A stretch of 60,400 nt of DNA, counting the filler, from Candidatus Woesearchaeota archaeon (GTDB lineage: Archaea > Nanobdellota > Nanobdellia > Woesearchaeales > CAZJJJ01), in the NCBI GenBank assembly GCA_046538795.1. It is 3 parts of 3 records of this genome, joined end to end, with 100 filler letters (N's around TTAATTAATTAA, not from the genome) between each part and the next. Parts side by side here need not be neighbours in the genome. Positions count along the whole stretch, not along the records: positions 1 to 20,984 come from JBKHIF010000020.1; 2 more parts are not named here. One strand, 5' to 3'. Each line of letters starts with the position of its first letter. Position 1 is the first letter of the stretch. The notes below the pieces were generated by a model. The model did no database searches and was not told the DNA's origin. It was given only the letters and a program-made list of their open reading frames with translations. A program made the position numbers and the translations under genes. This document shows positions 1 to 60,400 of this stretch, piece after piece.

Positions 1-207
1 GTGAAAACAAGGATTAAAGAATTCAGGGCAAGACATGACCTAACCCAGAAAGAACTTGCAGAAAAGGTCGGTGTAAGAAGAGAGACCATAGTCTTTTTAG
101 AAAAAGGAAAATATAATCCTTCTCTCAAGCTTGCTCATGATGTTGCAAAAGTTCTGAAATCATCCATTGATGAACTGTTCATTTTTGAGGATGATGAAAA
201 AAAATAA
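1..207 (+). CDS. XRE/Cro-C1 family HTH transcriptional regulator
   Basis: [32 protein letters not shown] is a typical XRE HTH; precedes an ABC transporter pair. Confidence 0.9.
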
Positions 208-245
208 GGAAACATTAAAATAAGAAAAGTATCTGAGATAAGAAG

Positions 246-956
246 ATGAAAGAGACTGTAGTTGAGATAAAGGAGCTTGTAAAATCTTTTGATGACAGAA
301 AAATAATTGATAATATTTCCATGTCTATAGAAAAGGGTGCGATATTTGGTTTTTTTGGTCCTAACGGCTCAGGAAAAACCACGACCATGAGGCTTATATT
401 GGGTCTTCTTGCACCAGATTCAGGAGATGTGAAAGTTCTTGGAAAAAATTTTGGAAAAGACAGGAACATAAGACGCAAAACAGGTGTTCTTTTAGAATCT
501 CCTGGATTTAACGAGAAACTTACAGGTCTTCAGAATCTTGAATATTATGCGCGGCTTTATGGAACTAAAAAAAATATAAAGAAAAATCTTGAGATGGTGG
601 ATCTTTGGAACAGGAAAGATGAGAAAGTTGGAAAATATTCAACAGGTATGAAAAAAAGACTTGGGATTGCACGCTCTCTTCTTTCAGACATAGAGCTCCT
701 GTTTCTTGATGAGCCAACAACAGGTCTTGATCCTGAAGCTCAAAGAGATTTTAGAAAACTTATACTGCACCTTTCAAAAGATGAGAAAATAACAATATTT
801 TTGAACACCCATAATCTTGATGAAGCGCAAAAGATATGTACTCACATTGCAATACTTAGAGAAAAGAAGATAATACTTCAAGGAGAACTCCAGAATATCC
901 TGAAGAAATACAAAGGCAAATCACTTGAGGATATATACCTTGCATCAGTGGAATAA
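246..956 (+). CDS. ABC transporter ATP-binding protein
   Basis: Walker A GPNGSGKTT, signature YSTGMK, Walker B LFLDEPTTGLDP, H-loop NTHNL. Confidence 0.93.
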   Translation: MKETVVEIKELVKSFDDRKIIDNISMSIEKGAIFGFFGPNGSGKTTTMRLILGLLAPDSGDVKVLGKNFGKDRNIRRKTGVLLESPGFNEKLTGLQNLEYYARLYGTKKNIKKNLEMVDLWNRKDEKVGKYSTGMKKRLGIARSLLSDIELLFLDEPTTGLDPEAQRDFRKLILHLSKDEKITIFLNTHNLDEAQKICTHIAILREKKIILQGELQNILKKYKGKSLEDIYLASVE

Positions 957-957
957 G

Positions 958-1650
958 ATGAACTATGTTAAAGAGATAATAAGAGGAGAGATAACAAAAC
1001 TCTTTCAGGACAAGCAAGTCTTGTTAAGCGGTATAGCAGTTACACTCATATGGACATTTATTGCTATACCTACTGCCTCATCAGAAGAGGTGGCGTCAGT
1101 TGCAAATGTTCCTCTTTTTATCTCGACTGCTGTTGGAGTATTCATAATATATCTTCTATCGACCTATGTTTTTATTAATGAAAAAAGGCAGAAAAGCATA
1201 GAGACTCTACTCTGTACACCAGTAAACTTAAGAGAGGTCTGGCTTGGAAAATCAATTACTGTGATGATTTTAGCATATTCTGCGTCACTTATGTCTGCGT
1301 TGATCATATTTATAGGAACCTCTGTATTACAAAATTCGATAGTTATTCCAGAGATTTCATTTTTAGCGTATCAGATACTCATAACACCGATATTTTTTCT
1401 TGCATTGACAGGACTTGTCGGGCTTTTTGAGTTTATATTTGGTATGAAAGAGAATAGAATACTAAATTTTGGATTCTTTTTTCTTATCATGTTTTTTTTC
1501 GGCTTTGTAAATTCTCTTGTCACACAGAATAATTTTGTATCATGGCTGTTTGTAGGAATAGCTGCTGTTGCTGCATTATTACTGTTGGGACTTTCATTTT
1601 ATCTTGTAAAATTCATAAGCAAGGAGAAGATAGTAACAACACTTGAATAA
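958..1650 (+). CDS. ABC-2 type permease
   Basis: About 6 hydrophobic helices and EKRQKSIETLLCTP motif; ATG at 958 directly follows the ATPase stop. Confidence 0.85.
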   Translation: MNYVKEIIRGEITKLFQDKQVLLSGIAVTLIWTFIAIPTASSEEVASVANVPLFISTAVGVFIIYLLSTYVFINEKRQKSIETLLCTPVNLREVWLGKSITVMILAYSASLMSALIIFIGTSVLQNSIVIPEISFLAYQILITPIFFLALTGLVGLFEFIFGMKENRILNFGFFFLIMFFFGFVNSLVTQNNFVSWLFVGIAAVAALLLLGLSFYLVKFISKEKIVTTLE

Positions 1651-1730
1651 CTATTAGGATAAAAATAAAAACATATTTAAAGGGAAACATCATAAGAAGT
1701 AATAATAGTAACTCTTTAAGAGGTGATTTG

Positions 1731-1970
1731 ATGGCAGAGATATTGTCCCTTCAGGAAATTATACTTGCAGTAATACTTGCAACTCTCACTGCAATAGTTT
1801 ACAGTTTGAGGATATTAGTTCTTCTTGAAAGAAGGATTGCAAGGATGGATGAGAACCTTCAGCACATTGTTATGAAGGTTGCAAAGGAAGAATACAGGAT
1901 TGAAGATATGCTAAGAGGAAAGAAAATTTCAAAGTCATCTTCCAAGACGTCCAAGAAAAAGAAAAAATAA
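1731..1970 (+). CDS. Small membrane protein (one TM helix, coiled coil, Lys-rich tail)
   Basis: AGGTGA ribosome-binding site before ATG 1731; N-terminal hydrophobic helix. Confidence 0.75.
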   Translation: MAEILSLQEIILAVILATLTAIVYSLRILVLLERRIARMDENLQHIVMKVAKEEYRIEDMLRGKKISKSSSKTSKKKKK

Positions 1971-1989
1971 TTTTCTTTTTTAATTTAAA

Positions 1990-2901
1990 ATGAGTGATGC
2001 AAGTTTCAATAGCTTTGAGTCCGGACTTGAAAAAATCCGTTCTTTGGAAATTCAGGGAGCAGAAAACATTGCCCGATTTTCTTTGAAACTCATACGTTCT
2101 TTGGTCCTTAAATATAAGGATAAGAATGATTTATATTCTCTTCTTACAACTGCTAAAATAAAGCTTTTCAAGACAAGGCCTACTGAACCCTGCATGAGAA
2201 ATTCATTAAACTATGTATTTTTAGGACTTGAAGCATCTACTATTTCTATACAACCAAAAAAGATAATTGAGCGTATAGATTCTACTTTGGAATTTCTTGA
2301 TAAGTCAGAAAAATATATTTCAGAGATTGGTGCAAGAAAAATACAGAATGGGATGATCATATATACCCACTGCCATTCTTCTACAGTAATGAGCATTCTT
2401 AAAAAAGCAAAAGATCAAAAAAAAGAGTTTGTGGTACATAATACTGAGACAAGACCACGATTCCAGGGACGAAAAACTGCAAAAGAATTAGCTGATTATG
2501 GGATAAAAGTTAATCACTTTATTGATTCTGCAGCAAGATTTGCCCTTAAAAAAGCAGATATGATGCTTATAGGTGCTGATGCACTTATCGAATCAAGAAT
2601 CTTCAATAAGATAGGTTCGGAAATGTTTTGCGAAATTGCAGAAAAATATGATATCCCTGTATTTGTATGCTCTACTTCCTGGAAATATGATCCCATGGCA
2701 AGATCAGGATATGAAGAAGTAATAGAAGAGCGTTCTCCTGATGAGGTTTGGGAAAAGCCTCCTTCCAATGTCAATATAATCAATCCGGCTTTTGAGAAAA
2801 TCAACACTACGCTTATAACTGCAGTAATATCAGAATTAGGAATCTTGTCTCCTGACATATTCTTCAATGAGATAAGAGAAAAATATGACTGGATGAGATA
2901 A
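1990..2901 (+). CDS. Ribose-1,5-bisphosphate isomerase / eIF2B-like protein
   Basis: EIQGA, TRPTEP, THCHSSTV, TETRPRFQG, GADA, NKIGS, NPAF motifs. Confidence 0.85.
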   Translation: MSDASFNSFESGLEKIRSLEIQGAENIARFSLKLIRSLVLKYKDKNDLYSLLTTAKIKLFKTRPTEPCMRNSLNYVFLGLEASTISIQPKKIIERIDSTLEFLDKSEKYISEIGARKIQNGMIIYTHCHSSTVMSILKKAKDQKKEFVVHNTETRPRFQGRKTAKELADYGIKVNHFIDSAARFALKKADMMLIGADALIESRIFNKIGSEMFCEIAEKYDIPVFVCSTSWKYDPMARSGYEEVIEERSPDEVWEKPPSNVNIINPAFEKINTTLITAVISELGILSPDIFFNEIREKYDWMR

Positions 2902-2929
2902 TAGATAATAAAAATAAAAAAATAAATTC

Positions 2930-3445
2930 TCAGGCATTCTGCATCTTGAATACAGTCTTGATCTCTCTTAAGTTTTCCTGAAGTTTTAGGATCTTTTTCG
3001 TATTATCTTCAAGCATAAGAACCTGCCCGCATTCAGGACACTTAAAATTATGTATCAAAGCAGCATCCTGATCAAGCCTGACACAATTATCCCTGCATTC
3101 AAAAAACTGTGTTGTCTTTTCTTTTTTCAGCCTGTTATTCAGGTTCCTTATCGCTGTTGCAGAAACATTTTCTACAAGCACATTCATCCTGGACATATTT
3201 AGTTTCCAGTAATATGTATACCATCCTGATTCTTCATCTTTCTTTTTCTTGAAAGAAACAAGATTCTGATGGTGCAGCTTGTACAATATTCGTCTAGTCT
3301 CGTTTACTTCTGTCTTAAGAAGAGTAGATAATTTAATCTCAGAAAGCTCTTCATTTTGATTCAGAAGCAAAGTTATCGGAAGAACCTCTGTTCCAAGAGA
3401 TTCCTGCATCACTCTTTTCAGTATTTGTTCTGTAATCTCCATCAT
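2930..3445 (-). CDS. tfe: Transcription factor E (TFIIE alpha)
   Basis: Winged helix ETRRILYKL...GWYTYYW plus Zn ribbon CRDNC...FKCPECG. Confidence 0.9.
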   Translation of the reverse strand: MMEITEQILKRVMQESLGTEVLPITLLLNQNEELSEIKLSTLLKTEVNETRRILYKLHHQNLVSFKKKKDEESGWYTYYWKLNMSRMNVLVENVSATAIRNLNNRLKKEKTTQFFECRDNCVRLDQDAALIHNFKCPECGQVLMLEDNTKKILKLQENLREIKTVFKMQNA

Positions 3446-3621
3446 TCACCACACAAGAAAACCATTTTTCAACTGCTTTGTTGCGTAAAAGTCGAAAAAC
3501 ATAAAAATAGGAATGGTTAATTTGGTATTTAAATCTTTCTATTTCCATAATTTTTTTAGACGGAGATAAACTTTTATTAAACTTTTAGTCCCTGATTTGG
3601 AGTTTTTTATTGAAATAAATT

Positions 3622-4014
3622 TTAGAATTTCTGTATGAGCTCGTCGAAGATAAGTCCTTTGAATCTTGCCATCTCCATAGAAACTGAAAAATATTTTCCA
3701 GTATCCTTTAAGTCTTCAACATTGACAAAAAACCATTTCATCCCTGTAAATCGTACACCAACCCATGCCTCAGCTCCAAATTTTTTTGAAAAAAATATAA
3801 GATCCTCAACTTCTTTTTTTGTAAGATATTGGGTTTGTGCAGAAGTTGACTTGCACTCTATAGCAAGTCTCCTAAGAGAATTTCCTGCAAGTATGTCAGG
3901 GCTGCAGAATCTTGTACTTCCCGAACCAGCTGCTCTTATGCATGCCCAGTCATTTTCCCAGAACATATGGACAAGCTCGCGTTCTGCATTGCTGCCTTTT
4001 GATTTCGTGCTCAT
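3622..4014 (-). CDS. hjc: Holliday junction resolvase Hjc
   Basis: KGSNAERELV, RAAGSG, PDILAG, IECKS nuclease motifs. Confidence 0.93.
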   Translation of the reverse strand: MSTKSKGSNAERELVHMFWENDWACIRAAGSGSTRFCSPDILAGNSLRRLAIECKSTSAQTQYLTKKEVEDLIFFSKKFGAEAWVGVRFTGMKWFFVNVEDLKDTGKYFSVSMEMARFKGLIFDELIQKF

Positions 4015-4094
4015 CTTTATCGAGACAGAATAGTATGTTTATATTATTTGTCATTTGCAAAAAGATTAAATAGATAACCTTATGATTATATTCC

Positions 4095-4304
4095 ATGCGT
4101 TCTTTACCACTGAAATCGATTCAGAATATAATGGAAAATGCAGGAGTTGAGAGAGTCAGCGAATCTGCCAAAGAAGAACTTAAAATATTGGTTGAAAAAA
4201 GAGCAAAAGAAATTGCTTCTAAAGCTGTAAAGTATTCAAGACATGCAAAAAGGAATACTCTTCTAAAAGAAGACATTGATCTTGCTTTTGAAGACGTGAG
4301 ATGA
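4095..4304 (+). CDS. Archaeal histone (HMf-like)
   Basis: LP..I..IM..AG.ERVS..A...HAKRNTL..EDI histone-fold pattern, 69 aa. Confidence 0.88.
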   Translation: MRSLPLKSIQNIMENAGVERVSESAKEELKILVEKRAKEIASKAVKYSRHAKRNTLLKEDIDLAFEDVR

Positions 4305-4306
4305 TG

Positions 4307-5206
4307 TCAAGGTTTTGCCTTCATGAAATCATAGGCGATATCCACATTGTTAAAATATGTCTGAGCTTCTTTTTTTATCTGTTCAGGAGACTTATATCTC
4401 TGTGAAAGGTGTGTAAGAATTAATCTTTTGGTATTGCTTCTTGATGCTATCTGTGCAGCATCTCTTGAAGTAAGATGCATATGTTCTATGGCTTTTTCAG
4501 AAAGTTCTTCTTCATATGTGGCTTCGCTTATAAGAAGATCTGTATCTTCTGCAATCTTAAAGCAGTTGTTATCCATGCTTGTATCTGCAATAAAACCTAT
4601 TTTTTTACCAGGGACAACATATGTCGCTTTTTCATAGCTCACTTTTTTTCCTTTCCATGTTACATCTTTTCCTCTTTGAAGATCACCTAAAAGAGGACCG
4701 TCAGGAATCCCCAGTTTTTTTATGAACGATACATTAATCCTTCTCCTGTCTTTTTCAATTATGCGAAATCCATATGTGGTTACTCTGTGGTTAAGCTTGT
4801 GAGCTTCAATGTAATAATTATCAGTTTCAATCAGTTTTCCGCTTTTTTTGATCTCAGTTATCTTAAGCTCAACCTTTTTGTCAAAGATAAAAGCCTTGAA
4901 CATGTGCTCAAAGAATGTCTTTGTCCCTTTTGGTCCATATATTTCAAGAACTCCGCTGTAATCTGACGAAGAAATCGTCTGAAGAAGTCCGGGAAGTCCC
5001 AGTACATGATCGCCATGCCAGTGGGATATGAGAATCTTTTTTATCTGCGTCGGCTTTATCTTTGCGATCTTTAGCTGGCGCTGTGTATTTTCTCCGCAAT
5101 CGATAAGTATGCCTTCTCCGTTATAACTTAGAAATGTTGCCGGATGATTCCTGTCTTTGGTCGGAACCATACAGCTTGTTCCAAGGAATATTATCTCAAA
5201 TTTCAT
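4307..5206 (-). CDS. rnz: Ribonuclease Z
   Basis: FLGT..PTKDRN, DCGE, SHWHGDHVLG, GP exosite, THLSQRY; ATG 5206 preferred to TTG 5215. Confidence 0.93.
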   Translation of the reverse strand: MKFEIIFLGTSCMVPTKDRNHPATFLSYNGEGILIDCGENTQRQLKIAKIKPTQIKKILISHWHGDHVLGLPGLLQTISSSDYSGVLEIYGPKGTKTFFEHMFKAFIFDKKVELKITEIKKSGKLIETDNYYIEAHKLNHRVTTYGFRIIEKDRRRINVSFIKKLGIPDGPLLGDLQRGKDVTWKGKKVSYEKATYVVPGKKIGFIADTSMDNNCFKIAEDTDLLISEATYEEELSEKAIEHMHLTSRDAAQIASRSNTKRLILTHLSQRYKSPEQIKKEAQTYFNNVDIAYDFMKAKP

Positions 5207-5314
5207 CTTTAACAAATTCAGACTTGTGAAAGATAATTTATAAAACTAGTGTTTTGTTGATTGAATATCAAACAAACAAAAACCTTTTTATACAGAATCA
5301 AACTAAATCATGTT

Positions 5315-5848
5315 ATGCCAAAAAGAACGCCAATCAAAACCTGGTTTTCAGATACAAGCATAATAACAGATGATTCAAACCAGGCAAGAGAACTTTACAA
5401 TAAAAGCAGATATGGAATTGTAGAAAATAATAAGGTAAAGTTATCTATACTCGAAGGACTATATCTTTTGGAAAAAGAAAGGATTGTCGTATATAACAAG
5501 AAAAACAAGGAATTTACGTTTGATTCTCTTTTCAGGACATCAAAAAAGCATGACTCTGATCTCAATGTAAGATATCCTGTATTCAGGGACCTAAGAGAAC
5601 GAGGCTACATAGTGAAGACTGCCCTTAAGTTTGGAGCAGATTTCAGGGTATATAATAGGGGAATAAAACCTGGAGAAGATCATGCAAGATGGGTTGTTTA
5701 TGCAGTTCATGAATCGCAGAAGCAGACCTGGTTTGATTTTGCTGCAAAATCACGTGTTGCACATTCTACAAGAAAAAATCTCATGATAGGCATAGTCGAT
5801 GCAGAAGCAGACGTAACCTATTATGAGGTTGAATGGATAAGACCATAG
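5315..5848 (+). CDS. endA: tRNA-intron endonuclease
   Basis: YPVFRDLRERGYIVKTALKFGADFRVY, EDHA, RVAHSTRK; ATG 5315 follows a TATA-like element. Confidence 0.93.
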   Translation: MPKRTPIKTWFSDTSIITDDSNQARELYNKSRYGIVENNKVKLSILEGLYLLEKERIVVYNKKNKEFTFDSLFRTSKKHDSDLNVRYPVFRDLRERGYIVKTALKFGADFRVYNRGIKPGEDHARWVVYAVHESQKQTWFDFAAKSRVAHSTRKNLMIGIVDAEADVTYYEVEWIRP

Positions 5849-5901
5849 ACATATGTTTTTTTACGAAATATTTTTATATATCTATTTCCAAAATAAGATT
5901 T

Positions 5902-6456
5902 ATGGAAACTACAAATAAAAATAAGTTTTTTAATTTTCAGATGCATGATTATTCTAAATTATATCTTACAATTGAGATGATCCTGCTTTCAGGCCTAAGT
6001 TTCATACTTCCCATATTTATAGGACATCCCCAGTTTCTTATAGGTGCGATAATAAACTTTCTCTTGTTCCGTGCTTCTTTGACAATGGATTTCAAAAGAG
6101 CACTTCCTGTAATTCTTCTTCCCAGCATGGGAATTTTTACAGCCGGAGTTCTTTTTGGAAGTCTTACAAATTATGTTATATTTTTCATACCTTTTATATG
6201 GATTGGCAATGGGGTATATGTTCTTTCGTCAAAGTATATAAACCATAGATATAAGAAAACTTTTGGTCTTAATGTAGTGATATCTTCTTTAATCAAATCA
6301 GCAGTTCTTTTTGCAGGTGCCCTTGTGATGGTAAACATATTTTCTTTTCCTGCTATTTTTCTGACTACTATGGGACTATTCCAGCTACATACGGCTTTAG
6401 CAGGAGGATTTTCTGCCTTTGCTCTTACAAAGCTTGAAATTGCACTTAGGAAATGA
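5902..6456 (+). CDS. Integral membrane protein (ECF S-component-like)
   Basis: About 6 TM helices, PQFLIGAIIN and FIWIGN motifs; family call tentative. Confidence 0.6.
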   Translation: METTNKNKFFNFQMHDYSKLYLTIEMILLSGLSFILPIFIGHPQFLIGAIINFLLFRASLTMDFKRALPVILLPSMGIFTAGVLFGSLTNYVIFFIPFIWIGNGVYVLSSKYINHRYKKTFGLNVVISSLIKSAVLFAGALVMVNIFSFPAIFLTTMGLFQLHTALAGGFSAFALTKLEIALRK

Positions 6457-6510
6457 GACATTTACTCACCCACAATAAAGCTTTTAAAGGCATTGAGAAT
6501 TACGTTTTTT

Positions 6511-7632
6511 ATGTCTAAAAATGATAAGATCTTTGAGATAGTCAAGTACAAAGGTCCCATGCTTCCTGTACAGATTGTAAAGGAGATGGGTGGCAGTTCT
6601 CAGACAAATACTTTTTTTGTTGGAGCTATGCTTTCAGAGCTTGTTACTGCAGGGAGGCTTAGGCTGTCTCATGTAAAAGTAGGAGGTTCGCCCCTTTATT
6701 ATGCACCAGGACAGGAAGAAAAACTTCAGGATTATTCTAAATATCTTCATGAAAAAGAAAGAAGAGTATATGAAAAGCTGAAAAGCGAAAAGATACTCAG
6801 AGACAAAATACTTACACCTGTCGAAAGAGTGTGCTTAAGGAATATAAGGGATTTTGCAAAACCTCTTGAAGTTTCATTGAAAGAAAAAGAGCTTTTCTGG
6901 AAATGGTATCTTTTCTCAAACAGGGACGCTGAGCCTATCATAAAAGACATGCTCAAAGAAGATATAGGACGATCACGACAGGAGGAACAGAAAAAAGAAG
7001 CCAACCAATTTTCAGAAAACAGACAACCTGAAGCAAGCAGAAATGATGTGGGAACTCCGACAGCAAGAGAACTTGCAGAAAGAAATGGATCTAATCAGGA
7101 TTCATCATCATATCAGGAAAAAAAACAAGATCCTGAAGAAAAAGATCTATCTGCAAAAAAGATTGACGAAAATAAAAAAGAAGAATTTATAGGGGAATCA
7201 TCTTCTCAAAAAAGTGGATCTTCTGAAGATAGAAAAGACGATAAAGACGAGAAAAAAGATCGATCTGAAAAAGAAAAAAAAGAAGAAAAGCAGTCCTTTC
7301 TTGAATATGAAGATAATAATGATGATCCGTTTGTAAAAGAAGTCAAAAAGTTCTTTCTTGAACATAATATAACTATTGTCGAGACAAATGTGATAAAAAA
7401 AGATTCAGAATCTGAATTTCTCATAAAAGTTCCTTCAGCTATTGGAAAACTGAATTATTTTTGTGTTGCAAGAAATAAGAAAAAATGCTCAGATAGTGAT
7501 CTAAGCTTAGCCTATGTCAAATCCCAGAAAAAAAATCTGCCTGTACTATTCCTGTGTCCTGGCGAACTTTCAAAAAAAGGTCAGGAAGTACTTGATACAG
7601 AACTCAAGACAGTTACGTTCAAGAACATATAG
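6511..7632 (+). CDS. Hypothetical protein: winged-helix-like N-terminus, charged low-complexity linker, C-terminal alpha/beta domain
   Basis: Long ORF; GAMLSELV..GRL.LS.VKVGGSPLYY resembles a wHTH; E/K/D/S-rich middle. Confidence 0.7.
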   Translation: MSKNDKIFEIVKYKGPMLPVQIVKEMGGSSQTNTFFVGAMLSELVTAGRLRLSHVKVGGSPLYYAPGQEEKLQDYSKYLHEKERRVYEKLKSEKILRDKILTPVERVCLRNIRDFAKPLEVSLKEKELFWKWYLFSNRDAEPIIKDMLKEDIGRSRQEEQKKEANQFSENRQPEASRNDVGTPTARELAERNGSNQDSSSYQEKKQDPEEKDLSAKKIDENKKEEFIGESSSQKSGSSEDRKDDKDEKKDRSEKEKKEEKQSFLEYEDNNDDPFVKEVKKFFLEHNITIVETNVIKKDSESEFLIKVPSAIGKLNYFCVARNKKKCSDSDLSLAYVKSQKKNLPVLFLCPGELSKKGQEVLDTELKTVTFKNI

Positions 7633-7634
7633 AT

Positions 7635-8057
7635 TCATGCTTTAGTATATTTTCCCATTAATTTTGCTTCTTCTATTATATGTCCTGTCATCGCTTCTTC
7701 AAGATCATCTTTAGATGTATCTCCTGGAAGATCAAGCATTGAATCCAGTGCATATACTGTGAAATAATATCTGTGGGTTCCTGATGGAGGGCATGGTCCA
7801 TTGTATTTTTTGTTTCCGAAACTATTTTGTCCAACATCTCCTTCGCTTATCTTGTTTGAATTTGATGGTATGTTCCAAAGTACCCAATGTATAAAAGTTC
7901 CTGATGGTGCATCTGGATCAGATACGATTAGTGCCAGGCTTTCTGAACTTTCAGGTATATCTGAAATAGTAAGAATAGGCGGCTTATCGTTTCCATCACA
8001 AGTATGTTCATAAGGAATATTTGCTCCTTCTTCAAAATTATCGCTTGTTATTTTCAT
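7635..8057 (-). CDS. YbhB/YbcL (PEBP) family protein
   Basis: DPDAP, FIHWVLWNIP, YNGPCPPSGTHRYYF. Confidence 0.92.
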   Translation of the reverse strand: MKITSDNFEEGANIPYEHTCDGNDKPPILTISDIPESSESLALIVSDPDAPSGTFIHWVLWNIPSNSNKISEGDVGQNSFGNKKYNGPCPPSGTHRYYFTVYALDSMLDLPGDTSKDDLEEAMTGHIIEEAKLMGKYTKA

Positions 8058-8147
8058 GTTATATTACCCCCTTTCAACTAATCAATAGAAATTTAATTAA
8101 TAAAACCTTTTTTTGAATTTTTAAGAATAATTAAAATAGTTATTTTA

Positions 8148-8243
8148 GTCGACTTTCAACGTCTAAACGCGTTGATGGTCGTCTATCAACGACTAATTTC
8201 TCGTCGAGAACGAAAGTTTTTTAAACGCGTCTAGGCGCGTCTA
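8148..8243. repeat. CpG-rich palindrome array 1 (TCAACG/CGTTGA, CGTCTA, ACGCGT)
   Basis: TCAACG-N8-CGTTGA 8156-8175, TTCTCGTCGAGAA 8198-8210, CGCGTCTA twice just before ATG 8251. Confidence 0.75.
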
Positions 8244-8250
8244 ATAAGTT

Positions 8251-8772
8251 ATGTTCATAAGGTCAAAAACAATCTCTGGAAAAGAATATGCATATCTTGT
8301 AAGGACCAAATGGGACAAGAGATCAAAGACAGTCAAACAAAAAGTCTCCAAATATCTTGGTCCAATAATAAAACTTGATAAGGTTAAAGATGTTGATTTT
8401 TTTGACTACTATAATGACCTTGACAAAGATGATTACCTTAACACAGTTTCTATAAAACAGCTTATAAGAGACCTTGTTGAAATTGAATTGTACAGGCATG
8501 GTTTTACAAAAAAATCTCCTGAAAAGATGACAAATGGAGTTATAGAATTAAGACTTCCTTATGTATCAAAAGTATTTTCGTTGAATGAAGGATACATGAA
8601 CAAAGCAACCCTCAAAGAGATAGAAAAATATGATAAAATCCTTGGTCAGAATGAAAAAAAGATTCCCTATAAATTTGCAGCATTATTTGTGAATGCAGGC
8701 ATTGATATAGAAAAAGAATTATTTGTAGAGATATACCAGAGATTTTTTAGCGATAGTATTGATGTAGAATAA
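8251..8772 (+). CDS. Hypothetical protein with N-terminal basic beta-sheet putative DNA-binding motif
   Basis: MFIRSKTISGKEYAYLV...VKQKVSKYLG resembles IS1634-type transposase N-termini; no DDE domain visible. Confidence 0.65.
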   Translation: MFIRSKTISGKEYAYLVRTKWDKRSKTVKQKVSKYLGPIIKLDKVKDVDFFDYYNDLDKDDYLNTVSIKQLIRDLVEIELYRHGFTKKSPEKMTNGVIELRLPYVSKVFSLNEGYMNKATLKEIEKYDKILGQNEKKIPYKFAALFVNAGIDIEKELFVEIYQRFFSDSIDVE

Positions 8773-8800
8773 TAAAAAATAATGATAAATAAGTGTGATT

Positions 8801-9211
8801 CTAGATATCAAGAACCTTAAGGCCTGTCTCTTCTTCATATATTCTGTCAAGTTTTTCAGGTATTATTTTCAGCATAAGTTCTACAGTTCCTGAGACAATC
8901 GCTGATTTAAGATGCCCTCCGAAAGCCTGCATCTTATTGTTGGCAAGAGTTACATGACAGTGAAGTCCTGCGCTTGTTATGAAACCAAACATTGATGTTA
9001 TTTCCATCTCTCCAGGAAATGCTTTTGAAGAATAATCTTTGCGATCTACAGAATAGTGCATTATTTCTGAATCTCTTACAGCACCGATCCCATAAACCTC
9101 AGCACTTACTATATCAAGATCTTTGCAAAAAGAAGTGATTTCCTCTGCAATCTCTTCTCCGAGTTCTATTCTTAGGATATATGTCTGATCATTTATTTTT
9201 TTGAATTTCAT
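8801..9211 (-). CDS. PPC domain / DUF296 protein
   Basis: GIGAV, EITSMFG, HCHVTL, GGHL motifs. Confidence 0.88.
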   Translation of the reverse strand: MKFKKINDQTYILRIELGEEIAEEITSFCKDLDIVSAEVYGIGAVRDSEIMHYSVDRKDYSSKAFPGEMEITSMFGFITSAGLHCHVTLANNKMQAFGGHLKSAIVSGTVELMLKIIPEKLDRIYEEETGLKVLDI

Positions 9212-9326
9212 TTAATAAACACCCCAAAACAAGCTAATCTCTTTAGGTATAAAAGGGTTTCTTTTGTAAGTTTGCTTATATTTCATAAGAAAATTTTATA
9301 ATATCCAGATCTTTCTCTTTAGATAT

Positions 9327-10358
9327 ATGGGAATAAAGATAAAGGATATTGTTGAACCCAAAAAGATATCCATTTCAGACTTATCTGGCAAATCTCTGGC
9401 TGTTGATTCTTTTAATATATTGTATCAATTTCTAACTACAATAAGACAGCCTGACGGAACTCCTCTTATGGATAAGAACAATATGATAACCTCTCATCTT
9501 GTAGGGCTTTTTTCAAGGACAACGAAACTTATGATGAACAATATAAAACTTGCTTTTGTTTTTGATGGCAAGACACCTGAGCTAAAATCAAAGGAACAGA
9601 AAAGACGAAAACAGGCCAAAGAAGAAGCACAAGAAAAATACAAAATAGCGATGGAAAAACAAGATATTGAGGCAATGAAAAAATATGCTTCAAGAACAAC
9701 TGTTTTGACAAAAGAGATAATAGACGAAGCAAAAATTCTTATAAGAGCTTTGGGAATGCCCATAATCCAGGCGCCTTCAGAGGGAGAAGCTCAGGCAGCT
9801 TATATGGCAAAGAAAAATGATATTTTCGGAACAGTTTCTCAGGATGGAGATTCACTTATCTTTGGCGCTCCGAGATTTGTAAGAAACCTTTCCTTGACCC
9901 AAAGAAAAAAATCACAAAATAAATTGTCCTATGAAAAGACATCGCCTGAGATAATATCCTTAAATGATACTCTTAATTCTATGCAGATAAACATTGATCA
10001 GCTGATAATATATGCTATATTAGTAGGTACTGATTACAATAGCGGTGGTGTAAAAGGCATAGGCCCCAAAACCGCAATAAAGCTTGTAAAAGAATATAGG
10101 GATCGATATGATGAACTATTCAAAGAAGTTTGTTGGGATGAATATTTTGACTATCCCTGGTCAAATGTGTATGACGTCATAAAGAAAATGCCTGCAACAG
10201 ATGACTATGAGTTAAAGTGGAACTCTCCAGACACCAAAGCTATAAAAGAGCTTCTTGTAGAGAAACACGACTTTTCAGAAGAGCGTGTTGATTCTGTTTT
10301 AGAAGAGCTGAAAACCAAAATGGATACCAGGCAAAAAGGTCTTGGTGATTTCTTTTAG
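9327..10358 (+). CDS. fen: Flap endonuclease 1
   Basis: YQFLTTIRQPDGTPL, APSEGEAQAA, GTDYN..GVKGIGPK, C-terminal PIP box QKGLGDFF. Confidence 0.96.
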   Translation: MGIKIKDIVEPKKISISDLSGKSLAVDSFNILYQFLTTIRQPDGTPLMDKNNMITSHLVGLFSRTTKLMMNNIKLAFVFDGKTPELKSKEQKRRKQAKEEAQEKYKIAMEKQDIEAMKKYASRTTVLTKEIIDEAKILIRALGMPIIQAPSEGEAQAAYMAKKNDIFGTVSQDGDSLIFGAPRFVRNLSLTQRKKSQNKLSYEKTSPEIISLNDTLNSMQINIDQLIIYAILVGTDYNSGGVKGIGPKTAIKLVKEYRDRYDELFKEVCWDEYFDYPWSNVYDVIKKMPATDDYELKWNSPDTKAIKELLVEKHDFSEERVDSVLEELKTKMDTRQKGLGDFF

Positions 10359-10394
10359 CATACTTTTAAATATAAATTCAGATCAAAATAGCTC

Positions 10395-12122
10395 ATGATA
10401 GCGATAAAAGTGCCTTTAAAAGATGCTGAAAAAGTAAAAAAACATCTTATAAAAACTAAAAATCTTGACTTTGATCATTCTTTTAAAAAAAAAGATTCTT
10501 ACATATATTTTCCTGTGAAAAAAAAAGATGGTTCTCTTGTATATGATTATGAAAGCATAAATTTTAAAAAAAATATTAAAGAAAAAAGTTTCAGGGATAT
10601 ACTTAAGACAAAGCTTTCTTCAGATGAATATGATAAGATAAAAACTGCTTTTGATACAGTTGGTGATATTGCGATCCTTGAGATAGATGAAGATATAAGA
10701 AAACATGAAAAATTCATCGCAGAAACACTTCTTAAAACAAATAAGAATGTGAATACTGTCCTGAGGAAACATGGATCTCATGGAGGCACTTTCAGGACAC
10801 AAAAGATGAAATACCTTGCAGGTGAAAAAAAGAAGGAGACGATTCACAAGGAAAATAACGTGAAGCTTAAGCTTGATGTAGAAAAAGTCTATTTTTCAGT
10901 AAGGCTTTCTACTGAGAGAAAAAGAATATCTGGTCTTGTTAAAGAAAGTGAAGATATTCTTGTGATGTTTTCAGGATGCGCTCCCTATCCGGTTGTGCTT
11001 TCAAAGAATACAAAAGCAAGACAAATATACGGTATAGAGCTTAATCCTGACGGCCATAGTTATGGAGAACAGAATATAAAACTTAATCATCTGGATAATG
11101 TATTTCTGATAAATGATGATGTCAATAAAGCAGTTCCTCTTTTTTATCAAAAAATTATAGGTCTAAAATGTGCAAATATTAAAGAGCAGTTAGAGCCTAT
11201 TTTAAAACAAGAGTTAAGCATACTGGAATTGCACACTTTTGAGTCTGATTTTAAAAAAGACTATACTTTTCTTAAGAAGAAGATTAAAGAATTTAAGAAA
11301 AAAGGTATCAAGGTCTGGGTGCATCAGCCGTTGGATGTTGAGATAGATGTTGCAAGATGTGGTTCTTCAAATCCCATATTTAAGAAAATGCTTATGCTTG
11401 TTGATGATCTGGATATCAATCTAACCATACATCCTTCAAGAGATGCGCCTCCAGAAATAAAAGATGAAACAATAATAAAAAACATGAAAACATTCAGGAA
11501 ATATTATGATAACATCTATTTTGAAAACGGACTTCATTCCAATTTCAATAAAAAAGAGCAAATACTAAACATAATAGAAAAAGCAAAGATAAAGAATTTT
11601 TGTATTGATGTGTCTCATTTTTTAGGCAATTACAGCAATAGTGAATGCATAAGTATCATTAAAGAGATACAAAAAAGATGCAATACTTACTTTCATCTGA
11701 ACGATTATAATGGCACTGATTCACAGCCGTTATATTCAGGCTCAAATATTGAGATTGAGAAAATATTGCCTTTGGTTACAAAAGGCATAGTCGAAATAAG
11801 AAGCAAAAATCATGAAAAGCCAAAAGAGATGATATCTTCTTTTAAGTATCTGAAAGATTTTCAGAAAAAGTTTGACAGGATACTTATGCCGCTTCCCAAA
11901 TCAGCAGAAGATTTTCTTGACAGTGCGCTTGTTGCATCAAGAAAAGGAACTGTAATACATTTCTATGATTTTTTGAATGAAGATAATTTTCATGAAGCTC
12001 ATGAAAAAATCGATAATGCCTGCAAAAAACATAAGATGAAATATAAGATAATTAACACTGTGAAATGTGGGCAGCATTCTCCGAGAACATATAGAATCTG
12101 CGTTGATTTCAAGATACTCTGA
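10395..12122 (+). CDS. trm5: Trm5-family tRNA methyltransferase with inserted TIM-barrel-like domain
   Basis: FDTVGDIAIL, HKEN, VYFSVRLSTER, MFSGCAPY, IELNPDG, then ~240 aa insert, then FDRILMPLP and IHFY. Confidence 0.85.
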   Translation: MIAIKVPLKDAEKVKKHLIKTKNLDFDHSFKKKDSYIYFPVKKKDGSLVYDYESINFKKNIKEKSFRDILKTKLSSDEYDKIKTAFDTVGDIAILEIDEDIRKHEKFIAETLLKTNKNVNTVLRKHGSHGGTFRTQKMKYLAGEKKKETIHKENNVKLKLDVEKVYFSVRLSTERKRISGLVKESEDILVMFSGCAPYPVVLSKNTKARQIYGIELNPDGHSYGEQNIKLNHLDNVFLINDDVNKAVPLFYQKIIGLKCANIKEQLEPILKQELSILELHTFESDFKKDYTFLKKKIKEFKKKGIKVWVHQPLDVEIDVARCGSSNPIFKKMLMLVDDLDINLTIHPSRDAPPEIKDETIIKNMKTFRKYYDNIYFENGLHSNFNKKEQILNIIEKAKIKNFCIDVSHFLGNYSNSECISIIKEIQKRCNTYFHLNDYNGTDSQPLYSGSNIEIEKILPLVTKGIVEIRSKNHEKPKEMISSFKYLKDFQKKFDRILMPLPKSAEDFLDSALVASRKGTVIHFYDFLNEDNFHEAHEKIDNACKKHKMKYKIINTVKCGQHSPRTYRICVDFKIL

Positions 12123-12495
12123 AATAAACCTTTCTGTTTCTGGGGCCGTCAAATTCGCAGAAGCAGATTCCATCCCATGTGCCAAGCACAAGTTTATTGT
12201 CTTCTAAAGCAACCTGCAGGAATTTTCCCATGAGTGCTGATTTTATGTGTGCAGAAGAATTGCCTTCTTTGTGTCTGAAATCAAGCTCTTTTACAATATT
12301 TTTCAGACTCATGATTATATCATCTTTCACATCAGGGTCTGCATTTTCATTTATCATAAGTCCTGCAGTTGTGTGCGGGCAGTAGATATAGACAAAACCT
12401 TGTTTTATATCTTGATCTTTTATTTTTTTCTCTATGAGATGAGTTATGTCGATAATTTCTTCTTTTCTTTGCGTGTTTATATTTATGGTTTCCAT
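12109..12495 (-). CDS. YjbQ / UPF0047 family protein
   Basis: PHTTAGLMINENADP, HKEGNSSAHIKS, LGTW, EFDGPRNR. Confidence 0.92.
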   Translation of the reverse strand: METININTQRKEEIIDITHLIEKKIKDQDIKQGFVYIYCPHTTAGLMINENADPDVKDDIIMSLKNIVKELDFRHKEGNSSAHIKSALMGKFLQVALEDNKLVLGTWDGICFCEFDGPRNRKVYFRVS

Positions 12496-12528
12496 TTTTT
12501 TCTGATATTTCTCTGAAAAAAATTAAAA

Positions 12529-12583
12529 GCTCAGCAGTTACTTCCGTTCATCATTGGTCAGCGGGTGTTCACTTCATCATAGC
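12529..12583 (-). ncRNA. Box C/D guide sRNA
   Basis: Minus strand: ATGATGA (C), 12-nt guide, CTGA (D'), CCA, ATGATGA (C'), 13-nt guide, CTGA (D); TATA-like element about 25 nt upstream; T-tract downstream. Confidence 0.9.
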
Positions 12584-12659
12584 ATTGAAATTTAATCTAT
12601 TTGATTTTATAAATCTTTTTAAGAAATTGATTAATTAAAATAAAAAAAGGTAAAAATCT

Positions 12660-13802
12660 CTATCCGAACATTCCCATGTAGTCTTTTCCTTCAAGCTCCT
12701 CTTCTGCCTTGACTTTTGCAATCGCATTAATGAAATCTTTTTTATCTACTCTGATTCTGTCTTCTCTAATTGCAAAATATCCAGCTTCAGTGCATACAGC
12801 CCTGATTTCAGCTCCTGAAAATTCATCCATATTCTTAACTATTGCATCGATATCAAGATCATTTCCTAATGACATATTAGAAGAATGGATTTGGAATATC
12901 TCTTTTCTTGCTTCAGCACTAGGTGTATCAACTTTTATAAGACGATCAAGTCTTCCTGGTCTTGTTATTGCAGGATCAAGGATATCTTTTCTATTTGTAC
13001 ATCCAACAATCTTTACATTTCCAAGTGTTGAGAAACCATCGATTTCTGCAAGAAGTTGCATGAATGTTCTTTGAACCTCTCTTTCTCCTGAGGTTCCCAC
13101 TTCTATCCTGTTTGCTGCGAGTGCATCAATCTCATCAATAAATATTATGCTTGGAGCTTTCTCTCTTGCAAGTTCAAACATCTCTTTGACAAGTTTTGCT
13201 CCTTCTCCAATAAATTTCTGTACGAGTTCTGAACCTACAACTTCTATAAATGTTGAGTTGGTTGAAGCAGCAACTGCTTTGGCCAAAAGAGTTTTTCCTG
13301 TTCCAGGAGGGCCATATAATAGCACTCCTTTTGGAGGCTGTATTCCTACTTTTTTGAATAATTCTGGCTTTATGAGAGGCATTTCTATGACTTCTCTTAG
13401 TTCTTGTTCCTGATTTTTCAGCCCACCAACTTCTTTCCAGCTCACTTTTGGCTTTTCAATTATTACGAACTTCTCTACGTTAAAGTTCTTCATCTTAGGA
13501 ATTTTTTTGATTATAGTAAGGTTCTTTTGTTCACAAAGAACAGTATCTCCAGGATGAATTTCTGTTGCATCTTTTGATATGCCTACAACAAACTGATTAG
13601 AATTTGGTGCTCTTATTATACCATTATCACCTACGTGATCAATAAATTCACAGACCATGTATGGAACCTGCTTAAATCTGTCAAGCTCCATCTTTAATTG
13701 GGTCACAGTTTCTTTTAGTATCTTATTCTCTTCCTCGTACTGGTTTGCATCAGTACTGTATCCATACATTAATTTGTCCAGCTCATCTTCTTTTGTTGTC
13801 AT
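12660..13802 (-). CDS. pan: Proteasome-activating nucleotidase (AAA+)
   Basis: N-terminal coiled coil and OB-like region, GPPGTGKT, IFIDEID, RPGRLDR, C-terminal MFG. Confidence 0.92.
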   Translation of the reverse strand: MTTKEDELDKLMYGYSTDANQYEEENKILKETVTQLKMELDRFKQVPYMVCEFIDHVGDNGIIRAPNSNQFVVGISKDATEIHPGDTVLCEQKNLTIIKKIPKMKNFNVEKFVIIEKPKVSWKEVGGLKNQEQELREVIEMPLIKPELFKKVGIQPPKGVLLYGPPGTGKTLLAKAVAASTNSTFIEVVGSELVQKFIGEGAKLVKEMFELAREKAPSIIFIDEIDALAANRIEVGTSGEREVQRTFMQLLAEIDGFSTLGNVKIVGCTNRKDILDPAITRPGRLDRLIKVDTPSAEARKEIFQIHSSNMSLGNDLDIDAIVKNMDEFSGAEIRAVCTEAGYFAIREDRIRVDKKDFINAIAKVKAEEELEGKDYMGMFG

Positions 13803-14059
13803 TTTAATCACGTATGAGATTGACAATCATATATAAACCTTTTTGAATTAACTTGATTTATATAGATGTCTCAGAAAACTACTATTTTATGTTTAATTAA
13901 TACTAATCTGAATGTTTTTTTTAAAGTTTTGCTTTAATCATTTTTATGGCCCTCCTTTTATTGAAAATTTCGCATGAAACACGATTGAAACCTTGTTTCA
14001 ATGTGCGCAGAAATTTAAAAAATTTCTTTTCTTTTTTGTGGGGTTAAATACCCTGTCAT

Positions 14060-14080
14060 TTGCTCCAGAGGAGTACTCTT
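14060..14080 (+). repeat. Fragment of dispersed hairpin element
   Basis: TTGCTCCAGAGGAGTACTCTT matches 45709-45729 at 19/21 positions. Confidence 0.55.
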
Positions 14081-14207
14081 CAAGCATGGCGAAATTTTCA
14101 ATCCCTCAAACAGAAGGCAAAACACCCGGCTCTTTAGTTTTGGGAATAGCCATCTGTTTGAGTTATTTGAGGTTTTCTTTTTCTGTTTTTTTTGCTTTTT
14201 GTCATTA

Positions 14208-14360
14208 GACTGCGTTTATCAACGTTTGCAAACGTTTATCAACGACTACGTGACGCGTTTAGACGTGCGTTGAAGTTTTGGACGTTTTCAGACGAGAAAA
14301 ATTTTTCAACGGCGTCTAGACGGCGTTGAAGTTTTATTCAACGTTTCTCAACGCGTTGAT
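14208..14360. repeat. CpG-rich palindrome array 2
   Basis: CGTTTATCAACG twice (14213, 14233), palindrome AACGTTTGCAAACGTT, near-palindrome 14305-14330, TCAACGCGTTGA 14348-14359; T-rich tracts on both sides. Confidence 0.8.
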
Positions 14361-14425
14361 TTTTTTCTCTTTTTTGTTTGGTTTGTTTTTTGTTGTGTTT
14401 ACATCAAAAATGAAAAAATATATAT

Positions 14426-15361
14426 ATGCCCTGGTTCACATATTTTATTATGGTGGGGTTTTTCAAGGCATTGTTAAGAAACAATAGTGGGCAAAAATCA
14501 ACATATGTGAAACGGGAACTTTCTTCTATAAAGAAAAATATAATGTCTAGTTTCAAAAGGTTCAAGGCTGACATGGATAAACAATCCCAATGGATAAATC
14601 ATCTTCACAGTAGCCACAAGAACCTGAATAGCTTGCATGAAGGCCATAAGGAGATACATGCTAAAGATATTGAACATTTACATTCATTGATAAGCAATCT
14701 TCATACAAATCACAGACACAACGAAGAAACCCTGAGACGGCTTGAAGATTCTGTCCGTAGTTCTTTTCAATCTTACAATAAATATCTTATAGATATATAT
14801 CGTATAGTTCATGGTCTTAAAGAAGAGATGAAAGATCACTATGAAAAACATGAAAAAGAAGATGCCAAAAAAGTTGAGACTTTAGTGAGTTTGGATGGTG
14901 GTGTAAACAAGCACAATCACACTATAAACAATGGATCAAATCTCATAACATCAGGAACTTATGAGGCTGGATCTGCAAATAAGCTGGCAGAACAGCGTAT
15001 TTCTGGTTCTTATGTACGGGAAACAGAATTATCTCAAGAAGAACCGTACACTTCTTTAGAGATATCTAATATTGCTTCAGATAAAGCAGAAAGTTCTGAC
15101 AAGGGCCCTCTTATGAATATGTCTGATAAACTTACAAGGGCAGAGAAAAAGCTTATAGCTCACCTGATAAAGTCAGACCAGAAACTAAGCTACAAGGATC
15201 TATCCATGCTCTGCAATATATCTGTAAACACAGTAAAGAATCATATATGCAACATAAAGAACAAGGATTTTCCTCTGAAAGAATACAGCGATGACGGCAA
15301 CATTAAAAGATATTTTGTTCCTGAAAACATGAAGCAAATATTGCTTTCCAAGCGATTTTAG
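14426..15361 (+). CDS. Coiled-coil protein with C-terminal winged HTH
   Basis: His-rich helical N-half; LTRAEKKLI...LSYKDLSMLCNISVNTVKNHICNIK HTH with wing KRYFV; start may be 14450. Confidence 0.75.
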   Translation: MPWFTYFIMVGFFKALLRNNSGQKSTYVKRELSSIKKNIMSSFKRFKADMDKQSQWINHLHSSHKNLNSLHEGHKEIHAKDIEHLHSLISNLHTNHRHNEETLRRLEDSVRSSFQSYNKYLIDIYRIVHGLKEEMKDHYEKHEKEDAKKVETLVSLDGGVNKHNHTINNGSNLITSGTYEAGSANKLAEQRISGSYVRETELSQEEPYTSLEISNIASDKAESSDKGPLMNMSDKLTRAEKKLIAHLIKSDQKLSYKDLSMLCNISVNTVKNHICNIKNKDFPLKEYSDDGNIKRYFVPENMKQILLSKRF

Positions 15362-15532
15362 GTTTTCTTATATTCTCGTCTAGAAAAATCATTTATTTTG
15401 TGTTTTTGTGAATGTCTTGACCTAGTGCCTAATTTTTATGCAGATTCATATTTTGACATATGTTTTGTTTTTCTTTAATGCTTTAACCTAAATCAGAAAA
15501 ATATAAATACGTATGAATTAAAAATAACATAG

Positions 15533-16324
15533 ATGAGCGAATTCCTATATAACCTGAAGAAATATCTCACATTTTCCGGTGAGGAGATAAGATCTATGCT
15601 ATATATAATTCTATTATACGGCTTTATTTTAGGTTATAATGATGGTTATGTTGAATTTGTGGCTTCCAGATGGTTCTTTAACCTGTTTTCGTCTATACTT
15701 ATGGCGGCTATAATAATCATGACTCATGAGCTTGGAAGAAAAGTTATTGCCATAAAGCTTGGTTATACTGCTGAATTCAGGCCAAACTGGATACTTATCG
15801 GAATAGCATTTTTTCTGGGGATGCTTAGCAAAGGAAATATAGCTTTGCTTCTTCCGGCAACAGGTGTTTTCATCACTCACCATGAGCGCATGAGGATAGG
15901 AAAATTTTTTTATGGTCATCATTATTTTGATAATGCATTTATTGCTCTTGCAGGCTGCTACGCCAATATAGCTGTTGCGATGCTTCTTAAGACATTTTCA
16001 TTTCTTCCTAATCAGGAGATGATAGTTTTACTTATGCAGTTAAGTATCTGGTATGCAATATTCAATCTCCTTCCCTTTGACATAATATTTGTGCTTTTCA
16101 GGTTTGAGAAGGCTGATCTGAGAAAACATCCTGCTCCTCTTGACGGAACATATATGCTTTATGCTTCCCGGGTATTTTATGTATTCTGCATTGCGGCTAT
16201 TGTTACAACTGCCATGCTTTTGTTTAACACCGGAATCCTGATATCTGTGATACTTGGAATCATAATTGCGATATTTACGAGTATTGTTTATGGAATATTC
16301 AGGGAAAATCTTACAGGCGGATGA
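15533..16324 (+). CDS. M50-like membrane protein with degenerate Zn site
   Basis: Multi-TM; HELGR instead of HExxH; IALAG..AN and NLLP...PLDG motifs. Confidence 0.65.
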   Translation: MSEFLYNLKKYLTFSGEEIRSMLYIILLYGFILGYNDGYVEFVASRWFFNLFSSILMAAIIIMTHELGRKVIAIKLGYTAEFRPNWILIGIAFFLGMLSKGNIALLLPATGVFITHHERMRIGKFFYGHHYFDNAFIALAGCYANIAVAMLLKTFSFLPNQEMIVLLMQLSIWYAIFNLLPFDIIFVLFRFEKADLRKHPAPLDGTYMLYASRVFYVFCIAAIVTTAMLLFNTGILISVILGIIIAIFTSIVYGIFRENLTGG

Positions 16325-16353
16325 TTTATTAATAATCAAGAATGAAGTGAGAT

Positions 16354-16623
16354 TTATGCCATAAGACTCAAAACTGATTTCTGCAGAAAATAGATTGCAA
16401 CAGCAAACACAACTACGCTTCTTAATCCCAAGAGCATAAGAAACATGTAGATTATACATGCGATTTCTATATATGCATTTATGTCCCCCCAGAATCCCAC
16501 GATCTTTATTCCAAGATATATCAGGAAAGGCAGGCTTGCTGAAGGAACAAGTATATTGAAATGAACCAGTAAAAAAACAGTTGCAGTTGCAAGATCCATA
16601 AGTCCGAATAATTTAATTATCAT
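16354..16623 (-). CDS. Small membrane protein
   Basis: 89 aa, almost entirely hydrophobic. Confidence 0.65.
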   Translation of the reverse strand: MIIKLFGLMDLATATVFLLVHFNILVPSASLPFLIYLGIKIVGFWGDINAYIEIACIIYMFLMLLGLRSVVVFAVAIYFLQKSVLSLMA

Positions 16624-16710
16624 CTTATTTTCAAAATAATTACGAACTTATTAAAAATCATTCGCCAAATTGCAGAAAAGTTATATAAACCTTTGAAAAA
16701 TCACGTTTGC

Positions 16711-19008
16711 ATGATAAAAGATTTCACTCCCAGGTTATATCAGGAAACAATACTTGCAAGCTGTGTCCAGAACAACTGTCTTGTTGTACTTCCGACAGGT
16801 ATGGGGAAAACTGCTGTTGCTTTTCTTCTTGCAGCCCAAAGACTGAACCATTATCCAAATTCCAAGATACTGGTTCTTGCTCCGACAAAACCTCTTGTCG
16901 AACAGCATCTTAACTCATTCATAAAACATCTCGATATTTCTGAGGATAAGTTTGAGCTTTTCACAGGAGCCATATCTCCTGAAAAAAGAGAAAAGCTATG
17001 GAAAAATTCTCAGGTCATATTCAGCACTCCGCAGACTATTGAAAATGATATAATTTCTGGAAAAGCAGATCTTTCTGATGTATCTCTTATCGTATTTGAT
17101 GAGGCTCATCGGGCGACAGGAGATTACTCATATACATTTATCGCCAAACAATACAACAAAAAGGCATCTTATCCAAAGATACTTGCTCTCACTGCATCTC
17201 CTGGTTCTGACAAGGAACGCATAGATGAGGTCATAAAGAATCTTTATGTTGAAGCGATAGAAGTGAGAACAGAAGACGATCCTGATGTGAAACCTTACAT
17301 ACAGAAGGTCGATCTTGAGTGGGTAAAGGTAGATCTTCCTGAAAAATTTCTTCAGATAAAAAAATATCTGGAGGCGTGCTATAAATCAAAGCTTGACGGA
17401 ATAAAAGAGATTGGCTTTCTTAATTCGTCACAGGTTAATTCGATAACCAAAAGAGAACTTCTTGGTGTCATGTCTGAACTTCACAAAGAGATCGCTTCTG
17501 GAAACAAGGAATTCTCGATACTTAAGGGAGTGTCTCTTGCAGCAGAGGCAATGAAAGCCCAGCATGCGCTTGAGCTTCTTGAGACACAAGGTATTTGGGC
17601 GCTAAACGCATATTTTGAAAAATTGATGAGAGAATCAAGAACAACAAAAGTGAGGGCTGTAAAGAATCTTGTCATGGACCTTAATTTCAGAAGTGCATTT
17701 ATATTAACTAAAAATATGAATGATGACAAGATTGAACATCCAAAACTCTCTAAATTGATTGAATTGGTCAAACGTGAGTTGGGAGATGAAGACTCAAAAC
17801 AGACAACAATTTCAGGCGATGTGATTGATAACAAAAAGAAGATGATCATATTCACACAATATAGGGATTCTGGTTCAAGGATAGTTGAAACAGTAAATAA
17901 CATAAAAAATGTGGATGCTAGATTATTTGTGGGCCAGACCAAGAAAGGAGAGACAGGACTTTCGCAGAAAAAGCAGATTGAGCTTCTTGATTCTTTCAGG
18001 AAGACTGAGTTTAATGTGATTGTCATGACATCAGTTGGAGAGGAAGGCCTTGACATCCCGCAGGTTGATGTCGTTGTATTTTATGAGCCCATACCTTCTG
18101 CGATAAGGACTGTCCAGAGAAGGGGCAGAACAGGCCGTCTTGAAAAAGGAAAAGTAATAATCCTTTATGCAAAGAGTACACGAGATGAAGCATACATGTG
18201 GATCGCCCAGAGAAAGGAAAAACGCATGTATAAGATAATAGATGAGATACGGCGTGACAAGGGATTTGATTCTATAGGTGTTGTATCAAAAGACATATCT
18301 GATCTTTCCAAGCACATGGAAGATGAACGTTATTCGCAATCATCTCAGGAAAAAGAGGCTCGTCAAGTGGTAATATTGGCAGATGCAAGAGAGAAAGGTT
18401 CTGCTGTTATAAAAGAACTTGTAGACAAGGGTGCAAAACTTGAACTGAAAAGGATCGATGTAGGAGATTATGTATTAAGTGAACGTGTTGCAGTTGAGTT
18501 CAAGAATGTTCCTGATTTTGTTGATTCGATAATTGATGGAAGGCTTTTGCAGCAAGTAAAGTTCATGAAGGAAAAATACTCAAGACCTATAATAATTGTA
18601 GAAGGTACAGAAAATATGTATGCTGTAAGAAGAATACATCCTAATGCAATATGGGGTATGATATCAACAATTGCAGTAAGTTTTGGTGTTCCGATAATAA
18701 ATACAAGGACATCAAAAGAGACTGCGGGGCTTATTTTCCTTATCGCAAGGCGTGAGCAGGAAAATGTCCAGAAACCGCTTCAGCTTCATGCTATAAAGCC
18801 ATTAAGCATAAAAGAGCAGCAGGAATATATTGTTGCATCATTTCCAGGTATTGGATCAACTCTCAACAAGCCGCTTCTTGAAAAATTAGGTTCGATAAAA
18901 AATATAGTGAATGCCTCAGAAGAAGAACTAAAAAAGGTTGAAAAAATTGGAGACAAAAAAGCAAAAGAAATAAGAACTGTTCTTGATTCAGAATACAAAG
19001 GTGAGTGA
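16711..19008 (+). CDS. hef: Hef helicase/nuclease (SF2 helicase + ERCC4 + HhH)
   Basis: LPTGMGKT, DEAH, TASPG, QRRGRTGR, ADARE...VGDY..VEFK, C-terminal HhH. Confidence 0.93.
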   Translation: MIKDFTPRLYQETILASCVQNNCLVVLPTGMGKTAVAFLLAAQRLNHYPNSKILVLAPTKPLVEQHLNSFIKHLDISEDKFELFTGAISPEKREKLWKNSQVIFSTPQTIENDIISGKADLSDVSLIVFDEAHRATGDYSYTFIAKQYNKKASYPKILALTASPGSDKERIDEVIKNLYVEAIEVRTEDDPDVKPYIQKVDLEWVKVDLPEKFLQIKKYLEACYKSKLDGIKEIGFLNSSQVNSITKRELLGVMSELHKEIASGNKEFSILKGVSLAAEAMKAQHALELLETQGIWALNAYFEKLMRESRTTKVRAVKNLVMDLNFRSAFILTKNMNDDKIEHPKLSKLIELVKRELGDEDSKQTTISGDVIDNKKKMIIFTQYRDSGSRIVETVNNIKNVDARLFVGQTKKGETGLSQKKQIELLDSFRKTEFNVIVMTSVGEEGLDIPQVDVVVFYEPIPSAIRTVQRRGRTGRLEKGKVIILYAKSTRDEAYMWIAQRKEKRMYKIIDEIRRDKGFDSIGVVSKDISDLSKHMEDERYSQSSQEKEARQVVILADAREKGSAVIKELVDKGAKLELKRIDVGDYVLSERVAVEFKNVPDFVDSIIDGRLLQQVKFMKEKYSRPIIIVEGTENMYAVRRIHPNAIWGMISTIAVSFGVPIINTRTSKETAGLIFLIARREQENVQKPLQLHAIKPLSIKEQQEYIVASFPGIGSTLNKPLLEKLGSIKNIVNASEEELKKVEKIGDKKAKEIRTVLDSEYKGE

Positions 19009-19009
19009 T

Positions 19010-20029
19010 ATGGAAACTTCTATTGAATTTGGTGCAAGACAAGCGATAGTCAACTGCATAGATCTTAAGAAATATGATAAGTTATGTATCATAACTGATG
19101 AAAATTCCAAAGAGATTGCAGATGTTTTGTTTGTAGAGGCAGAAAACATCACAAGTAATATTTCTGTATTTGTCATGGAAGATTATGGCAAAAGAGATTC
19201 CAAAGGCATAAATCCATTAAGGTTTCCTGATGAGATGAAAGATGCAATACTTTCTTCTACAGTCAGCATCTATTGTGCAGGTTCAATGAAAAATGAACTT
19301 AAGAGTTTTAGAAAACCAATGCTTGAAGCTGTTGAAAAAAATGAAAAACTAAGGCATGCGCACATGCCTGGTATTACTGAAGAAATAATGAAGGATGGCA
19401 TGGCATCTGATTATGCTAAAATTCAGGAAATGTCAAAAAAGATATTTGATTTTGTAAATGATGCAAAAGAAGTTCATGTAACAACAGATAAAGGAACGGA
19501 CTTTACTGTTGAGCTTGGATTCAAGTGGATCATTTCTGATGGTGATCTTACAAAAAAGAAATGGACAAACTTTCCTGATGGCGAGGTCTTTACATGTGTT
19601 AAAAATATCAACGGAAAAGCTGTTATTAATGGTGTGTTAGGCGATTATTTTACGCACTTTGGAATTTTAGATCAGACTCCCTTGACTCTCATTTTTGAAA
19701 ACGGATTTGTAACTGAGATTATCTGTGACAATAAAGAACTTGAAAACGAAGTGAAAAAATATTCAAAACAAGATGAAAATGCAAGTCGCATCGGTGAGTT
19801 TGCAATAGGAACAAACCTTGACCTTAAGAAACTTATAGGTAATCTGCTGCAGGATGAAAAATTTCCAGGAGTGCATATCGCGATAGGTCATGGTTATCCC
19901 GAAAAGACTGGTTCAGGATGGAATAGCGATGCTCATCTTGATTGTGTCATTCCAGATACGACGATAGTTGTGGATGGAAAAAAGATTATGGAGAAAGGGA
20001 AATTTCTTGATCTAATGCATAGCTCTTAA
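19010..20029 (+). CDS. Aminopeptidase (M29 / leucyl aminopeptidase T-like)
   Basis: NFPDGEVF, IGEFAIGTN, DEKFPGVHIAIG, HLD. Confidence 0.85.
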   Translation: METSIEFGARQAIVNCIDLKKYDKLCIITDENSKEIADVLFVEAENITSNISVFVMEDYGKRDSKGINPLRFPDEMKDAILSSTVSIYCAGSMKNELKSFRKPMLEAVEKNEKLRHAHMPGITEEIMKDGMASDYAKIQEMSKKIFDFVNDAKEVHVTTDKGTDFTVELGFKWIISDGDLTKKKWTNFPDGEVFTCVKNINGKAVINGVLGDYFTHFGILDQTPLTLIFENGFVTEIICDNKELENEVKKYSKQDENASRIGEFAIGTNLDLKKLIGNLLQDEKFPGVHIAIGHGYPEKTGSGWNSDAHLDCVIPDTTIVVDGKKIMEKGKFLDLMHSS

Positions 20030-20854
20030 TCTCTTGACCCTTTCTTCCATAGGTGGATGTGTAGAAAGAAGCCTTACAAGAGTATTTGCCTTGAAAGGAT
20101 TTGTTATGAAAAGTGAGCTTGTTGATGGATTTCCAAACCTCATGGGGTTTCTTGATGATTCGTGATGTATCTTTTCAAGAGCAGATGCAAGTCCATGAGG
20201 GTTATGTGAAATTTTTGCTCCGCTTTCATCAGCCATGTATTCTCTTGATCTTGATATTGCAAGCTGGATTATCGTAGCGACAAGAGGTGTGACTATAGCA
20301 AGCACAAGAAGTTCTATCCCATTTCCGCCTCTGTCATCACGTCCTCCAAATCCTCCAAATAATGCGGCCCATCTTGCCATCATCGCAACATAAGATATTA
20401 TCCCTGCGATAGATGCTGCTATTGTCTGTATTAATGTATCTCTATTTTTTATATGTGAAAGTTCGTGTGCTAAAACTCCTTTCAGCTCTGCATCTGTAAG
20501 AAGATCAAGTATGCCTTCTGTGCATGCGACTGCTGAATGTTTAGGATTTCTGCCTGTGGCAAAAGCATTAGGGTTTCCTGAAGGTATTATGTATACTTTT
20601 GGCGTTGGAAGTTTTGCGCTTCTTGCAAGTTCGGTTACCATTGAATAAAGTTTGTGAGATTTTGGAACCTCTTGTGCCCTATACATCTTAAGGACGATCT
20701 TATCAGAGAAAAAATAGGATGCCAGATTCATACCTAATACAAATACGATCGCAATACTTAGTCCTTGCATACCTCCGAGAAGATCACCCACCCAAAGCAA
20801 AAGCCCGGACAATGCTCCCAGAAGTATTACTGTCTTTATTTGATTTTCAATCAT
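20012..20854 (-). CDS. htpX: Zinc metalloprotease HtpX
   Basis: PNAFATGRNP, AHELSH, SRSREYMAD, STHPP. Confidence 0.95.
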   Translation of the reverse strand: MIENQIKTVILLGALSGLLLWVGDLLGGMQGLSIAIVFVLGMNLASYFFSDKIVLKMYRAQEVPKSHKLYSMVTELARSAKLPTPKVYIIPSGNPNAFATGRNPKHSAVACTEGILDLLTDAELKGVLAHELSHIKNRDTLIQTIAASIAGIISYVAMMARWAALFGGFGGRDDRGGNGIELLVLAIVTPLVATIIQLAISRSREYMADESGAKISHNPHGLASALEKIHHESSRNPMRFGNPSTSSLFITNPFKANTLVRLLSTHPPMEERVKRLRAMH

Positions 20855-20984
20855 TTTACCAAACCCTCTGAGAAGATATAATTGAGATTGCTTTAAATAT
20901 CTTTGCTTGAAATATGGCTGTTATCCAACTATCAATGATAACTTAATTTTTTTTAACAATTAAATATTTAAATGATAAGATTGA

Positions 20985-21084
20985 NNNNNNNNNNNNNNNN
21001 NNNNNNNNNNNNNNNNNNNNNNNNNNNNTTAATTAATTAANNNNNNNNNNNNNNNNNNNNNNNNNNNNNNNNNNNNNNNNNNNN
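20985..21084. other. Artificial contig linker
   Basis: 100 bp: N-run, TTAATTAATTAA (stops in all six frames), N-run. Confidence 0.97.
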
Positions 21085-21085
21085 A

Positions 21086-21193
21086 GAAGAATTAGGCACT
21101 GCAGCTGGTCTACAGGTTGCAACTACTGCGGTGGTTGTTGTTGAGGCTGGAGAAGCCAAGGATAAGCTAAAAGCATTTGCTGCAGAAAAGTGA
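21086..21193 (+). CDS. rpl7ae: 50S ribosomal protein L7Ae, C-terminal part (5' end cut by contig edge)
   Basis: Translates EELGTAAGLQVATTAVVVVEAGEAK; canonical position before rps28e. Confidence 0.85.
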   Translation, partial: EELGTAAGLQVATTAVVVVEAGEAKDKLKAFAAEK

Positions 21194-21203
21194 GTGATTA
21201 AGA

Positions 21204-21464
21204 ATGGCAGCAGAGAAGAAAGAAAAGAAAAGCTCCTCATCTGGTGTACAGTTCTCAACAGCTGTACCAGCAAGCATTGAGGAGATAATAGGTCGCACAG
21301 GTACCAGGGGTGAGGCGATCCAAGTCCGTTGCAAGGTGCTTGATGGTAGAGATAAGAATAAGATTTTACGCAGAAATGTCAAGGGTCCAGTCAAGTTAGG
21401 AGATGTTTTGATGTTGCGTGAGACTGAGTTTGAAGCTCGTCCGCTAAGTAGGGGTGGCAGATAA
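21204..21464 (+). CDS. rps28e: 30S ribosomal protein S28e
   Basis: [33 protein letters not shown]. Confidence 0.95.
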
Positions 21465-21465
21465 G

Positions 21466-21657
21466 ATGGTAGATTGCAGTTTTTGTGGAAAAGGTATCCC
21501 AAGGGGTACTGGCAAAATGTATATCAAAAAAGACGGGAAAGTATTTAGATACTGTTCTTCCAAATGTGAGAAAAATCAGCTTTCTCTTGGAAGAAAGGCA
21601 AGAAGAGTGAACTGGACTGAAGAATCCCGTTCGTTGAAAGAGTCTTCAAAGGCTTGA
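21466..21657 (+). CDS. rpl24e: 50S ribosomal protein L24e
   Basis: CSFCG...GTGKMYIKKDG...CSSKC...WT. Confidence 0.95.
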   Translation: MVDCSFCGKGIPRGTGKMYIKKDGKVFRYCSSKCEKNQLSLGRKARRVNWTEESRSLKESSKA

Positions 21658-21738
21658 TTTTTTTATTTATTATTTTAATTGTCTATATATATTATATATA
21701 TTATAAATAAATTTGACACGATATATGAGGTGTGGTTG

Positions 21739-22224
21739 ATGGCTGTTGAAAGAACGCTTGTATTACTTAAACCCGATGCAGTACAAAGAGCATTGATGGG
21801 TGAGATCATACAGAGGCTTGAAAAAGCAGGCCTTAAGATAGTTGCGATGAAGATGGTCTGGGTAGATTCAGACTTTGCAAAGAAACATTACGCTGAACAT
21901 GTTGAAAAACCATTCTATCCAGGGCTGGAATCCCTGATAACTATGGGCCCTATCCTTGCGATGACTGTTGAAGGTGTCGAGGCTATTGCAACAATCAGAA
22001 AGATGGTTGGTTCAACAGAACCAAAAAGTGCTGCTCCCGGAACAATCAGAGGAGATTATGCTCATGTGAGTTATGGTCATGCTGATGAGAAAGGTATTGG
22101 GATCAAGAATCTCATACATGCATCAGCAAACGAGTCTGACGCAAAAAAGGAGATTGCTCTTTGGTTTGAGGATCAAGAGATACATAGCTACAAAACAGTT
22201 CATGATATGCACATATCAGAATAA
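21739..22224 (+). CDS. ndk: Nucleoside diphosphate kinase
   Basis: ERTLVLLKPDAVQR, PGTIRGD, NLIHAS; GAGGTG RBS. Confidence 0.96.
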   Translation: MAVERTLVLLKPDAVQRALMGEIIQRLEKAGLKIVAMKMVWVDSDFAKKHYAEHVEKPFYPGLESLITMGPILAMTVEGVEAIATIRKMVGSTEPKSAAPGTIRGDYAHVSYGHADEKGIGIKNLIHASANESDAKKEIALWFEDQEIHSYKTVHDMHISE

Positions 22225-22290
22225 ACAAGATTAAGATAAAAATTAAAATAAAAATAAACTGGAAAAACCAGATAATTTAGGTGATTAATC

Positions 22291-24480
22291 ATGGGAGAAA
22301 AGATGGTCGATAAGGTTATAAGGATTATGAAAAATCCTGAAAAGATCAGAAATATCGCTATCTGCGCTCACATAGATCATGGAAAGACAACTCTCTCAGA
22401 CAACCTACTTGCAGGAGCAGGGATGATGTCTGAAGAACTTGCAGGTAAAGCATGTCAGCTAGATTTCCATGAAGATGAGCAGGAGCGTGGAATTACGATT
22501 GATTCAGCAGCAGTATCTATGGTTCATAATCTTCCTGAGGAAGGAGGAGAATATCTGATAAATCTTATAGATACACCAGGACACGTAGATTTTGGCGGAG
22601 ACGTTACAAGAGCTATGAGAGCTGTTGATGGCGCTGTTGTGCTTGTAGATGCAGTTGAAGGAATGATGCCACAGACAGAGACAGTACTTAAGCAGGCCCT
22701 GCGAGAAAGGGTCAAGCCGATACTTTTCATAAATAAGTGTGACAGGCTGATAAAAGAGCTTAAGCTTACTCCGGACAAGATGCAGGAGACATTCATGAAG
22801 ATAATTACAAATGTCAATAAGTTCATTATGAGCACTGCTCCTGATGGTTTTGGCGAGAAATGGCAGGTTAATGTACAGGATGGAAGCGTATGTTTTGGTT
22901 CTGGATTTCATAACTGGGCGCTTTCTCTTAAATACATGCAGGCTCATAATATAAGTTTCAAGGATATAATTGATGCTTATGAGGCAGGTTCTGAAAATTA
23001 CAAAGAACTCAGAAAAAAATGCCCTTTGCACGTTGTATTGCTTAATGCAGTAATAAGACATCTTCCCGGACCTGCTGATTCACAGGCATACAGGATTCCC
23101 AGGCTATGGACTGGAGAAATGGATTCAGCCGATGCTAAATCCCTTAAGGGTTGTGACCCTAACGGACCGCTTTACTTTGTAACTACAAAGATAGTTATCG
23201 ATCCTAATGCTGGAGAAGTCGCTGCCGGAAGAATATTTTCAGGAACCATGAAAAAAGGTGCTGATGTATATCTTAACAGGGCTAAGATACCTTCAAGGAT
23301 CCAGCAGGTAAGCATCTACAATGGTGCTAAAAGAGAGCTTGTGGAATCAGTCCCTGCAGGAAATATTATTGGTGTTGTAGGGCTTAGGAATGTATATCCC
23401 GGAGAGACTGTAACAATTAAGGAGTCGGATCCTTTTGTAGAGATACAGCATCTCTTTGATCCAGTTGTTACAAAGGCTATAGAAGCTACAAAGCCAGGAG
23501 ATCTTCCTAAACTTATCGAAGTATTGAGACAGGTAGGTAAAGAGGATCCAACAATCGTGATCAACATCAATGAAGAGACAGGAGAGCATCTTATGAGTGG
23601 TATGGGAGAGCTTCACCTTGAAGTCATCGAGAACAGGATCAAGAAAGAGAAAGGTGTCGAAGTAAAAAGTTCGCCTCCTATTGTCGTATACAGGGAAGCT
23701 ATAACTAAATTTAACCCTGCTGATGCAGAAGGTAAGTCTCCAAACAAGCACAACAAGCTTTATTTCAAGGTTGAACCTCTTTCACCTGAGCTTACAAATG
23801 GTATCAAGAACAAGGATGTCCCTGAAGGAAGAGTCAAGAAGAAAGACGACCAGCTTTATGAGGCGCTTGAGAAATACGGCATGGACAACAAGGAATCAAA
23901 GAAAGTAAAGGATGTATTTGACGGAAACATCTTTGTTGATGGAACAAGAGGTATTGTCCACATAGGTGAGATAATAGAGCTTGTACTTGACATGTTTGAA
24001 GACGTCATGAAAAAAGGTCCTATAGCAAAAGAGCCTTGTATCAATGTCAAGGTGACACTTACAGACTGTAAACTTCACGAAGACGCAATCCACAGAGGCC
24101 CTGCGCAGCTTTATCCTGCTGTAAGAGACGGTATAAGAGAAGCTATGAGAATGGCAAATCCTCTTCTTTTCGAGCCGGTCCAGACTTTGCAGTTTGAAGC
24201 TCCGGAAGAATACATGGGAGAGATTTCAAAAGTTATCTCAAACAAGAGAGGACAGCTACTTGACATGAAGCAGGAAGGAGCTCACGTGACAGTTAAAGGA
24301 AAGCTTCCTGTTGCAGAGATGTTCGGACTTACTAACGAACTCAGAAGCGCTACAGGCGGACGTGGAAACTTCTTTGTTGTAGATCAGGAATTCGAAAGGC
24401 TTCCTGAAGAGCTTCAGGCAAAGATCCAGTCACAGATCAGAAGCAGGAAAGGGCTTAATGCAACTGAGGATGAAGAATAA
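22291..24480 (+). CDS. fusA: Elongation factor 2 (aEF-2)
   Basis: AHIDHGKT, DTPGHVDF, NKCD, intact diphthamide loop HEDAIHRGPAQ. Confidence 0.97.
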   Translation: MGEKMVDKVIRIMKNPEKIRNIAICAHIDHGKTTLSDNLLAGAGMMSEELAGKACQLDFHEDEQERGITIDSAAVSMVHNLPEEGGEYLINLIDTPGHVDFGGDVTRAMRAVDGAVVLVDAVEGMMPQTETVLKQALRERVKPILFINKCDRLIKELKLTPDKMQETFMKIITNVNKFIMSTAPDGFGEKWQVNVQDGSVCFGSGFHNWALSLKYMQAHNISFKDIIDAYEAGSENYKELRKKCPLHVVLLNAVIRHLPGPADSQAYRIPRLWTGEMDSADAKSLKGCDPNGPLYFVTTKIVIDPNAGEVAAGRIFSGTMKKGADVYLNRAKIPSRIQQVSIYNGAKRELVESVPAGNIIGVVGLRNVYPGETVTIKESDPFVEIQHLFDPVVTKAIEATKPGDLPKLIEVLRQVGKEDPTIVININEETGEHLMSGMGELHLEVIENRIKKEKGVEVKSSPPIVVYREAITKFNPADAEGKSPNKHNKLYFKVEPLSPELTNGIKNKDVPEGRVKKKDDQLYEALEKYGMDNKESKKVKDVFDGNIFVDGTRGIVHIGEIIELVLDMFEDVMKKGPIAKEPCINVKVTLTDCKLHEDAIHRGPAQLYPAVRDGIREAMRMANPLLFEPVQTLQFEAPEEYMGEISKVISNKRGQLLDMKQEGAHVTVKGKLPVAEMFGLTNELRSATGGRGNFFVVDQEFERLPEELQAKIQSQIRSRKGLNATEDEE

Positions 24481-24675
24481 GATTCATTTTTGTTTTTTTA
24501 TTTTTTTTAGCAAAGTACAGATGTTTCATAAAGAAACATTTTTAAATATGTTTGAGGGAACCTCAAATGTCTTAAAAAGATTCCAAGAAGGAAATCTTTT
24601 TAAATAAGGTCAAGTTTTTGCTAAGATGGACTTGATTTTTAATGATAAAAAAGCCTATTTGGAGGTTGGTTTTAG

Positions 24676-25965
24676 ATGGCAAAAGAAAAGGAACATTTAA
24701 ATTTGGTCTTCATCGGTCACGTTGACCATGGTAAGTCAACAACTGTTGGAAGACTACTGTTTGATTCAGGTAACATAGATGAGCAGGCTATGAGAAAGCT
24801 TAAAGACAAAGCAGAAGAGCTTGGTAAGGGCGGCTTTGAATTCGCTTTCGTTATGGATAACCTAAAGGAAGAGAGAGAAAGAGGAGTAACTATCGATCTT
24901 GCTCATAAGAAATTTGAGACAGACAAGTATTATTTTACGATAATCGACGCACCAGGACACAGGGACTTTGTCAAGAACATGATAACAGGAGCATCACAAG
25001 CTGATGCAGCAGTTCTTGTTGTTGCAGCAAATGATGGTGTCAATGCGCAGACAAAGGAACACGTATTCCTATCCAAAACTCTTGGAGTCAATCAGATAAT
25101 AATAGCTATCAATAAGATGGATATCTCTGGTGTGGAATATTCAGAAGACAAGTACAACAAAGTAAAGGAAGAGGTCGGAAATCTGATAAAGACTGTCGGT
25201 TACAAACCTGATACTACAAAGTTCATCCCTATAGCTTCGCTTAAGGGAGACAATGTTGTAAATAAATCAGAGAATATGTCTTGGTACACAGGAGAGACTC
25301 TTCTTGAAGCTATAAATGGGCTTGAGGTTCCAAGTAAACCTACAGAGCTTCCTTTAAGACTGCCTATACAGGATGTCTATAACATAACAGGTATCGGTGT
25401 AGTTCCTGTTGGAAAGGTTGAGACTGGTGTTATGAAAGTAGGACAGAAAGTGATGGCTGTTCCTGGAAGAGAAGGTAAAGGTGTTCCTGGAGAAGTAAAG
25501 AGCATGGAGATGCATCACGAACAGCTTCAGCAGGCAGAACCAGGAGACAACATAGGATTCAACATAAGAGGATTCGGTAAGAAAGATGTTGCTCGTGGAG
25601 ATGTTATCGGTTCAGCTGATAATGTTCCAACAGTAGCTTCAGAATTTACAGCACAGCTTGTTGTTCTGAATCATCCAAGCGTTATAACTGTTGGCTACAC
25701 ACCTGTTTTCCACATCCATACTGCACAGATCGCATGTAGGATTGTTGAGATACAGAAAAAGCTAAATCCAGCAACTGGAGAGACACTTGAAGAGAATCCT
25801 GACTTTATCAAGAATGGAGATGCGGCTATCGTCAAGATACAGCCTGTCCAGCCTCTTGTTATAGAGAAGCAGAAAGAGATTCCTCAGATGTCAAGATTTG
25901 CTATCAGAGATTCTGGTACAACTGTTGCAGCAGGAATGTGCATCGACTTAGTCAAGAAGAACTAA
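24676..25965 (+). CDS. tuf: Elongation factor 1-alpha
   Basis: [30 protein letters not shown]. Confidence 0.97.
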
Positions 25966-26070
25966 GTTTTTGCTTTTTTATTTTTTTTATTTATCTTTAA
26001 ATTATAGAAACTTTTATAAATAGGTCATGATGAACTTACAAATTATCATGGCTAATACCTGAGGACGAAA

Positions 26071-26385
26071 ATGCAGAAAGCAAGAATAAAATTAGCAAGC
26101 ACAGAAATCGATAAGATCAATTCGGTCTGCGAAAATATCAAAGAGATTGCAGAAAAGACCGGAGTAGAGATGAGAGGTCCTATTCCTCTTCCGACAAAAA
26201 AGCTTAAGGTTACAACAATGAAGTGTCCTTGCGGTAGAGGAACATCAACTTATGAGCGATATGAGATGAGGATCCATAAAAGGCTTATTGATCTTGGAAT
26301 AGATGAACGTGCTTTAAGGCTTGTTATGAGAATACATATTCCTGAAGGATTGAATATCGAAATCGAGCTTATTGATGTTAACTGA
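26071..26385 (+). CDS. rps10: 30S ribosomal protein S10
   Basis: [18 protein letters not shown]; follows tuf. Confidence 0.96.
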
Positions 26386-26394
26386 TTTTTTTGA

Positions 26395-26898
26395 TTAAAT
26401 TTTCTCTTTTCTAATATTTTTTTTAGCTATCTTAATTATTTCTCCAAAATCAGATTTATCATTTTTTGGATATTCAAGCACCATGTTGTTGAAATTTATA
26501 TGAGGAAATTCTCTGCAGTGTATCGGCCTGAACTTATATATCATGCAGCTATTATCTTCTTTCTGGAAAGGGCATCTGTCATGAACTAAAGTATAATCAA
26601 GAACGTTGAAATTATCTTTTTCCGGATTATAAGAAAGTCTTTTTGGCTTTAATTTTAGTTCAAGTTTTAGAGCTTTTGCCTTTTTTTCAAGAATTATTTT
26701 CTCTTCAGGAGTAACTGTTATTGTAAAAGAATACAATGGATCTATATATACCAGGCCTGTTTTTTCATATATTTTTTCTCTGAAATAAAGATCCTCGTCT
26801 TTTCTAAGAAATCTTTTTTCCTTGAAAGAGCAGCATTCGCCGCATTTTTGGCATTCTCCTGTCTTCTGACATTTGAATCTAAGTGATTTTTTATCCAT
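26395..26898 (-). CDS. YkgJ-family cysteine cluster protein
   Basis: CQKCGECC, CPF, CMIYKFRPIHCREFP. Confidence 0.85.
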   Translation of the reverse strand: MDKKSLRFKCQKTGECQKCGECCSFKEKRFLRKDEDLYFREKIYEKTGLVYIDPLYSFTITVTPEEKIILEKKAKALKLELKLKPKRLSYNPEKDNFNVLDYTLVHDRCPFQKEDNSCMIYKFRPIHCREFPHINFNNMVLEYPKNDKSDFGEIIKIAKKNIRKEKI

Positions 26899-27057
26899 GT
26901 GGTCTCCGTATAGAAAGAGTATTTAGTTTGTCTCTGTTATTTTTGCAGATGCAGTTTTTTTGTAAAAAAAATCTGATCTTGTATTTAAACTGTGTGTTTT
27001 TTGCCTGTCAAAAAACATGGTTGTCTTAAGAGAATACGTTATATCTGTTGCGATATC

Positions 27058-27158
27058 TTTATTTCTAAATTTTGGGTTTGCCCTGAAAGGGTACTCCTTT
27101 GGAGTAATATCCCACACTTCAGTGTGAGGATAGGCTTGAGCAGTGATTTTCTTTATTT
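27058..27158. mobile_element. Dispersed hairpin-rich element, copy A (MITE/REP-like)
   Basis: Both ends match 45550-45758 in reverse complement (29/29 and 48/52); central CCCACACTTCAGTGTGAGG hairpin. Confidence 0.7.
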
Positions 27159-27468
27159 ATTTTTTATGGCTGCAGAATTTCCTGAAATTGCATACATTTT
27201 TGCAAAATTCCACTGTTTCAGTTATATGGCAGGGCAGCCTTACTTTTTTTTCATAAAAATTGCTTTTTCCTGCACACATCCTGGTTTCATAGGATTCTAT
27301 GCTCCTTATCTGGTTTTCATTTATTGTTTCTATCACCAGATCATCTTCTTCAGAAAGATATCGTTCATAATCAAATGTTGATTTTCTATGTTTCATTTCA
27401 GAATATGAATTGTTAAGCTTTTTCTCTTCTTCATTCAGATCCAGATATACAATCTCCTGAACACCCAT
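27157..27468 (-). CDS. Hypothetical protein with C-terminal Cys cluster
   Basis: GAGGT RBS upstream; C...C...CKNVCNFRKFC. Confidence 0.6.
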   Translation of the reverse strand: MGVQEIVYLDLNEEEKKLNNSYSEMKHRKSTFDYERYLSEEDDLVIETINENQIRSIESYETRMCAGKSNFYEKKVRLPCHITETVEFCKNVCNFRKFCSHKK

Positions 27469-27601
27469 CCTAATACATCAAACCTCTATTGAATACAATA
27501 TTCACCACGAACAAACAATAATAATCTTGATAGAACTGGTATTTAAACTTTCCTGTTATGTTTTTTTAAGCATATGTGTATATTTGTATTTATGTACTTT
27601 A

Positions 27602-29095
27602 TTAATAATCAATTTTTTCGCAGTCACCTTCATCCTGTATTTCTATTGAGAAATTGCCATCTTTCCAGTTTTCCAGAAGACTGGAAAGTTCATTATGTTC
27701 ATATAGGCAGACAAATTTTGCTCCTATGGAATTTCCTGCTGCTTCATTGTTTTCTGCTTCCATTGAATCTATTTCTTCTTCTGTGAAGCCCTGGTTTAGA
27801 AGCTCTGTTCTTGATTCTTCTGTGTAGGTTAGGTTGATTTTAATTATTTCTTCGTAATATACGCATTGTCCTGAATGATTGCCCCGGATCTCAGAATATG
27901 TCTCTGTTGTGGTGTTTACTCCTGAATTAATCTCAGACAAGATGTTGATCTTTTTTGCAGGACTGCAGTCAAGGGACGCCTCTATAAAGCAGTCGTAATC
28001 TTTGCTACAGTCATCAAGATCTCCTGCTACGCAGTCTGTATCAGATTCAGTTGTGCAATGAGAAGGGCATTCACCATCATGGTGTTCGCATTTTTCTATC
28101 ACTGAATTTTCACACATGCCTATTTTTTCAGGAAAATTGATAAGACAGATATCTTTTGTTGATGAATTATCATCATCACAGTCTTTATCTTCCATGCATT
28201 TTCCATCAGATAATGGGTCACAATCATTGTCATCATCATACCTGCATCCTATTGGACAATAGTTGTCATCATCTATGCAATCTTTGATTATTGTGACTGA
28301 GCATGTTTTATCTGTCCTGCATACATCTTTGGTCATGATGTTTTCATCGTCGCAGTCAGAGTCTGTTTCACAGGAAACAGGAAATTTTTTAGTAATGTTG
28401 CTGTCGTTGTTATTGGCTTGATCTTGTTCTATCATTGAATCTGTATTGTTGTCTAATAGGGAAACTGTTGATTTGGTTTCATTGATAACCTGATCAGTAT
28501 CTATGTCATGGCTTGTATTATCTGAAGTGTCATCTGCATCTGCTTTTTCAGCCTGTTTTTTTGGATGGACGCATCTTGAATCAACTGTTGAAGGATTTTC
28601 GCAGATATTGTCTGTGTATGGGTTTGAATCATCACAGTCTGAGTTTTCGCAGCAGATATAATCTATACATAGATCTCCTGCTCTGTACTGGCAGGTGTCG
28701 CAGTTGATCTCCTGTTCGGGATTAGTTTCCTGATCATCCTGGGAATTTGATCCGAAATTCAGGCTTAGACCATTTTCAAAGCTGATAGTATCATTAAGGA
28801 ACAAAGAGCCTAATACAACGGCTATTATAAGTATTACAAGAACTACAATCAGAGATGTTACGATTATCTTTTTAGAATTAGAGTTTTCTTTTTGCAATTC
28901 TTGATTAAATGAAGCTGGTTGGTTATTTTTTTGAGTTACTTTAGATTTTTTTAGCTGTTTGTTTGCCTCTTTTAAAGAATCAGATATATTCTTCTCTGGA
29001 TATCCCTGAGCAAGAAGCGTCTTCTTGAGCTGTTCATCACTGTATCCTTTTTGCTTGTAGGTTTTCAGATAATCAATCAGCATTTTATCTATCAT
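27602..29095 (-). CDS. Type II membrane-anchored Cys/Asp-rich repeat surface protein
   Basis: Helical N-domain, one TM helix, repeated C..DSDCDD.N..T.D.C and D..CP..C....D.DC units. Confidence 0.8.
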   Translation of the reverse strand: MIDKMLIDYLKTYKQKGYSDEQLKKTLLAQGYPEKNISDSLKEANKQLKKSKVTQKNNQPASFNQELQKENSNSKKIIVTSLIVVLVILIIAVVLGSLFLNDTISFENGLSLNFGSNSQDDQETNPEQEINCDTCQYRAGDLCIDYICCENSDCDDSNPYTDNICENPSTVDSRCVHPKKQAEKADADDTSDNTSHDIDTDQVINETKSTVSLLDNNTDSMIEQDQANNNDSNITKKFPVSCETDSDCDDENIMTKDVCRTDKTCSVTIIKDCIDDDNYCPIGCRYDDDNDCDPLSDGKCMEDKDCDDDNSSTKDICLINFPEKIGMCENSVIEKCEHHDGECPSHCTTESDTDCVAGDLDDCSKDYDCFIEASLDCSPAKKINILSEINSGVNTTTETYSEIRGNHSGQCVYYEEIIKINLTYTEESRTELLNQGFTEEEIDSMEAENNEAAGNSIGAKFVCLYEHNELSSLLENWKDGNFSIEIQDEGDCEKIDY

Positions 29096-29146
29096 GGTTT
29101 GCCTCTTATGATTTTGTTCTTTAAATCTCTTTTTGAATTCATCAGA

Positions 29147-30208
29147 TTATTGCACGCAGTCAGGATCGTTATTTTCATTGCAGTTGGGAGGACAATAATT
29201 GTCATTAGGCTTGCATGTGGTTATTGGTATCCACACGCAGACTTTATTTGGGCTTCCAAGACACATGTCGCTTGTTGCCGGATTATTGTCATCGCAGTCG
29301 CTGTTTTCAGTACAGCTGTTGTCTTCCCGGATAGGTTCATCACTTGTTTTTGTTATATTGTTATTGTTACTATTATTGCTTTCTTTTTTTTCGTCATCTG
29401 TTTTACCAGGTTCTATCTGTCTTATATGGATATTTGAGCATCTTGAGTCTTTGGTTGCAGGATAAAGGCACCTGTCTGTGGTATTATCATCATTATCATC
29501 ACAATCTGAATTATCGCAGCAATTATATTTTATGCATTCATCTCCTGTAAAATATTCACAATATCCGCAAAAAGGGACAAATTGCTGATCATCTGAAACT
29601 GTTTCGTTTTCATTGTCTTGCTGTATATTATTATTATTATTATTATTATTTGTGTTGTCGTTAGATAAATTTTCTTTAAGCTCAAGATACATAAAAATCA
29701 CTGCTCCTAAAGCTGCAATAAGAACAATTATCAAAAACACTGCTCCGAATATAAGTATCCTGTTATGGTTATCGAATCGTCCTGACATGTCCTTTAAAGT
29801 CTGGTGCATAATTTCTCTGGGAGGTCTTCCATTCCTGTAAGAAGCCTTGCCATCAGTTTGGCTGTAATCATCATTTCCTGCATATAAGCTGTCATCATTG
29901 TTTTTTGATTTTAGCCTGCTGAAACTTGATTTTACAAGGTTCTTTAGCTCTTCTGAATCTTTATTTGCATTTTCAGGAATTGATGTTGAGTTTGATTGTG
30001 CAAGCTGGCTTGAGTTTTCCTGTGATTTATTATGGCCTTTGTCCAGGAATTCTTTTTCAAACGAGATCTCGTTTGAGATTGTCTTTATTATATCATCTAT
30101 CTCTGAGAATGAATAACCCTGTTTGAGAAACATTTTTCTCACAGTTCTTGTGTCATATCCTCTTTCAAGAAGCTCTCTGATGTAGTTTTTTACAACATCA
30201 TCTACCAT
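29147..30208 (-). CDS. Paralogous Cys/Asp-rich repeat surface protein
   Basis: Same architecture as the neighbour; poly-Asn linker; shared CC.NSDCDD and T.DSRC motifs. Confidence 0.8.
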   Translation of the reverse strand: MVDDVVKNYIRELLERGYDTRTVRKMFLKQGYSFSEIDDIIKTISNEISFEKEFLDKGHNKSQENSSQLAQSNSTSIPENANKDSEELKNLVKSSFSRLKSKNNDDSLYAGNDDYSQTDGKASYRNGRPPREIMHQTLKDMSGRFDNHNRILIFGAVFLIIVLIAALGAVIFMYLELKENLSNDNTNNNNNNNNIQQDNENETVSDDQQFVPFCGYCEYFTGDECIKYNCCDNSDCDDNDDNTTDRCLYPATKDSRCSNIHIRQIEPGKTDDEKKESNNSNNNNITKTSDEPIREDNSCTENSDCDDNNPATSDMCLGSPNKVCVWIPITTCKPNDNYCPPNCNENNDPDCVQ

Positions 30209-30341
30209 GATGATTTTTTTGCCCTGAAAGTATTTAATCTTTTCTGCGCACATGTAATTACTTTTAAGTGGTTATAAATAGAAAATTTTATAAATGATTA
30301 GCTGGTTATTGTTGAAAAATCATGCTTTTTGAGGTGTAAAA

Positions 30342-31007
30342 ATGAGTCGTGAGGAAAATTTGGGTTATAGTCGTGCTTTGAATGCTGCTATGGAATATAT
30401 AAACACTCAGTATGGAGGAGAGGTTCCGGCAGGTTCAATCAGAAGGCGTCAGATGAGGAAGATAAAGAAGCTTTCAAGTTCATTTAGTGATAGATTTACT
30501 GATTCCCGATATGAAAACAGAAGAACTAATTATCATAGGCATACGCTTAACGAATTCAATAGTGGGGTGCATGGAATTCTTGATGAGCCTAAAACACAGC
30601 TTGAAAATGAGCTTGATCGTTTTAAGAGAGATGAGATTGAATATCCCTGCACAAGAAATGATGGATGGCTCAACATAGTAAGAGAATCCAATGAAGGCAT
30701 TAAAGAGTTTGTGAGAGGTTTATATGAAGAAGCAAGTGAATATGCTTTAAGATACATGCCTTCTGGATCTGAAAGAAGAACGAGATTTCAGCATACTGTA
30801 TCAGAGAGAATAGAAAATCTTGAGGCTCTTCTTGATCATGACCTGGATACGCTTGAAGACAACATAACAGGTATTGCACAATCAAAAAACGAGCAGCTGC
30901 ACAGGAGAGCTGCTGAGCTTACTGAGAGATATAATAAAGCGATACACAGACCTGTTACCACGAGACGATCCTTTTGGTCAAGGGTAAAGAATATTTTTAG
31001 GAGATGA
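30342..31007 (+). CDS. Hypothetical helical protein (tandem paralog 1)
   Basis: GAGGTG RBS; shares WLNIVRESNEGIKEFVRGLYEEA with the next gene. Confidence 0.8.
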   Translation: MSREENLGYSRALNAAMEYINTQYGGEVPAGSIRRRQMRKIKKLSSSFSDRFTDSRYENRRTNYHRHTLNEFNSGVHGILDEPKTQLENELDRFKRDEIEYPCTRNDGWLNIVRESNEGIKEFVRGLYEEASEYALRYMPSGSERRTRFQHTVSERIENLEALLDHDLDTLEDNITGIAQSKNEQLHRRAAELTERYNKAIHRPVTTRRSFWSRVKNIFRR

Positions 31008-31036
31008 TTTTTATTATTTTATAGGATTTGGTTAAG

Positions 31037-31615
31037 ATGGTTTTAAATGATAAAGTTATAGGTTATGAAAGGGCAATCACAGTCGCAAAAGATTTTTTGG
31101 GAGACAGATATGATTCCCTTGAAAGAAGAGAAAAAAGAAAGATCGAAAAGCTTTCAAGGTCATATGGCAAAAGATTTTCAGACCCCAGGTATGAAAATAC
31201 AAGAACTCAGTATCATAAAGATACAGTAAATCACTTTCAGAAAGATCTTATTAAGATTTTTAATGGTCCTGAGATAAGTGATATTGAGTTTTCTCTTGAA
31301 AGAAATGAAAGCTGGCTCAACATAGTAAGAGAATCCAATGAAGGTATTAAAGAGTTTGTTAGAGGATTATATGAAGAAGCAAACGAACAGGCTTTAAGAT
31401 ACATGCCTTATGGGAGTGAAAGAAGAAAGAGATTTCAGGATATTATGTCAGAGAGAATTAGGAATGTTGATGCCCTTCTTGATAGTGATCTGGAAACACT
31501 TGAAGAGAGAATAAGGAAGGTTAATGAATCAAAAGATCGTCGAAAGAGTGCCGAAGAACTTAATGAAAGATATTTTAGAGCATTACAGAGCAAGAGAAAA
31601 TCGAAAAAAAGATGA
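31037..31615 (+). CDS. Hypothetical helical protein (tandem paralog 2)
   Basis: Colinear similarity to the preceding gene. Confidence 0.8.
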   Translation: MVLNDKVIGYERAITVAKDFLGDRYDSLERREKRKIEKLSRSYGKRFSDPRYENTRTQYHKDTVNHFQKDLIKIFNGPEISDIEFSLERNESWLNIVRESNEGIKEFVRGLYEEANEQALRYMPYGSERRKRFQDIMSERIRNVDALLDSDLETLEERIRKVNESKDRRKSAEELNERYFRALQSKRKSKKR

Positions 31616-31621
31616 GCTTTA

Positions 31622-33757
31622 TTATTTTTTATCAACAAGTTCAGCCTTTTTTACAATAAGCCTTCCTGTATATTTGTCTTCAGCAATAATTTCAGATTCA
31701 ATTATCTTAATCTTTTTTTCAAACATGGGTGAGTCAAGGACTAACGATTCATATTCTCCACCTTCGCCTGCGACATTAAATCCTATCTTTTCATTCAGAT
31801 CGATAAGTTTTTTCAGGTCATCGTGTGTTATTATCTTTCCAAGCCACTTCTTGTCAAGACCATCTGCTGCGATAGAACTCATCGTAACTTCAAATCCTGA
31901 ATTGATTATCTCTTTTAGTTCCTGTTCTTGAGGCACATGCCAAAGAGGTGCAAATATCTTTAGTTCAAGCTTGTCGAGTATCTTTTCGATCCTTTCACGC
32001 TGATAATTTGAAAATAATGCTCCTGTAACAACACCTTGTATCTTGTGCTTCTTTTTTGCCAAAATAAGGGCTTTTTCAAGGTCTTCTAATTCTGTTTCCT
32101 TGATTCCTTCTGTCTCATATGAAATAAGCGGTATTCCCATTGATTTTGCCTGATGTTCTACAAGATCGATATTTGGTGTGTGAAACATGTATGAGTCAGG
32201 ATTCTTGCTTCTAAGTGATATCAGGCAATCTATCGCATAATTTTGGTTTTTCATGACCCAAAGTGCATAAGAACTGTCTTTTCCTGAGCTGAACAGTGCG
32301 CCAAGCCTTAAGTTATGATCCTTATAGAATTGTCTTAAGTAGGCAGAGATGTATTTTTCTTTTGCTTTCTTGGTAAGCTTGATAAGACCTTTATGGAAAT
32401 TGCTTCCGTATTGTGCTGCTGTCTTTTTTCGTTTACATATCTCTTTAGGAACACCAAGCTTTTTTGCAACATCTCTTAATATTAATTTGGATTGTTCAGA
32501 ATTAAGCTTGTATTTTGGAGGTATCCTTAGTGCATACTTTACCAGATCAAGATCAAGAAGAGGAAGCCTAAGTTCAATACTATTATACATTGTAATAACA
32601 TCATCGCGGTACAGATCTCGTTCATACATCTTAAGAAGTCCTGAGACGCATTCCTTATTGATGTTTATCGAGTTCTTGTGGCGCTCATAACCTGCGAAAA
32701 TTTCTTCAGAACCAAGCCCTGAAAATATTACCTTGCATCCGTCTTTTTTAGCTTCTTCACAGGCAACATAAAATGGTACTGCAACTCCTGTTTTTACGAC
32801 ATTTGTGTCTTCGATTATGGGGATTACTTTTTTAATCGTCTTTTCCATCTCATCTAATGTAATCTTTTTTATCTTTAGATCAAGGCCTATTAATTTTGCC
32901 GCCTTTTTTGCATAATAGATATCTTTTGGTTCTTTTAGAGAAGGATCATCTAATGCAGCAGTATAGCAAGTAAAATCATATCCAAGTTTTTTTAAAATAA
33001 ATGCGATAAATACAGAATCGATTCCTCCGGAAAACAATATTCCGAACTTTTTTTCAGGAATACGCTTTTTTATAGCTTTGATGAGTAGTTCTTCAACATC
33101 TTTTTCAATTTTCTTTTTTGATATTTTCAGTTCAGGAGTTATTGAAAAGAATTCTCTTTGAAGAAAACTGATTTTATTTTTTTTTATGTCATAGACGAGA
33201 ACCTTTCGTGGATTAAGCTCATGGATGTCAAGAAAACCCATCTCTTCAAGCGCCTTCTTTTCAGATGCAAAAGAAAGTCCTGAATTTGTCGAGTACCACA
33301 ATGGTTTAATTCCCATTATGTCGCGTGCAAGATAAACCTTGTTCTGATGCCACCATGAAAAGGCATATACTCCGTCAAGTTTAGCAATTGTTTCAAGAAT
33401 TTTCTCTGTTTTGTTTTTTTTAAGAAATTCAAATATTAGTTCAGAATCGTTATTTGACTTAAGATCATGTTTTTTTTTGATCTCGTTCCAGTTATATATC
33501 TCACAATTAACAGCAAAACAGTCTTCTTTAGTTCTTATAGGCTGTTTTACAAAACCGACTATCGAATGAAGACAGTGGCCTATTGAATTGTCACTCTTTT
33601 TTGTCTTAAGGCCATCAACTTTTTTTGAATATACTGGATCATTATCTCCTGATATGATTCCAAAATTATCATTACCCCTGTTTTTCAAAACAGAAAGACC
33701 TGTTTTTACAAGTTCAGCAGAGTTTTTGTTTCCAAAAACACCTATTATTCCGCACAT
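31622..33757 (-). CDS. Asparagine-synthase-like protein fused to diphthine--ammonia ligase (Dph6)
   Basis: N-terminal MCGI Ntn Cys, LARD.MGIKPLWY, FSGGIDS; C-terminal FSSGKDS, DSYMFH, YQRERIE, GEGGEYES. Confidence 0.88.
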   Translation of the reverse strand: MCGIIGVFGNKNSAELVKTGLSVLKNRGNDNFGIISGDNDPVYSKKVDGLKTKKSDNSIGHCLHSIVGFVKQPIRTKEDCFAVNCEIYNWNEIKKKHDLKSNNDSELIFEFLKKNKTEKILETIAKLDGVYAFSWWHQNKVYLARDIMGIKPLWYSTNSGLSFASEKKALEEMGFLDIHELNPRKVLVYDIKKNKISFLQREFFSITPELKISKKKIEKDVEELLIKAIKKRIPEKKFGILFSGGIDSVFIAFILKKLGYDFTCYTAALDDPSLKEPKDIYYAKKAAKLIGLDLKIKKITLDEMEKTIKKVIPIIEDTNVVKTGVAVPFYVACEEAKKDGCKVIFSGLGSEEIFAGYERHKNSININKECVSGLLKMYERDLYRDDVITMYNSIELRLPLLDLDLVKYALRIPPKYKLNSEQSKLILRDVAKKLGVPKEICKRKKTAAQYGSNFHKGLIKLTKKAKEKYISAYLRQFYKDHNLRLGALFSSGKDSSYALWVMKNQNYAIDCLISLRSKNPDSYMFHTPNIDLVEHQAKSMGIPLISYETEGIKETELEDLEKALILAKKKHKIQGVVTGALFSNYQRERIEKILDKLELKIFAPLWHVPQEQELKEIINSGFEVTMSSIAADGLDKKWLGKIITHDDLKKLIDLNEKIGFNVAGEGGEYESLVLDSPMFEKKIKIIESEIIAEDKYTGRLIVKKAELVDKK

Positions 33758-33816
33758 GATCTAAAAAAATCGAATTTTCTTTTTAAAGGTTTGTTTAGGA
33801 TAAGAACAAAAAGTTA

Positions 33817-34248
33817 TCATAAAGAAATTATCAAAGAAATAATTATCCCAAGAGCAATACCAGTTACTACCTGCAAAGGTGTATGTCCCATGAGTTCATT
33901 TAGGCTTTTAGCTCTCATGTGCTCTTTTTTCATGATCTTGTTGATGAGTGTTGCTTCTTCTCCGGCTTCGCGTCTTACGCCCATCGCATCTACTATAACT
34001 ATTATACCAAATACCAAAGATATAATAAAACCTGTGCTTAATCCCTCAAATATGAATATAGATGAAGAAAGCGAAGATACAAGAGCAGAATGCGTAGATG
34101 GCATTCCTCCGTTCCTTGCAAGAACTTTGTATAATGCTTTTTTTGCAATAATTGATTCTGTAGTGAACTTTATGAGCTGACTTATTATCGCAGTGATTAT
34201 TACAGAATAAAATATTATCGTTGTGTAATTCTCTGAACCTATAATCAT
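33817..34248 (-). CDS. Divergent PAP2 family membrane protein (DUF212-like)
   Basis: GGMPSTHSA, DAMGVRREAG, ELMGHTPLQV. Confidence 0.88.
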   Translation of the reverse strand: MIIGSENYTTIIFYSVIITAIISQLIKFTTESIIAKKALYKVLARNGGMPSTHSALVSSLSSSIFIFEGLSTGFIISLVFGIIVIVDAMGVRREAGEEATLINKIMKKEHMRAKSLNELMGHTPLQVVTGIALGIIISLIISL

Positions 34249-34335
34249 ATTATTATTTTTTTCTTATTGGAATAAATAGTTTTCTGTTAGGAGATTTAGG
34301 AAAACAATTTATAGAACGATATTTTTGTAAGAATT

Positions 34336-35805
34336 ATGAAAGCAATACTTGACTGTTACACAGATGAACCTGCAGGTTTAGGAGTACCTCCATATCTGGG
34401 AGTCTATCCAAGATATGTCTATGGTCAACTAAAAAAACAAAATAAGGATGAAGATATCTATTACCTTACAATAGATGATGTAAGGCTCTGGAAAAAATAT
34501 GATTCTGTTATACCTGAAACAAAGATTTCGCAAAAGACTGATATTTCAGTATATAATCTTTCAAAAAATTATAATGAAGCATCAAAAATTATTGAAAATT
34601 CTGATGAGATCATAGTGATTTCTGGTGCTCACACCTCAGGGAAATATCTAAGCGCAATACCAGGTTCGGTTTCTGAAGTAAAAAGATACCTTTCAGATGT
34701 AAAGGCAAGAATACATATTGCAGGACCTGAAAGTACAGAATTCGGGTCAAGTTTTCACGGTGGGAAAAAACGAACTAAGATTGAAGATGATTTCTTTGAT
34801 TCTGTCTTTAAAATTGAAAATGATTATGATAAATTAAGAGATTTTGCTATTTTAGGGGCAGAGGTTGCTTCCCAGGCATTTACGCCTTTTATAGCAGAAC
34901 TTGAGACTGCGCATGGCTGCACACGAAGTCCAGGTTGTTCTTTTTGTCTTGAACCTATGAAAAACTGTCTTGCATTCAGGAAACAGGATGATATAATAAA
35001 AGAAGCAAAGATCTTAAGAAAATATACTTCATTTTTTAGGCTGGGGAAACAGAGCTGTTTTTTTTCATATATGGGAGGAAAATTAAGTGAGATCGAAAAA
35101 CTTCTGAAATCATTGTCAGACCTAAAACCTAACGTTCTTCATATTGATAATGCAAATCCTTCTATGGTTAATGAAGAAAGGACAAAACTTATCACAAGAT
35201 ACTGCACTTCAGGAAATGTAGCTGCATTTGGTGCAGAAACCTTTGATCCCGAGGTCATCAAAAAAAATAATCTGAATTCAGATCCAGATACAGTTCGAAA
35301 AGCAGTTGAGATTATAAACAAATGTGGAAAAGAAAAAGGAGAAAACGGCATGCCTTTATTTTTACCTGGAATAAATATCCTTTTTGGTCTTATCGGTGAA
35401 TCAAAAAAAACCTTTGACTATGATTTTTCAGCATTAAAAGAAATCCTTGATTCTGATCTTCTTCTAAGAAGGATAAATATTCGTCAGGTGATTTTGTTTG
35501 AAGGTACACAGCTTTCTAAAGAAGCAGGAACAAAATTTCTTAAGAAAAACAAGAAATATTACTGGAAATGGAGAAACAAGATAAGGCAGGAAATAGATTT
35601 TCCAATCCTTGAAAAGATGCTTCCCCTAGGATCTGTGCTTAAAGATGTCTATATGGAAATATACGACGGAAAACATACCTTTGGAAGACAGTTTGGAACC
35701 TATCCGCTAATAATTGGTGTCAGCAAAAGAGTCGAGACAAGAAAATTCTATAATGTTAAGGTTATAAAACATAATCTAAGGAGCATAGAGGTTGAGATAG
35801 TCTAA
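34336..35805 (+). CDS. Radical SAM protein with C-terminal TRAM-like domain
   Basis: DCYTDEPAGLGVPPY N-terminus, CTRSPGCSFC cluster motif, HIDN, RRINIRQV, GRQFGTYP. Confidence 0.82.
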   Translation: MKAILDCYTDEPAGLGVPPYLGVYPRYVYGQLKKQNKDEDIYYLTIDDVRLWKKYDSVIPETKISQKTDISVYNLSKNYNEASKIIENSDEIIVISGAHTSGKYLSAIPGSVSEVKRYLSDVKARIHIAGPESTEFGSSFHGGKKRTKIEDDFFDSVFKIENDYDKLRDFAILGAEVASQAFTPFIAELETAHGCTRSPGCSFCLEPMKNCLAFRKQDDIIKEAKILRKYTSFFRLGKQSCFFSYMGGKLSEIEKLLKSLSDLKPNVLHIDNANPSMVNEERTKLITRYCTSGNVAAFGAETFDPEVIKKNNLNSDPDTVRKAVEIINKCGKEKGENGMPLFLPGINILFGLIGESKKTFDYDFSALKEILDSDLLLRRINIRQVILFEGTQLSKEAGTKFLKKNKKYYWKWRNKIRQEIDFPILEKMLPLGSVLKDVYMEIYDGKHTFGRQFGTYPLIIGVSKRVETRKFYNVKVIKHNLRSIEVEIV

Positions 35806-36402
35806 TTGTCTTTTTATAATATCAAACAAAACTTTATGTCCTTTTGCATTCGGATGAAGGCCGTCGTCATATAATTCTTCTCTGTTATCCTGATTTTCAA
35901 ATTCTTCAAATGTTGTTATTATTGAAATATTTTCTTCTTCTGCAACATTTTTCATTATATTACCATATTCTTTAATCCCATCATTATAAAAGAAAATGTC
36001 TTTTCCTTTCCAAGGATTGCATTTGTCTTCTAATACAGGATTTCCTCTGATAAGGATAACATTTCCTGCAAGAGTCTTAGCAATAGATATAATCTTCTTT
36101 AGATTTTCCCTGTATTCATCTTCAGGAACAAGAGGCTCTTTTTTTTCGATCCTTGAATCGTTTGTTCCTATGCAGATGAAGATGGTAATCTCGTCTTTTG
36201 GATAATGTTTGATTCTTGCAAGAGATTCTGATTCTATTCTTTTCAGAAGATTCCTTGATGTATCTCCTGGAACAGCTAAATTATAGAAATACCTGTGTTT
36301 TTCTTTTTCTTCGAGATATTTTCTCATATGTCCTGCCCAGCCGCCAAACTCATAATCAGTTTCTCCAAAGGTTGTGCTTGCGCCAAATAGAAGGTATCTC
36401 AT
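35776..36402 (-). CDS. SGNH/GDSL hydrolase
   Basis: FGASTTFG, NLAVPG, IGTND, DGLHPN. Confidence 0.88.
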   Translation of the reverse strand: MRYLLFGASTTFGETDYEFGGWAGHMRKYLEEKEKHRYFYNLAVPGDTSRNLLKRIESESLARIKHYPKDEITIFICIGTNDSRIEKKEPLVPEDEYRENLKKIISIAKTLAGNVILIRGNPVLEDKCNPWKGKDIFFYNDGIKEYGNIMKNVAEEENISIITTFEEFENQDNREELYDDGLHPNAKGHKVLFDIIKRQLDYLNLYAP

Positions 36403-37466
36403 TCAAACACCCATTTTCCGTTTTTTTGGACTGTTTTCCCATCAACGATGATCTCTCCTGAGTTTCTTAGATCTTTTACAATATCATAATGAAGGGCGCT
36501 TTCATTTTTTCCACCGCCTTCCTTGTATGCCTTGCCTAATGCAAGATGAATAGTTCCACCTATCTTTTCATCAAAAAGAAGATTCTTTACATATCTCTTG
36601 ATGCCAAAATTAGTTCCAATTCCAAACTCTCCTATGTAGTGTGATCCTTCATCTGTCTCGATAAGCTTTTTTAGAAGTTCTTCATTCTTGTCAGCTGTTG
36701 CTTTTACAACCCTTCCCTTTTCAAATTCAAGATAGATGTTTGTTATCTCTTTTCCATCTCTTATTCCAGGATATGTGAATCTTATGTGGCCTTCGACAGT
36801 ATCTTTTACAGGAGCATAGAATACTTCGCCATCAGGCATGTTGAATCCGCCGTCACATTTGTTTCCTGTCCTGTCCTTGATCGAAAATCTAAGATCAGTA
36901 TCATTATCCTTTATCTCAACAATATCATGATTGTCAAACAGATCCTTTATCTTGTCCTGATATCTTGATTGTTCGCTCCAATCTATGTTTGTCGAGGAAT
37001 ATACAAAATCTTCATATTCTTCTAAAGACATGTCGGCTTCCACTGCCTGAGCATTTGTAGGAAACATGGTTATTACCCATTTTTTGTTATCAACAATATA
37101 ATTGCTTATCTTTCTTGTAATAGCCATCCTTTTGGCAATCTTTCCGGAATCAATTGAACTTAGCTGTCTTGTGTTTTCAGGAGCGCCAATCTTTATGAAT
37201 GAATCAAAATACCTGGAATTGAACTCATCATGCTCTGGGAAATGATCAAGCTGTTCATCTGATGCAGTTTTTAGAAGCAGATATCTTGTCTCTGAAAAAT
37301 CTGCGTTTATATATGGGAATCCACCTGCTTCTAATACTTTTACATAGACTGCAAGCATAAGTTCTTTTGCTTGAGTTTGCCCTTCGATCGCTACCTTTTC
37401 GCCTTTCTTAACCTTTATAGAATGATTTACTAATATATCTGCCAGCTTCTCTATCCTCTGATCCAT
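36399..37466 (-). CDS. Aminopeptidase (M29, AmpS/PepS type)
   Basis: NMPDGEVF, IGEFGIGTN, LFDEKIGGTIHLALG, SALHYD. Confidence 0.92.
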   Translation of the reverse strand: MDQRIEKLADILVNHSIKVKKGEKVAIEGQTQAKELMLAVYVKVLEAGGFPYINADFSETRYLLLKTASDEQLDHFPEHDEFNSRYFDSFIKIGAPENTRQLSSIDSGKIAKRMAITRKISNYIVDNKKWVITMFPTNAQAVEADMSLEEYEDFVYSSTNIDWSEQSRYQDKIKDLFDNHDIVEIKDNDTDLRFSIKDRTGNKCDGGFNMPDGEVFYAPVKDTVEGHIRFTYPGIRDGKEITNIYLEFEKGRVVKATADKNEELLKKLIETDEGSHYIGEFGIGTNFGIKRYVKNLLFDEKIGGTIHLALGKAYKEGGGKNESALHYDIVKDLRNSGEIIVDGKTVQKNGKWVFE

Positions 37467-37480
37467 AATATCTACCTCAC

Positions 37481-38437
37481 TTAAGAAAAATCATCAGGAC
37501 TATACCTGTTAGTCGTGTTGATTGCTTTTTTTAGGATAGAAGAAGATGCATTGCTTTTTTTATTTGTTTTGTTTTTAGGACTGCTCTTGGTTTTTGTCTT
37601 GGTTGATTTTTTCTTTGATTTTTGTTTTGGTTTCTTAAGAGATGTCTTGAATACGATCTTGTCAGGAGAGAACTGTCTTCTTTCCTTTGGCTGTTCTTTT
37701 TTCTCTTCTTGTTTCTGTTCTTGTTCTGTCTCTTTTGTTGGCTGAGACCTTGCTTGCTTGTCCTGCATGATCCTGTTAATCTCCATCCTGAACTTCATCC
37801 TTCCGATCATGCTTGAATACTTATCTTCGTTCCTGAAATCTCCTCTCCATTCAAGCGGAACTTGCACGAATCTTGAGTTGTTCTTGATTGCTCTAAGAAG
37901 CATCTCTGTAAAGAAAAATTCATCTTCATACTCGAGAAAGAATCTTTTTCTTAAGTAATAGTTCCTGTTTATAAGAAAAACTCCTGAATCTATGTCTGTT
38001 ATAAGAGGACATCCAAACATCCTGCTTACTTTTTCACTCATAGCAATTATTGGTGCGGCATGAGAAAAATGCGCCATATCATTCCGGAATCCAATGTCCT
38101 GTGTCCTTGATGCAAACACTAAATCATAGCTGTCTGCATAAGCAAGAAGTTTTTGGATCTCCTGTGCCTCATAGCGTCCTTCCGGATCCATGAAGATAAC
38201 AATATTTCCCTGTGCTCTCTCGATTCCAAGAGTTATGCTTTCTTTTATGCTGTCTGCAGAAAGAAGCCTTGCTTTTGTATAACTTACTTCTTTTATGGTA
38301 TTGTCTTCAGAATGAGTATCGATTACGATAATGTCGTCAACATAACCTGTCAGATAAAGATCTTCTATAACGTATTTTATTGTATTCGCATTATTTTTTG
38401 TAGCTAATACTACAGTGACTTTATCTTTGTTCCACAT
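37481..38437 (-). CDS. GT2 glycosyltransferase-like protein with Lys-rich tail
   Basis: VTVVLAT.N, IIVIDTHSEDNT; DxD replaced by DPE; DIDSG. Confidence 0.7.
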   Translation of the reverse strand: MWNKDKVTVVLATKNNANTIKYVIEDLYLTGYVDDIIVIDTHSEDNTIKEVSYTKARLLSADSIKESITLGIERAQGNIVIFMDPEGRYEAQEIQKLLAYADSYDLVFASRTQDIGFRNDMAHFSHAAPIIAMSEKVSRMFGCPLITDIDSGVFLINRNYYLRKRFFLEYEDEFFFTEMLLRAIKNNSRFVQVPLEWRGDFRNEDKYSSMIGRMKFRMEINRIMQDKQARSQPTKETEQEQKQEEKKEQPKERRQFSPDKIVFKTSLKKPKQKSKKKSTKTKTKSSPKNKTNKKSNASSSILKKAINTTNRYSPDDFS

Positions 38438-38483
38438 CAATCTATATTTTGGAATAACTCATTAATAAAATATTTGGTTTTGC

Positions 38484-38957
38484 CTAAACAAACCAAAATA
38501 TTATTGCAAACACGAAGAAACTTACCGAAACAACAAAGGTATTCTTAAGAATTACCTTCCTGTCTTTTTTTCTGTATTCCTTTATTATGTAACTTCCGAA
38601 AGGAAATCCTGTCAAAAACACAAGCGATGCCATGATCGTGAACATATCGCTTTTTGCACTCAAACCTAAAAAAAATCCCAAAAGAGGATATATGGCATAC
38701 TTGAGCAAAGGGAATCTCTTATACAGGAAAGATGAGAACAAAAGCACCAGAAGCGCTATGAAAAGAGATATTGCAATCCCGCCATTCTTAACATAGATAA
38801 AAAAGAATATTGATGCTGAAAGCATTATAAAAAAGAAATACCTGAAGTACTTTCTTCCTGGTGCAAGCTCTTCAGGAGCAATAAATATCAGCAAATTTCC
38901 TGCAAATACGCCCAGATAAGAAACTATTGCAGCGATCAGGTATGTTATGAAATTCAT
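38484..38957 (-). CDS. Membrane protein
   Basis: 5-6 TM helices, APEELAPGRKYF motif. Confidence 0.7.
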   Translation of the reverse strand: MNFITYLIAAIVSYLGVFAGNLLIFIAPEELAPGRKYFRYFFFIMLSASIFFFIYVKNGGIAISLFIALLVLLFSSFLYKRFPLLKYAIYPLLGFFLGLSAKSDMFTIMASLVFLTGFPFGSYIIKEYRKKDRKVILKNTFVVSVSFFVFAIIFWFV

Positions 38958-38995
38958 ACAAACTTGATTTGAGAACTTTCTTTATTAATGTTTCG

Positions 38996-39898
38996 CTAGC
39001 TGTTATAAGCAAGCACAGCACCGTTTAGATCATATGTTTTTTCGACAATGTTTCTTAGATGCATGTAAAACGCTGGATCTTCGCTTTTTTTTATCTTTTC
39101 GAGAAATACTGAACTTAGGTCTTTTCTTTTATTGCAGATATTTTCTGCTTTTTCAAGATCAAATGAATAGAACAAATCATACATCATATTGAAAAATGAA
39201 TTTACTGAAGAAAGATCAGAAATATTTTCTTCACTTAAACTATTTGCATATTTTAGAAGGTCCCTGTATTCATCACCTATCTTTTCAAGCTGCTCAGCTA
39301 TAAAATAGAGTGGCGGAAGTCTCCTGAGCCTTGAAAAGCCCTTTTTGTTTATCATCCTTCTTGTGAAATCAGAAAGCTTGTTTACCTCATTGTCTTTTGC
39401 AATAAGCGAACCTATCCTCTGGGAAAATGCATTTTTATCCTTGAATGCAGAAACCGCCTCATTACCTATATACTTTATCAGGAAAAATAGCCTTTTTAAC
39501 ACATTGTCAAAACCATCTATGTTCTCTTCAGCAATCTTTTTTGCAATAATGATCTTTTTTTCAGAATCAAAATCAACTATCTCAAAGCCTATAAATTCCT
39601 GCTCTATGACTTCTTCGCAAGTTGCTTTTTCTTCATATGTGTTATAACTTATCTTCACATGATCATAGCCGATCTTATAGATTGCTCCAAGAATTCTCTT
39701 GATCATCCCAGGCTTTCCTGAAATATCAACATGATATATAGGTTCTTCAATAGCTTTTTCAGTAGTTATAACCAACTCCGGGCCTTCTTCTCTTAGCTCT
39801 ATCTCGTCACCTTTTTTGAGTCCATGGTTCTTGCACCATTCGCTTGGAAGAGAAACCACGTTGGTATTCACGGAAATCTGTATTATTTTTCGTCTCAT
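38996..39898 (-). CDS. Phosphate uptake regulator-like protein (AbrB/SpoVT N-domain + PhoU)
   Basis: RRKIIQI...VSLPSEW...LKKGDEI; YKIGYD, GFEIV, EQLEKIGDEY. Confidence 0.85.
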   Translation of the reverse strand: MRRKIIQISVNTNVVSLPSEWCKNHGLKKGDEIELREEGPELVITTEKAIEEPIYHVDISGKPGMIKRILGAIYKIGYDHVKISYNTYEEKATCEEVIEQEFIGFEIVDFDSEKKIIIAKKIAEENIDGFDNVLKRLFFLIKYIGNEAVSAFKDKNAFSQRIGSLIAKDNEVNKLSDFTRRMINKKGFSRLRRLPPLYFIAEQLEKIGDEYRDLLKYANSLSEENISDLSSVNSFFNMMYDLFYSFDLEKAENICNKRKDLSSVFLEKIKKSEDPAFYMHLRNIVEKTYDLNGAVLAYNS

Positions 39899-40012
39899 CA
39901 AGGTAACAAACTACACATTATTTATTAAGCTTGCTATTTTTAAGTCCTAATTATTGAAACAAATTGGATTTCTGGCGGAGAAAATAAATATTTGCAGTGT
40001 GGATTTCGTCCA

Positions 40013-40099
40013 AGTGTTACTTAACAGTAGTCCTAAAAACGAAACATTTAAATAGGAGCTTTCACATAATGCATAGTATGAGTGTTACTTAATAGTGGT
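40013..40099. promoter_or_regulatory. 19-bp direct repeats flanking a TATA element
   Basis: AGTGTTACTTAACAGTAGT (40013) and AGTGTTACTTAATAGTGGT (40081), 17/19 identical, around GAAACATTTAAATA. Confidence 0.55.
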
Positions 40100-40114
40100 G
40101 TTGAGGTTATTAAG

Positions 40115-40264
40115 ATGGTATTTATGGGATTAGAAGACGATGATAACACCCAGCTTGATGAGATCAAGAAAAACACAGAAAAGTCAAAGAAGAGTCTTAA
40201 GACTGTTCTTAGCAGAGGAAAGCTTGATCCAAGAGAGATGGATGAGATGTTCCTTGAACCATGA
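40115..40264 (+). CDS. Small hypothetical protein
   Basis: GAGGT RBS and TATA element upstream; 49 aa, charged. Confidence 0.55.
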   Translation: MVFMGLEDDDNTQLDEIKKNTEKSKKSLKTVLSRGKLDPREMDEMFLEP

Positions 40265-40556
40265 TTTTATTGATTTGTGGTTCAAAATGGCGTTTTTTAG
40301 CTGAATAAACGTTACTTTTATATATGATTGGTGTTTAAAAAACAAAGCTTAGGGGGTATATTGGTAAAATGGCACGTAGATCTAAGACAGACACAAGGCT
40401 CTTTCAGGATATCAATGAGGAGGATCCTAAGGGTAAAAAGTGGAAAAAAACAGATAAATGGAAGGACCCATGGTTCTAAACATTTTCTTCTTTTTTTAGA
40501 TGGTTTTGTTTTCTCAAACAATAAGATTATAAATCATTAGGTTAAATAACACTTCT

Positions 40557-40817
40557 ATGGTATCAAATTATGAATTGGAGCTTGAAAAGGCAGTTTCTCT
40601 TGTTAAGAAAAATAATGCAAAGACTGTTGTGATACAGCTTCCTGATGGTCTGAAACCTCTTTCTCAGGAGATACAGGATTATCTTGAACAAAATACAAAA
40701 GCAGACATTATGATATGGATGGGGAGTTGTTTTGGTGCTTGTGATGTTCCTATTGAATTAAAGCACATGAATATTGACCTTTTAATACAATGGGGTCATT
40801 CTGAATATATGATATAG
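40557..40817 (+). CDS. Stand-alone N-terminal module of diphthamide synthesis protein Dph2
   Basis: VIQLPDGLKP, SCFGACDVP, LLIQWGHS; only 86 aa. Confidence 0.82.
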   Translation: MVSNYELELEKAVSLVKKNNAKTVVIQLPDGLKPLSQEIQDYLEQNTKADIMIWMGSCFGACDVPIELKHMNIDLLIQWGHSEYMI

Positions 40818-40899
40818 ATTTGATGTATTTTAATCTCTTTAAAACGGCTTTGCGTATAAATTCAAGTTACTTGTCTTAAATTGTAATAATTCAATTTTC

Positions 40900-40999
40900 N
40901 NNNNNNNNNNNNNNNNNNNNNNNNNNNNNNNNNNNNNNNNNNNTTAATTAATTAANNNNNNNNNNNNNNNNNNNNNNNNNNNNNNNNNNNNNNNNNNNN
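40900..40999. other. Artificial contig linker
   Basis: 100 bp N/TTAATTAATTAA/N. Confidence 0.97.
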
Positions 41000-41000
41000 A

Positions 41001-43718
41001 AGAATAGGGCTTGCATCCTCAAGCAAAAATACAAAACTTATCCTGAAGATAACCGGTTTGACAAAACTTTTTGATACAATCGTTGATGGTGTTGTCTCAG
41101 CAGATCTAGGGCTTAAAGGAAAACCTGAAGGAGACATATTTGTAAAAGCCTGCGAAAACATGAATATAAGACCCTCAAGATCAATAGTTTTTGAAGATGC
41201 ATTGTCAGGAGTGCAGGCCGGGAAAAACGGCAATTTTGGACTTGTTGTAGGAGTTAAAAGAGGAAGCCAGAAACTAAGCCCTGCTGATATCGTCGTAAAA
41301 GACCTGAAAGATATAAGTATAAAAAAGATAGAAAACTGGTTTGAAAAAGGCATAGAAAAAAATGCATGGAGCATAGATTATTATAATTACAATCCTGAAA
41401 CTGAAGGCATAAGAGAAGCGATCAGCACTGTTGGCAACGGATTCATAGCGACAAGAGGATGTCATGCTACTGAAAAAGACAGGCCTGAAGAGCATTATCC
41501 CGGAGTATATCTCGCAGGGATATATAATAAACCTCCAAGCGATGTCCATGGAAAAAATATATACAACAACGATCTTGTCAATAACCCTAACTGGCTTCTT
41601 ACAGAAATCGAAATAGAAGGAGATAAGCTTGATCCACTTAATCCGGATGACTGCGAGATAATAGATTATCATCAGTCATTAAACATGAAAGACGCAGTCC
41701 TTTCACAGGACATAACTATTAGAGACCGAAAAAAAAGAGATACAAGGATTTCTGTAAAAAGATTCTCAAGCATGGACAATATGCACCTTGCATGCCAGAA
41801 AATTGAGGTGACTCCTCTAAACTACGATGCAAAGATAAAAATATCTTCTTTTATAGATTCTGATGTAAAAAACAATAATGTAGCACGATACAGGCAGCTT
41901 AAGACAAGGCACCTTAAAACAATTGCAAGGAAAAAAATAAAAGAAGCATTATTCCTGCATGCAAAGACAACGTATTCGAAGCACGACATAATATATCATG
42001 CAAGACATAATTATTCTGAGAATGGAAAACCAAAGAAAACTCCAAAAAAACTCGTGCTTAGAAAAGGAGCTATAGGAGAAGAGTTGACGATAAAAGCAAA
42101 ACAAAATAACATCTATTCTTTAGAAAAACTTGTTTCCATACACACATCAAGAGAAAGCAAAGAACCAAAAAAACAAGGTCTTTTGACAATAAAGCAGGCA
42201 AAAGATTTCTCGTCTTGTCTTGTGATGCACAAGGTTTCATGGAGTTCGATATGGAAAAAGGCAGATATAGAGATAAAAGGAGACATATATTCACAAAAAG
42301 TTATAAGACTCCATATCTATCATCTGCTTTCTACTGCCTCACCTCACAGCCAGAATATTGATTCAGGAATTCCTGCAAGAGGACTTCATGGAGAGGGTTA
42401 CAGAGGACATATCTTCTGGGACGAACTGTATATAATACCATTCTTTGTGACACATTTCCCTGAGATTGCAAGATCACACCTTATGTATCGGTACAGAAGA
42501 CTTCCAGGAGCTGAAAGATATGCAAATTCATCAGGATATGAAGGAGCAATGTTTCCCTGGCAGACAGCAGACACAGGAGAAGAAGAAACTCAGGAGATAC
42601 ATTACAATCCTAACAACGACAGCTGGGGGCCTGATCTCTCAAGAAATCAAAGGCATGTATCAATAGCAATTTTCTTTGATTTTTGGTTATATTACCACAT
42701 AACAGGAGACGAGGATTCTACTAAAGAGTTTTCTGCTGAAGTCATGATGGAGATTGCGAGGTTCTGGACAAGCATCACAGAGTATGACAAAAAAGACAAG
42801 AAATACCACATAAGAGGAGTAATGGGTCCTGATGAGTTCCATGAAAAACCTCCAAGATCAAAAAAAGCAGGATTTACTGATAATGCATACACAAATGTCA
42901 TGGTATCCTGGCTCCTGAAAAGGGCATCTGAGATCGCTGAAATAGCAAAAGATGAGATGCAGACACCATATGAAGAGATAAAAAAATGGAATGAGATTTC
43001 AAATAATCTCAAGGTGAATTGTAAAAACAGCATTGTAGAGCAATTCGATAAGTTCTTTAGTCTTAAAGAGCTTGACTGGAAAGCATACAGAAAGAAATAT
43101 GGGAACATAGAAAGGCTTGACCGTATCTTAAAAGCAGAAGGAAAATCACCTGACAGCTACAAGGCCATAAAACAGGCAGATTTTCTAATGCTATATTACA
43201 ATCTTCCAGTCAATACAGTAACAGATATATTGAGAAATCTTGGTGTAAATATCAAAGATCCGGTTTCTTTCATGAAAAAGAACTATTCATTCTATGAAAA
43301 AAGAACAAGCCATGGCTCAACGCTTTCAAAGATTGTTCACGGCATAATCTCAAGCTACATGAACAAAGAAAAAGAAAGCAGGATGTTTTTTGATGAATCT
43401 CTTAGAAGCGACATATCAGAAAGAGAAAGATTGTCGACAAAAGAGGGCATACACACAGGCGTCATGGCAGGGACAATAGATTTCATATACAGAAGATTTG
43501 CCGGCCTTAACTATAGGGAAGACATACTTAAGCTTAATCCAAAGATGCCAAAAGAATGGAAGTGCATAAGTTTCAGGATGCTTCACAGAGGGATCTGGTA
43601 TGATATCACAATAAGCCAGGATAAGATAGAAGCAAGATCAAGCAAAAGATCAAAAATCAAAATAAAAAATAAAGAAATCAGGCTAAGCCCGGGAAAGACA
43701 AGAAAAGTCATCTACTGA
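41001..43718 (+). CDS. Beta-phosphoglucomutase-like HAD domain fused to GH65 glycoside phosphorylase (5' end cut by contig edge)
   Basis: Frame open from the contig start (GLASSSKN), GKPEGDIF, VFEDALSG; GH65 motifs ARGLHGEGYRGHIFWDE, GPDEFH, KQAD, HGSTLS. Confidence 0.9.
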   Translation, partial: RIGLASSSKNTKLILKITGLTKLFDTIVDGVVSADLGLKGKPEGDIFVKACENMNIRPSRSIVFEDALSGVQAGKNGNFGLVVGVKRGSQKLSPADIVVKDLKDISIKKIENWFEKGIEKNAWSIDYYNYNPETEGIREAISTVGNGFIATRGCHATEKDRPEEHYPGVYLAGIYNKPPSDVHGKNIYNNDLVNNPNWLLTEIEIEGDKLDPLNPDDCEIIDYHQSLNMKDAVLSQDITIRDRKKRDTRISVKRFSSMDNMHLACQKIEVTPLNYDAKIKISSFIDSDVKNNNVARYRQLKTRHLKTIARKKIKEALFLHAKTTYSKHDIIYHARHNYSENGKPKKTPKKLVLRKGAIGEELTIKAKQNNIYSLEKLVSIHTSRESKEPKKQGLLTIKQAKDFSSCLVMHKVSWSSIWKKADIEIKGDIYSQKVIRLHIYHLLSTASPHSQNIDSGIPARGLHGEGYRGHIFWDELYIIPFFVTHFPEIARSHLMYRYRRLPGAERYANSSGYEGAMFPWQTADTGEEETQEIHYNPNNDSWGPDLSRNQRHVSIAIFFDFWLYYHITGDEDSTKEFSAEVMMEIARFWTSITEYDKKDKKYHIRGVMGPDEFHEKPPRSKKAGFTDNAYTNVMVSWLLKRASEIAEIAKDEMQTPYEEIKKWNEISNNLKVNCKNSIVEQFDKFFSLKELDWKAYRKKYGNIERLDRILKAEGKSPDSYKAIKQADFLMLYYNLPVNTVTDILRNLGVNIKDPVSFMKKNYSFYEKRTSHGSTLSKIVHGIISSYMNKEKESRMFFDESLRSDISERERLSTKEGIHTGVMAGTIDFIYRRFAGLNYREDILKLNPKMPKEWKCISFRMLHRGIWYDITISQDKIEARSSKRSKIKIKNKEIRLSPGKTRKVIY

Positions 43719-44968
43719 ATAGAATTTTCTTCACATTCATACATGCATTCCTGAGACCCGTCATCAAATACCCATGAGCCCACGCACATAGGATGTATAG
43801 AATCCTTGTTCTTTATAGCACAGCATTCGTCCCTTGAATCAGGAGAGACTGTTGCACAACTTGCACCCAAAACCTCATCTCCATCTTTTGAGAACTCTTC
43901 TTTGGCATATACCTTTATGCCATCAACATAAACAGAAACAGTTCCAGGTTCATGCCCGGTTTTAACTTCTCCTGAAAAGTTCTGCAGATCTATCATCTGA
44001 ACACAGCCAGTTCCATCTTCATCAGATGATTTTATCTGTATGTCAAATTTTATCTGAACAGGATATGATTCCATGACCTGAACATCAAGATAAGCTTCAT
44101 GGCATGGGGTTGGCTTTGACTGGGTTATGTTATAAATAAGCTTTCCGTCCACGTAATTAAAATAATACTTATCTACAGGTTCTGAAACATAAGGCACATC
44201 ATTATCTGGAGAATCAGGCATGCCATCATCTTCGCAAGAACCTTCTTCCCAGAAATCAATGCTTCCAGATGAGCAAGCAACACAGCCATTTGAATATGTT
44301 TTTCCATCGTTTCCACAGACAGGTGCATACTCCATAGTGCAAAATTCTGCTGTCTTTTCTGATTCTGTGCAGTAATGCCTTCCTGTCATATTATACATAG
44401 ATATGTCGTTGATCTCACCATATGCCTTGCTAACATCAACTATTTTGCCTCCACACACATTAACATAGACTTCTGCTTCATCCACTCTTGAAGAATCCTT
44501 TATAGATTCCATCAGAAATCTTATTTCTGTAGTATAGCATTCTTCATCTCCATCAGGAACAGTACTTATAACAAGGATATTTCGCCCACCATAATCCTTG
44601 TAATCCTGCATTTTGAGAACATAGGCTTTAGCAAGATTCTCTGAAATAATCTCTTCAGGTATTGCTGATTCAAATGGTTCAGGACATACAACTGCGCACA
44701 CCCCTTCAATACATCTTGATTCATAAGGACAATGTGAAAGTATAAGATAATCTCCTGGAGTTGTGCAATCAGAATCTAAAGTACAGCTTTCACCTGTAAA
44801 ATCAGCAATAGAGAAATCATAAGACGTAAAATCTTCTTTGTTTGATCCACCATCATAACCATCATCTGGGTCGTCTAAATTTCTTGATGTGCAACCTGTA
44901 CTGAAAATTATTGATACTAAAATCACCAATAATCCAAATATCCTGATAAATGAATTTTTTTTTAGCAT
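43712..44968 (-). CDS. Secreted Cys-rich lipoprotein with Kazal-like domain
   Basis: Signal peptide with lipobox STGC; CTMEYAPVCGNDGKTYSNGCVAC. Confidence 0.78.
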   Translation of the reverse strand: MLKKNSFIRIFGLLVILVSIIFSTGCTSRNLDDPDDGYDGGSNKEDFTSYDFSIADFTGESCTLDSDCTTPGDYLILSHCPYESRCIEGVCAVVCPEPFESAIPEEIISENLAKAYVLKMQDYKDYGGRNILVISTVPDGDEECYTTEIRFLMESIKDSSRVDEAEVYVNVCGGKIVDVSKAYGEINDISMYNMTGRHYCTESEKTAEFCTMEYAPVCGNDGKTYSNGCVACSSGSIDFWEEGSCEDDGMPDSPDNDVPYVSEPVDKYYFNYVDGKLIYNITQSKPTPCHEAYLDVQVMESYPVQIKFDIQIKSSDEDGTGCVQMIDLQNFSGEVKTGHEPGTVSVYVDGIKVYAKEEFSKDGDEVLGASCATVSPDSRDECCAIKNKDSIHPMCVGSWVFDDGSQECMYECEENSIQ

Positions 44969-45024
44969 GAATATCACCTACCTATTTCTAGAATAAGGTT
45001 ATTTAAATATGTCTTTTTTTTGTT

Positions 45025-45036
45025 AGGTAAATGCCT
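45025..45036. promoter_or_regulatory. Putative operator AGGTAAATGCCT (site 1)
   Basis: Identical 12-mer at 51358; similar spacing to a TATA element. Confidence 0.55.
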
Positions 45037-45068
45037 TAAGAAAAAATATAAAAAAAAGAAAAAAAATC

Positions 45069-45239
45069 TTACCCCCTGATCTCACAATCCCATCCTTTTG
45101 TATCAGAGAACCTAAGAAATATTCTCTCTCTTATGCCCTTTGAGGATGTGAAAAAATCTTCTATTGTCTCATTTATAGAACTCTCAGCGATTATTTCCTC
45201 GCTAAAATCATCTCTTATCTCAGATACTTCTATATTCAT
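45069..45239 (-). CDS. Small acidic protein (56 aa), absent from ORF track
   Basis: GAGGTGA RBS; MNIEVSEIRDDFSEE...GWDCEIRG. Confidence 0.6.
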   Translation of the reverse strand: MNIEVSEIRDDFSEEIIAESSINETIEDFFTSSKGIRERIFLRFSDTKGWDCEIRG

Positions 45240-45328
45240 AATATCACCTCTTCTGGCTCCTGATCAATAAGTATATTGGAATATAATTCACATCTTCTAT
45301 TTTCATAGCTTACGCTGCATCTTTTCAT
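45236..45328 (-). CDS. Small peptide (30 aa), absent from ORF track
   Basis: GGGTGA RBS; stop overlaps the next start (ATGA). Confidence 0.45.
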   Translation of the reverse strand: MKRCSVSYENRRCELYSNILIDQEPEEVIL

Positions 45329-45549
45329 ACTTAATCACCCTTTGAATACATCTATCTTAAGATATATGAATTTAAATACCTTCCATCAACATATGTCCAG
45401 TGTCCAGTGCCCAACTCTAAGAAAAAACAATAAAGTACGCCCATTTGCCAAAAAGATATAATCTATGCAATCTCTTTCATCAAGAAATATATGATTCATG
45501 GCTGTATCTAAGATAATAGTGTGAGACAAAAATAGAATTTAAATCTAAG

Positions 45550-45758
45550 AAATAAAGAAAATCACTGCTCAAGCCTATTAGAAATTTAAAAAATTTCTAT
45601 CCCTAAAACTGACAGTTTTAGATATCCCCACACTTCAGTGTGGGGTATTAGGGCTTTCGCAGCTGAGGTGATTTTCTAATTTCAAAATTCGCCTTCAAAG
45701 GCGAGGTATTGCTCCAAAGGAGTACCCTTTCAGAATAAACCCAAAATTTAGAAATAAA
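45550..45758. mobile_element. Dispersed hairpin-rich element, copy B (expanded)
   Basis: Ends shared with 27058-27158; interior has four hairpins including CCCCACACTTCAGTGTGGGG. Confidence 0.7.
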
Positions 45759-45786
45759 AAAAAATCATATATCATATGTGAAAGTC

Positions 45787-46056
45787 CTAAAGAAGCGACC
45801 TTACATTATCTATATGATTAGCAACATCAGTTCCTTTCTTAGTAAGAGTAAGAAGCTTAAGCCTGCCTTGCTTCTCAAAGTTGATAAGCTCTGCCTTTTC
45901 CATCTCCTGAAGTATCTTTACAACATGAGAATATGTGCAGTCGATCTGTTTTGCAAGAGAAGATGCATATATTGCACTTTTAGAATTTTTTAGGGTAACA
46001 AGCATCATCGCTGGCTTTTCCCTGAATATTACATTAAAAATCTTATCATCAACCAT
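45787..46056 (-). CDS. MarR-like winged-helix protein
   Basis: YASSLAKQIDCTYSHVVKILQEME...GRLKLLTLTKKG. Confidence 0.85.
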   Translation of the reverse strand: MVDDKIFNVIFREKPAMMLVTLKNSKSAIYASSLAKQIDCTYSHVVKILQEMEKAELINFEKQGRLKLLTLTKKGTDVANHIDNVRSLL

Positions 46057-46328
46057 ATTAACACCCATAATTAATTATCTATAAAATATATTTTATTATG
46101 GTTCTTATCTAAAACAACCAAACAAAAATATACTCCACAACCTCGAGAACGAGGAAAAATGTTTTCTATAAAAACCTTTCGAAAAGATATGTCAAAAAAC
46201 AGGTGAAAGAAACAACAATGTGATTACTTACAGGCTTTTCAGGCAGATTTCATAAACTCATATAATATATCATGAGATGAAAATCCAAGAATTTCAATAA
46301 TTATTTATAATATCCATGTATCGCAAAA

Positions 46329-48269
46329 ATGATGCAAGAGATCTATTTTCCTCATAATGCGTTTAGACCTATTCAGGACAAGCTTGTAGAAAGAGTGATA
46401 TATGCAGTCGAACACAAGAAAAATCTGATAGTACATGCACCTACAGGTCTTGGAAAGACTGCTGCAACGATTGCACCTGCGCTCACATATGCAATAAAGA
46501 ATAACAAAAAAGTCTTTTTCCTTACAAGCAGGCATACCCAGCATAGGATAGCTGTAGAGACTCTCAAGCTTATCAGGAAAAGATATGATATAGATTTTTC
46601 AGTTGTTGACATAATCGGAAAAAAATGGATGTGTCCTCAGCCAGGAACAGATACGCTTTACTCAAACGAGTTCTCAGAATACTGCAAAGCTGTACGGGAA
46701 GACGGAAAATGCCAGTTCTATCTTAATACTAAAAACAAACAAGGAAAACTAACAGTTAAAGCACAGGCAGAACTTCACGAAATAAAACATTTTGATCTTG
46801 ACAAGCTGATTAAATATTGCACAGAAGAAGAGCTTTGTCCTTATGAAATGTCATTGGCACTTGCAGTTAGAGCAAACATAATAATAACTGATTATTACTA
46901 TATATTCAACCCGGCAATAAGAGAGATGTTTTTTTCAAAAACAGGCATAAGCTTAGAAGATGTAATTCTTATCGTCGATGAGGCTCACAATCTCCCTTTT
47001 AGGGTGCGTGATCTGATGACTCAGAGGCTTTCCAATATTCTTGTAAAAAGAGCGATAAAGGAAGCAAAAAAATATCAGTATGATGACATGGTTGAGCATC
47101 TTCTTGTGATAGAAAATTCTCTTAGGGATATTTCAAAAAGCATGATGGAAAAGAGTGAACCTGAAACAACTCCTGAAAAAAAGCTGGATTTTTTCTCAAG
47201 CAAAATAGAAAGCAGCATAAAGATTAAAGAAAATGAAAAGCTAGTATCAAAAGAAGAGTTCATGATAAAGATCAAAAAATACATAGAAAACTACGAACAG
47301 CTGATTGCTGATCTTGAATTTGTGGCAGATGAGATACGGGAAAAGCAGAAGATATCATATCTTGGCTCGATCGCCTCTTTTCTTGAATTCTGGCAGGATG
47401 AATCAGAAGGATTCACAAGAATACTTACAGTAAAACCTGGAAATAAAGACCCTATAACAATACTTTCCTACAGATGCCTTGATCCCAGCATAATCTGCAA
47501 GGATGTAATAAATAATACTCATTCCTCAATAATCATGTCAGGTACATTGATACCTGTTGAGATGTACCGAGATCTTTTGGGTGTCGAACTTCCTGAATCA
47601 AAGATCTTTGAAAGTCCATTTCCAAAAAACAATCGGCTAAATCTCATAATACCTGAAACAACAACAAAGTACTCGATGAGATCAGACGACCAGTTCAAAA
47701 GAATAGGAGAAGCATGCGCAAAGATAACCAATGCAGTTCCGGGCAATTCAGCTATATTTTTCCCAAGCTATTTCTTAAGAGACAGGGTCTATGAAACATT
47801 CACTAGCCTTTCTGAAAAAACAACATTTCAGGAGATAGCGGGTATGAACAAACAGGAAAAGCAGGAGATGCTTGAAAACTTCATGAAGTACAAAGACATG
47901 GGAGCAGTGCTTTTGGGAGCATCTTCAGGAAGTTTCGGCGAAGGAGTGGATCTTCCAGGAGACTTGCTGAAATGCGTTGTTGTTGTCGGTCTTCCTCTTA
48001 ACCAGCCAGATCTTGAGACAAAACAGCTTATAGAATATTTTGACAAGAAATTTGGCAAAGGCTGGGACTATGGTTACATTTTTCCTGCATTCAATAAGAC
48101 ACTTCAAAATGCAGGAAGATGCATAAGAAGTGAAAACGACAAGGGAATCGTAGTCTTTTTAGATGAAAGATATGCCTGGCCAAGATATGTCTCATTATTT
48201 CCAAATGACCTTAACCTGAAGATCACGAAAAAATATGAAGACGAGATTAAAAAATTCTTTGTAAATTAA
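46329..48269 (+). CDS. xpd: XPD/Rad3 (DinG-family) Fe-S DNA helicase
   Basis: APTGLGKT, four Cys ending in CPY, DEAHNL, MSGTL, FPSY, QNAGRCIRS. Confidence 0.92.
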   Translation: MMQEIYFPHNAFRPIQDKLVERVIYAVEHKKNLIVHAPTGLGKTAATIAPALTYAIKNNKKVFFLTSRHTQHRIAVETLKLIRKRYDIDFSVVDIIGKKWMCPQPGTDTLYSNEFSEYCKAVREDGKCQFYLNTKNKQGKLTVKAQAELHEIKHFDLDKLIKYCTEEELCPYEMSLALAVRANIIITDYYYIFNPAIREMFFSKTGISLEDVILIVDEAHNLPFRVRDLMTQRLSNILVKRAIKEAKKYQYDDMVEHLLVIENSLRDISKSMMEKSEPETTPEKKLDFFSSKIESSIKIKENEKLVSKEEFMIKIKKYIENYEQLIADLEFVADEIREKQKISYLGSIASFLEFWQDESEGFTRILTVKPGNKDPITILSYRCLDPSIICKDVINNTHSSIIMSGTLIPVEMYRDLLGVELPESKIFESPFPKNNRLNLIIPETTTKYSMRSDDQFKRIGEACAKITNAVPGNSAIFFPSYFLRDRVYETFTSLSEKTTFQEIAGMNKQEKQEMLENFMKYKDMGAVLLGASSGSFGEGVDLPGDLLKCVVVVGLPLNQPDLETKQLIEYFDKKFGKGWDYGYIFPAFNKTLQNAGRCIRSENDKGIVVFLDERYAWPRYVSLFPNDLNLKITKKYEDEIKKFFVN

Positions 48270-48460
48270 TCGTTTTTTTCAGTAGACTCGTTTTTTTCAG
48301 ATCTTAGTTCGGTTTCTATTATTGCTCCAAGCCCTGACTCTTCTGCCATGTCAAAACCAGTAACTTCATGTGAGCCTATGTAGTTTAATGATGGACTCCA
48401 ATATAATGGATCTGAAATCTTTCGTTCATTAAGATTATATCTTGTGAAAAAATCGTACAT
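48266..48460 (-). CDS. Small hypothetical protein
   Basis: AGGTGA RBS before ATG; 64 aa. Confidence 0.55.
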   Translation of the reverse strand: MYDFFTRYNLNERKISDPLYWSPSLNYIGSHEVTGFDMAEESGLGAIIETELRSEKNESTEKND

Positions 48461-48556
48461 ATTATCACCTTTAGAAAAGAAATACAGCTGAATATTTAAA
48501 ATTAGGTGAATTTAAAGGGACAGGTTTTATAAAAAACAGAAATAATTATTTATAAT

Positions 48557-48913
48557 ATGGCATTAGCTAGATCTTTGATAATTCTTGGAATATTCACATT
48601 CCTTTCTATAGTCGTATCATCTCTTCCATTATATTTTGCTGTAAAGATATTCAGGAAAAAAATCTCTTTCGGAAGGGTTATGCTTATAACAATTCTTTCA
48701 GGCATCATTGTTTCTCTCATAAATCTTTACTTTAGAAGCATAGGAGGTATTGTCTCATTCATCATACTCATCTGGGTATATAGAGAAGCCTTCAGACTTA
48801 AATGGCTCAATGCGCTTCTTGTCTGGTTCATACAGATAGTATTTGTATTTTTGCTGTTTGCTATAATCGCAGCCGTATCTTTTTTTGGATTCGGGTTGTC
48901 ATTAATATTCTAG
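48557..48913 (+). CDS. Membrane protein
   Basis: About four TM helices. Confidence 0.75.
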   Translation: MALARSLIILGIFTFLSIVVSSLPLYFAVKIFRKKISFGRVMLITILSGIIVSLINLYFRSIGGIVSFIILIWVYREAFRLKWLNALLVWFIQIVFVFLLFAIIAAVSFFGFGLSLIF

Positions 48914-48952
48914 AAAAAGAAATTTAAAAAAAAAGAAAAATAAAAAATATAT

Positions 48953-51271
48953 CTATCCAAGGACTTCTGCATCATCTACATCAATTGAAGCACCAGATGA
49001 AGTTGTTTCTTTTCTTACTGCAACATCTTCTTCATAGACAACAGGATATATCTCATCGTCTTTCTCAGAAACAGGAAGATCGATTGTTTCAATCTCCTCA
49101 AGGTCATCTGACAGATCATTTGCCATGATCCTTGTTTCTGAAAGCGTATATAAGACATCATCTATGTAGAGGCTTCTTACAATGCTTTTATCAGAGTAGA
49201 AATAATATCCGCTCTTAAGAAGGTCATCATCTGAATCAAGATGAGTTATCTTTCCTCTAAGATCAAAACCGTCTTCAGGAGTAAGCCCATAGACATAAGC
49301 ACCCTGAAAGATAAAGTCGCCGTAAGCCCACCTCATCTCTTCCTCATCAACATATTTCTCTGAATCAATCTCAGCCACCCTTATAGGAAGCACAAGAAGA
49401 TTCTTTTCTCTGTCGAAAAGAAATGCCTTATGGTTATAAAGGGCATCTGAATCAGTCCCCCTGTCGCCTATCTCGACATTTGCGATCTCTTTTGGATTTT
49501 CAACATCAGAGACATCAAATAAAGACATCTTTATTCCCTGCTGCCAGGCACGATCATTTTCCTTGTCTTCTTCTGTTGATTTTCCTATTCCGATTATATG
49601 ATTCTCATCATAAGGATGCAGATAATCCGAATATCCAGGTATCTTAAGCTGGCCTAGTATCTCGGGATCTTCAGGATCTTCAAGTCCTATGACAAACAAT
49701 GGATCTATTGTCCTGAATGTAACCATATAGGCCCTATCCTGCATAAACCTTACAGAATATATTCTCTCGCCGGGCGCTATATCTTCTATCTCGCCTACTA
49801 TATCAAGATCCATATCAAGGACATAAAGATTGTTTGCAGATTCTTCATCGCTCCACCAGTTATTGATTGTTGTCGCAATCCTGAAATAATCTCCATCCTC
49901 ATCTATGGAAAACTGGTTCAACGGAGTTCCCTGAACCTCTCCCTGAGCTTCATGTTCTATCTCAGAACCATCAATAGATATTCTGTGTATTATTGTTTTT
50001 TGCCTTTCTCTTGCTATTTCTTCCTGTATTTCCTGAACTTCAGACTCTATTTCTTCAGTAAGTTCTTCAAGGTCTTCAGGATCAAGAGATTCTGCGTACT
50101 CTGCAATTATATATTGTATCTCATTTATTTTTGTGGATTCTCTCAGATCATAACCTTGTATTTTCTGTATCTCATCCTGTACATCAGAAGGAAGGATATC
50201 CATCATTACCTCTTCTATTATCCGCTTTTCTTCATGGTAGTAAGGTATCTGCTTTTGATTTGTAAGATATATGTTGTCTTCTGACACATAAACATTCTGA
50301 CTGTATCCCTTAAGGATCGTCTTTTCTGTAAAACTGTTGTCGTTAAGATCTACTGCCATTATGGTTGAAAGCTGTCTTGATGTATCAGGCATGTCAAAAT
50401 AATATATATCTGTAACAGGTATTGTCCTTTCTCCACCCTTGTAATATATCACAGGCGGTTCAAATGTAGATCCTGTCCACTGATTTATTATGATATATGC
50501 ATAATCTCCAATCATCCTTGAATCATAATAGCTTCCTTCTACAAGGATATTCTCTTCTTCAATAGGATCTTCTTTATCGCTTATGTCAAATATCCTTATG
50601 AAAGTGTATGATGTTCTCGGGTAATATGGGTAAGGCATAATTCTTGCAACATCAGAAGAAGCACCACTGCTATCGGATTCGTCTCTTTTGTATTCATAGC
50701 CCATCATAACAAGCTTGTCATCATTTATGAATATCTCGTTCGGATTAACATCATCTATATTGAGTTCTGAAATGATCTCAGCATCATCTGCAGGATATGC
50801 TTTAACAATATATAGCTTAGAATTTGCAACATAATATATGTATTCACCATCAGTCTTTACAATGTCTGCCTCATCGACACCTTCTACCTGGATATTTGTT
50901 CCTGAATAATCAGATGTACCGCTTGCTGACGTGCTTGATGCAGATCCATCATCGCTATCAGATGCCCTAGGTGCTTGAACGCTTTCTTCCATAACATCCA
51001 TTGCAACACCTGAAGATTTTGCTCCTCCCATCAGGTTGTTACTACTTGAGTCTCCTGACGAAGAAGATTCGATAAATTCAGTGTATTCTTCAATACTTTC
51101 AAATCTCTTCAAAGAACCATCAAATTCAGAAAGATCTGTATTCCACTCATCACCATTTCCATAAGGTGGAGTATATATTCCCTGCATGCAACCTGTAATA
51201 AGTAAAGTTGCAAGAAATATAGCAAAAAGCATTACAGATGATCTCTTTGCATTATTTTTTTTGTTTTCCAT
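48953..51271 (-). CDS. Secreted beta-propeller domain lipoprotein
   Basis: Lipobox ITGC; YSGTNIQVEGVDEADIVKTDG, LNQFSIDE, GERIYSVRF, DPLFVI, KIPGYSDYLHP. Confidence 0.88.
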   Translation of the reverse strand: MENKKNNAKRSSVMLFAIFLATLLITGCMQGIYTPPYGNGDEWNTDLSEFDGSLKRFESIEEYTEFIESSSSGDSSSNNLMGGAKSSGVAMDVMEESVQAPRASDSDDGSASSTSASGTSDYSGTNIQVEGVDEADIVKTDGEYIYYVANSKLYIVKAYPADDAEIISELNIDDVNPNEIFINDDKLVMMGYEYKRDESDSSGASSDVARIMPYPYYPRTSYTFIRIFDISDKEDPIEEENILVEGSYYDSRMIGDYAYIIINQWTGSTFEPPVIYYKGGERTIPVTDIYYFDMPDTSRQLSTIMAVDLNDNSFTEKTILKGYSQNVYVSEDNIYLTNQKQIPYYHEEKRIIEEVMMDILPSDVQDEIQKIQGYDLRESTKINEIQYIIAEYAESLDPEDLEELTEEIESEVQEIQEEIARERQKTIIHRISIDGSEIEHEAQGEVQGTPLNQFSIDEDGDYFRIATTINNWWSDEESANNLYVLDMDLDIVGEIEDIAPGERIYSVRFMQDRAYMVTFRTIDPLFVIGLEDPEDPEILGQLKIPGYSDYLHPYDENHIIGIGKSTEEDKENDRAWQQGIKMSLFDVSDVENPKEIANVEIGDRGTDSDALYNHKAFLFDREKNLLVLPIRVAEIDSEKYVDEEEMRWAYGDFIFQGAYVYGLTPEDGFDLRGKITHLDSDDDLLKSGYYFYSDKSIVRSLYIDDVLYTLSETRIMANDLSDDLEEIETIDLPVSEKDDEIYPVVYEEDVAVRKETTSSGASIDVDDAEVLG

Positions 51272-51357
51272 AGGATTTCACCTCAGGTCTCAACATGAAT
51301 TTTTATATTTTAAAGAATATTTTAATCATTGATTTATTTAAATGCTGTTTTATATTA

Positions 51358-51400
51358 AGGTAAATGCCTAATCAACAACAATCCTTAATCAACAACAATC
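51358..51400. promoter_or_regulatory. Putative operator AGGTAAATGCCT (site 2) plus 15-bp direct repeat
   Basis: 12-mer at 51358-51369; TAATCAACAACAATC at 51369 and 51386. Confidence 0.55.
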
Positions 51401-51454
51401 TTTATATTTATTTAATGCAAAACCCTTTTAAATAGATATCTATTTACAATAAAT

Positions 51455-52936
51455 ATGGATGATACTACAATCAAGCTTCTCGGAGCAGTAGGCATACTTT
51501 TCTTAGGCTTCATAATATCAAAAGTAGGAAGCAAGATACTCAACAGGTCATATAGAAAGAGGAACAAGCTTAAGACATTCAAGAAAAATCCTTTTTCGAG
51601 CCTGTTTTCAAATGTGGTAATCACGCTTTCGATATTTGTTGCGCTTTTCTTTCTCCAGATAACCATAACAGAAGAATTCTTCCTGAACATATATAATATA
51701 CTTCCAGATGTTCTTTCGTTTGTGCTTCTTATTTCACTTATCATAATAATTGTGAACATACTCATGAACGTAATCGAGAAGATAATGGACAAGTCAGGTT
51801 TATCAAATCTTGTAAAAGAATACGATCATGGATTTATATTTAACATTTTCTTAGGAATACTCAGGATAATACTTTATGCAGTCTTAGGCATATTTGCCCT
51901 AAACTCTTTGGGGATCGCAGGCAATGTTTCAACTACGCTTAGCTATGTGCTGTATCCTATGTTTGTCTTTCTTTTGGTTATAATATTCTACGGCACAAAG
52001 GAATTTGTAGCAAACTTTTTTGCAGGCATGTATATCAAAAACTCACCTAATTTCCAGGTGGGACAAAGGATGAGATACAAAGATATTGTCGGAACAATAG
52101 AAGAGGTAAATAATGACTCTGTCATGATATCTACTGAATCAGGATATAACCATTACATACCTAACCAGTATTTTTTAAAGCACATAATATCTTTCAAGGA
52201 AGTTGATACTGATATCCCGACTCTTGAAGAGATCAAGGAAAATTATGTTGCACAGACTCCAAGTTTCTGCGGACCTGCATCTGCCGCCATGGTTCTTGAT
52301 ATATTCGGTTATGGATTCACACAAGAGCAGATAGGCAAAGAAGCAGGAGCAGAAGTAGGTAAAGGTACAAAACCAGACATGCTCATAAAAGCTGTAGAGA
52401 AGCTCACGAAAAAGAACGTTATCGGAACATGGATCAATATAGATATGATCAATAATCTTCGTGAAGAGGTAATGTCTTGGCTTGACGATGATGCTCTTAT
52501 AATAATAGATTACAAGAAAAACGTGCTTTTTCCTGAAAGCAAGGGCGCTCATTACTCAATTGCATTAGCTGTTGAGGGAGAAGAGCTTGTAGTTCTTGAT
52601 CCAAGCTCAAAAAAAGGCGGTGTTTTCCTTGCAGACTATAAAAAGATTGAACGTGGAATGGACACATATTCTGAACTTATAGGAGGAAAGCGCGGATACA
52701 TAGTTCTAGCACCTAAAGATTCAAGAGCATACAACAGGATAAAACAAGGACTTATATATTCTGATTTCAACCTTTATACAAAGCTCAACAGAAGACTTCA
52801 GAAAAGCTTCAATGAGCTTGTGAAAAAAGCAGATTTTCTTGAAAAAATCATACCAGGAAGAGTTCGTGATTTCATAGATAAAAAAAGACAGAAAGAGAAG
52901 ATTTCTCGTGTGTGGCGGCCAAAGCCCAGAGCGTGA
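51455..52936 (+). CDS. MscS-like channel fused to C39-like cysteine peptidase
   Basis: TM helices, ANFFAG, FQVGQR..GTIEEV..IPN; then QTPSFCGPAS, HYS, LDPS. Confidence 0.8.
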   Translation: MDDTTIKLLGAVGILFLGFIISKVGSKILNRSYRKRNKLKTFKKNPFSSLFSNVVITLSIFVALFFLQITITEEFFLNIYNILPDVLSFVLLISLIIIIVNILMNVIEKIMDKSGLSNLVKEYDHGFIFNIFLGILRIILYAVLGIFALNSLGIAGNVSTTLSYVLYPMFVFLLVIIFYGTKEFVANFFAGMYIKNSPNFQVGQRMRYKDIVGTIEEVNNDSVMISTESGYNHYIPNQYFLKHIISFKEVDTDIPTLEEIKENYVAQTPSFCGPASAAMVLDIFGYGFTQEQIGKEAGAEVGKGTKPDMLIKAVEKLTKKNVIGTWINIDMINNLREEVMSWLDDDALIIIDYKKNVLFPESKGAHYSIALAVEGEELVVLDPSSKKGGVFLADYKKIERGMDTYSELIGGKRGYIVLAPKDSRAYNRIKQGLIYSDFNLYTKLNRRLQKSFNELVKKADFLEKIIPGRVRDFIDKKRQKEKISRVWRPKPRA

Positions 52937-53539
52937 TCATAAATTATCATGATTATATTCTGTGATATGTCCTTCATATAAGTCTCTTATCATTGCATCC
53001 ATCTGTTCAGATGAAACATCTGAAGATATAACCTTACATCTTCCCCCAATTTTATCTAACTGAAAAGGTCCTGCATTAAAGATATTCCATTCATTAGTAT
53101 AGTTATTGATTATACATAGTAAATCATTGTCACCACTATTTCTTTGATGGGGCCAGGTGATCTTATAAGTAGATAATGCAAACCTGGACGAATCATCATG
53201 TCTTACAAAGAATTCAGGTCGATCATCATAATGCATATTGGCCATCCATTGACAGGTTTCCAATACATGATATGGATTACCTAAACGTCTCCATGACAAA
53301 CCCTTTCTATGTTCAGATCTATTGTCAAAAAAAATCTTTGATATATCTTCTATCGATAAGTTGAAAGCAATCTCATTGCCGTCTCTGTCTCGGTCTGAGA
53401 TTAAGATATAAGAATCCCAAGACTTTTTTAACCTACCAGGCAGCAGATATTCCAGCAAAACCCTGCCTGAAAAAAATACAACATCATCAAGATCTAAACC
53501 AGATTCGTCTAGTTTCATCTGACTTTTCCGTCCAAACAT
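52937..53539 (-). CDS. Hypothetical protein
   Basis: 200 aa ORF from ATG 53539 after a TATA-like element; no recognised motif. Confidence 0.6.
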   Translation of the reverse strand: MFGRKSQMKLDESGLDLDDVVFFSGRVLLEYLLPGRLKKSWDSYILISDRDRDGNEIAFNLSIEDISKIFFDNRSEHRKGLSWRRLGNPYHVLETCQWMANMHYDDRPEFFVRHDDSSRFALSTYKITWPHQRNSGDNDLLCIINNYTNEWNIFNAGPFQLDKIGGRCKVISSDVSSEQMDAMIRDLYEGHITEYNHDNL

Positions 53540-53896
53540 ATTTGAAAAGAATAGACTTATTGTATAAAAAAGTATCTTCAAAAGACTCAAGTGGATTAAA
53601 CAGGATTCAAGAGGATAAAACAAGGACTCAGGTATTTTTTGCAGTTCTCAGGCACAACAAGATCTTCAATCATATAATAAAGAAATGAAACCAAATCATC
53701 AATTATTTTCTAAAAAACAACAAGTGTCAAAAACATTTTAGCAACCATAATGTATTTTAGTATACAAAATAGTATACTAGTTCAAAAAAACACAACATTT
53801 ATATACTAGTTGCATCATAGAGATATTTAGATAATAAAAATTGAGTTTGAGTGAGAAAACAAAAATCAATCGCCCCCAACTATTATTCAAAAACTC

Positions 53897-54177
53897 GCAT
53901 TGATAGCTATTTATCAATGCTTCATTCACGATAAAGAAGATTCCCTATACCACTATTCTATCTTCTACCAAACCAACCACCCCACTAACCAACCACAATA
54001 GGGAATCTTTCTTTTTTTTCATATTCATGGTAAAGGGCTCCTCATACCCTACTTTCTTACCCCTCACACACTCACAACACACACAACGAGGAGCTCTTCC
54101 TTTTCTTTTTTTAACTTAAAATCTTAAAACCAAACATGGCACATCACATCACGAGAGGACAGGATTTTCCTGTCCTT
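53897..54177 (+). ncRNA. Putative structured non-coding RNA(s)
   Basis: Four stem-loops; two have 11-12 bp stems, G-free 44-49 nt loops and T-rich tails. Confidence 0.5.
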
Positions 54178-54353
54178 CATTCTTTAACTTTTATGATTTC
54201 AGATCTGGCTTTAGATATTTTCAAAGAGATAAAAGATTGCAGCTATAATACAGAACCAAATATCACACACCTTTTATGATTATCTCAATGATCTTAAGAG
54301 ATTTATTGTCCCATATACAAATTCAAGAAAAATTATTTAAATAAAAAAGACTT

Positions 54354-54884
54354 ATGAAAAATATGTCGCAGATTGAATTAGCACAAGAATATTGCAAAAT
54401 ATTTCATGAAGGCATATTCAGAAAAGATAATGTCACGCCTTATTATACTCATCCATTTGCAGTCGCAGACATTCTAAAAAACTATGGTTATTCTGATGAA
54501 GAAACACAAATAATAGCATATCTTCATGATACCATTGAAGATACACCACTGCGTCTTAAAGAGATAAGAACTGTATTTGGCCCTACTATTTCTCTTGCAG
54601 TTTTCCAGCTTTCGAGAAATAAAGGAGAGACTCTTTCAGGAGAAAAACTAAATGATAAGCAGTATATGGACAGGATTCTTTATTCATGGCCGCGCGTCCA
54701 AAGAGTAAAAATAGCAGACATGATCGATAATACAAAAACACTTGAAGCCCTTTCTGATTCAGGAATAGAAAAAAAGATCAAAGAATCAAACGGGTTCTAT
54801 ATCCCGCTTGGAAAAAAGGTTGCACCTATGATGGTAGGAGAACTTGAAGAAAATATTGAAAATTATCTTCTTAAAAGCGCATAA
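54354..54884 (+). CDS. HD-domain hydrolase, Mesh1/SpoT small alarmone hydrolase-like
   Basis: HEGIFRK..PYYTHP..VA, YLHDTIEDT, FG, VKIADMIDN. Confidence 0.85.
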   Translation: MKNMSQIELAQEYCKIFHEGIFRKDNVTPYYTHPFAVADILKNYGYSDEETQIIAYLHDTIEDTPLRLKEIRTVFGPTISLAVFQLSRNKGETLSGEKLNDKQYMDRILYSWPRVQRVKIADMIDNTKTLEALSDSGIEKKIKESNGFYIPLGKKVAPMMVGELEENIENYLLKSA

Positions 54885-54946
54885 TAAACCACTACCAAGT
54901 AACAACAAACAAAACATTTATAAACTAACTATATTTTGGTCGCGTT

Positions 54947-55975
54947 ATGAGGCTAAAAAACAAGATCTTTTTAGGACTTGGAACATTAAGTTTAGCTTTA
55001 GCATCATATGGTACTTTCGCTATTAATAACAATAATATAGGAGCTTTAGAACCAATATCTCTTGATTCTATTGTTTACACAGATTATTTCTATGAATCAC
55101 AGATAATTCCTTCAGAAAATAATCAAGAATTTGCGTCTGAAGTTTCTTATATGATTCCTGAAGAAAAAACAATTGAAAATAATATTCTTGAAGAAGAGAT
55201 CGAAAGATCATATTTAGAAAACTTGCCAAACAGGAATTCTCAGGATGGAAGAACAAGACATCTAGTAGAATATGGGGATATGCTCAATCAAATAGCAAGA
55301 GAATATGCAGGCCCAAATGCCTCAGCAAACGAAGTATACATGATGGTAAGAGGTATAGAAGATATCAATTCTATCCCAAACATAAACTCATTAAGTGTAT
55401 TTTCACTTCTTACAATACCAAAAGAATCTAATGATCCTATCGACAGTATTTTGTATGAAAACATGGATAAAGAAGAAAGGATAAGATTCTTAGAACGAAG
55501 AACACCTGTTCAGGCAAACAATTATATTGAAGATTTTGTAGAAATCTCAAAAAATATTGGTATTGATCCAAGAATCTCCCTGGCTATTTCTTGGAAAGAA
55601 AGTGAATTTAATGAGAACGCAAGAGCAGGATATTATAATTCCGATGGAAGATTTATAGTAACAGGACAGGGAATCATGCAGATAAATCCTCAAGTTCATG
55701 CTGTTTCTGACAATTACAGGGAAAATATAGAATATGCCCTTGGTTATTTCAAAGATATGTATGAAAATATAAGAGAAGCAACTGATTCTGATCAGATTGC
55801 GCTTCTTAGGACATTTGCATCCTACAATGCAGGTCCTGCAAGAATTAATAATCTGATTGCATCAGGAGACTGGGACGGAAGAACAATAGAAAATATGCCC
55901 ATAGAAGAGACAAGGATATTTCTTTCAAAGATAAATGATTATCTCTCTCACATGGACGCATATTTGTTTGATTAA
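54947..55975 (+). CDS. Membrane-anchored LysM + SLT lytic transglycosylase
   Basis: N-terminal hydrophobic helix; HLVEYGDMLNQIA...N.I.N...L...LTIP; AISWKESEF, GIMQINP, ASYNAGP, ETR. Confidence 0.88.
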   Translation: MRLKNKIFLGLGTLSLALASYGTFAINNNNIGALEPISLDSIVYTDYFYESQIIPSENNQEFASEVSYMIPEEKTIENNILEEEIERSYLENLPNRNSQDGRTRHLVEYGDMLNQIAREYAGPNASANEVYMMVRGIEDINSIPNINSLSVFSLLTIPKESNDPIDSILYENMDKEERIRFLERRTPVQANNYIEDFVEISKNIGIDPRISLAISWKESEFNENARAGYYNSDGRFIVTGQGIMQINPQVHAVSDNYRENIEYALGYFKDMYENIREATDSDQIALLRTFASYNAGPARINNLIASGDWDGRTIENMPIEETRIFLSKINDYLSHMDAYLFD

Positions 55976-56095
55976 ATTAAATAAACTCTTTTTTCACTTT
56001 GAAGTAGTCAAAAAGCGAAACATTTATAAAGGAAAAACACCATTATTACTGTATAATAGTCATAATTTAGTCTAAGGACTAAAAGGGGTGGAAAA

Positions 56096-56515
56096 ATGGC
56101 TGAAGCAACAAAAGATCTCGAAAAGATTGTTGAAAAACCTGTGAACAAAAATGGTCTTAGGAGAACATTGACAAGGGGTGCTATTCTTACAGGCCTTGGA
56201 ATAGCAGCAGCACTTAGCGTATATTCAAACATAAAAAATAATGAAGAACCAGTTCCTGTTGAATCTGAATATGGAACACAGGTTGTTGCTGAATATACTC
56301 AGGATAATGATGATTATGGTTTTGCAGATATTGCATTTGGTTTGGGACAAAATGCCTATGATCCAATAGATGCATCTGGTGCAACAATAAGCGATGTTAT
56401 TGGAAATGCTTTTAATGAACAGACAGATTATGAATTCCTTCAAAAAGATCATCCATACACGTTCAGGTTGTATGAAGATGGAAATATTGAAGTAGTTCCT
56501 GCAAAATACGAATAA
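56096..56515 (+). CDS. Membrane-anchored acidic protein
   Basis: Basic N-terminus, one TM helix, acidic C-domain; GGGGTGG RBS. Confidence 0.75.
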   Translation: MAEATKDLEKIVEKPVNKNGLRRTLTRGAILTGLGIAAALSVYSNIKNNEEPVPVESEYGTQVVAEYTQDNDDYGFADIAFGLGQNAYDPIDASGATISDVIGNAFNEQTDYEFLQKDHPYTFRLYEDGNIEVVPAKYE

Positions 56516-56530
56516 AATCAGGTAATCAAA

Positions 56531-57118
56531 ATGAATAGACCAGAAAGAAAAGCAAAAAGAGAAGAAAAAAAAGCTAAATTTAAGAAATCGATAGATGATT
56601 TTGCAGATGGATCTTTCATGAAAATCGCAAGACAGCCTGCAAGATTAGTTTCAAGGATATTTGGCAAAAAAGATACTGAGAAATCAACAGCAAGAAAATA
56701 TGCTGAAAGTATTGTAAGTTTTCCAGTAACAACTGCATTTTATTCAACTCTTGCACTTGCAGCACTTTCTTATGCTAAGGGTTTTGTCACAGGAACCATA
56801 AATCCTACAGAATACAACACAAGAACAGAATATGTTGATAATTTGAAAATTGCTCAAGAAGGAGATTCATTTTGGGGTACAGCTCATGATATCGGTGCTT
56901 TATGCATTGATGGAAACAGGATTGAACTTACAGCAGACATGATGGAAGATTATCATAATGAACATATTGGAGAAAGGATGCTTTGGCCTGGTGACGAAAT
57001 GGGTGCAGCAGTTGCTGTCAATTATCCAAGAAGGCTTGCTTCAGGACATAATGAGGGTGTTGAATCTTTAAAAGAAACAGCAAGATATTCCAAAGAAAGA
57101 ATTGATGAAATCTTTTAG
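56531..57118 (+). CDS. Membrane-anchored protein with degenerate LysM-like domain
   Basis: One TM helix; IAQEGDSFWGTA...N...LWPGDEM resembles LysM consensus. Confidence 0.65.
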   Translation: MNRPERKAKREEKKAKFKKSIDDFADGSFMKIARQPARLVSRIFGKKDTEKSTARKYAESIVSFPVTTAFYSTLALAALSYAKGFVTGTINPTEYNTRTEYVDNLKIAQEGDSFWGTAHDIGALCIDGNRIELTADMMEDYHNEHIGERMLWPGDEMGAAVAVNYPRRLASGHNEGVESLKETARYSKERIDEIF

Positions 57119-57199
57119 AGGTAAAAGATGATATTCTTATTCGTTTTCATAATCCTTTTCAAAAAAGCCAATGAAAAGGCAAATATTTTCTTATCACTT

Positions 57200-57445
57200 T
57201 TAGAGTGGAAATGAATCATCCTTTAATTTGAAACGGGGCAGAGGATTATCTCTTGTTATATCAAGATACATAACTTCTGACATAATAGTGTTTATTGCAT
57301 GTTCTCTTGCCTCATCTTGTGTAACAAGACCTAGCAGATATATTCTGTGCTGAGGCTCAGAATAATCCCCTAAAAAATCAGTTTGGCATGGAAAATGATC
57401 AATCAAAACCAAAAGTCCAGAATCATCTTCCTCAATTAAAATCAC
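57200..57445 (-). CDS. Hypothetical protein
   Basis: 81 aa ORF with GTG start; no motif. Confidence 0.4.
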   Translation of the reverse strand: MILIEEDDSGLLVLIDHFPCQTDFLGDYSEPQHRIYLLGLVTQDEAREHAINTIMSEVMYLDITRDNPLPRFKLKDDSFPL

Positions 57446-57519
57446 AAATAAAGCAATTTCTTAAAAAATAATCTTTTCAAACCCAAACTTTTTAACCAAA
57501 AAACAATTCTCAAAAATAC

Positions 57520-58746
57520 ATGAACCTATGCTACAGGTGCAAAGGAAGGGGATTTTGCGGACATAAGTGCACTATTTTTGAAAAGCTTAAAGTCCAGAAA
57601 AAGGTAAATCTCAATTTCAAGCAGGATTTCTATGGAAAAACACCTAATGTCTTTGTAGGAAAATTTGGCTACCCTAATGTGAATGTAGGATTATTATCGA
57701 CAGAGCAGGAAGCATACAAAGAAAATGATAATCCTCTTTTATGGAGCAAAAACAATTATTCAGTCGGAAAAGTTGTTGATCTAAGATCTGAACTTGTTAA
57801 CAGCTCATTTTCTTCAAACATTAATATTCCAAGACAAATTACAAGAAACAGGTTTGAAGAGCTTTCAAAAGAATTATCGCTCTCAAAAAAACCTGTTGAT
57901 ACAGAACTCCATCTTAAGCAAAAACCACAGTTCAGGCTTTCTTTCAATCAGGAGGCAGCTCCTCATGGACCTAACTCAAAACTCGAAAAGGCAGAAGCGA
58001 CAGAAAATATAAGAATTCCAACAAAAATAGACAAGGCAGTATCTGATTATGACTATAAAGCAGGATCAGCCCTATCAACCCTGTATAAGCGATTCGACGA
58101 GCATTACTTAACAAAAATACTTAGTGTCGGAAATCTGGGAATAAAAACACAAAGAAAACTTGTACCTACAAGATGGGCAATAACTGCTGTCGATGATACA
58201 TTAGGAAAAGACGGAATAAAAGAAATCAGGGATTTTTCCAACAATATGGACTATACAGCCTATTTTGGAGGCCATATGGGAAATTACTACATTGCAATGT
58301 TCTTTCCTGACTGCTGGAGTTATGAGCTTTTTGAATCATATCTTCCTAAATCAGTCTATAATCAGGGAAATGAAACACCTTATTCAACAGATTACGAATC
58401 ATTTTCAGGAAGAAAAGAGTATGCCTATGAGACAGCAGGAGGTTATTATGCAGCAAGACTTCCTGTCATAGATTTTCTCAAAGAAAAAAAACGCCAGTCT
58501 TCAGTAATTCTCCTAAGATTCATAACAAGCGAATACTGGGCTCCTTTAGGTGTTTGGGTGGTGCGCGAATCTGTTAAAAAAACTCTTAAAACAAAAGGCA
58601 TAACCTTTTCTTCAAAAGAGCTTATGATAGAATATGCAAAAAAGCTTGTAAAAAAGAAATTTGATGTTGATATTAAAAGGATACTTGAAAAAAGCAAGCT
58701 TTTAAACAACATGAAAAACCAGTCAAAATTAAACAGATTTTTTTAA
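57520..58746 (+). CDS. nreA: DNA repair protein Nre
   Basis: CYRCKGRGFCG, VFVGKFGYP, KLVPTRWAITAVD, GGYYAAR, PLGVWVVRE, PIP box QSKLNRFF. Confidence 0.92.
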   Translation: MNLCYRCKGRGFCGHKCTIFEKLKVQKKVNLNFKQDFYGKTPNVFVGKFGYPNVNVGLLSTEQEAYKENDNPLLWSKNNYSVGKVVDLRSELVNSSFSSNINIPRQITRNRFEELSKELSLSKKPVDTELHLKQKPQFRLSFNQEAAPHGPNSKLEKAEATENIRIPTKIDKAVSDYDYKAGSALSTLYKRFDEHYLTKILSVGNLGIKTQRKLVPTRWAITAVDDTLGKDGIKEIRDFSNNMDYTAYFGGHMGNYYIAMFFPDCWSYELFESYLPKSVYNQGNETPYSTDYESFSGRKEYAYETAGGYYAARLPVIDFLKEKKRQSSVILLRFITSEYWAPLGVWVVRESVKKTLKTKGITFSSKELMIEYAKKLVKKKFDVDIKRILEKSKLLNNMKNQSKLNRFF

Positions 58747-58805
58747 TTTCTTTACAAAAAAAGAGTACAAAACCAATGGTTTTATAAGCGAGTTCTCACT
58801 GACTA

Positions 58806-59351
58806 ATGGTTATGAATGATGTGTATTTTAAGATATATGGAAAAGCAGAGTCCATAGACGATATAATCAATGATATCCATTCTATGACAGGTGGCATGGA
58901 GGTTTTAGTAGATTCAACTCTTAGGATGTACTACAAACATATGCCAACACTTTTTGACGGCTCAAGAACAGTTTCTGTAAGATTTCCAGATAAAGGCGCA
59001 CTATACATTCCTTATGGAGATGAAGATAATTCTCACCATAAAATCTGTTATGTAAGAAATCCAGACCATTTCAAAGATCCAGGCAATGAGCCTGAATATG
59101 TCCCGTTCGGAACAGCAGATATAGATAGGTTTGCTTATGCTCACATAGGACACATACCTGAAAGTGTTCTTAAGAAAGCATGCTATGATTCAACAGATGA
59201 ACTTATCAAAGAATTATCAGAGATCGTTGAAACCGATATCCCCATAAGAATAAGCGATCCTGTAACAGTTGATTATATCTCAAATTTCAGACCAAATGAA
59301 CACATGAAAGAGATCATGGACAAATATGGATTGGATTACAAGAGGCAATAA
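58806..59351 (+). CDS. Hypothetical protein
   Basis: 181 aa ORF downstream of a TATA-like element. Confidence 0.7.
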   Translation: MVMNDVYFKIYGKAESIDDIINDIHSMTGGMEVLVDSTLRMYYKHMPTLFDGSRTVSVRFPDKGALYIPYGDEDNSHHKICYVRNPDHFKDPGNEPEYVPFGTADIDRFAYAHIGHIPESVLKKACYDSTDELIKELSEIVETDIPIRISDPVTVDYISNFRPNEHMKEIMDKYGLDYKRQ

Positions 59352-59352
59352 G

Positions 59353-59766
59353 ATGAATTTAGAAGACCAAGCATTTGAAGGATGTCTTGATACTGAAATT
59401 GAAAAAACACTTACAAAGACAGGATTATCTGATGATTATGTCAACGAATACTGTTCACTTGATTCAGCAATACAGCTATATGAACTTGGAAGAGAAGATC
59501 TTATCAAAAAGTTAACTCCATTAAAAAGATATGATGAAAGATATCCTGATCTTGTAACAGATGAAAACAGAGAAAGAGTAGAAAAAGTTAATACTATTGT
59601 TGATGAGATCAATGAAAATATTGAATCAGGAGCAATCAATGTCCATGAATATAAACATCTATTAGGCGCAATTGATTACCTTATATTCGACAGGTTAAGA
59701 CCATTTGCAAGAAGGCTTGGTCTTGATGAAAAAGAAGTAAAAAAAACAATTAAAAAATATGTTTAA
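59353..59766 (+). CDS. Hypothetical protein
   Basis: ATG 59353 directly after the previous stop; helical and charged. Confidence 0.7.
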   Translation: MNLEDQAFEGCLDTEIEKTLTKTGLSDDYVNEYCSLDSAIQLYELGREDLIKKLTPLKRYDERYPDLVTDENRERVEKVNTIVDEINENIESGAINVHEYKHLLGAIDYLIFDRLRPFARRLGLDEKEVKKTIKKYV

Positions 59767-60398
59767 TTATTCTTCCAAATTTCTATTGCAGATATAATCT
59801 GTGCAAGAGATATACTTGATGATGATTTCCATAATTCAATATAATTATTAAGTTCAGAAATATCTATATCCATGTCAGAATTAAGGTCAGCTTCATGGAT
59901 GTGTTCAGAAATAACATCATCTAATATTTCAACATTACATATATTGACAGGATCATAAGCCTGAAAACCCATAAAGTTAATCTCAATAGTATTTGCCTGT
60001 TCTGTCCTAAAAGAATAATCTTTTGCAATCATTATTTCAGCACCTGATTCAGGAGTTACATATACATCATAATTTCCTGATGTTACATTTACATTGATCA
60101 TAAAATAATAACTAGAAAATCCTGAATATTGAACCTCTGTTTCATAAGAATATGAATCTCCGTCACGGACATCAATTAATCCGTCAGGGCTGAATCTTAC
60201 CAAAACTGCATATTCGCTCCAGTGTGTCCCCTCAAAAGAGGATAGTCCAATGACTGAATCAAGCTCATCAATTTCAGGAGTTGCATTAAATGCTATGCTA
60301 AAAAAACCATCCTGAGATGTTATCGCAACATTCTGGAAATCACGTTCAGCAGCATAACAAGATTCATCTGAAACGTCTTCTTCACAAGTGCCTGAAAA
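59763..60398 (-). CDS. C-terminal part of a probable secreted protein (beta-sandwich + dockerin/EF-hand-like tail); continues beyond the window
   Basis: Frame is open to the window edge; ends HEADLNSDMDIDISELNNYIELWK...IISAIEIWK. Confidence 0.75.
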   Translation of the reverse strand, partial: FSGTCEEDVSDESCYAAERDFQNVAITSQDGFFSIAFNATPEIDELDSVIGLSSFEGTHWSEYAVLVRFSPDGLIDVRDGDSYSYETEVQYSGFSSYYFMINVNVTSGNYDVYVTPESGAEIMIAKDYSFRTEQANTIEINFMGFQAYDPVNICNVEILDDVISEHIHEADLNSDMDIDISELNNYIELWKSSSSISLAQIISAIEIWKNN

Positions 60399-60400
60399 AC

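Follow-up and report, generated by a model that had tools for sequence, protein, structure and literature searches.

Trm5 is a core translation enzyme and is near-universal in the archaeal order studied here, being present in 147 of the 151 genomes of an even sample (each genome at least 90% complete). The locus described below raises the question of why such an enzyme should carry a whole second domain within its catalytic fold, how that domain came to be there and what it may do. The gene lies in a window of 60,400 nucleotides from a Candidatus Woesearchaeota archaeon, made up of three contigs (C77, C80 and C81) joined by runs of N at 20985-21084 and 40900-40999; trm5 is well inside C77 and is the only copy found in its genome. 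An initial annotation had proposed that a TIM barrel interrupts an otherwise intact Trm5, yielding a bifunctional enzyme that possibly acts further on position 37 of tRNA. Features of the locus are collected in Table 1.

Table 1. Features at the fused trm5 locus, with positions counted along the window
Feature	Position	Strand	Remarks
FEN1 gene	9327..10358	+	40 bp upstream of trm5; ancestral synteny
Whole trm5 gene	10395..12122	+	575 aa; predicted Trm5a/Taw22-type tRNA (G37-N1) methyltransferase with inserted barrel
Trm5 N half	10395..11144	+	D1 residues 3-44, D2 residues 67-145, first half of Rossmann domain (Pfam)
N-half residues R134, Y166, E174, R175, motif I FSG, E215, N217, D242			in all, or almost all, of 43 fused genes
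beta3-alphaC, last 15 codons 5' of insert	11100..11144	+	
Inserted (beta/alpha)8 barrel, AP endonuclease 2 superfamily	11145..11861	+	residues 251-489
K258 and E278 (at the ends of beta1 and beta2, respectively), family-specific	11166..11228	+	56/56 each (alignment A2)
Putative metal ligands H310, H346, E377, D405, H408, H434, E467	11322..11795	+	from alignments and counts
Trm5 C half	11862..12122	+	motif IV MPLP at 11886-11897, Pro replacing Asn

The insertion and its distribution

Between the flanks DDVNKAVPLF (residues 241-250) and QKKFDRILMPLP (residues 490-501), the inserted segment, which separates motif III from motif IV, translates to 239 aa, stop-free and in frame, as the initial annotation had described. 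The flanks are indeed near-adjacent in ordinary Trm5s, lying 0 to 12 residues apart (mode 3) in 48 uninterrupted proteins of the same order and 241 to 294 residues apart in 43 fused ones. The insertion site is identical in all 43 fused genes analysed, which span 27 families; left out of this set were two genomes not yet published, a masked gene and a row that failed to parse. Unpublished genomes otherwise contribute one alignment row (G360) or enter only within tallies (G333, G452, G550 and others), and no claim depends on them alone. Misassembly or chimerism, the refutation initially envisaged, is ruled out through independent homologs (not by reads). The GC content of the insert is 0.30, against 0.31 and 0.34 in the Trm5 halves, and its GC3 tracks that of the host (r=0.94 over 43 genes).

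Broader searches recovered the same architecture. Among the best 8000 candidates scored, at least 5 other 90% clusters possess it, with insert identities of 43-52%, and one such homolog carries the name Candidatus Woesearchaeota in its source. Of 1.84 billion representatives searched, 63 matched, some as fusions of 500-610 aa and others as free-standing proteins of 245-290 aa. In a sample of the phylum, 32 of 401 genomes matched, and the 30 loci examined were 27 Trm5 fusions, all within the order of the source genome, and 3 free-standing genes. A profile search of order genomes matched 48 of 401 at E<1e-29, with 43 long frames (520-650 aa), 3 free-standing genes and 2 contig-edge fragments. 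Prevalence is best read from the even sample, where the barrel is present in 16 of the 147 genomes with Trm5 (~11%). No description of this architecture was found in searches of open-access full texts, and some of these proteins are already labelled in databases with both Pfam domains. This two-domain variant of Trm5 is real and conserved and has, apparently, so far gone undescribed. In the window its gene neighbours are FEN1 and UPF0047; FEN1-trm5 adjacency is seen both with and without the insert, a synteny that is older than the insert.

That both Trm5 halves look intact is upheld by the structural model, a Foldseek match and the residues conserved in fused genes. The Pfam families PF18093, PF25133 and PF02475 score above cut-off (Trm5_N at residues 3-44, TYW2_N_2 at 67-145 and TRM5-TYW2_MTfase starting at residue 149), in keeping with the D1/D2/D3 fold of Trm5. 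NCBIfam scores are 180 bits against a cut-off of 550 for Taw22 and 242 against 600 for Trm5b, with the insert splitting the match in two. R134, Y166, R175, F192, G194, E215, N217 and the M-P-x-P motif are found in 43/43 fused genes, and E174 in 40/43 (Asp in 3); by motif position, R134, E174 and R175 would correspond to the Pab catalytic residues R134, E173 and R174. The Pro of motif IV occurs in 43/43 fused genes and in 46/48 alleles of the order that lack the insert (empty alleles), so the Pro motif is independent of the insertion. Pro or Thr in place of Asn at this motif marks the Trm5a/Taw22 type (PMC5113207), which is able to make both m1G37 and imG2 (PMC5113207, PMC7761594 and PMC5714064). 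Judged by their motifs, the host halves are a methyltransferase of this type. No clear fusion-specific residues were found in the Trm5 halves, the largest frequency difference being 0.43.

Several other departures from the usual Trm5 were seen. The genomes G046 (L081:1442-2920) and G040 (L082:1589-3055) have inserts of ~160 aa in the same Trm5 loop; these were considered as barrel relics, but no homology was detectable (hhalign 0.2%), and G046 additionally has an intact free-standing barrel gene. Inserts of ~95 aa in the same loop, plus ~33 aa before motif III, are found in G351 (L084:1336-2568) and G192 (L085:3295-4509), and the Trm5 of G174 (L086:2413-4101) is in frame with a hydrophobic, membrane-like stretch at its N terminus, ~220 aa long. 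Elsewhere in the window, 45547-45767 is an intergenic element of ~220 bp with related pieces on ~20 other contigs of the genome and in which no terminal inverted repeat was found, and 30342-31612 holds a tandem pair of paralogous ORFs, encoding 221 and 195 aa, that share 208 nt at 86% identity.

Fold, ligands and placement of the barrel

AlphaFold models the insert alone with eight strands at pLDDT 94.9 and the whole protein at pLDDT 94.6 and pTM 0.87. Model, structure searches and profile searches agree on the fold named initially, a TIM barrel of the xylose isomerase-like/AP endonuclease 2 group. The best structural matches are MJ1311 (Z 21.5), TM0416 (20.0), TTHB071 (19.4) and endonuclease IV (Endo IV; 18-19); epimerases and isomerases score level with Endo IV in these searches (Z 17-20). 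Against the PDB, the profile places MJ1311 first (E 1.7e-15) and Endo IV enzymes next, with epimerases only at E>0.01; MJ1311 is given as a predicted Endo IV in PMC2770678. PF01261 is matched at E<=0.01 by 40/45 members, the window's own insert not among them, and the best NCBIfam match of the insert is CbiR, a phosphodiesterase. ESM Atlas matches were only to unnamed or generic PF01261 clusters. PADLOC and PHROGs matched 0/45 members, and viral contigs and phage records gave no matches to queries that were of Bacillota type only.

All seven quoted motifs are present, as E278, H310, H346, E377, D405/H408, H434/D437 and E467. The inserts have diverged to about 20-45% mutual identity, and K258, E278, H310, E377, D405, H408, H434 and E467 are invariant in 56 fusions, with H346 kept in 54/56. 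We take the Endo IV equivalents of the seven ligands to be H69, H109, E145, D179, H182, H216 and E261, so that 7 of the 9 Endo IV metal ligands are kept in the register given by the alignments. The D229-equivalent column is Asp in 4/56, the H231-equivalent column is Ser, Gly, Cys, Thr or Ala in 54/56, and the position between them is His, Asp or Glu in 52/56. Keeping seven ligands while replacing D229 and H231 leaves two metal sites intact and the third remodelled. The net charge of the barrel ranges from -15 to +25, no conserved basic patch on it was seen across members' sequences, and the free-standing homologs are mostly acidic. Two of the His kept in the insert are important in the P. furiosus AP endonuclease (PMC2770678).

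The whole-protein model lies nearest the tRNA-bound conformers of Trm5 (rmsd 3.7-4.3, versus about 13 for apo Trm5a). A SAM-binding Asp-Val and the beta4 NPPY-type motif are placed at the active site in PMC5714064. In the model, strand 1 of the barrel follows directly on helix 243-254, and beta4 follows directly on helix 8 of the barrel. The alphaC-beta4 junction is the edge of the sheet opposite the active site, and the termini of a barrel of this kind lie opposite its active face. Modelled in this way, the insertion would sit at the Rossmann edge opposite the SAM/G37 pocket; with the termini also opposite the barrel face, the two active sites should face apart, the active face of the barrel probably pointing away from G37.

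Selection, loss and exchange of the insert

The insert is as constrained as the methyltransferase that carries it and is under purifying selection. In close same-genus pairs, its pS is like that of the flanks and its pN as low or lower; over 20 pairs, insert pS is not below flank pS. In the G466/G495 pair the insert is 93% identical, against 88-89% in the flanks. Intact ligands are retained vertically over whole lineages (f51, f25, f65 and f17). In G517 (L068:3309-4913), Trm5 has at the same site a shortened, degenerate barrel whose ligands are lost and which is a true barrel relic (98% probability).

Fused and empty states coexist within 15 families and 4 genera. The tree of the Trm5 halves mostly follows family and genus, with fused and empty alleles interleaved, and the EF-2 tree gives the same picture. 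On a 31-row tree 11 state changes are needed, not fewer than when states are shuffled (461/500 as low); these rows were picked to include matched pairs, so the interleaving is overstated. A clade of inserts with support of 100/99 (clade A: G000, G345, G528, G409 and G546) is rejected by the Trm5 halves (AU p=1e-4 with the junction window removed) and by EF-2 (p=7e-54, or 1.7e-5 after adding empty kin), and the insert data reject the host clade G546+G407 (p=8e-69) and another host clade at p=0.022; these groups were named only after the trees had been seen, and G546, with 4% contamination, carries EF-2 in two copies. The insert tree also separates G150 and G318, a same-genus pair, but not significantly (p=0.20). 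The correlation between insert and host distances is 0.78 within families and 0.31 between them. The presence of the insert is optional, and it has been exchanged laterally between lineages, a point absent from the initial annotation. As a further caveat on these tests, the EF-2 sequences of G007, G546 and f59 (L163-L167) form a deep clade of their own, at odds with their families, and look displaced.

The 15 codons 5' of the insert track it in clade A, though not in g171. Their identity is 86-93% among G000, G409 and G546, versus 36-75% in other N-half windows, and 36% between G345 and the empty allele of the same genus, G238. This flank identity is above that of the insert itself, so selection on the interface explains it too, besides co-conversion. 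The data are compatible with the fusion having arisen once (AU p=0.42 for monophyly of fused inserts). Stand-alone genes nest among the fused inserts in a quick tree; given the same p=0.42, we do not claim fission.

Possible functions and known relatives

The explanation we place first, and hold tentatively, is that the barrel is a host-useful metallo-phosphoesterase with a small nucleotide- or sugar-phosphate substrate, carried in a loop of Trm5 and swapped by recombination. The Trm5a-type halves would make m1G37, plus imG2 where Taw1 is present, and the barrel, in which two Endo IV-type sites are intact while the third is remodelled, would be an active metal-dependent phosphoester hydrolase working on a small soluble "house-cleaning" substrate independently of the G37 pocket. 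It may have been inserted, probably once, into a surface loop that tolerates extra sequence, in a conserved housekeeping gene; purifying selection would retain it where it is useful, and the conserved trm5 flanks would allow homologous recombination to swap it in, swap it out or replace it. In favour of this reading are the invariant ligands, among them the two His that matter in the P. furiosus enzyme, the MJ1311, Endo IV and CbiR matches, the low pN in close pairs, the variable charge without a conserved basic patch, the mostly acidic free-standing homologs and their lack of a conserved operon, the next-closest, NeuB-linked barrels that also lack H231, and the compatibility with one origin. 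Against it count the failure to find a partner gene, since AhcY, Taw1, Taw3 and the housekeeping Endo IV-like gene do not correlate with the fusion, and the methyltransferase neighbours of several free-standing homologs; an internal insertion held at one place in a single host gene throughout 27 families also looks more like coupled function than like a passenger.

The free-standing homologs bear on the substrate. In the order they occur in G328, G046 and G293; elsewhere, solitary copies were seen at ten loci of Bacillota and on a Pontibacillus plasmid. Across the loci examined, neither a common neighbourhood or operon nor a sugar operon was seen. SAM-dependent methyltransferases adjoin the G328, G293 and L174 homologs, which hints at a possible link, and an amidohydrolase adjoins some; most have neither. 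Bacillota use TrmD and are not known to have wyosine. With free-standing members in archaea and Bacillota alike and no partner gene, the substrate is probably something that these archaea and Bacillota both have, and not wyosine.

Candidate partners were also sought by co-distribution. Coupling to wyosine was rejected, as an apparent Taw1 excess in a family-matched set (31/36 vs 17/27, p=0.04) did not hold up once genomes were sampled evenly (14/16 vs 111/135, p=1), and Taw3 shows no excess (23/36 fused vs 28/44 unfused). The source genome has Taw3 (G000:C30:2961-3527) without detectable Taw1, which may reflect either a gap in the assembly or a wyosine pathway that is only partial. A partner in SAH recycling was likewise rejected, the AhcY excess seen with family matching (21/36 vs 8/27, p=0.04) being lost in the even sample (11/16 vs 77/135, p=0.43); for the long form of AhcY the difference is borderline (7/16 vs 27/135, p=0.052), and no barrel genes occur in 16 AhcY neighbourhoods. 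RtcB, Tpt1, 2H phosphoesterase and Xth gave no usable pattern in the 5 genomes searched. Two further proteins were noted: an 834-aa PfkB-like kinase-SAH hydrolase fusion in G332 (L187:3217-5718), with similar long frames in G498 and G438, and, outside the window, a protein of ~700 aa (G000:C22:6007-8115; L061/L063) in which several hundred residues break up the PF01261 match, a further case of an interrupted barrel in the source genome.

Rather unlikely, in our estimation, is a second activity directed at tRNA, with Trm5 tethering the barrel to mature tRNA, there to heal or cleave a lesion (such as the abasic site left when wyosine is lost, or an end with a 2',3'-cyclic or 3'-phosphate) or to modify the molecule further. 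Such an activity would be a new form of repair or editing coupled to G37 methylation, and it would fit the use of one internal site in one tRNA-binding enzyme (43 genes), the Endo IV-like ligand set, a predicted architecture that is rigid and resembles tRNA-bound Trm5, and one free-standing homolog (L070) that overlaps a gene for the RNA methyltransferase RsmB/F. It is opposed by the lack of co-distribution with Taw1 or Taw3 and the failure to find Taw1 in the source genome, by the lack of a conserved basic surface and the acidic homologs of Bacillota, by Trm5 halves without clear fusion-specific residues, and by a barrel face that, from topology, should point away from G37. The tracking results, the Bacillota homologs and this predicted orientation also tell against the initial suggestion of a further step at position 37; what survives of the proposed bifunctionality is that two catalytic domains are under selection in one chain.

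It is improbable that the barrel is instead a passenger sugar or sugar-phosphate isomerase, epimerase or lyase. The tie between epimerases and Endo IV in structure searches would allow this, as would the degenerate third metal site, the invariant beta1 Lys and a sister subfamily located with NeuB. Ketose 3-epimerases use a single metal, however, and both His of the first metal site of Endo IV type are invariant in the barrel; the profile ranking of PDB entries and the free-standing homologs without sugar operons also count against it.

We give little credence to a homing element that is never spliced, at the RNA or protein level, in which the barrel would nick or cut insert-less trm5 near the motif IV codons, be copied by gene conversion and be tolerated as a separately folded domain on the far side of its host. 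If the barrel did cut empty alleles, it would be a new class of selfish element apart from introns and inteins, with a fold new to homing; to our knowledge, no homing nuclease has an Endo IV-type barrel. The single site, 3-8 codons 5' of the motif that is conserved best, is what such an element would use, and the patchy ~11% prevalence, the unclustered states on host trees, the conflict of clade A with host halves and EF-2, the 5' flank that travels with the insert and the loss of ligands in G517 are all consistent with it. Recent sweeps are not apparent in the 20 pairs compared, however, ligands are kept intact through long vertical descent, the barrel lacks a conserved basic patch and has acidic free-standing homologs, and the groups behind the tree conflict were chosen post hoc. 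Scarcely credible is an AP endonuclease of DNA base excision repair that replaces the housekeeping Endo IV in a FEN1-trm5 operon: FEN1 is adjacent and the source genome has no strong free-standing PF01261 match, but a separate PF01261 gene is about equally common in fused (29/36) and unfused (35/44) genomes and does not track the insert, which rejects Endo IV replacement, FEN1 synteny is independent of the insert, and the D229 and H231 equivalents are missing.

The locus clearly illustrates how an entire domain can be gained, lost and exchanged at a single codon position within a housekeeping gene. A second conserved domain in the Trm5 Rossmann fold, at ~11%, also provides an assayable handle on an uncharacterised Endo IV-like subfamily, one with free-standing members in culturable Bacillota.

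Among known systems, the host resembles archaeal Trm5a/Taw22 (P. abyssi PAB2272 and N. equitans) and Trm5b (MJ0883) in its D1-D2-D3 organization and catalytic Arg/Glu/Arg, and shares the Pro-type motif IV with Trm5a/Taw22. Foldseek matches it to 5yac (E 4e-30) and 5wt1 (E 2e-26); these differ in that ~238 residues are added here between alphaC and beta4, the matched solved chains being of 320-349 residues. MJ1311 (PDB 3wqo) is a similarly compact barrel (rmsd 2.5 over 223 residues), but it is free-standing, keeps the D-x-H of the third metal site and is 16% identical to the insert. Endonuclease IV (Nfo/Apn1 and the archaeal PF0258 type) has the same fold and shares the seven ligands, whereas the insert is ~40 residues shorter, is without a conserved basic surface and falls far below the TIGR00587 cut-off; canonical Endo IV was rejected as an identity on the ligand count and this model, which 2/45 members match (best E 4e-4). 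CbiR, of the same superfamily, is the best NCBIfam match (E 1e-6; 16/45 members) and is described in bioRxiv 2020.09.02.280537 as a phosphodiesterase with His/Asp/Glu ligands that acts on a small molecule in cobamide remodelling. It too was rejected as an identity, at 28.5 bits against an NF041277 cut-off of 105 and with no cobamide genes adjacent.

The nearest other subfamily in these genomes is that of barrels linked to NeuB (E 1e-18 to 1e-23), which share the seven ligands, the loss of H231, the beta2 Glu (3/4) and the beta1 Lys (2/4) but are C-terminal fusions in sugar clusters and form a separate clade; no described function was found for them. Such barrels were seen fused or adjacent to NeuB-type nonulosonate synthases, an identity assigned by eye from sequence, at L064:4017-5915, L065:3130-4989, L066:1280-3199 and L078:3921-4874.

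Inteins and homing endonucleases offer a likeness of another kind, that of an in-frame insert at a single site of a conserved gene, patchy in distribution, laterally moved and occasionally decayed. As candidates, an intein was rejected because the whole insert is barrel, with no Hint domain, and splice residues (Cys/Ser start, His-Asn end and +1 nucleophile) are absent from the ends of 12 inserts and the junctions of 56; an archaeal BHB intron, because relaxed motifs number 0.56 per gene, against 0.42 in controls, and 24/43 genes have none; and a target-site duplication, with a longest shared junction word of 5.8 nt vs 5.8 in controls. The insert thus differs from these elements in having no Hint domain, splice residues, BHB or known homing fold, and it differs from them further in being under strong, long-term purifying selection.

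Follow-up and report, generated by a model that had tools for sequence, protein, structure and literature searches.

The window, i.e. the whole 60,400-nucleotide stretch analysed here, consists of three contigs of one genome joined with runs of N, and the locus described below sits on contig C81 (window positions 41000-60400). The genome, of 1.34 Mb in 97 contigs, is 97.6% complete and 1.6% contaminated and contains an archaeal SSU rRNA; its source archaeon probably belongs to the Woesearchaeales. Three genes on the same strand follow each other at the locus (Table 1): ORF1, encoding a LysM-SLT protein, and ORF2 and ORF3, two orphans, with ORF3 starting 15 bp behind ORF2. The presence of nre and xpd on the contig of ORF1, noted in the original prediction, is confirmed by Pfam and TIGR00604 matches.

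Table 1. Features of the ORF1 locus, in window coordinates
Feature	Position	Strand	Basis
xpd/rad3 helicase, also on contig C81	46329..48269	+	TIGR00604, 272 bits (cut-off 247)
BRE-TATA promoter of ORF1	54912..54924	+	TATA box 30 nt before ATG
ORF1, 342 aa: signal/anchor, acidic spacer, LysM, SLT (GH23 family-1 lytic transglycosylase)	54947..55975	+	Pfam SLT, AlphaFold, orthologues
Hydrophobic segment of ORF1 (residues 7-25), either a Sec signal that is cleaved or a signal anchor	54965..55021	+	Kyte-Doolittle
ORF1 LysM domain, residues about 102-160	55250..55426	+	Custom profile, orthologues, AlphaFold, hhalign (probability 97%)
ORF1 SLT domain, residues about 187-338; catalytic E218 (GAA, 55598-55600), GIMQ, YNAG; Ala227, Phe324	55505..55960	+	
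T6 run just past the ORF1 stop, likely archaeal terminator	55989..55994	+	Sequence
BRE-TATA promoter of ORF2, separate	56018..56030	+	Pattern match
ORF2, 139 aa orphan; hydrophobic segment 28-46; acidic outer part; no LysM signal	56096..56515	+	
ORF3, orphan of 195 aa with a basic N-terminus; hydrophobic segment at 61-79; degenerate LysM possible at about 105-158	56531..57118	+	
nre (archaeal DNA repair protein); context, archaeal contig	57520..58746	+	Pfam Nre_N 253 bits, Nre_C 109 bits

The number of contigs in the MAG, and the joining of three of them in the window, raise the question of whether bacterial or viral DNA was mis-assembled or mis-binned into an archaeal genome. We give this next to no chance, given that nre and xpd share the contig of ORF1, that the promoters at the locus are of archaeal type, that ORF1 orthologues occur in five other archaeal genomes, that viral matches to ORF1 are distant (23-32% identity, at least 46 loci) and that a plasmid search gave no match. 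Moreover, 50348-59509 lies within a single contig of run X2 and 54907-60400 within one of run X1, both with even depth; the two runs are mat metagenomes from separate studies, and the source sample may be either of them. Since the stretch from ORF1 to nre is bridged in two runs, a chimeric contig, the objection raised along with the original prediction, is very unlikely. GC is flat and the codon use of ORF1 is native (CAI at the 78th percentile). The sequence occurs in microbial mat metagenomes, two runs containing at least half of its words, and no RNA runs are listed among them.

Concerning transcription, starts are signalled in this genome by the pattern AAAnnTTTA[AT]A, which precedes 28 of 234 divergent gene heads and 32 of 239 wide-gap genes vs 2 of 173 tight-gap genes, has a density of 0.019 per kb in coding DNA, and has 29 of its 66 sites in the 30-34 nt bin. 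Only two sites occur in 54001-57700 on either strand, one before ORF1 and one before ORF2, which bears out the TATA-type promoters that had been predicted. The distance of the TATA box to the ORF1 ATG makes a leaderless transcript probable. With a BRE-TATA of its own for each of ORF1 and ORF2, and the T6 run between them, ORF1 looks monocistronic and ORF2-ORF3 looks like a separate transcript unit, ORF3 being probably co-transcribed with ORF2 given the short gap. A sigma-70 promoter scan, irrelevant to an archaeon, stayed at chance level (16 vs 15.1).

Domain architecture and active site of ORF1

ORF1 is a genuine LysM plus family-1 SLT (GH23) protein, and a new member of a class already reported. 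Its AlphaFold model has a mean pLDDT of 82, with residues 3-26 forming a helix of low pLDDT. The protein had been described as membrane-anchored, and one hydrophobic segment is indeed found, with a net charge of +3 before it and -28 after it, but its 19-residue Kyte-Doolittle mean is modest (1.53) and it may instead be a Sec signal that is cleaved.

The LysM domain stands as predicted. By itself the ORF1 copy stays under the Pfam cut-off (12.7 bits, E 0.12), so that a Pfam screen would miss it; the same cut-off is passed by four of seven close orthologues. A custom profile, built from 33 LysM segments of homologues with ORF1 left out, places ORF1 at the top of 1432 genome ORFs with 25.5 bits, the runner-up reaching 7.1. 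In the model, residues 102-160 adopt the beta-alpha-alpha-beta fold with a block pLDDT of 87-97, match the solved LysM 4uz2 with Z 7.8 and an rmsd of 1.3 A over 48 residues, and bear the G[DE]xLxxIA and LxIP motifs. The zero matches returned by a Pfam LysM search of the whole genome only show that LysM domains are divergent here.

The SLT domain with its catalytic Glu, GIMQ and YNAG, also part of the original prediction, is found by Pfam with 38.7 bits (cut-off 21.3). GIMQ occupies residues 242-245 and SYNAG residues 292-296 (YNAG 293-296), while E218-S219 lines up with the QES of Slt. The catalytic Glu is invariant in all 61 aligned SLT rows, and E218, Q245 and Y293 are kept in 9/9 rows of the archaeal family. 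The best fold matches are MltF (Z 14.6; rmsd 2.1 A, 145 aligned), MltC (14.1) and MltE (13.4), with LtgA also within Z 13.4-14.6, and Foldseek matches the model to Slt70 with E 4e-5; in the sequence search Slt, LtgA and Slt70 come out best among 27 matches (E about 2e-10 to 6e-10). ORF1 shares with the bacterial family-1 lytic transglycosylases (Slt70, MltC, MltD, MltE, MltF and LtgA; PF01464, GH23) the fold, at Z 11-14.6, as well as the Glu-Ser, GxMQ and YNAG motifs, but it has no lipobox, falls far under the Slt70 equivalog cut-off (18 vs 536 bits), and has the Ser at E+9 and the Tyr of ETxxY replaced. The LysM plus SLT pairing is common to MltD and ORF1, with the LysM N-terminal of the SLT in ORF1 and C-terminal of it in MltD.

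The two accessory residues of family-1 lytic transglycosylases are both absent from ORF1. A227 replaces the Ser, which is kept in 56 of the 59 other aligned SLT rows, and F324 replaces the Tyr, which is kept in 7/7 sister-lineage, 30/37 outgroup and 3/15 bacterial-relative rows. The Ala and Phe substitutions are limited to ORF1 and its closest relative, P0002 (2/2); the seven sister-lineage copies all keep both Ser and Tyr. We take the F324 column to be that of MltE Y192. The A227 column corresponds to MltE S73 by the numbering in PMC5841429, which counts S73 and Y192 among the residues of the active site; our literature search found no paper with MltE mutant data. Since both accessory residues are missing, the activity of the enzyme may be reduced. 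The model also shows a beta-hairpin insertion at residues 226-241.

The downstream genes ORF2 and ORF3

The genes behind ORF1 had been read as two co-oriented single-TM proteins with LysM patterns, forming with it a multi-gene anchored set. One hydrophobic segment each, and the common orientation, are found; the trio with ORF1 is not. For ORF2, the LysM two-block motif ranks 430 of 1432 ORFs and is equalled by 286 of 2000 shuffles, the hhalign score is equalled by 149 of 150 shuffles, and no LysM appears among the 10 rows listed by an Atlas structure search (Atlas model pLDDT 0.42). The LysM pattern claimed for ORF2 is no better than that of shuffled sequences.

The case of ORF3 is mixed. Pfam gives no LysM match, and the resemblance concerns the N-terminal block only. 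With hhalign the probability is 14%, over 15 columns only, and none of 150 shuffles scores as high, the best of them reaching 19.14 vs 19.15. The two-block motif ranks 7 of 1432, with 1 of 2000 shuffles reaching it, for a region chosen by eye beforehand, and the Atlas search lists four rows, all LysM-containing clusters, at TM 0.27-0.39 (<0.5); the single-sequence AlphaFold model of the outer part, at pLDDT 34, is uninformative. From these signs, ORF3 may carry a degenerate LysM.

Homologues of ORF2 or ORF3 lie beside ORF1 orthologues in none of the five neighbourhoods examined (contigs of 2.6-17 kb; that of the closest homologue, P0002, is not among them). A search of 5.8 billion proteins, at 0.55-1.75 times the length of each query, returned only the two proteins themselves, and 300 genomes of the order gave one weak match each (E 8e-4 and 0.0025), both in frames far longer than the queries. 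Neither protein has a match in NCBIfam or PHROGs, and a JGI metagenome scan gave two distant SLTs and no close neighbourhood.

One surface kit of three anchored LysM proteins, as originally proposed, thus appears improbable. Adjacency, common orientation, the hydrophobic segment of each protein and the weak LysM signs in ORF3 speak for it, but ORF2 has a promoter of its own behind the T-run that follows ORF1, no orthologue neighbourhood repeats the arrangement, and ORF2 has no LysM signal. Besides, a single N-terminal hydrophobic segment is present in 102 of the 578 genome ORFs of 100-250 aa, so two such neighbours are unremarkable. ORF2 and ORF3 would rather be a separate, lineage-specific pair of surface proteins.

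Distribution and relatives of ORF1

Orthologues of ORF1 are found in five of six same-family genomes, with 33-41% identity, each in a different neighbourhood. Among 400 genomes of the order, only these five same-family ones have a full-length match (416-455 bits), the next reaching 69 bits; one other match, of 48 bits in a 1,134-aa frame, spans LysM and SLT. Among 400 genomes of the phylum, only one same-family genome has a full-length match. An SLT of any kind is present in 40 of 60 related genomes, in agreement with the earlier statement, and with PMC8204110, PMC9723730 and PMC12352652, that peptidoglycan-hydrolase homologues in archaea are not unprecedented.

Searching 1.84 billion representatives, 37 proteins match ORF1. 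Ranked next after the archaeal family are about 15 proteins, 250-530 aa long, which have two LysM domains (ORF1 has one) and a lipobox-like Cys after a long N-terminal extension. The LysM2-SLT lipobox proteins of one Thermodesulfobacteriota family (L032-L037; G401-G405, G416, G417) are the closest non-family homologues of ORF1: most score 78-110 bits, general SLTs reaching 48 or less, and the alignment spans LysM, linker and SLT. The Gly of GLMQ is changed to Lys or Arg in 14 of the 15, whereas ORF1 keeps GIMQ. Six of the seven named loci of these bacterial-type relatives belong to Thermodesulfobacteriota/Deltaproteobacteria MAGs, and the five checked for taxonomy all fall in one Thermodesulfobacteriota family, where the gene occurs in 7 of 17 genomes (7 of 21 in its order); across 301 Thermodesulfobacteriota genomes, the sole match outside that family is confined to the LysM part. 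For most of the bacterial-type proteins, as well as for P0002, P0007, P0013, P0022 and P0028, there is no taxon label, and similarity decided their grouping.

The SLT domain trees were built from 61 of 68 rows (truncated, duplicate and very weak rows being dropped), from 32 of those 61, and from 36 plus one. The ORF1 SLT is placed separately from the remaining archaeal SLT domains in the sample, and the archaeal family is joined with the bacterial LysM2-SLT proteins at 96/97 (32 rows) and 92/94 (36 plus one). In the 32-row tree the bacterial clade is nested among the archaeal rows, weakly (84/67), and by an AU test on this tree archaeal monophyly remains compatible with the data (p 0.278). In the tree of 36 plus one, the SLT of another order of the same archaeal class forms a group, at 99/99, with two near outgroups that bear no label. 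The nesting, the outgroup grouping and the GLMQ change lean, as far as sequences can tell, towards a transfer from archaea to bacteria. Shared genes show past contact and not a host; the Thermodesulfobacteriota family with the closest non-family homologues could nevertheless serve as a testable host lead.

Proposed function and its alternatives

Further SLT and M23 proteins are encoded on other contigs of the genome. On contig C51 (24735-26072), unlinked to ORF1, lies the gene of an N-terminally hydrophobic M23 peptidase (Pfam M23, 36 bits) with homologues in five of six same-family genomes; its zinc-motif residues H218, D222, H383 and H385 are invariant in the five sequences aligned of six found, and its start is weakly LysM-like (hhalign 5% and 13%). 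Contig C87 carries a long pilin-like cluster with a 900-aa SLT protein, which has Ser in the catalytic Glu column, and a 653-aa C39+M23 protein with FPGLM in place of HxGxD. Judged by their motifs, the large enzymes of the C87 cluster look disarmed and the two small stand-alone exported enzymes look intact, and the C51 M23 endopeptidase is a better partner for ORF1 than ORF2 or ORF3. No Mur ligase match is found in the genome, so the archaeon builds no wall of its own. Searches of this 97.6% complete genome gave no match for the AnmK, GH3, GH20 and amidohydrolase (NagA-type) families, nor for NlpC/P60, and DXP reductoisomerase was not found.

The reading we favour, and hold to be rather probable, is that a small DPANN-type archaeon exports ORF1, either anchored or secreted, as a stand-alone modular peptidoglycan hydrolase, and uses it together with the M23 partner to breach a contacted bacterium. 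Following Sec export, the acidic spacer would hold LysM and SLT outside the cell, and the LysM would grip the GlcNAc-MurNAc strand. Family-1 lytic transglycosylases cleave non-hydrolytically, giving 1,6-anhydroMurNAc, and E218 would cut the strand by this mechanism, perhaps slowly, two accessory residues being lost. The C51 endopeptidase, the unlinked partner, would cut the peptide cross-links, and the two enzymes would open a local hole in the wall through which the archaeon reaches the cell, this presumably being the purpose rather than eating wall sugars. Against such a hole speaks the fact that no route across a Gram-negative outer membrane was identified; the Gram-negative wall lies hidden under that membrane.

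The original prediction had named a toolkit for attaching to, breaching or scavenging bacterial walls. Of this, an exported LysM-SLT protein aimed at bacterial peptidoglycan is retained, while scavenging, by which dead-cell wall debris in the mat would be digested for sugar or amino acids and living cells would not be attacked, now seems hardly likely. It would suit the mat metagenomes in which the sequence occurs, has been proposed as debris feeding for Pacearchaeota (PMC11537232), and stem peptides could still be used; with none of the four recycling families matched, however, the anhydro-sugar products would be unusable by known routes, which favours breaching. A target such as chitin, or a different GlcNAc polymer (mat EPS or a glycan of archaea), which would parallel the GH23 chitinase of Ralstonia sp. 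A-471, we consider even more improbable. LysM binds chitin too (PMC12352652), chitinase activity occurs in GH23 (PMC10455584), and the chitinase 3w6b is a fold match with Z 10.5, but the lytic transglycosylases rank higher (Z 11-14.6), this chitinase is absent from the 27 sequence matches headed by Slt, LtgA and Slt70, the GH20 and amidohydrolase searches found no GlcNAc catabolism, and the archaeal family also keeps an M23 peptidase.

ORF1 could also act mainly as an adhesin, binding peptidoglycan via the LysM and a weakened SLT cleft and cutting little. The loss of both accessory residues in ORF1 and P0002 fits this, and the motif losses in the SLT and M23 proteins of C87 indicate that a decay from enzyme to binder has occurred in this genome. 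E218, GIMQ and YNAG are however intact in ORF1, Ser and Tyr are kept throughout the sister lineage, and the beta-hairpin insertion may supply other contacts, so we regard this possibility as unlikely, if less so than scavenging.

The bacterial host or prey inferred in the original prediction is a reasonable idea, but not a new one (PMC8204110, PMC9723730, PMC12352652). Murein transglycosylases of Woesearchaeota and Pacearchaeota, with a bacterial host or prey, were put forward in PMC8204110 and PMC9723730 and taken up again in PMC11537232. The fam00969 GH23 proteins of the former two are, like ORF1, extracellular SLT proteins of small DPANN archaea with the same proposed wall or host role, but they are large, up to 3,000 aa, and the term LysM is absent from the main texts of both papers, whereas ORF1 has 342 aa and bears a LysM; the 900-aa protein of C87 fits this class, known by its description, better than ORF1 does. 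Of 3,706 archaeal genomes, 175 are reported to encode modular peptidoglycan hydrolases; Nanoarchaeota are prominent among them, and four Nanoarchaeia have M23. Targets were predicted from bacterial homologues, and archaeal modular hydrolases were shown to kill bacteria (PMC12352652). With an SLT and a LysM, on an nre contig of a genome with an archaeal SSU rRNA, ORF1 falls under the modular hydrolase definition of that work, sharing one catalytic and one wall-binding domain and an export signal with the hydrolases described in it. It differs in that the enzymes assayed were halobacterial M23-PG_binding_1 proteins, and in being conserved throughout its family and not patchy. The LysM+SLT architecture may be among those tabulated in PMC12352652, the supplements of which, S2 apart, contain neither 'Nanoarchaeota' nor 'Woesearchaeales'. 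The mostly open-access literature searched yielded no report of a Woesearchaeota-Desulfobacterota link, and none specific to LysM. Of interest beyond this are the family-conserved, unlinked pair of SLT and M23, and the narrow set of bacterial homologues as a host lead.

In the papers cited, the life of DPANN archaea on a bacterium is still only proposed from gene content, and ORF1 does not settle the question. Being small, soluble and expressible, it does lend itself, along with its M23 partner, to use as a test protein, and the narrow range of its bacterial homologues says concretely what to probe by FISH; if this lead is set aside, ORF1 is one more case of a feature present in two thirds of related genomes. 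The gene might be the footprint of a cross-domain host-parasite pair, shared nearly exclusively by the archaeal family and the Thermodesulfobacteriota family because the former lives on the latter. It would then have moved from archaeon to bacterium, in line with bacterial copies that are patchy and lipidated, differ at GLMQ and, in one tree, are nested among the archaeal rows. We put this forward as a long shot; if true, a specific bacterial host would for the first time be named for a Woesearchaeales lineage, one breached with a family-conserved SLT and M23.

Bacterial-type SLT relatives and the ORF2-ORF3 pair

The closest homologues of ORF1 outside its own family are Thermodesulfobacteriota LysM2-SLT proteins (loci L032-L037; genomes G401-G405 and G417), in which a lipobox-like Cys is preceded by an extension of 130-150 aa and the Gly of the GLMQ motif is replaced by Lys or Arg. 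Their genes are present in 7 of the 21 genomes of the order, in unrelated neighbourhoods. In P0023 (250 aa), an N-terminal part that was judged HU-like by eye is followed, in the same chain, by a degenerate SLT that belongs to the bacterial clade.

Downstream of ORF1, ORF2 and ORF3 (window 56096-57118) show a GC3 of 0.17, which places them in the bottom 1% of genes in this genome, together with the highest genome-relative codon index; an AT-rich origin or high expression may lie behind this.

Other genes and repeats in the window

Comparison with mat metagenome run X2 locates about 19 substitutions packed into window 50900-50981, where the beta-propeller lipoprotein gene encodes part of the protein's N-terminal region; this is a surface segment that varies between strains. 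The repeats at 45547-45762 (about 215 bases) and 13956-14045 (about 90 bases), which match many other contigs of the genome at 83-99% identity, are possibly MITE-like elements.

Features in the window and on contigs C87 and C51 of the studied genome, G000 (loci L062 and L063)
Feature	Location	Strand	Remarks
HAD-GH65 phosphorylase fusion and convergent Kazal-domain protein	window 41001-44977		Kazal-domain protein predicted exported
Beta-propeller lipoprotein gene	window 48953-51271
MscS mechanosensitive channel	window 51455-52936	+	C39-like peptidase domain fused C-terminally
Long cluster of pilin-like single-TM genes	L062:6047-14002 = G000:C87:24043-32001	-	continues to about 46000
Archaellin gene	L063:6126-6689 = G000:C51:24122-24688	-	Pfam, 87.5 bits
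M23 endopeptidase gene	L063:6736-8073 = G000:C51:24735-26072	-	stand-alone; predicted exported

Peptidase and SLT genes on other contigs

Two proteins encoded in the C87 cluster lack active-site elements: the catalytic Glu is missing from a 900-aa SLT protein, and the first zinc motif from a C39+M23 protein of 653 aa. The M23 endopeptidase of C51 has both its HxGxD and HxH motifs intact, begins with a weak LysM-like stretch and is kept in 5 of 6 same-family genomes. The archaellin gene lies immediately 3' of it and, taken alone, hints at motility of the archaeon. The C51 endopeptidase is the likely partner of ORF1 for cutting cross-links.
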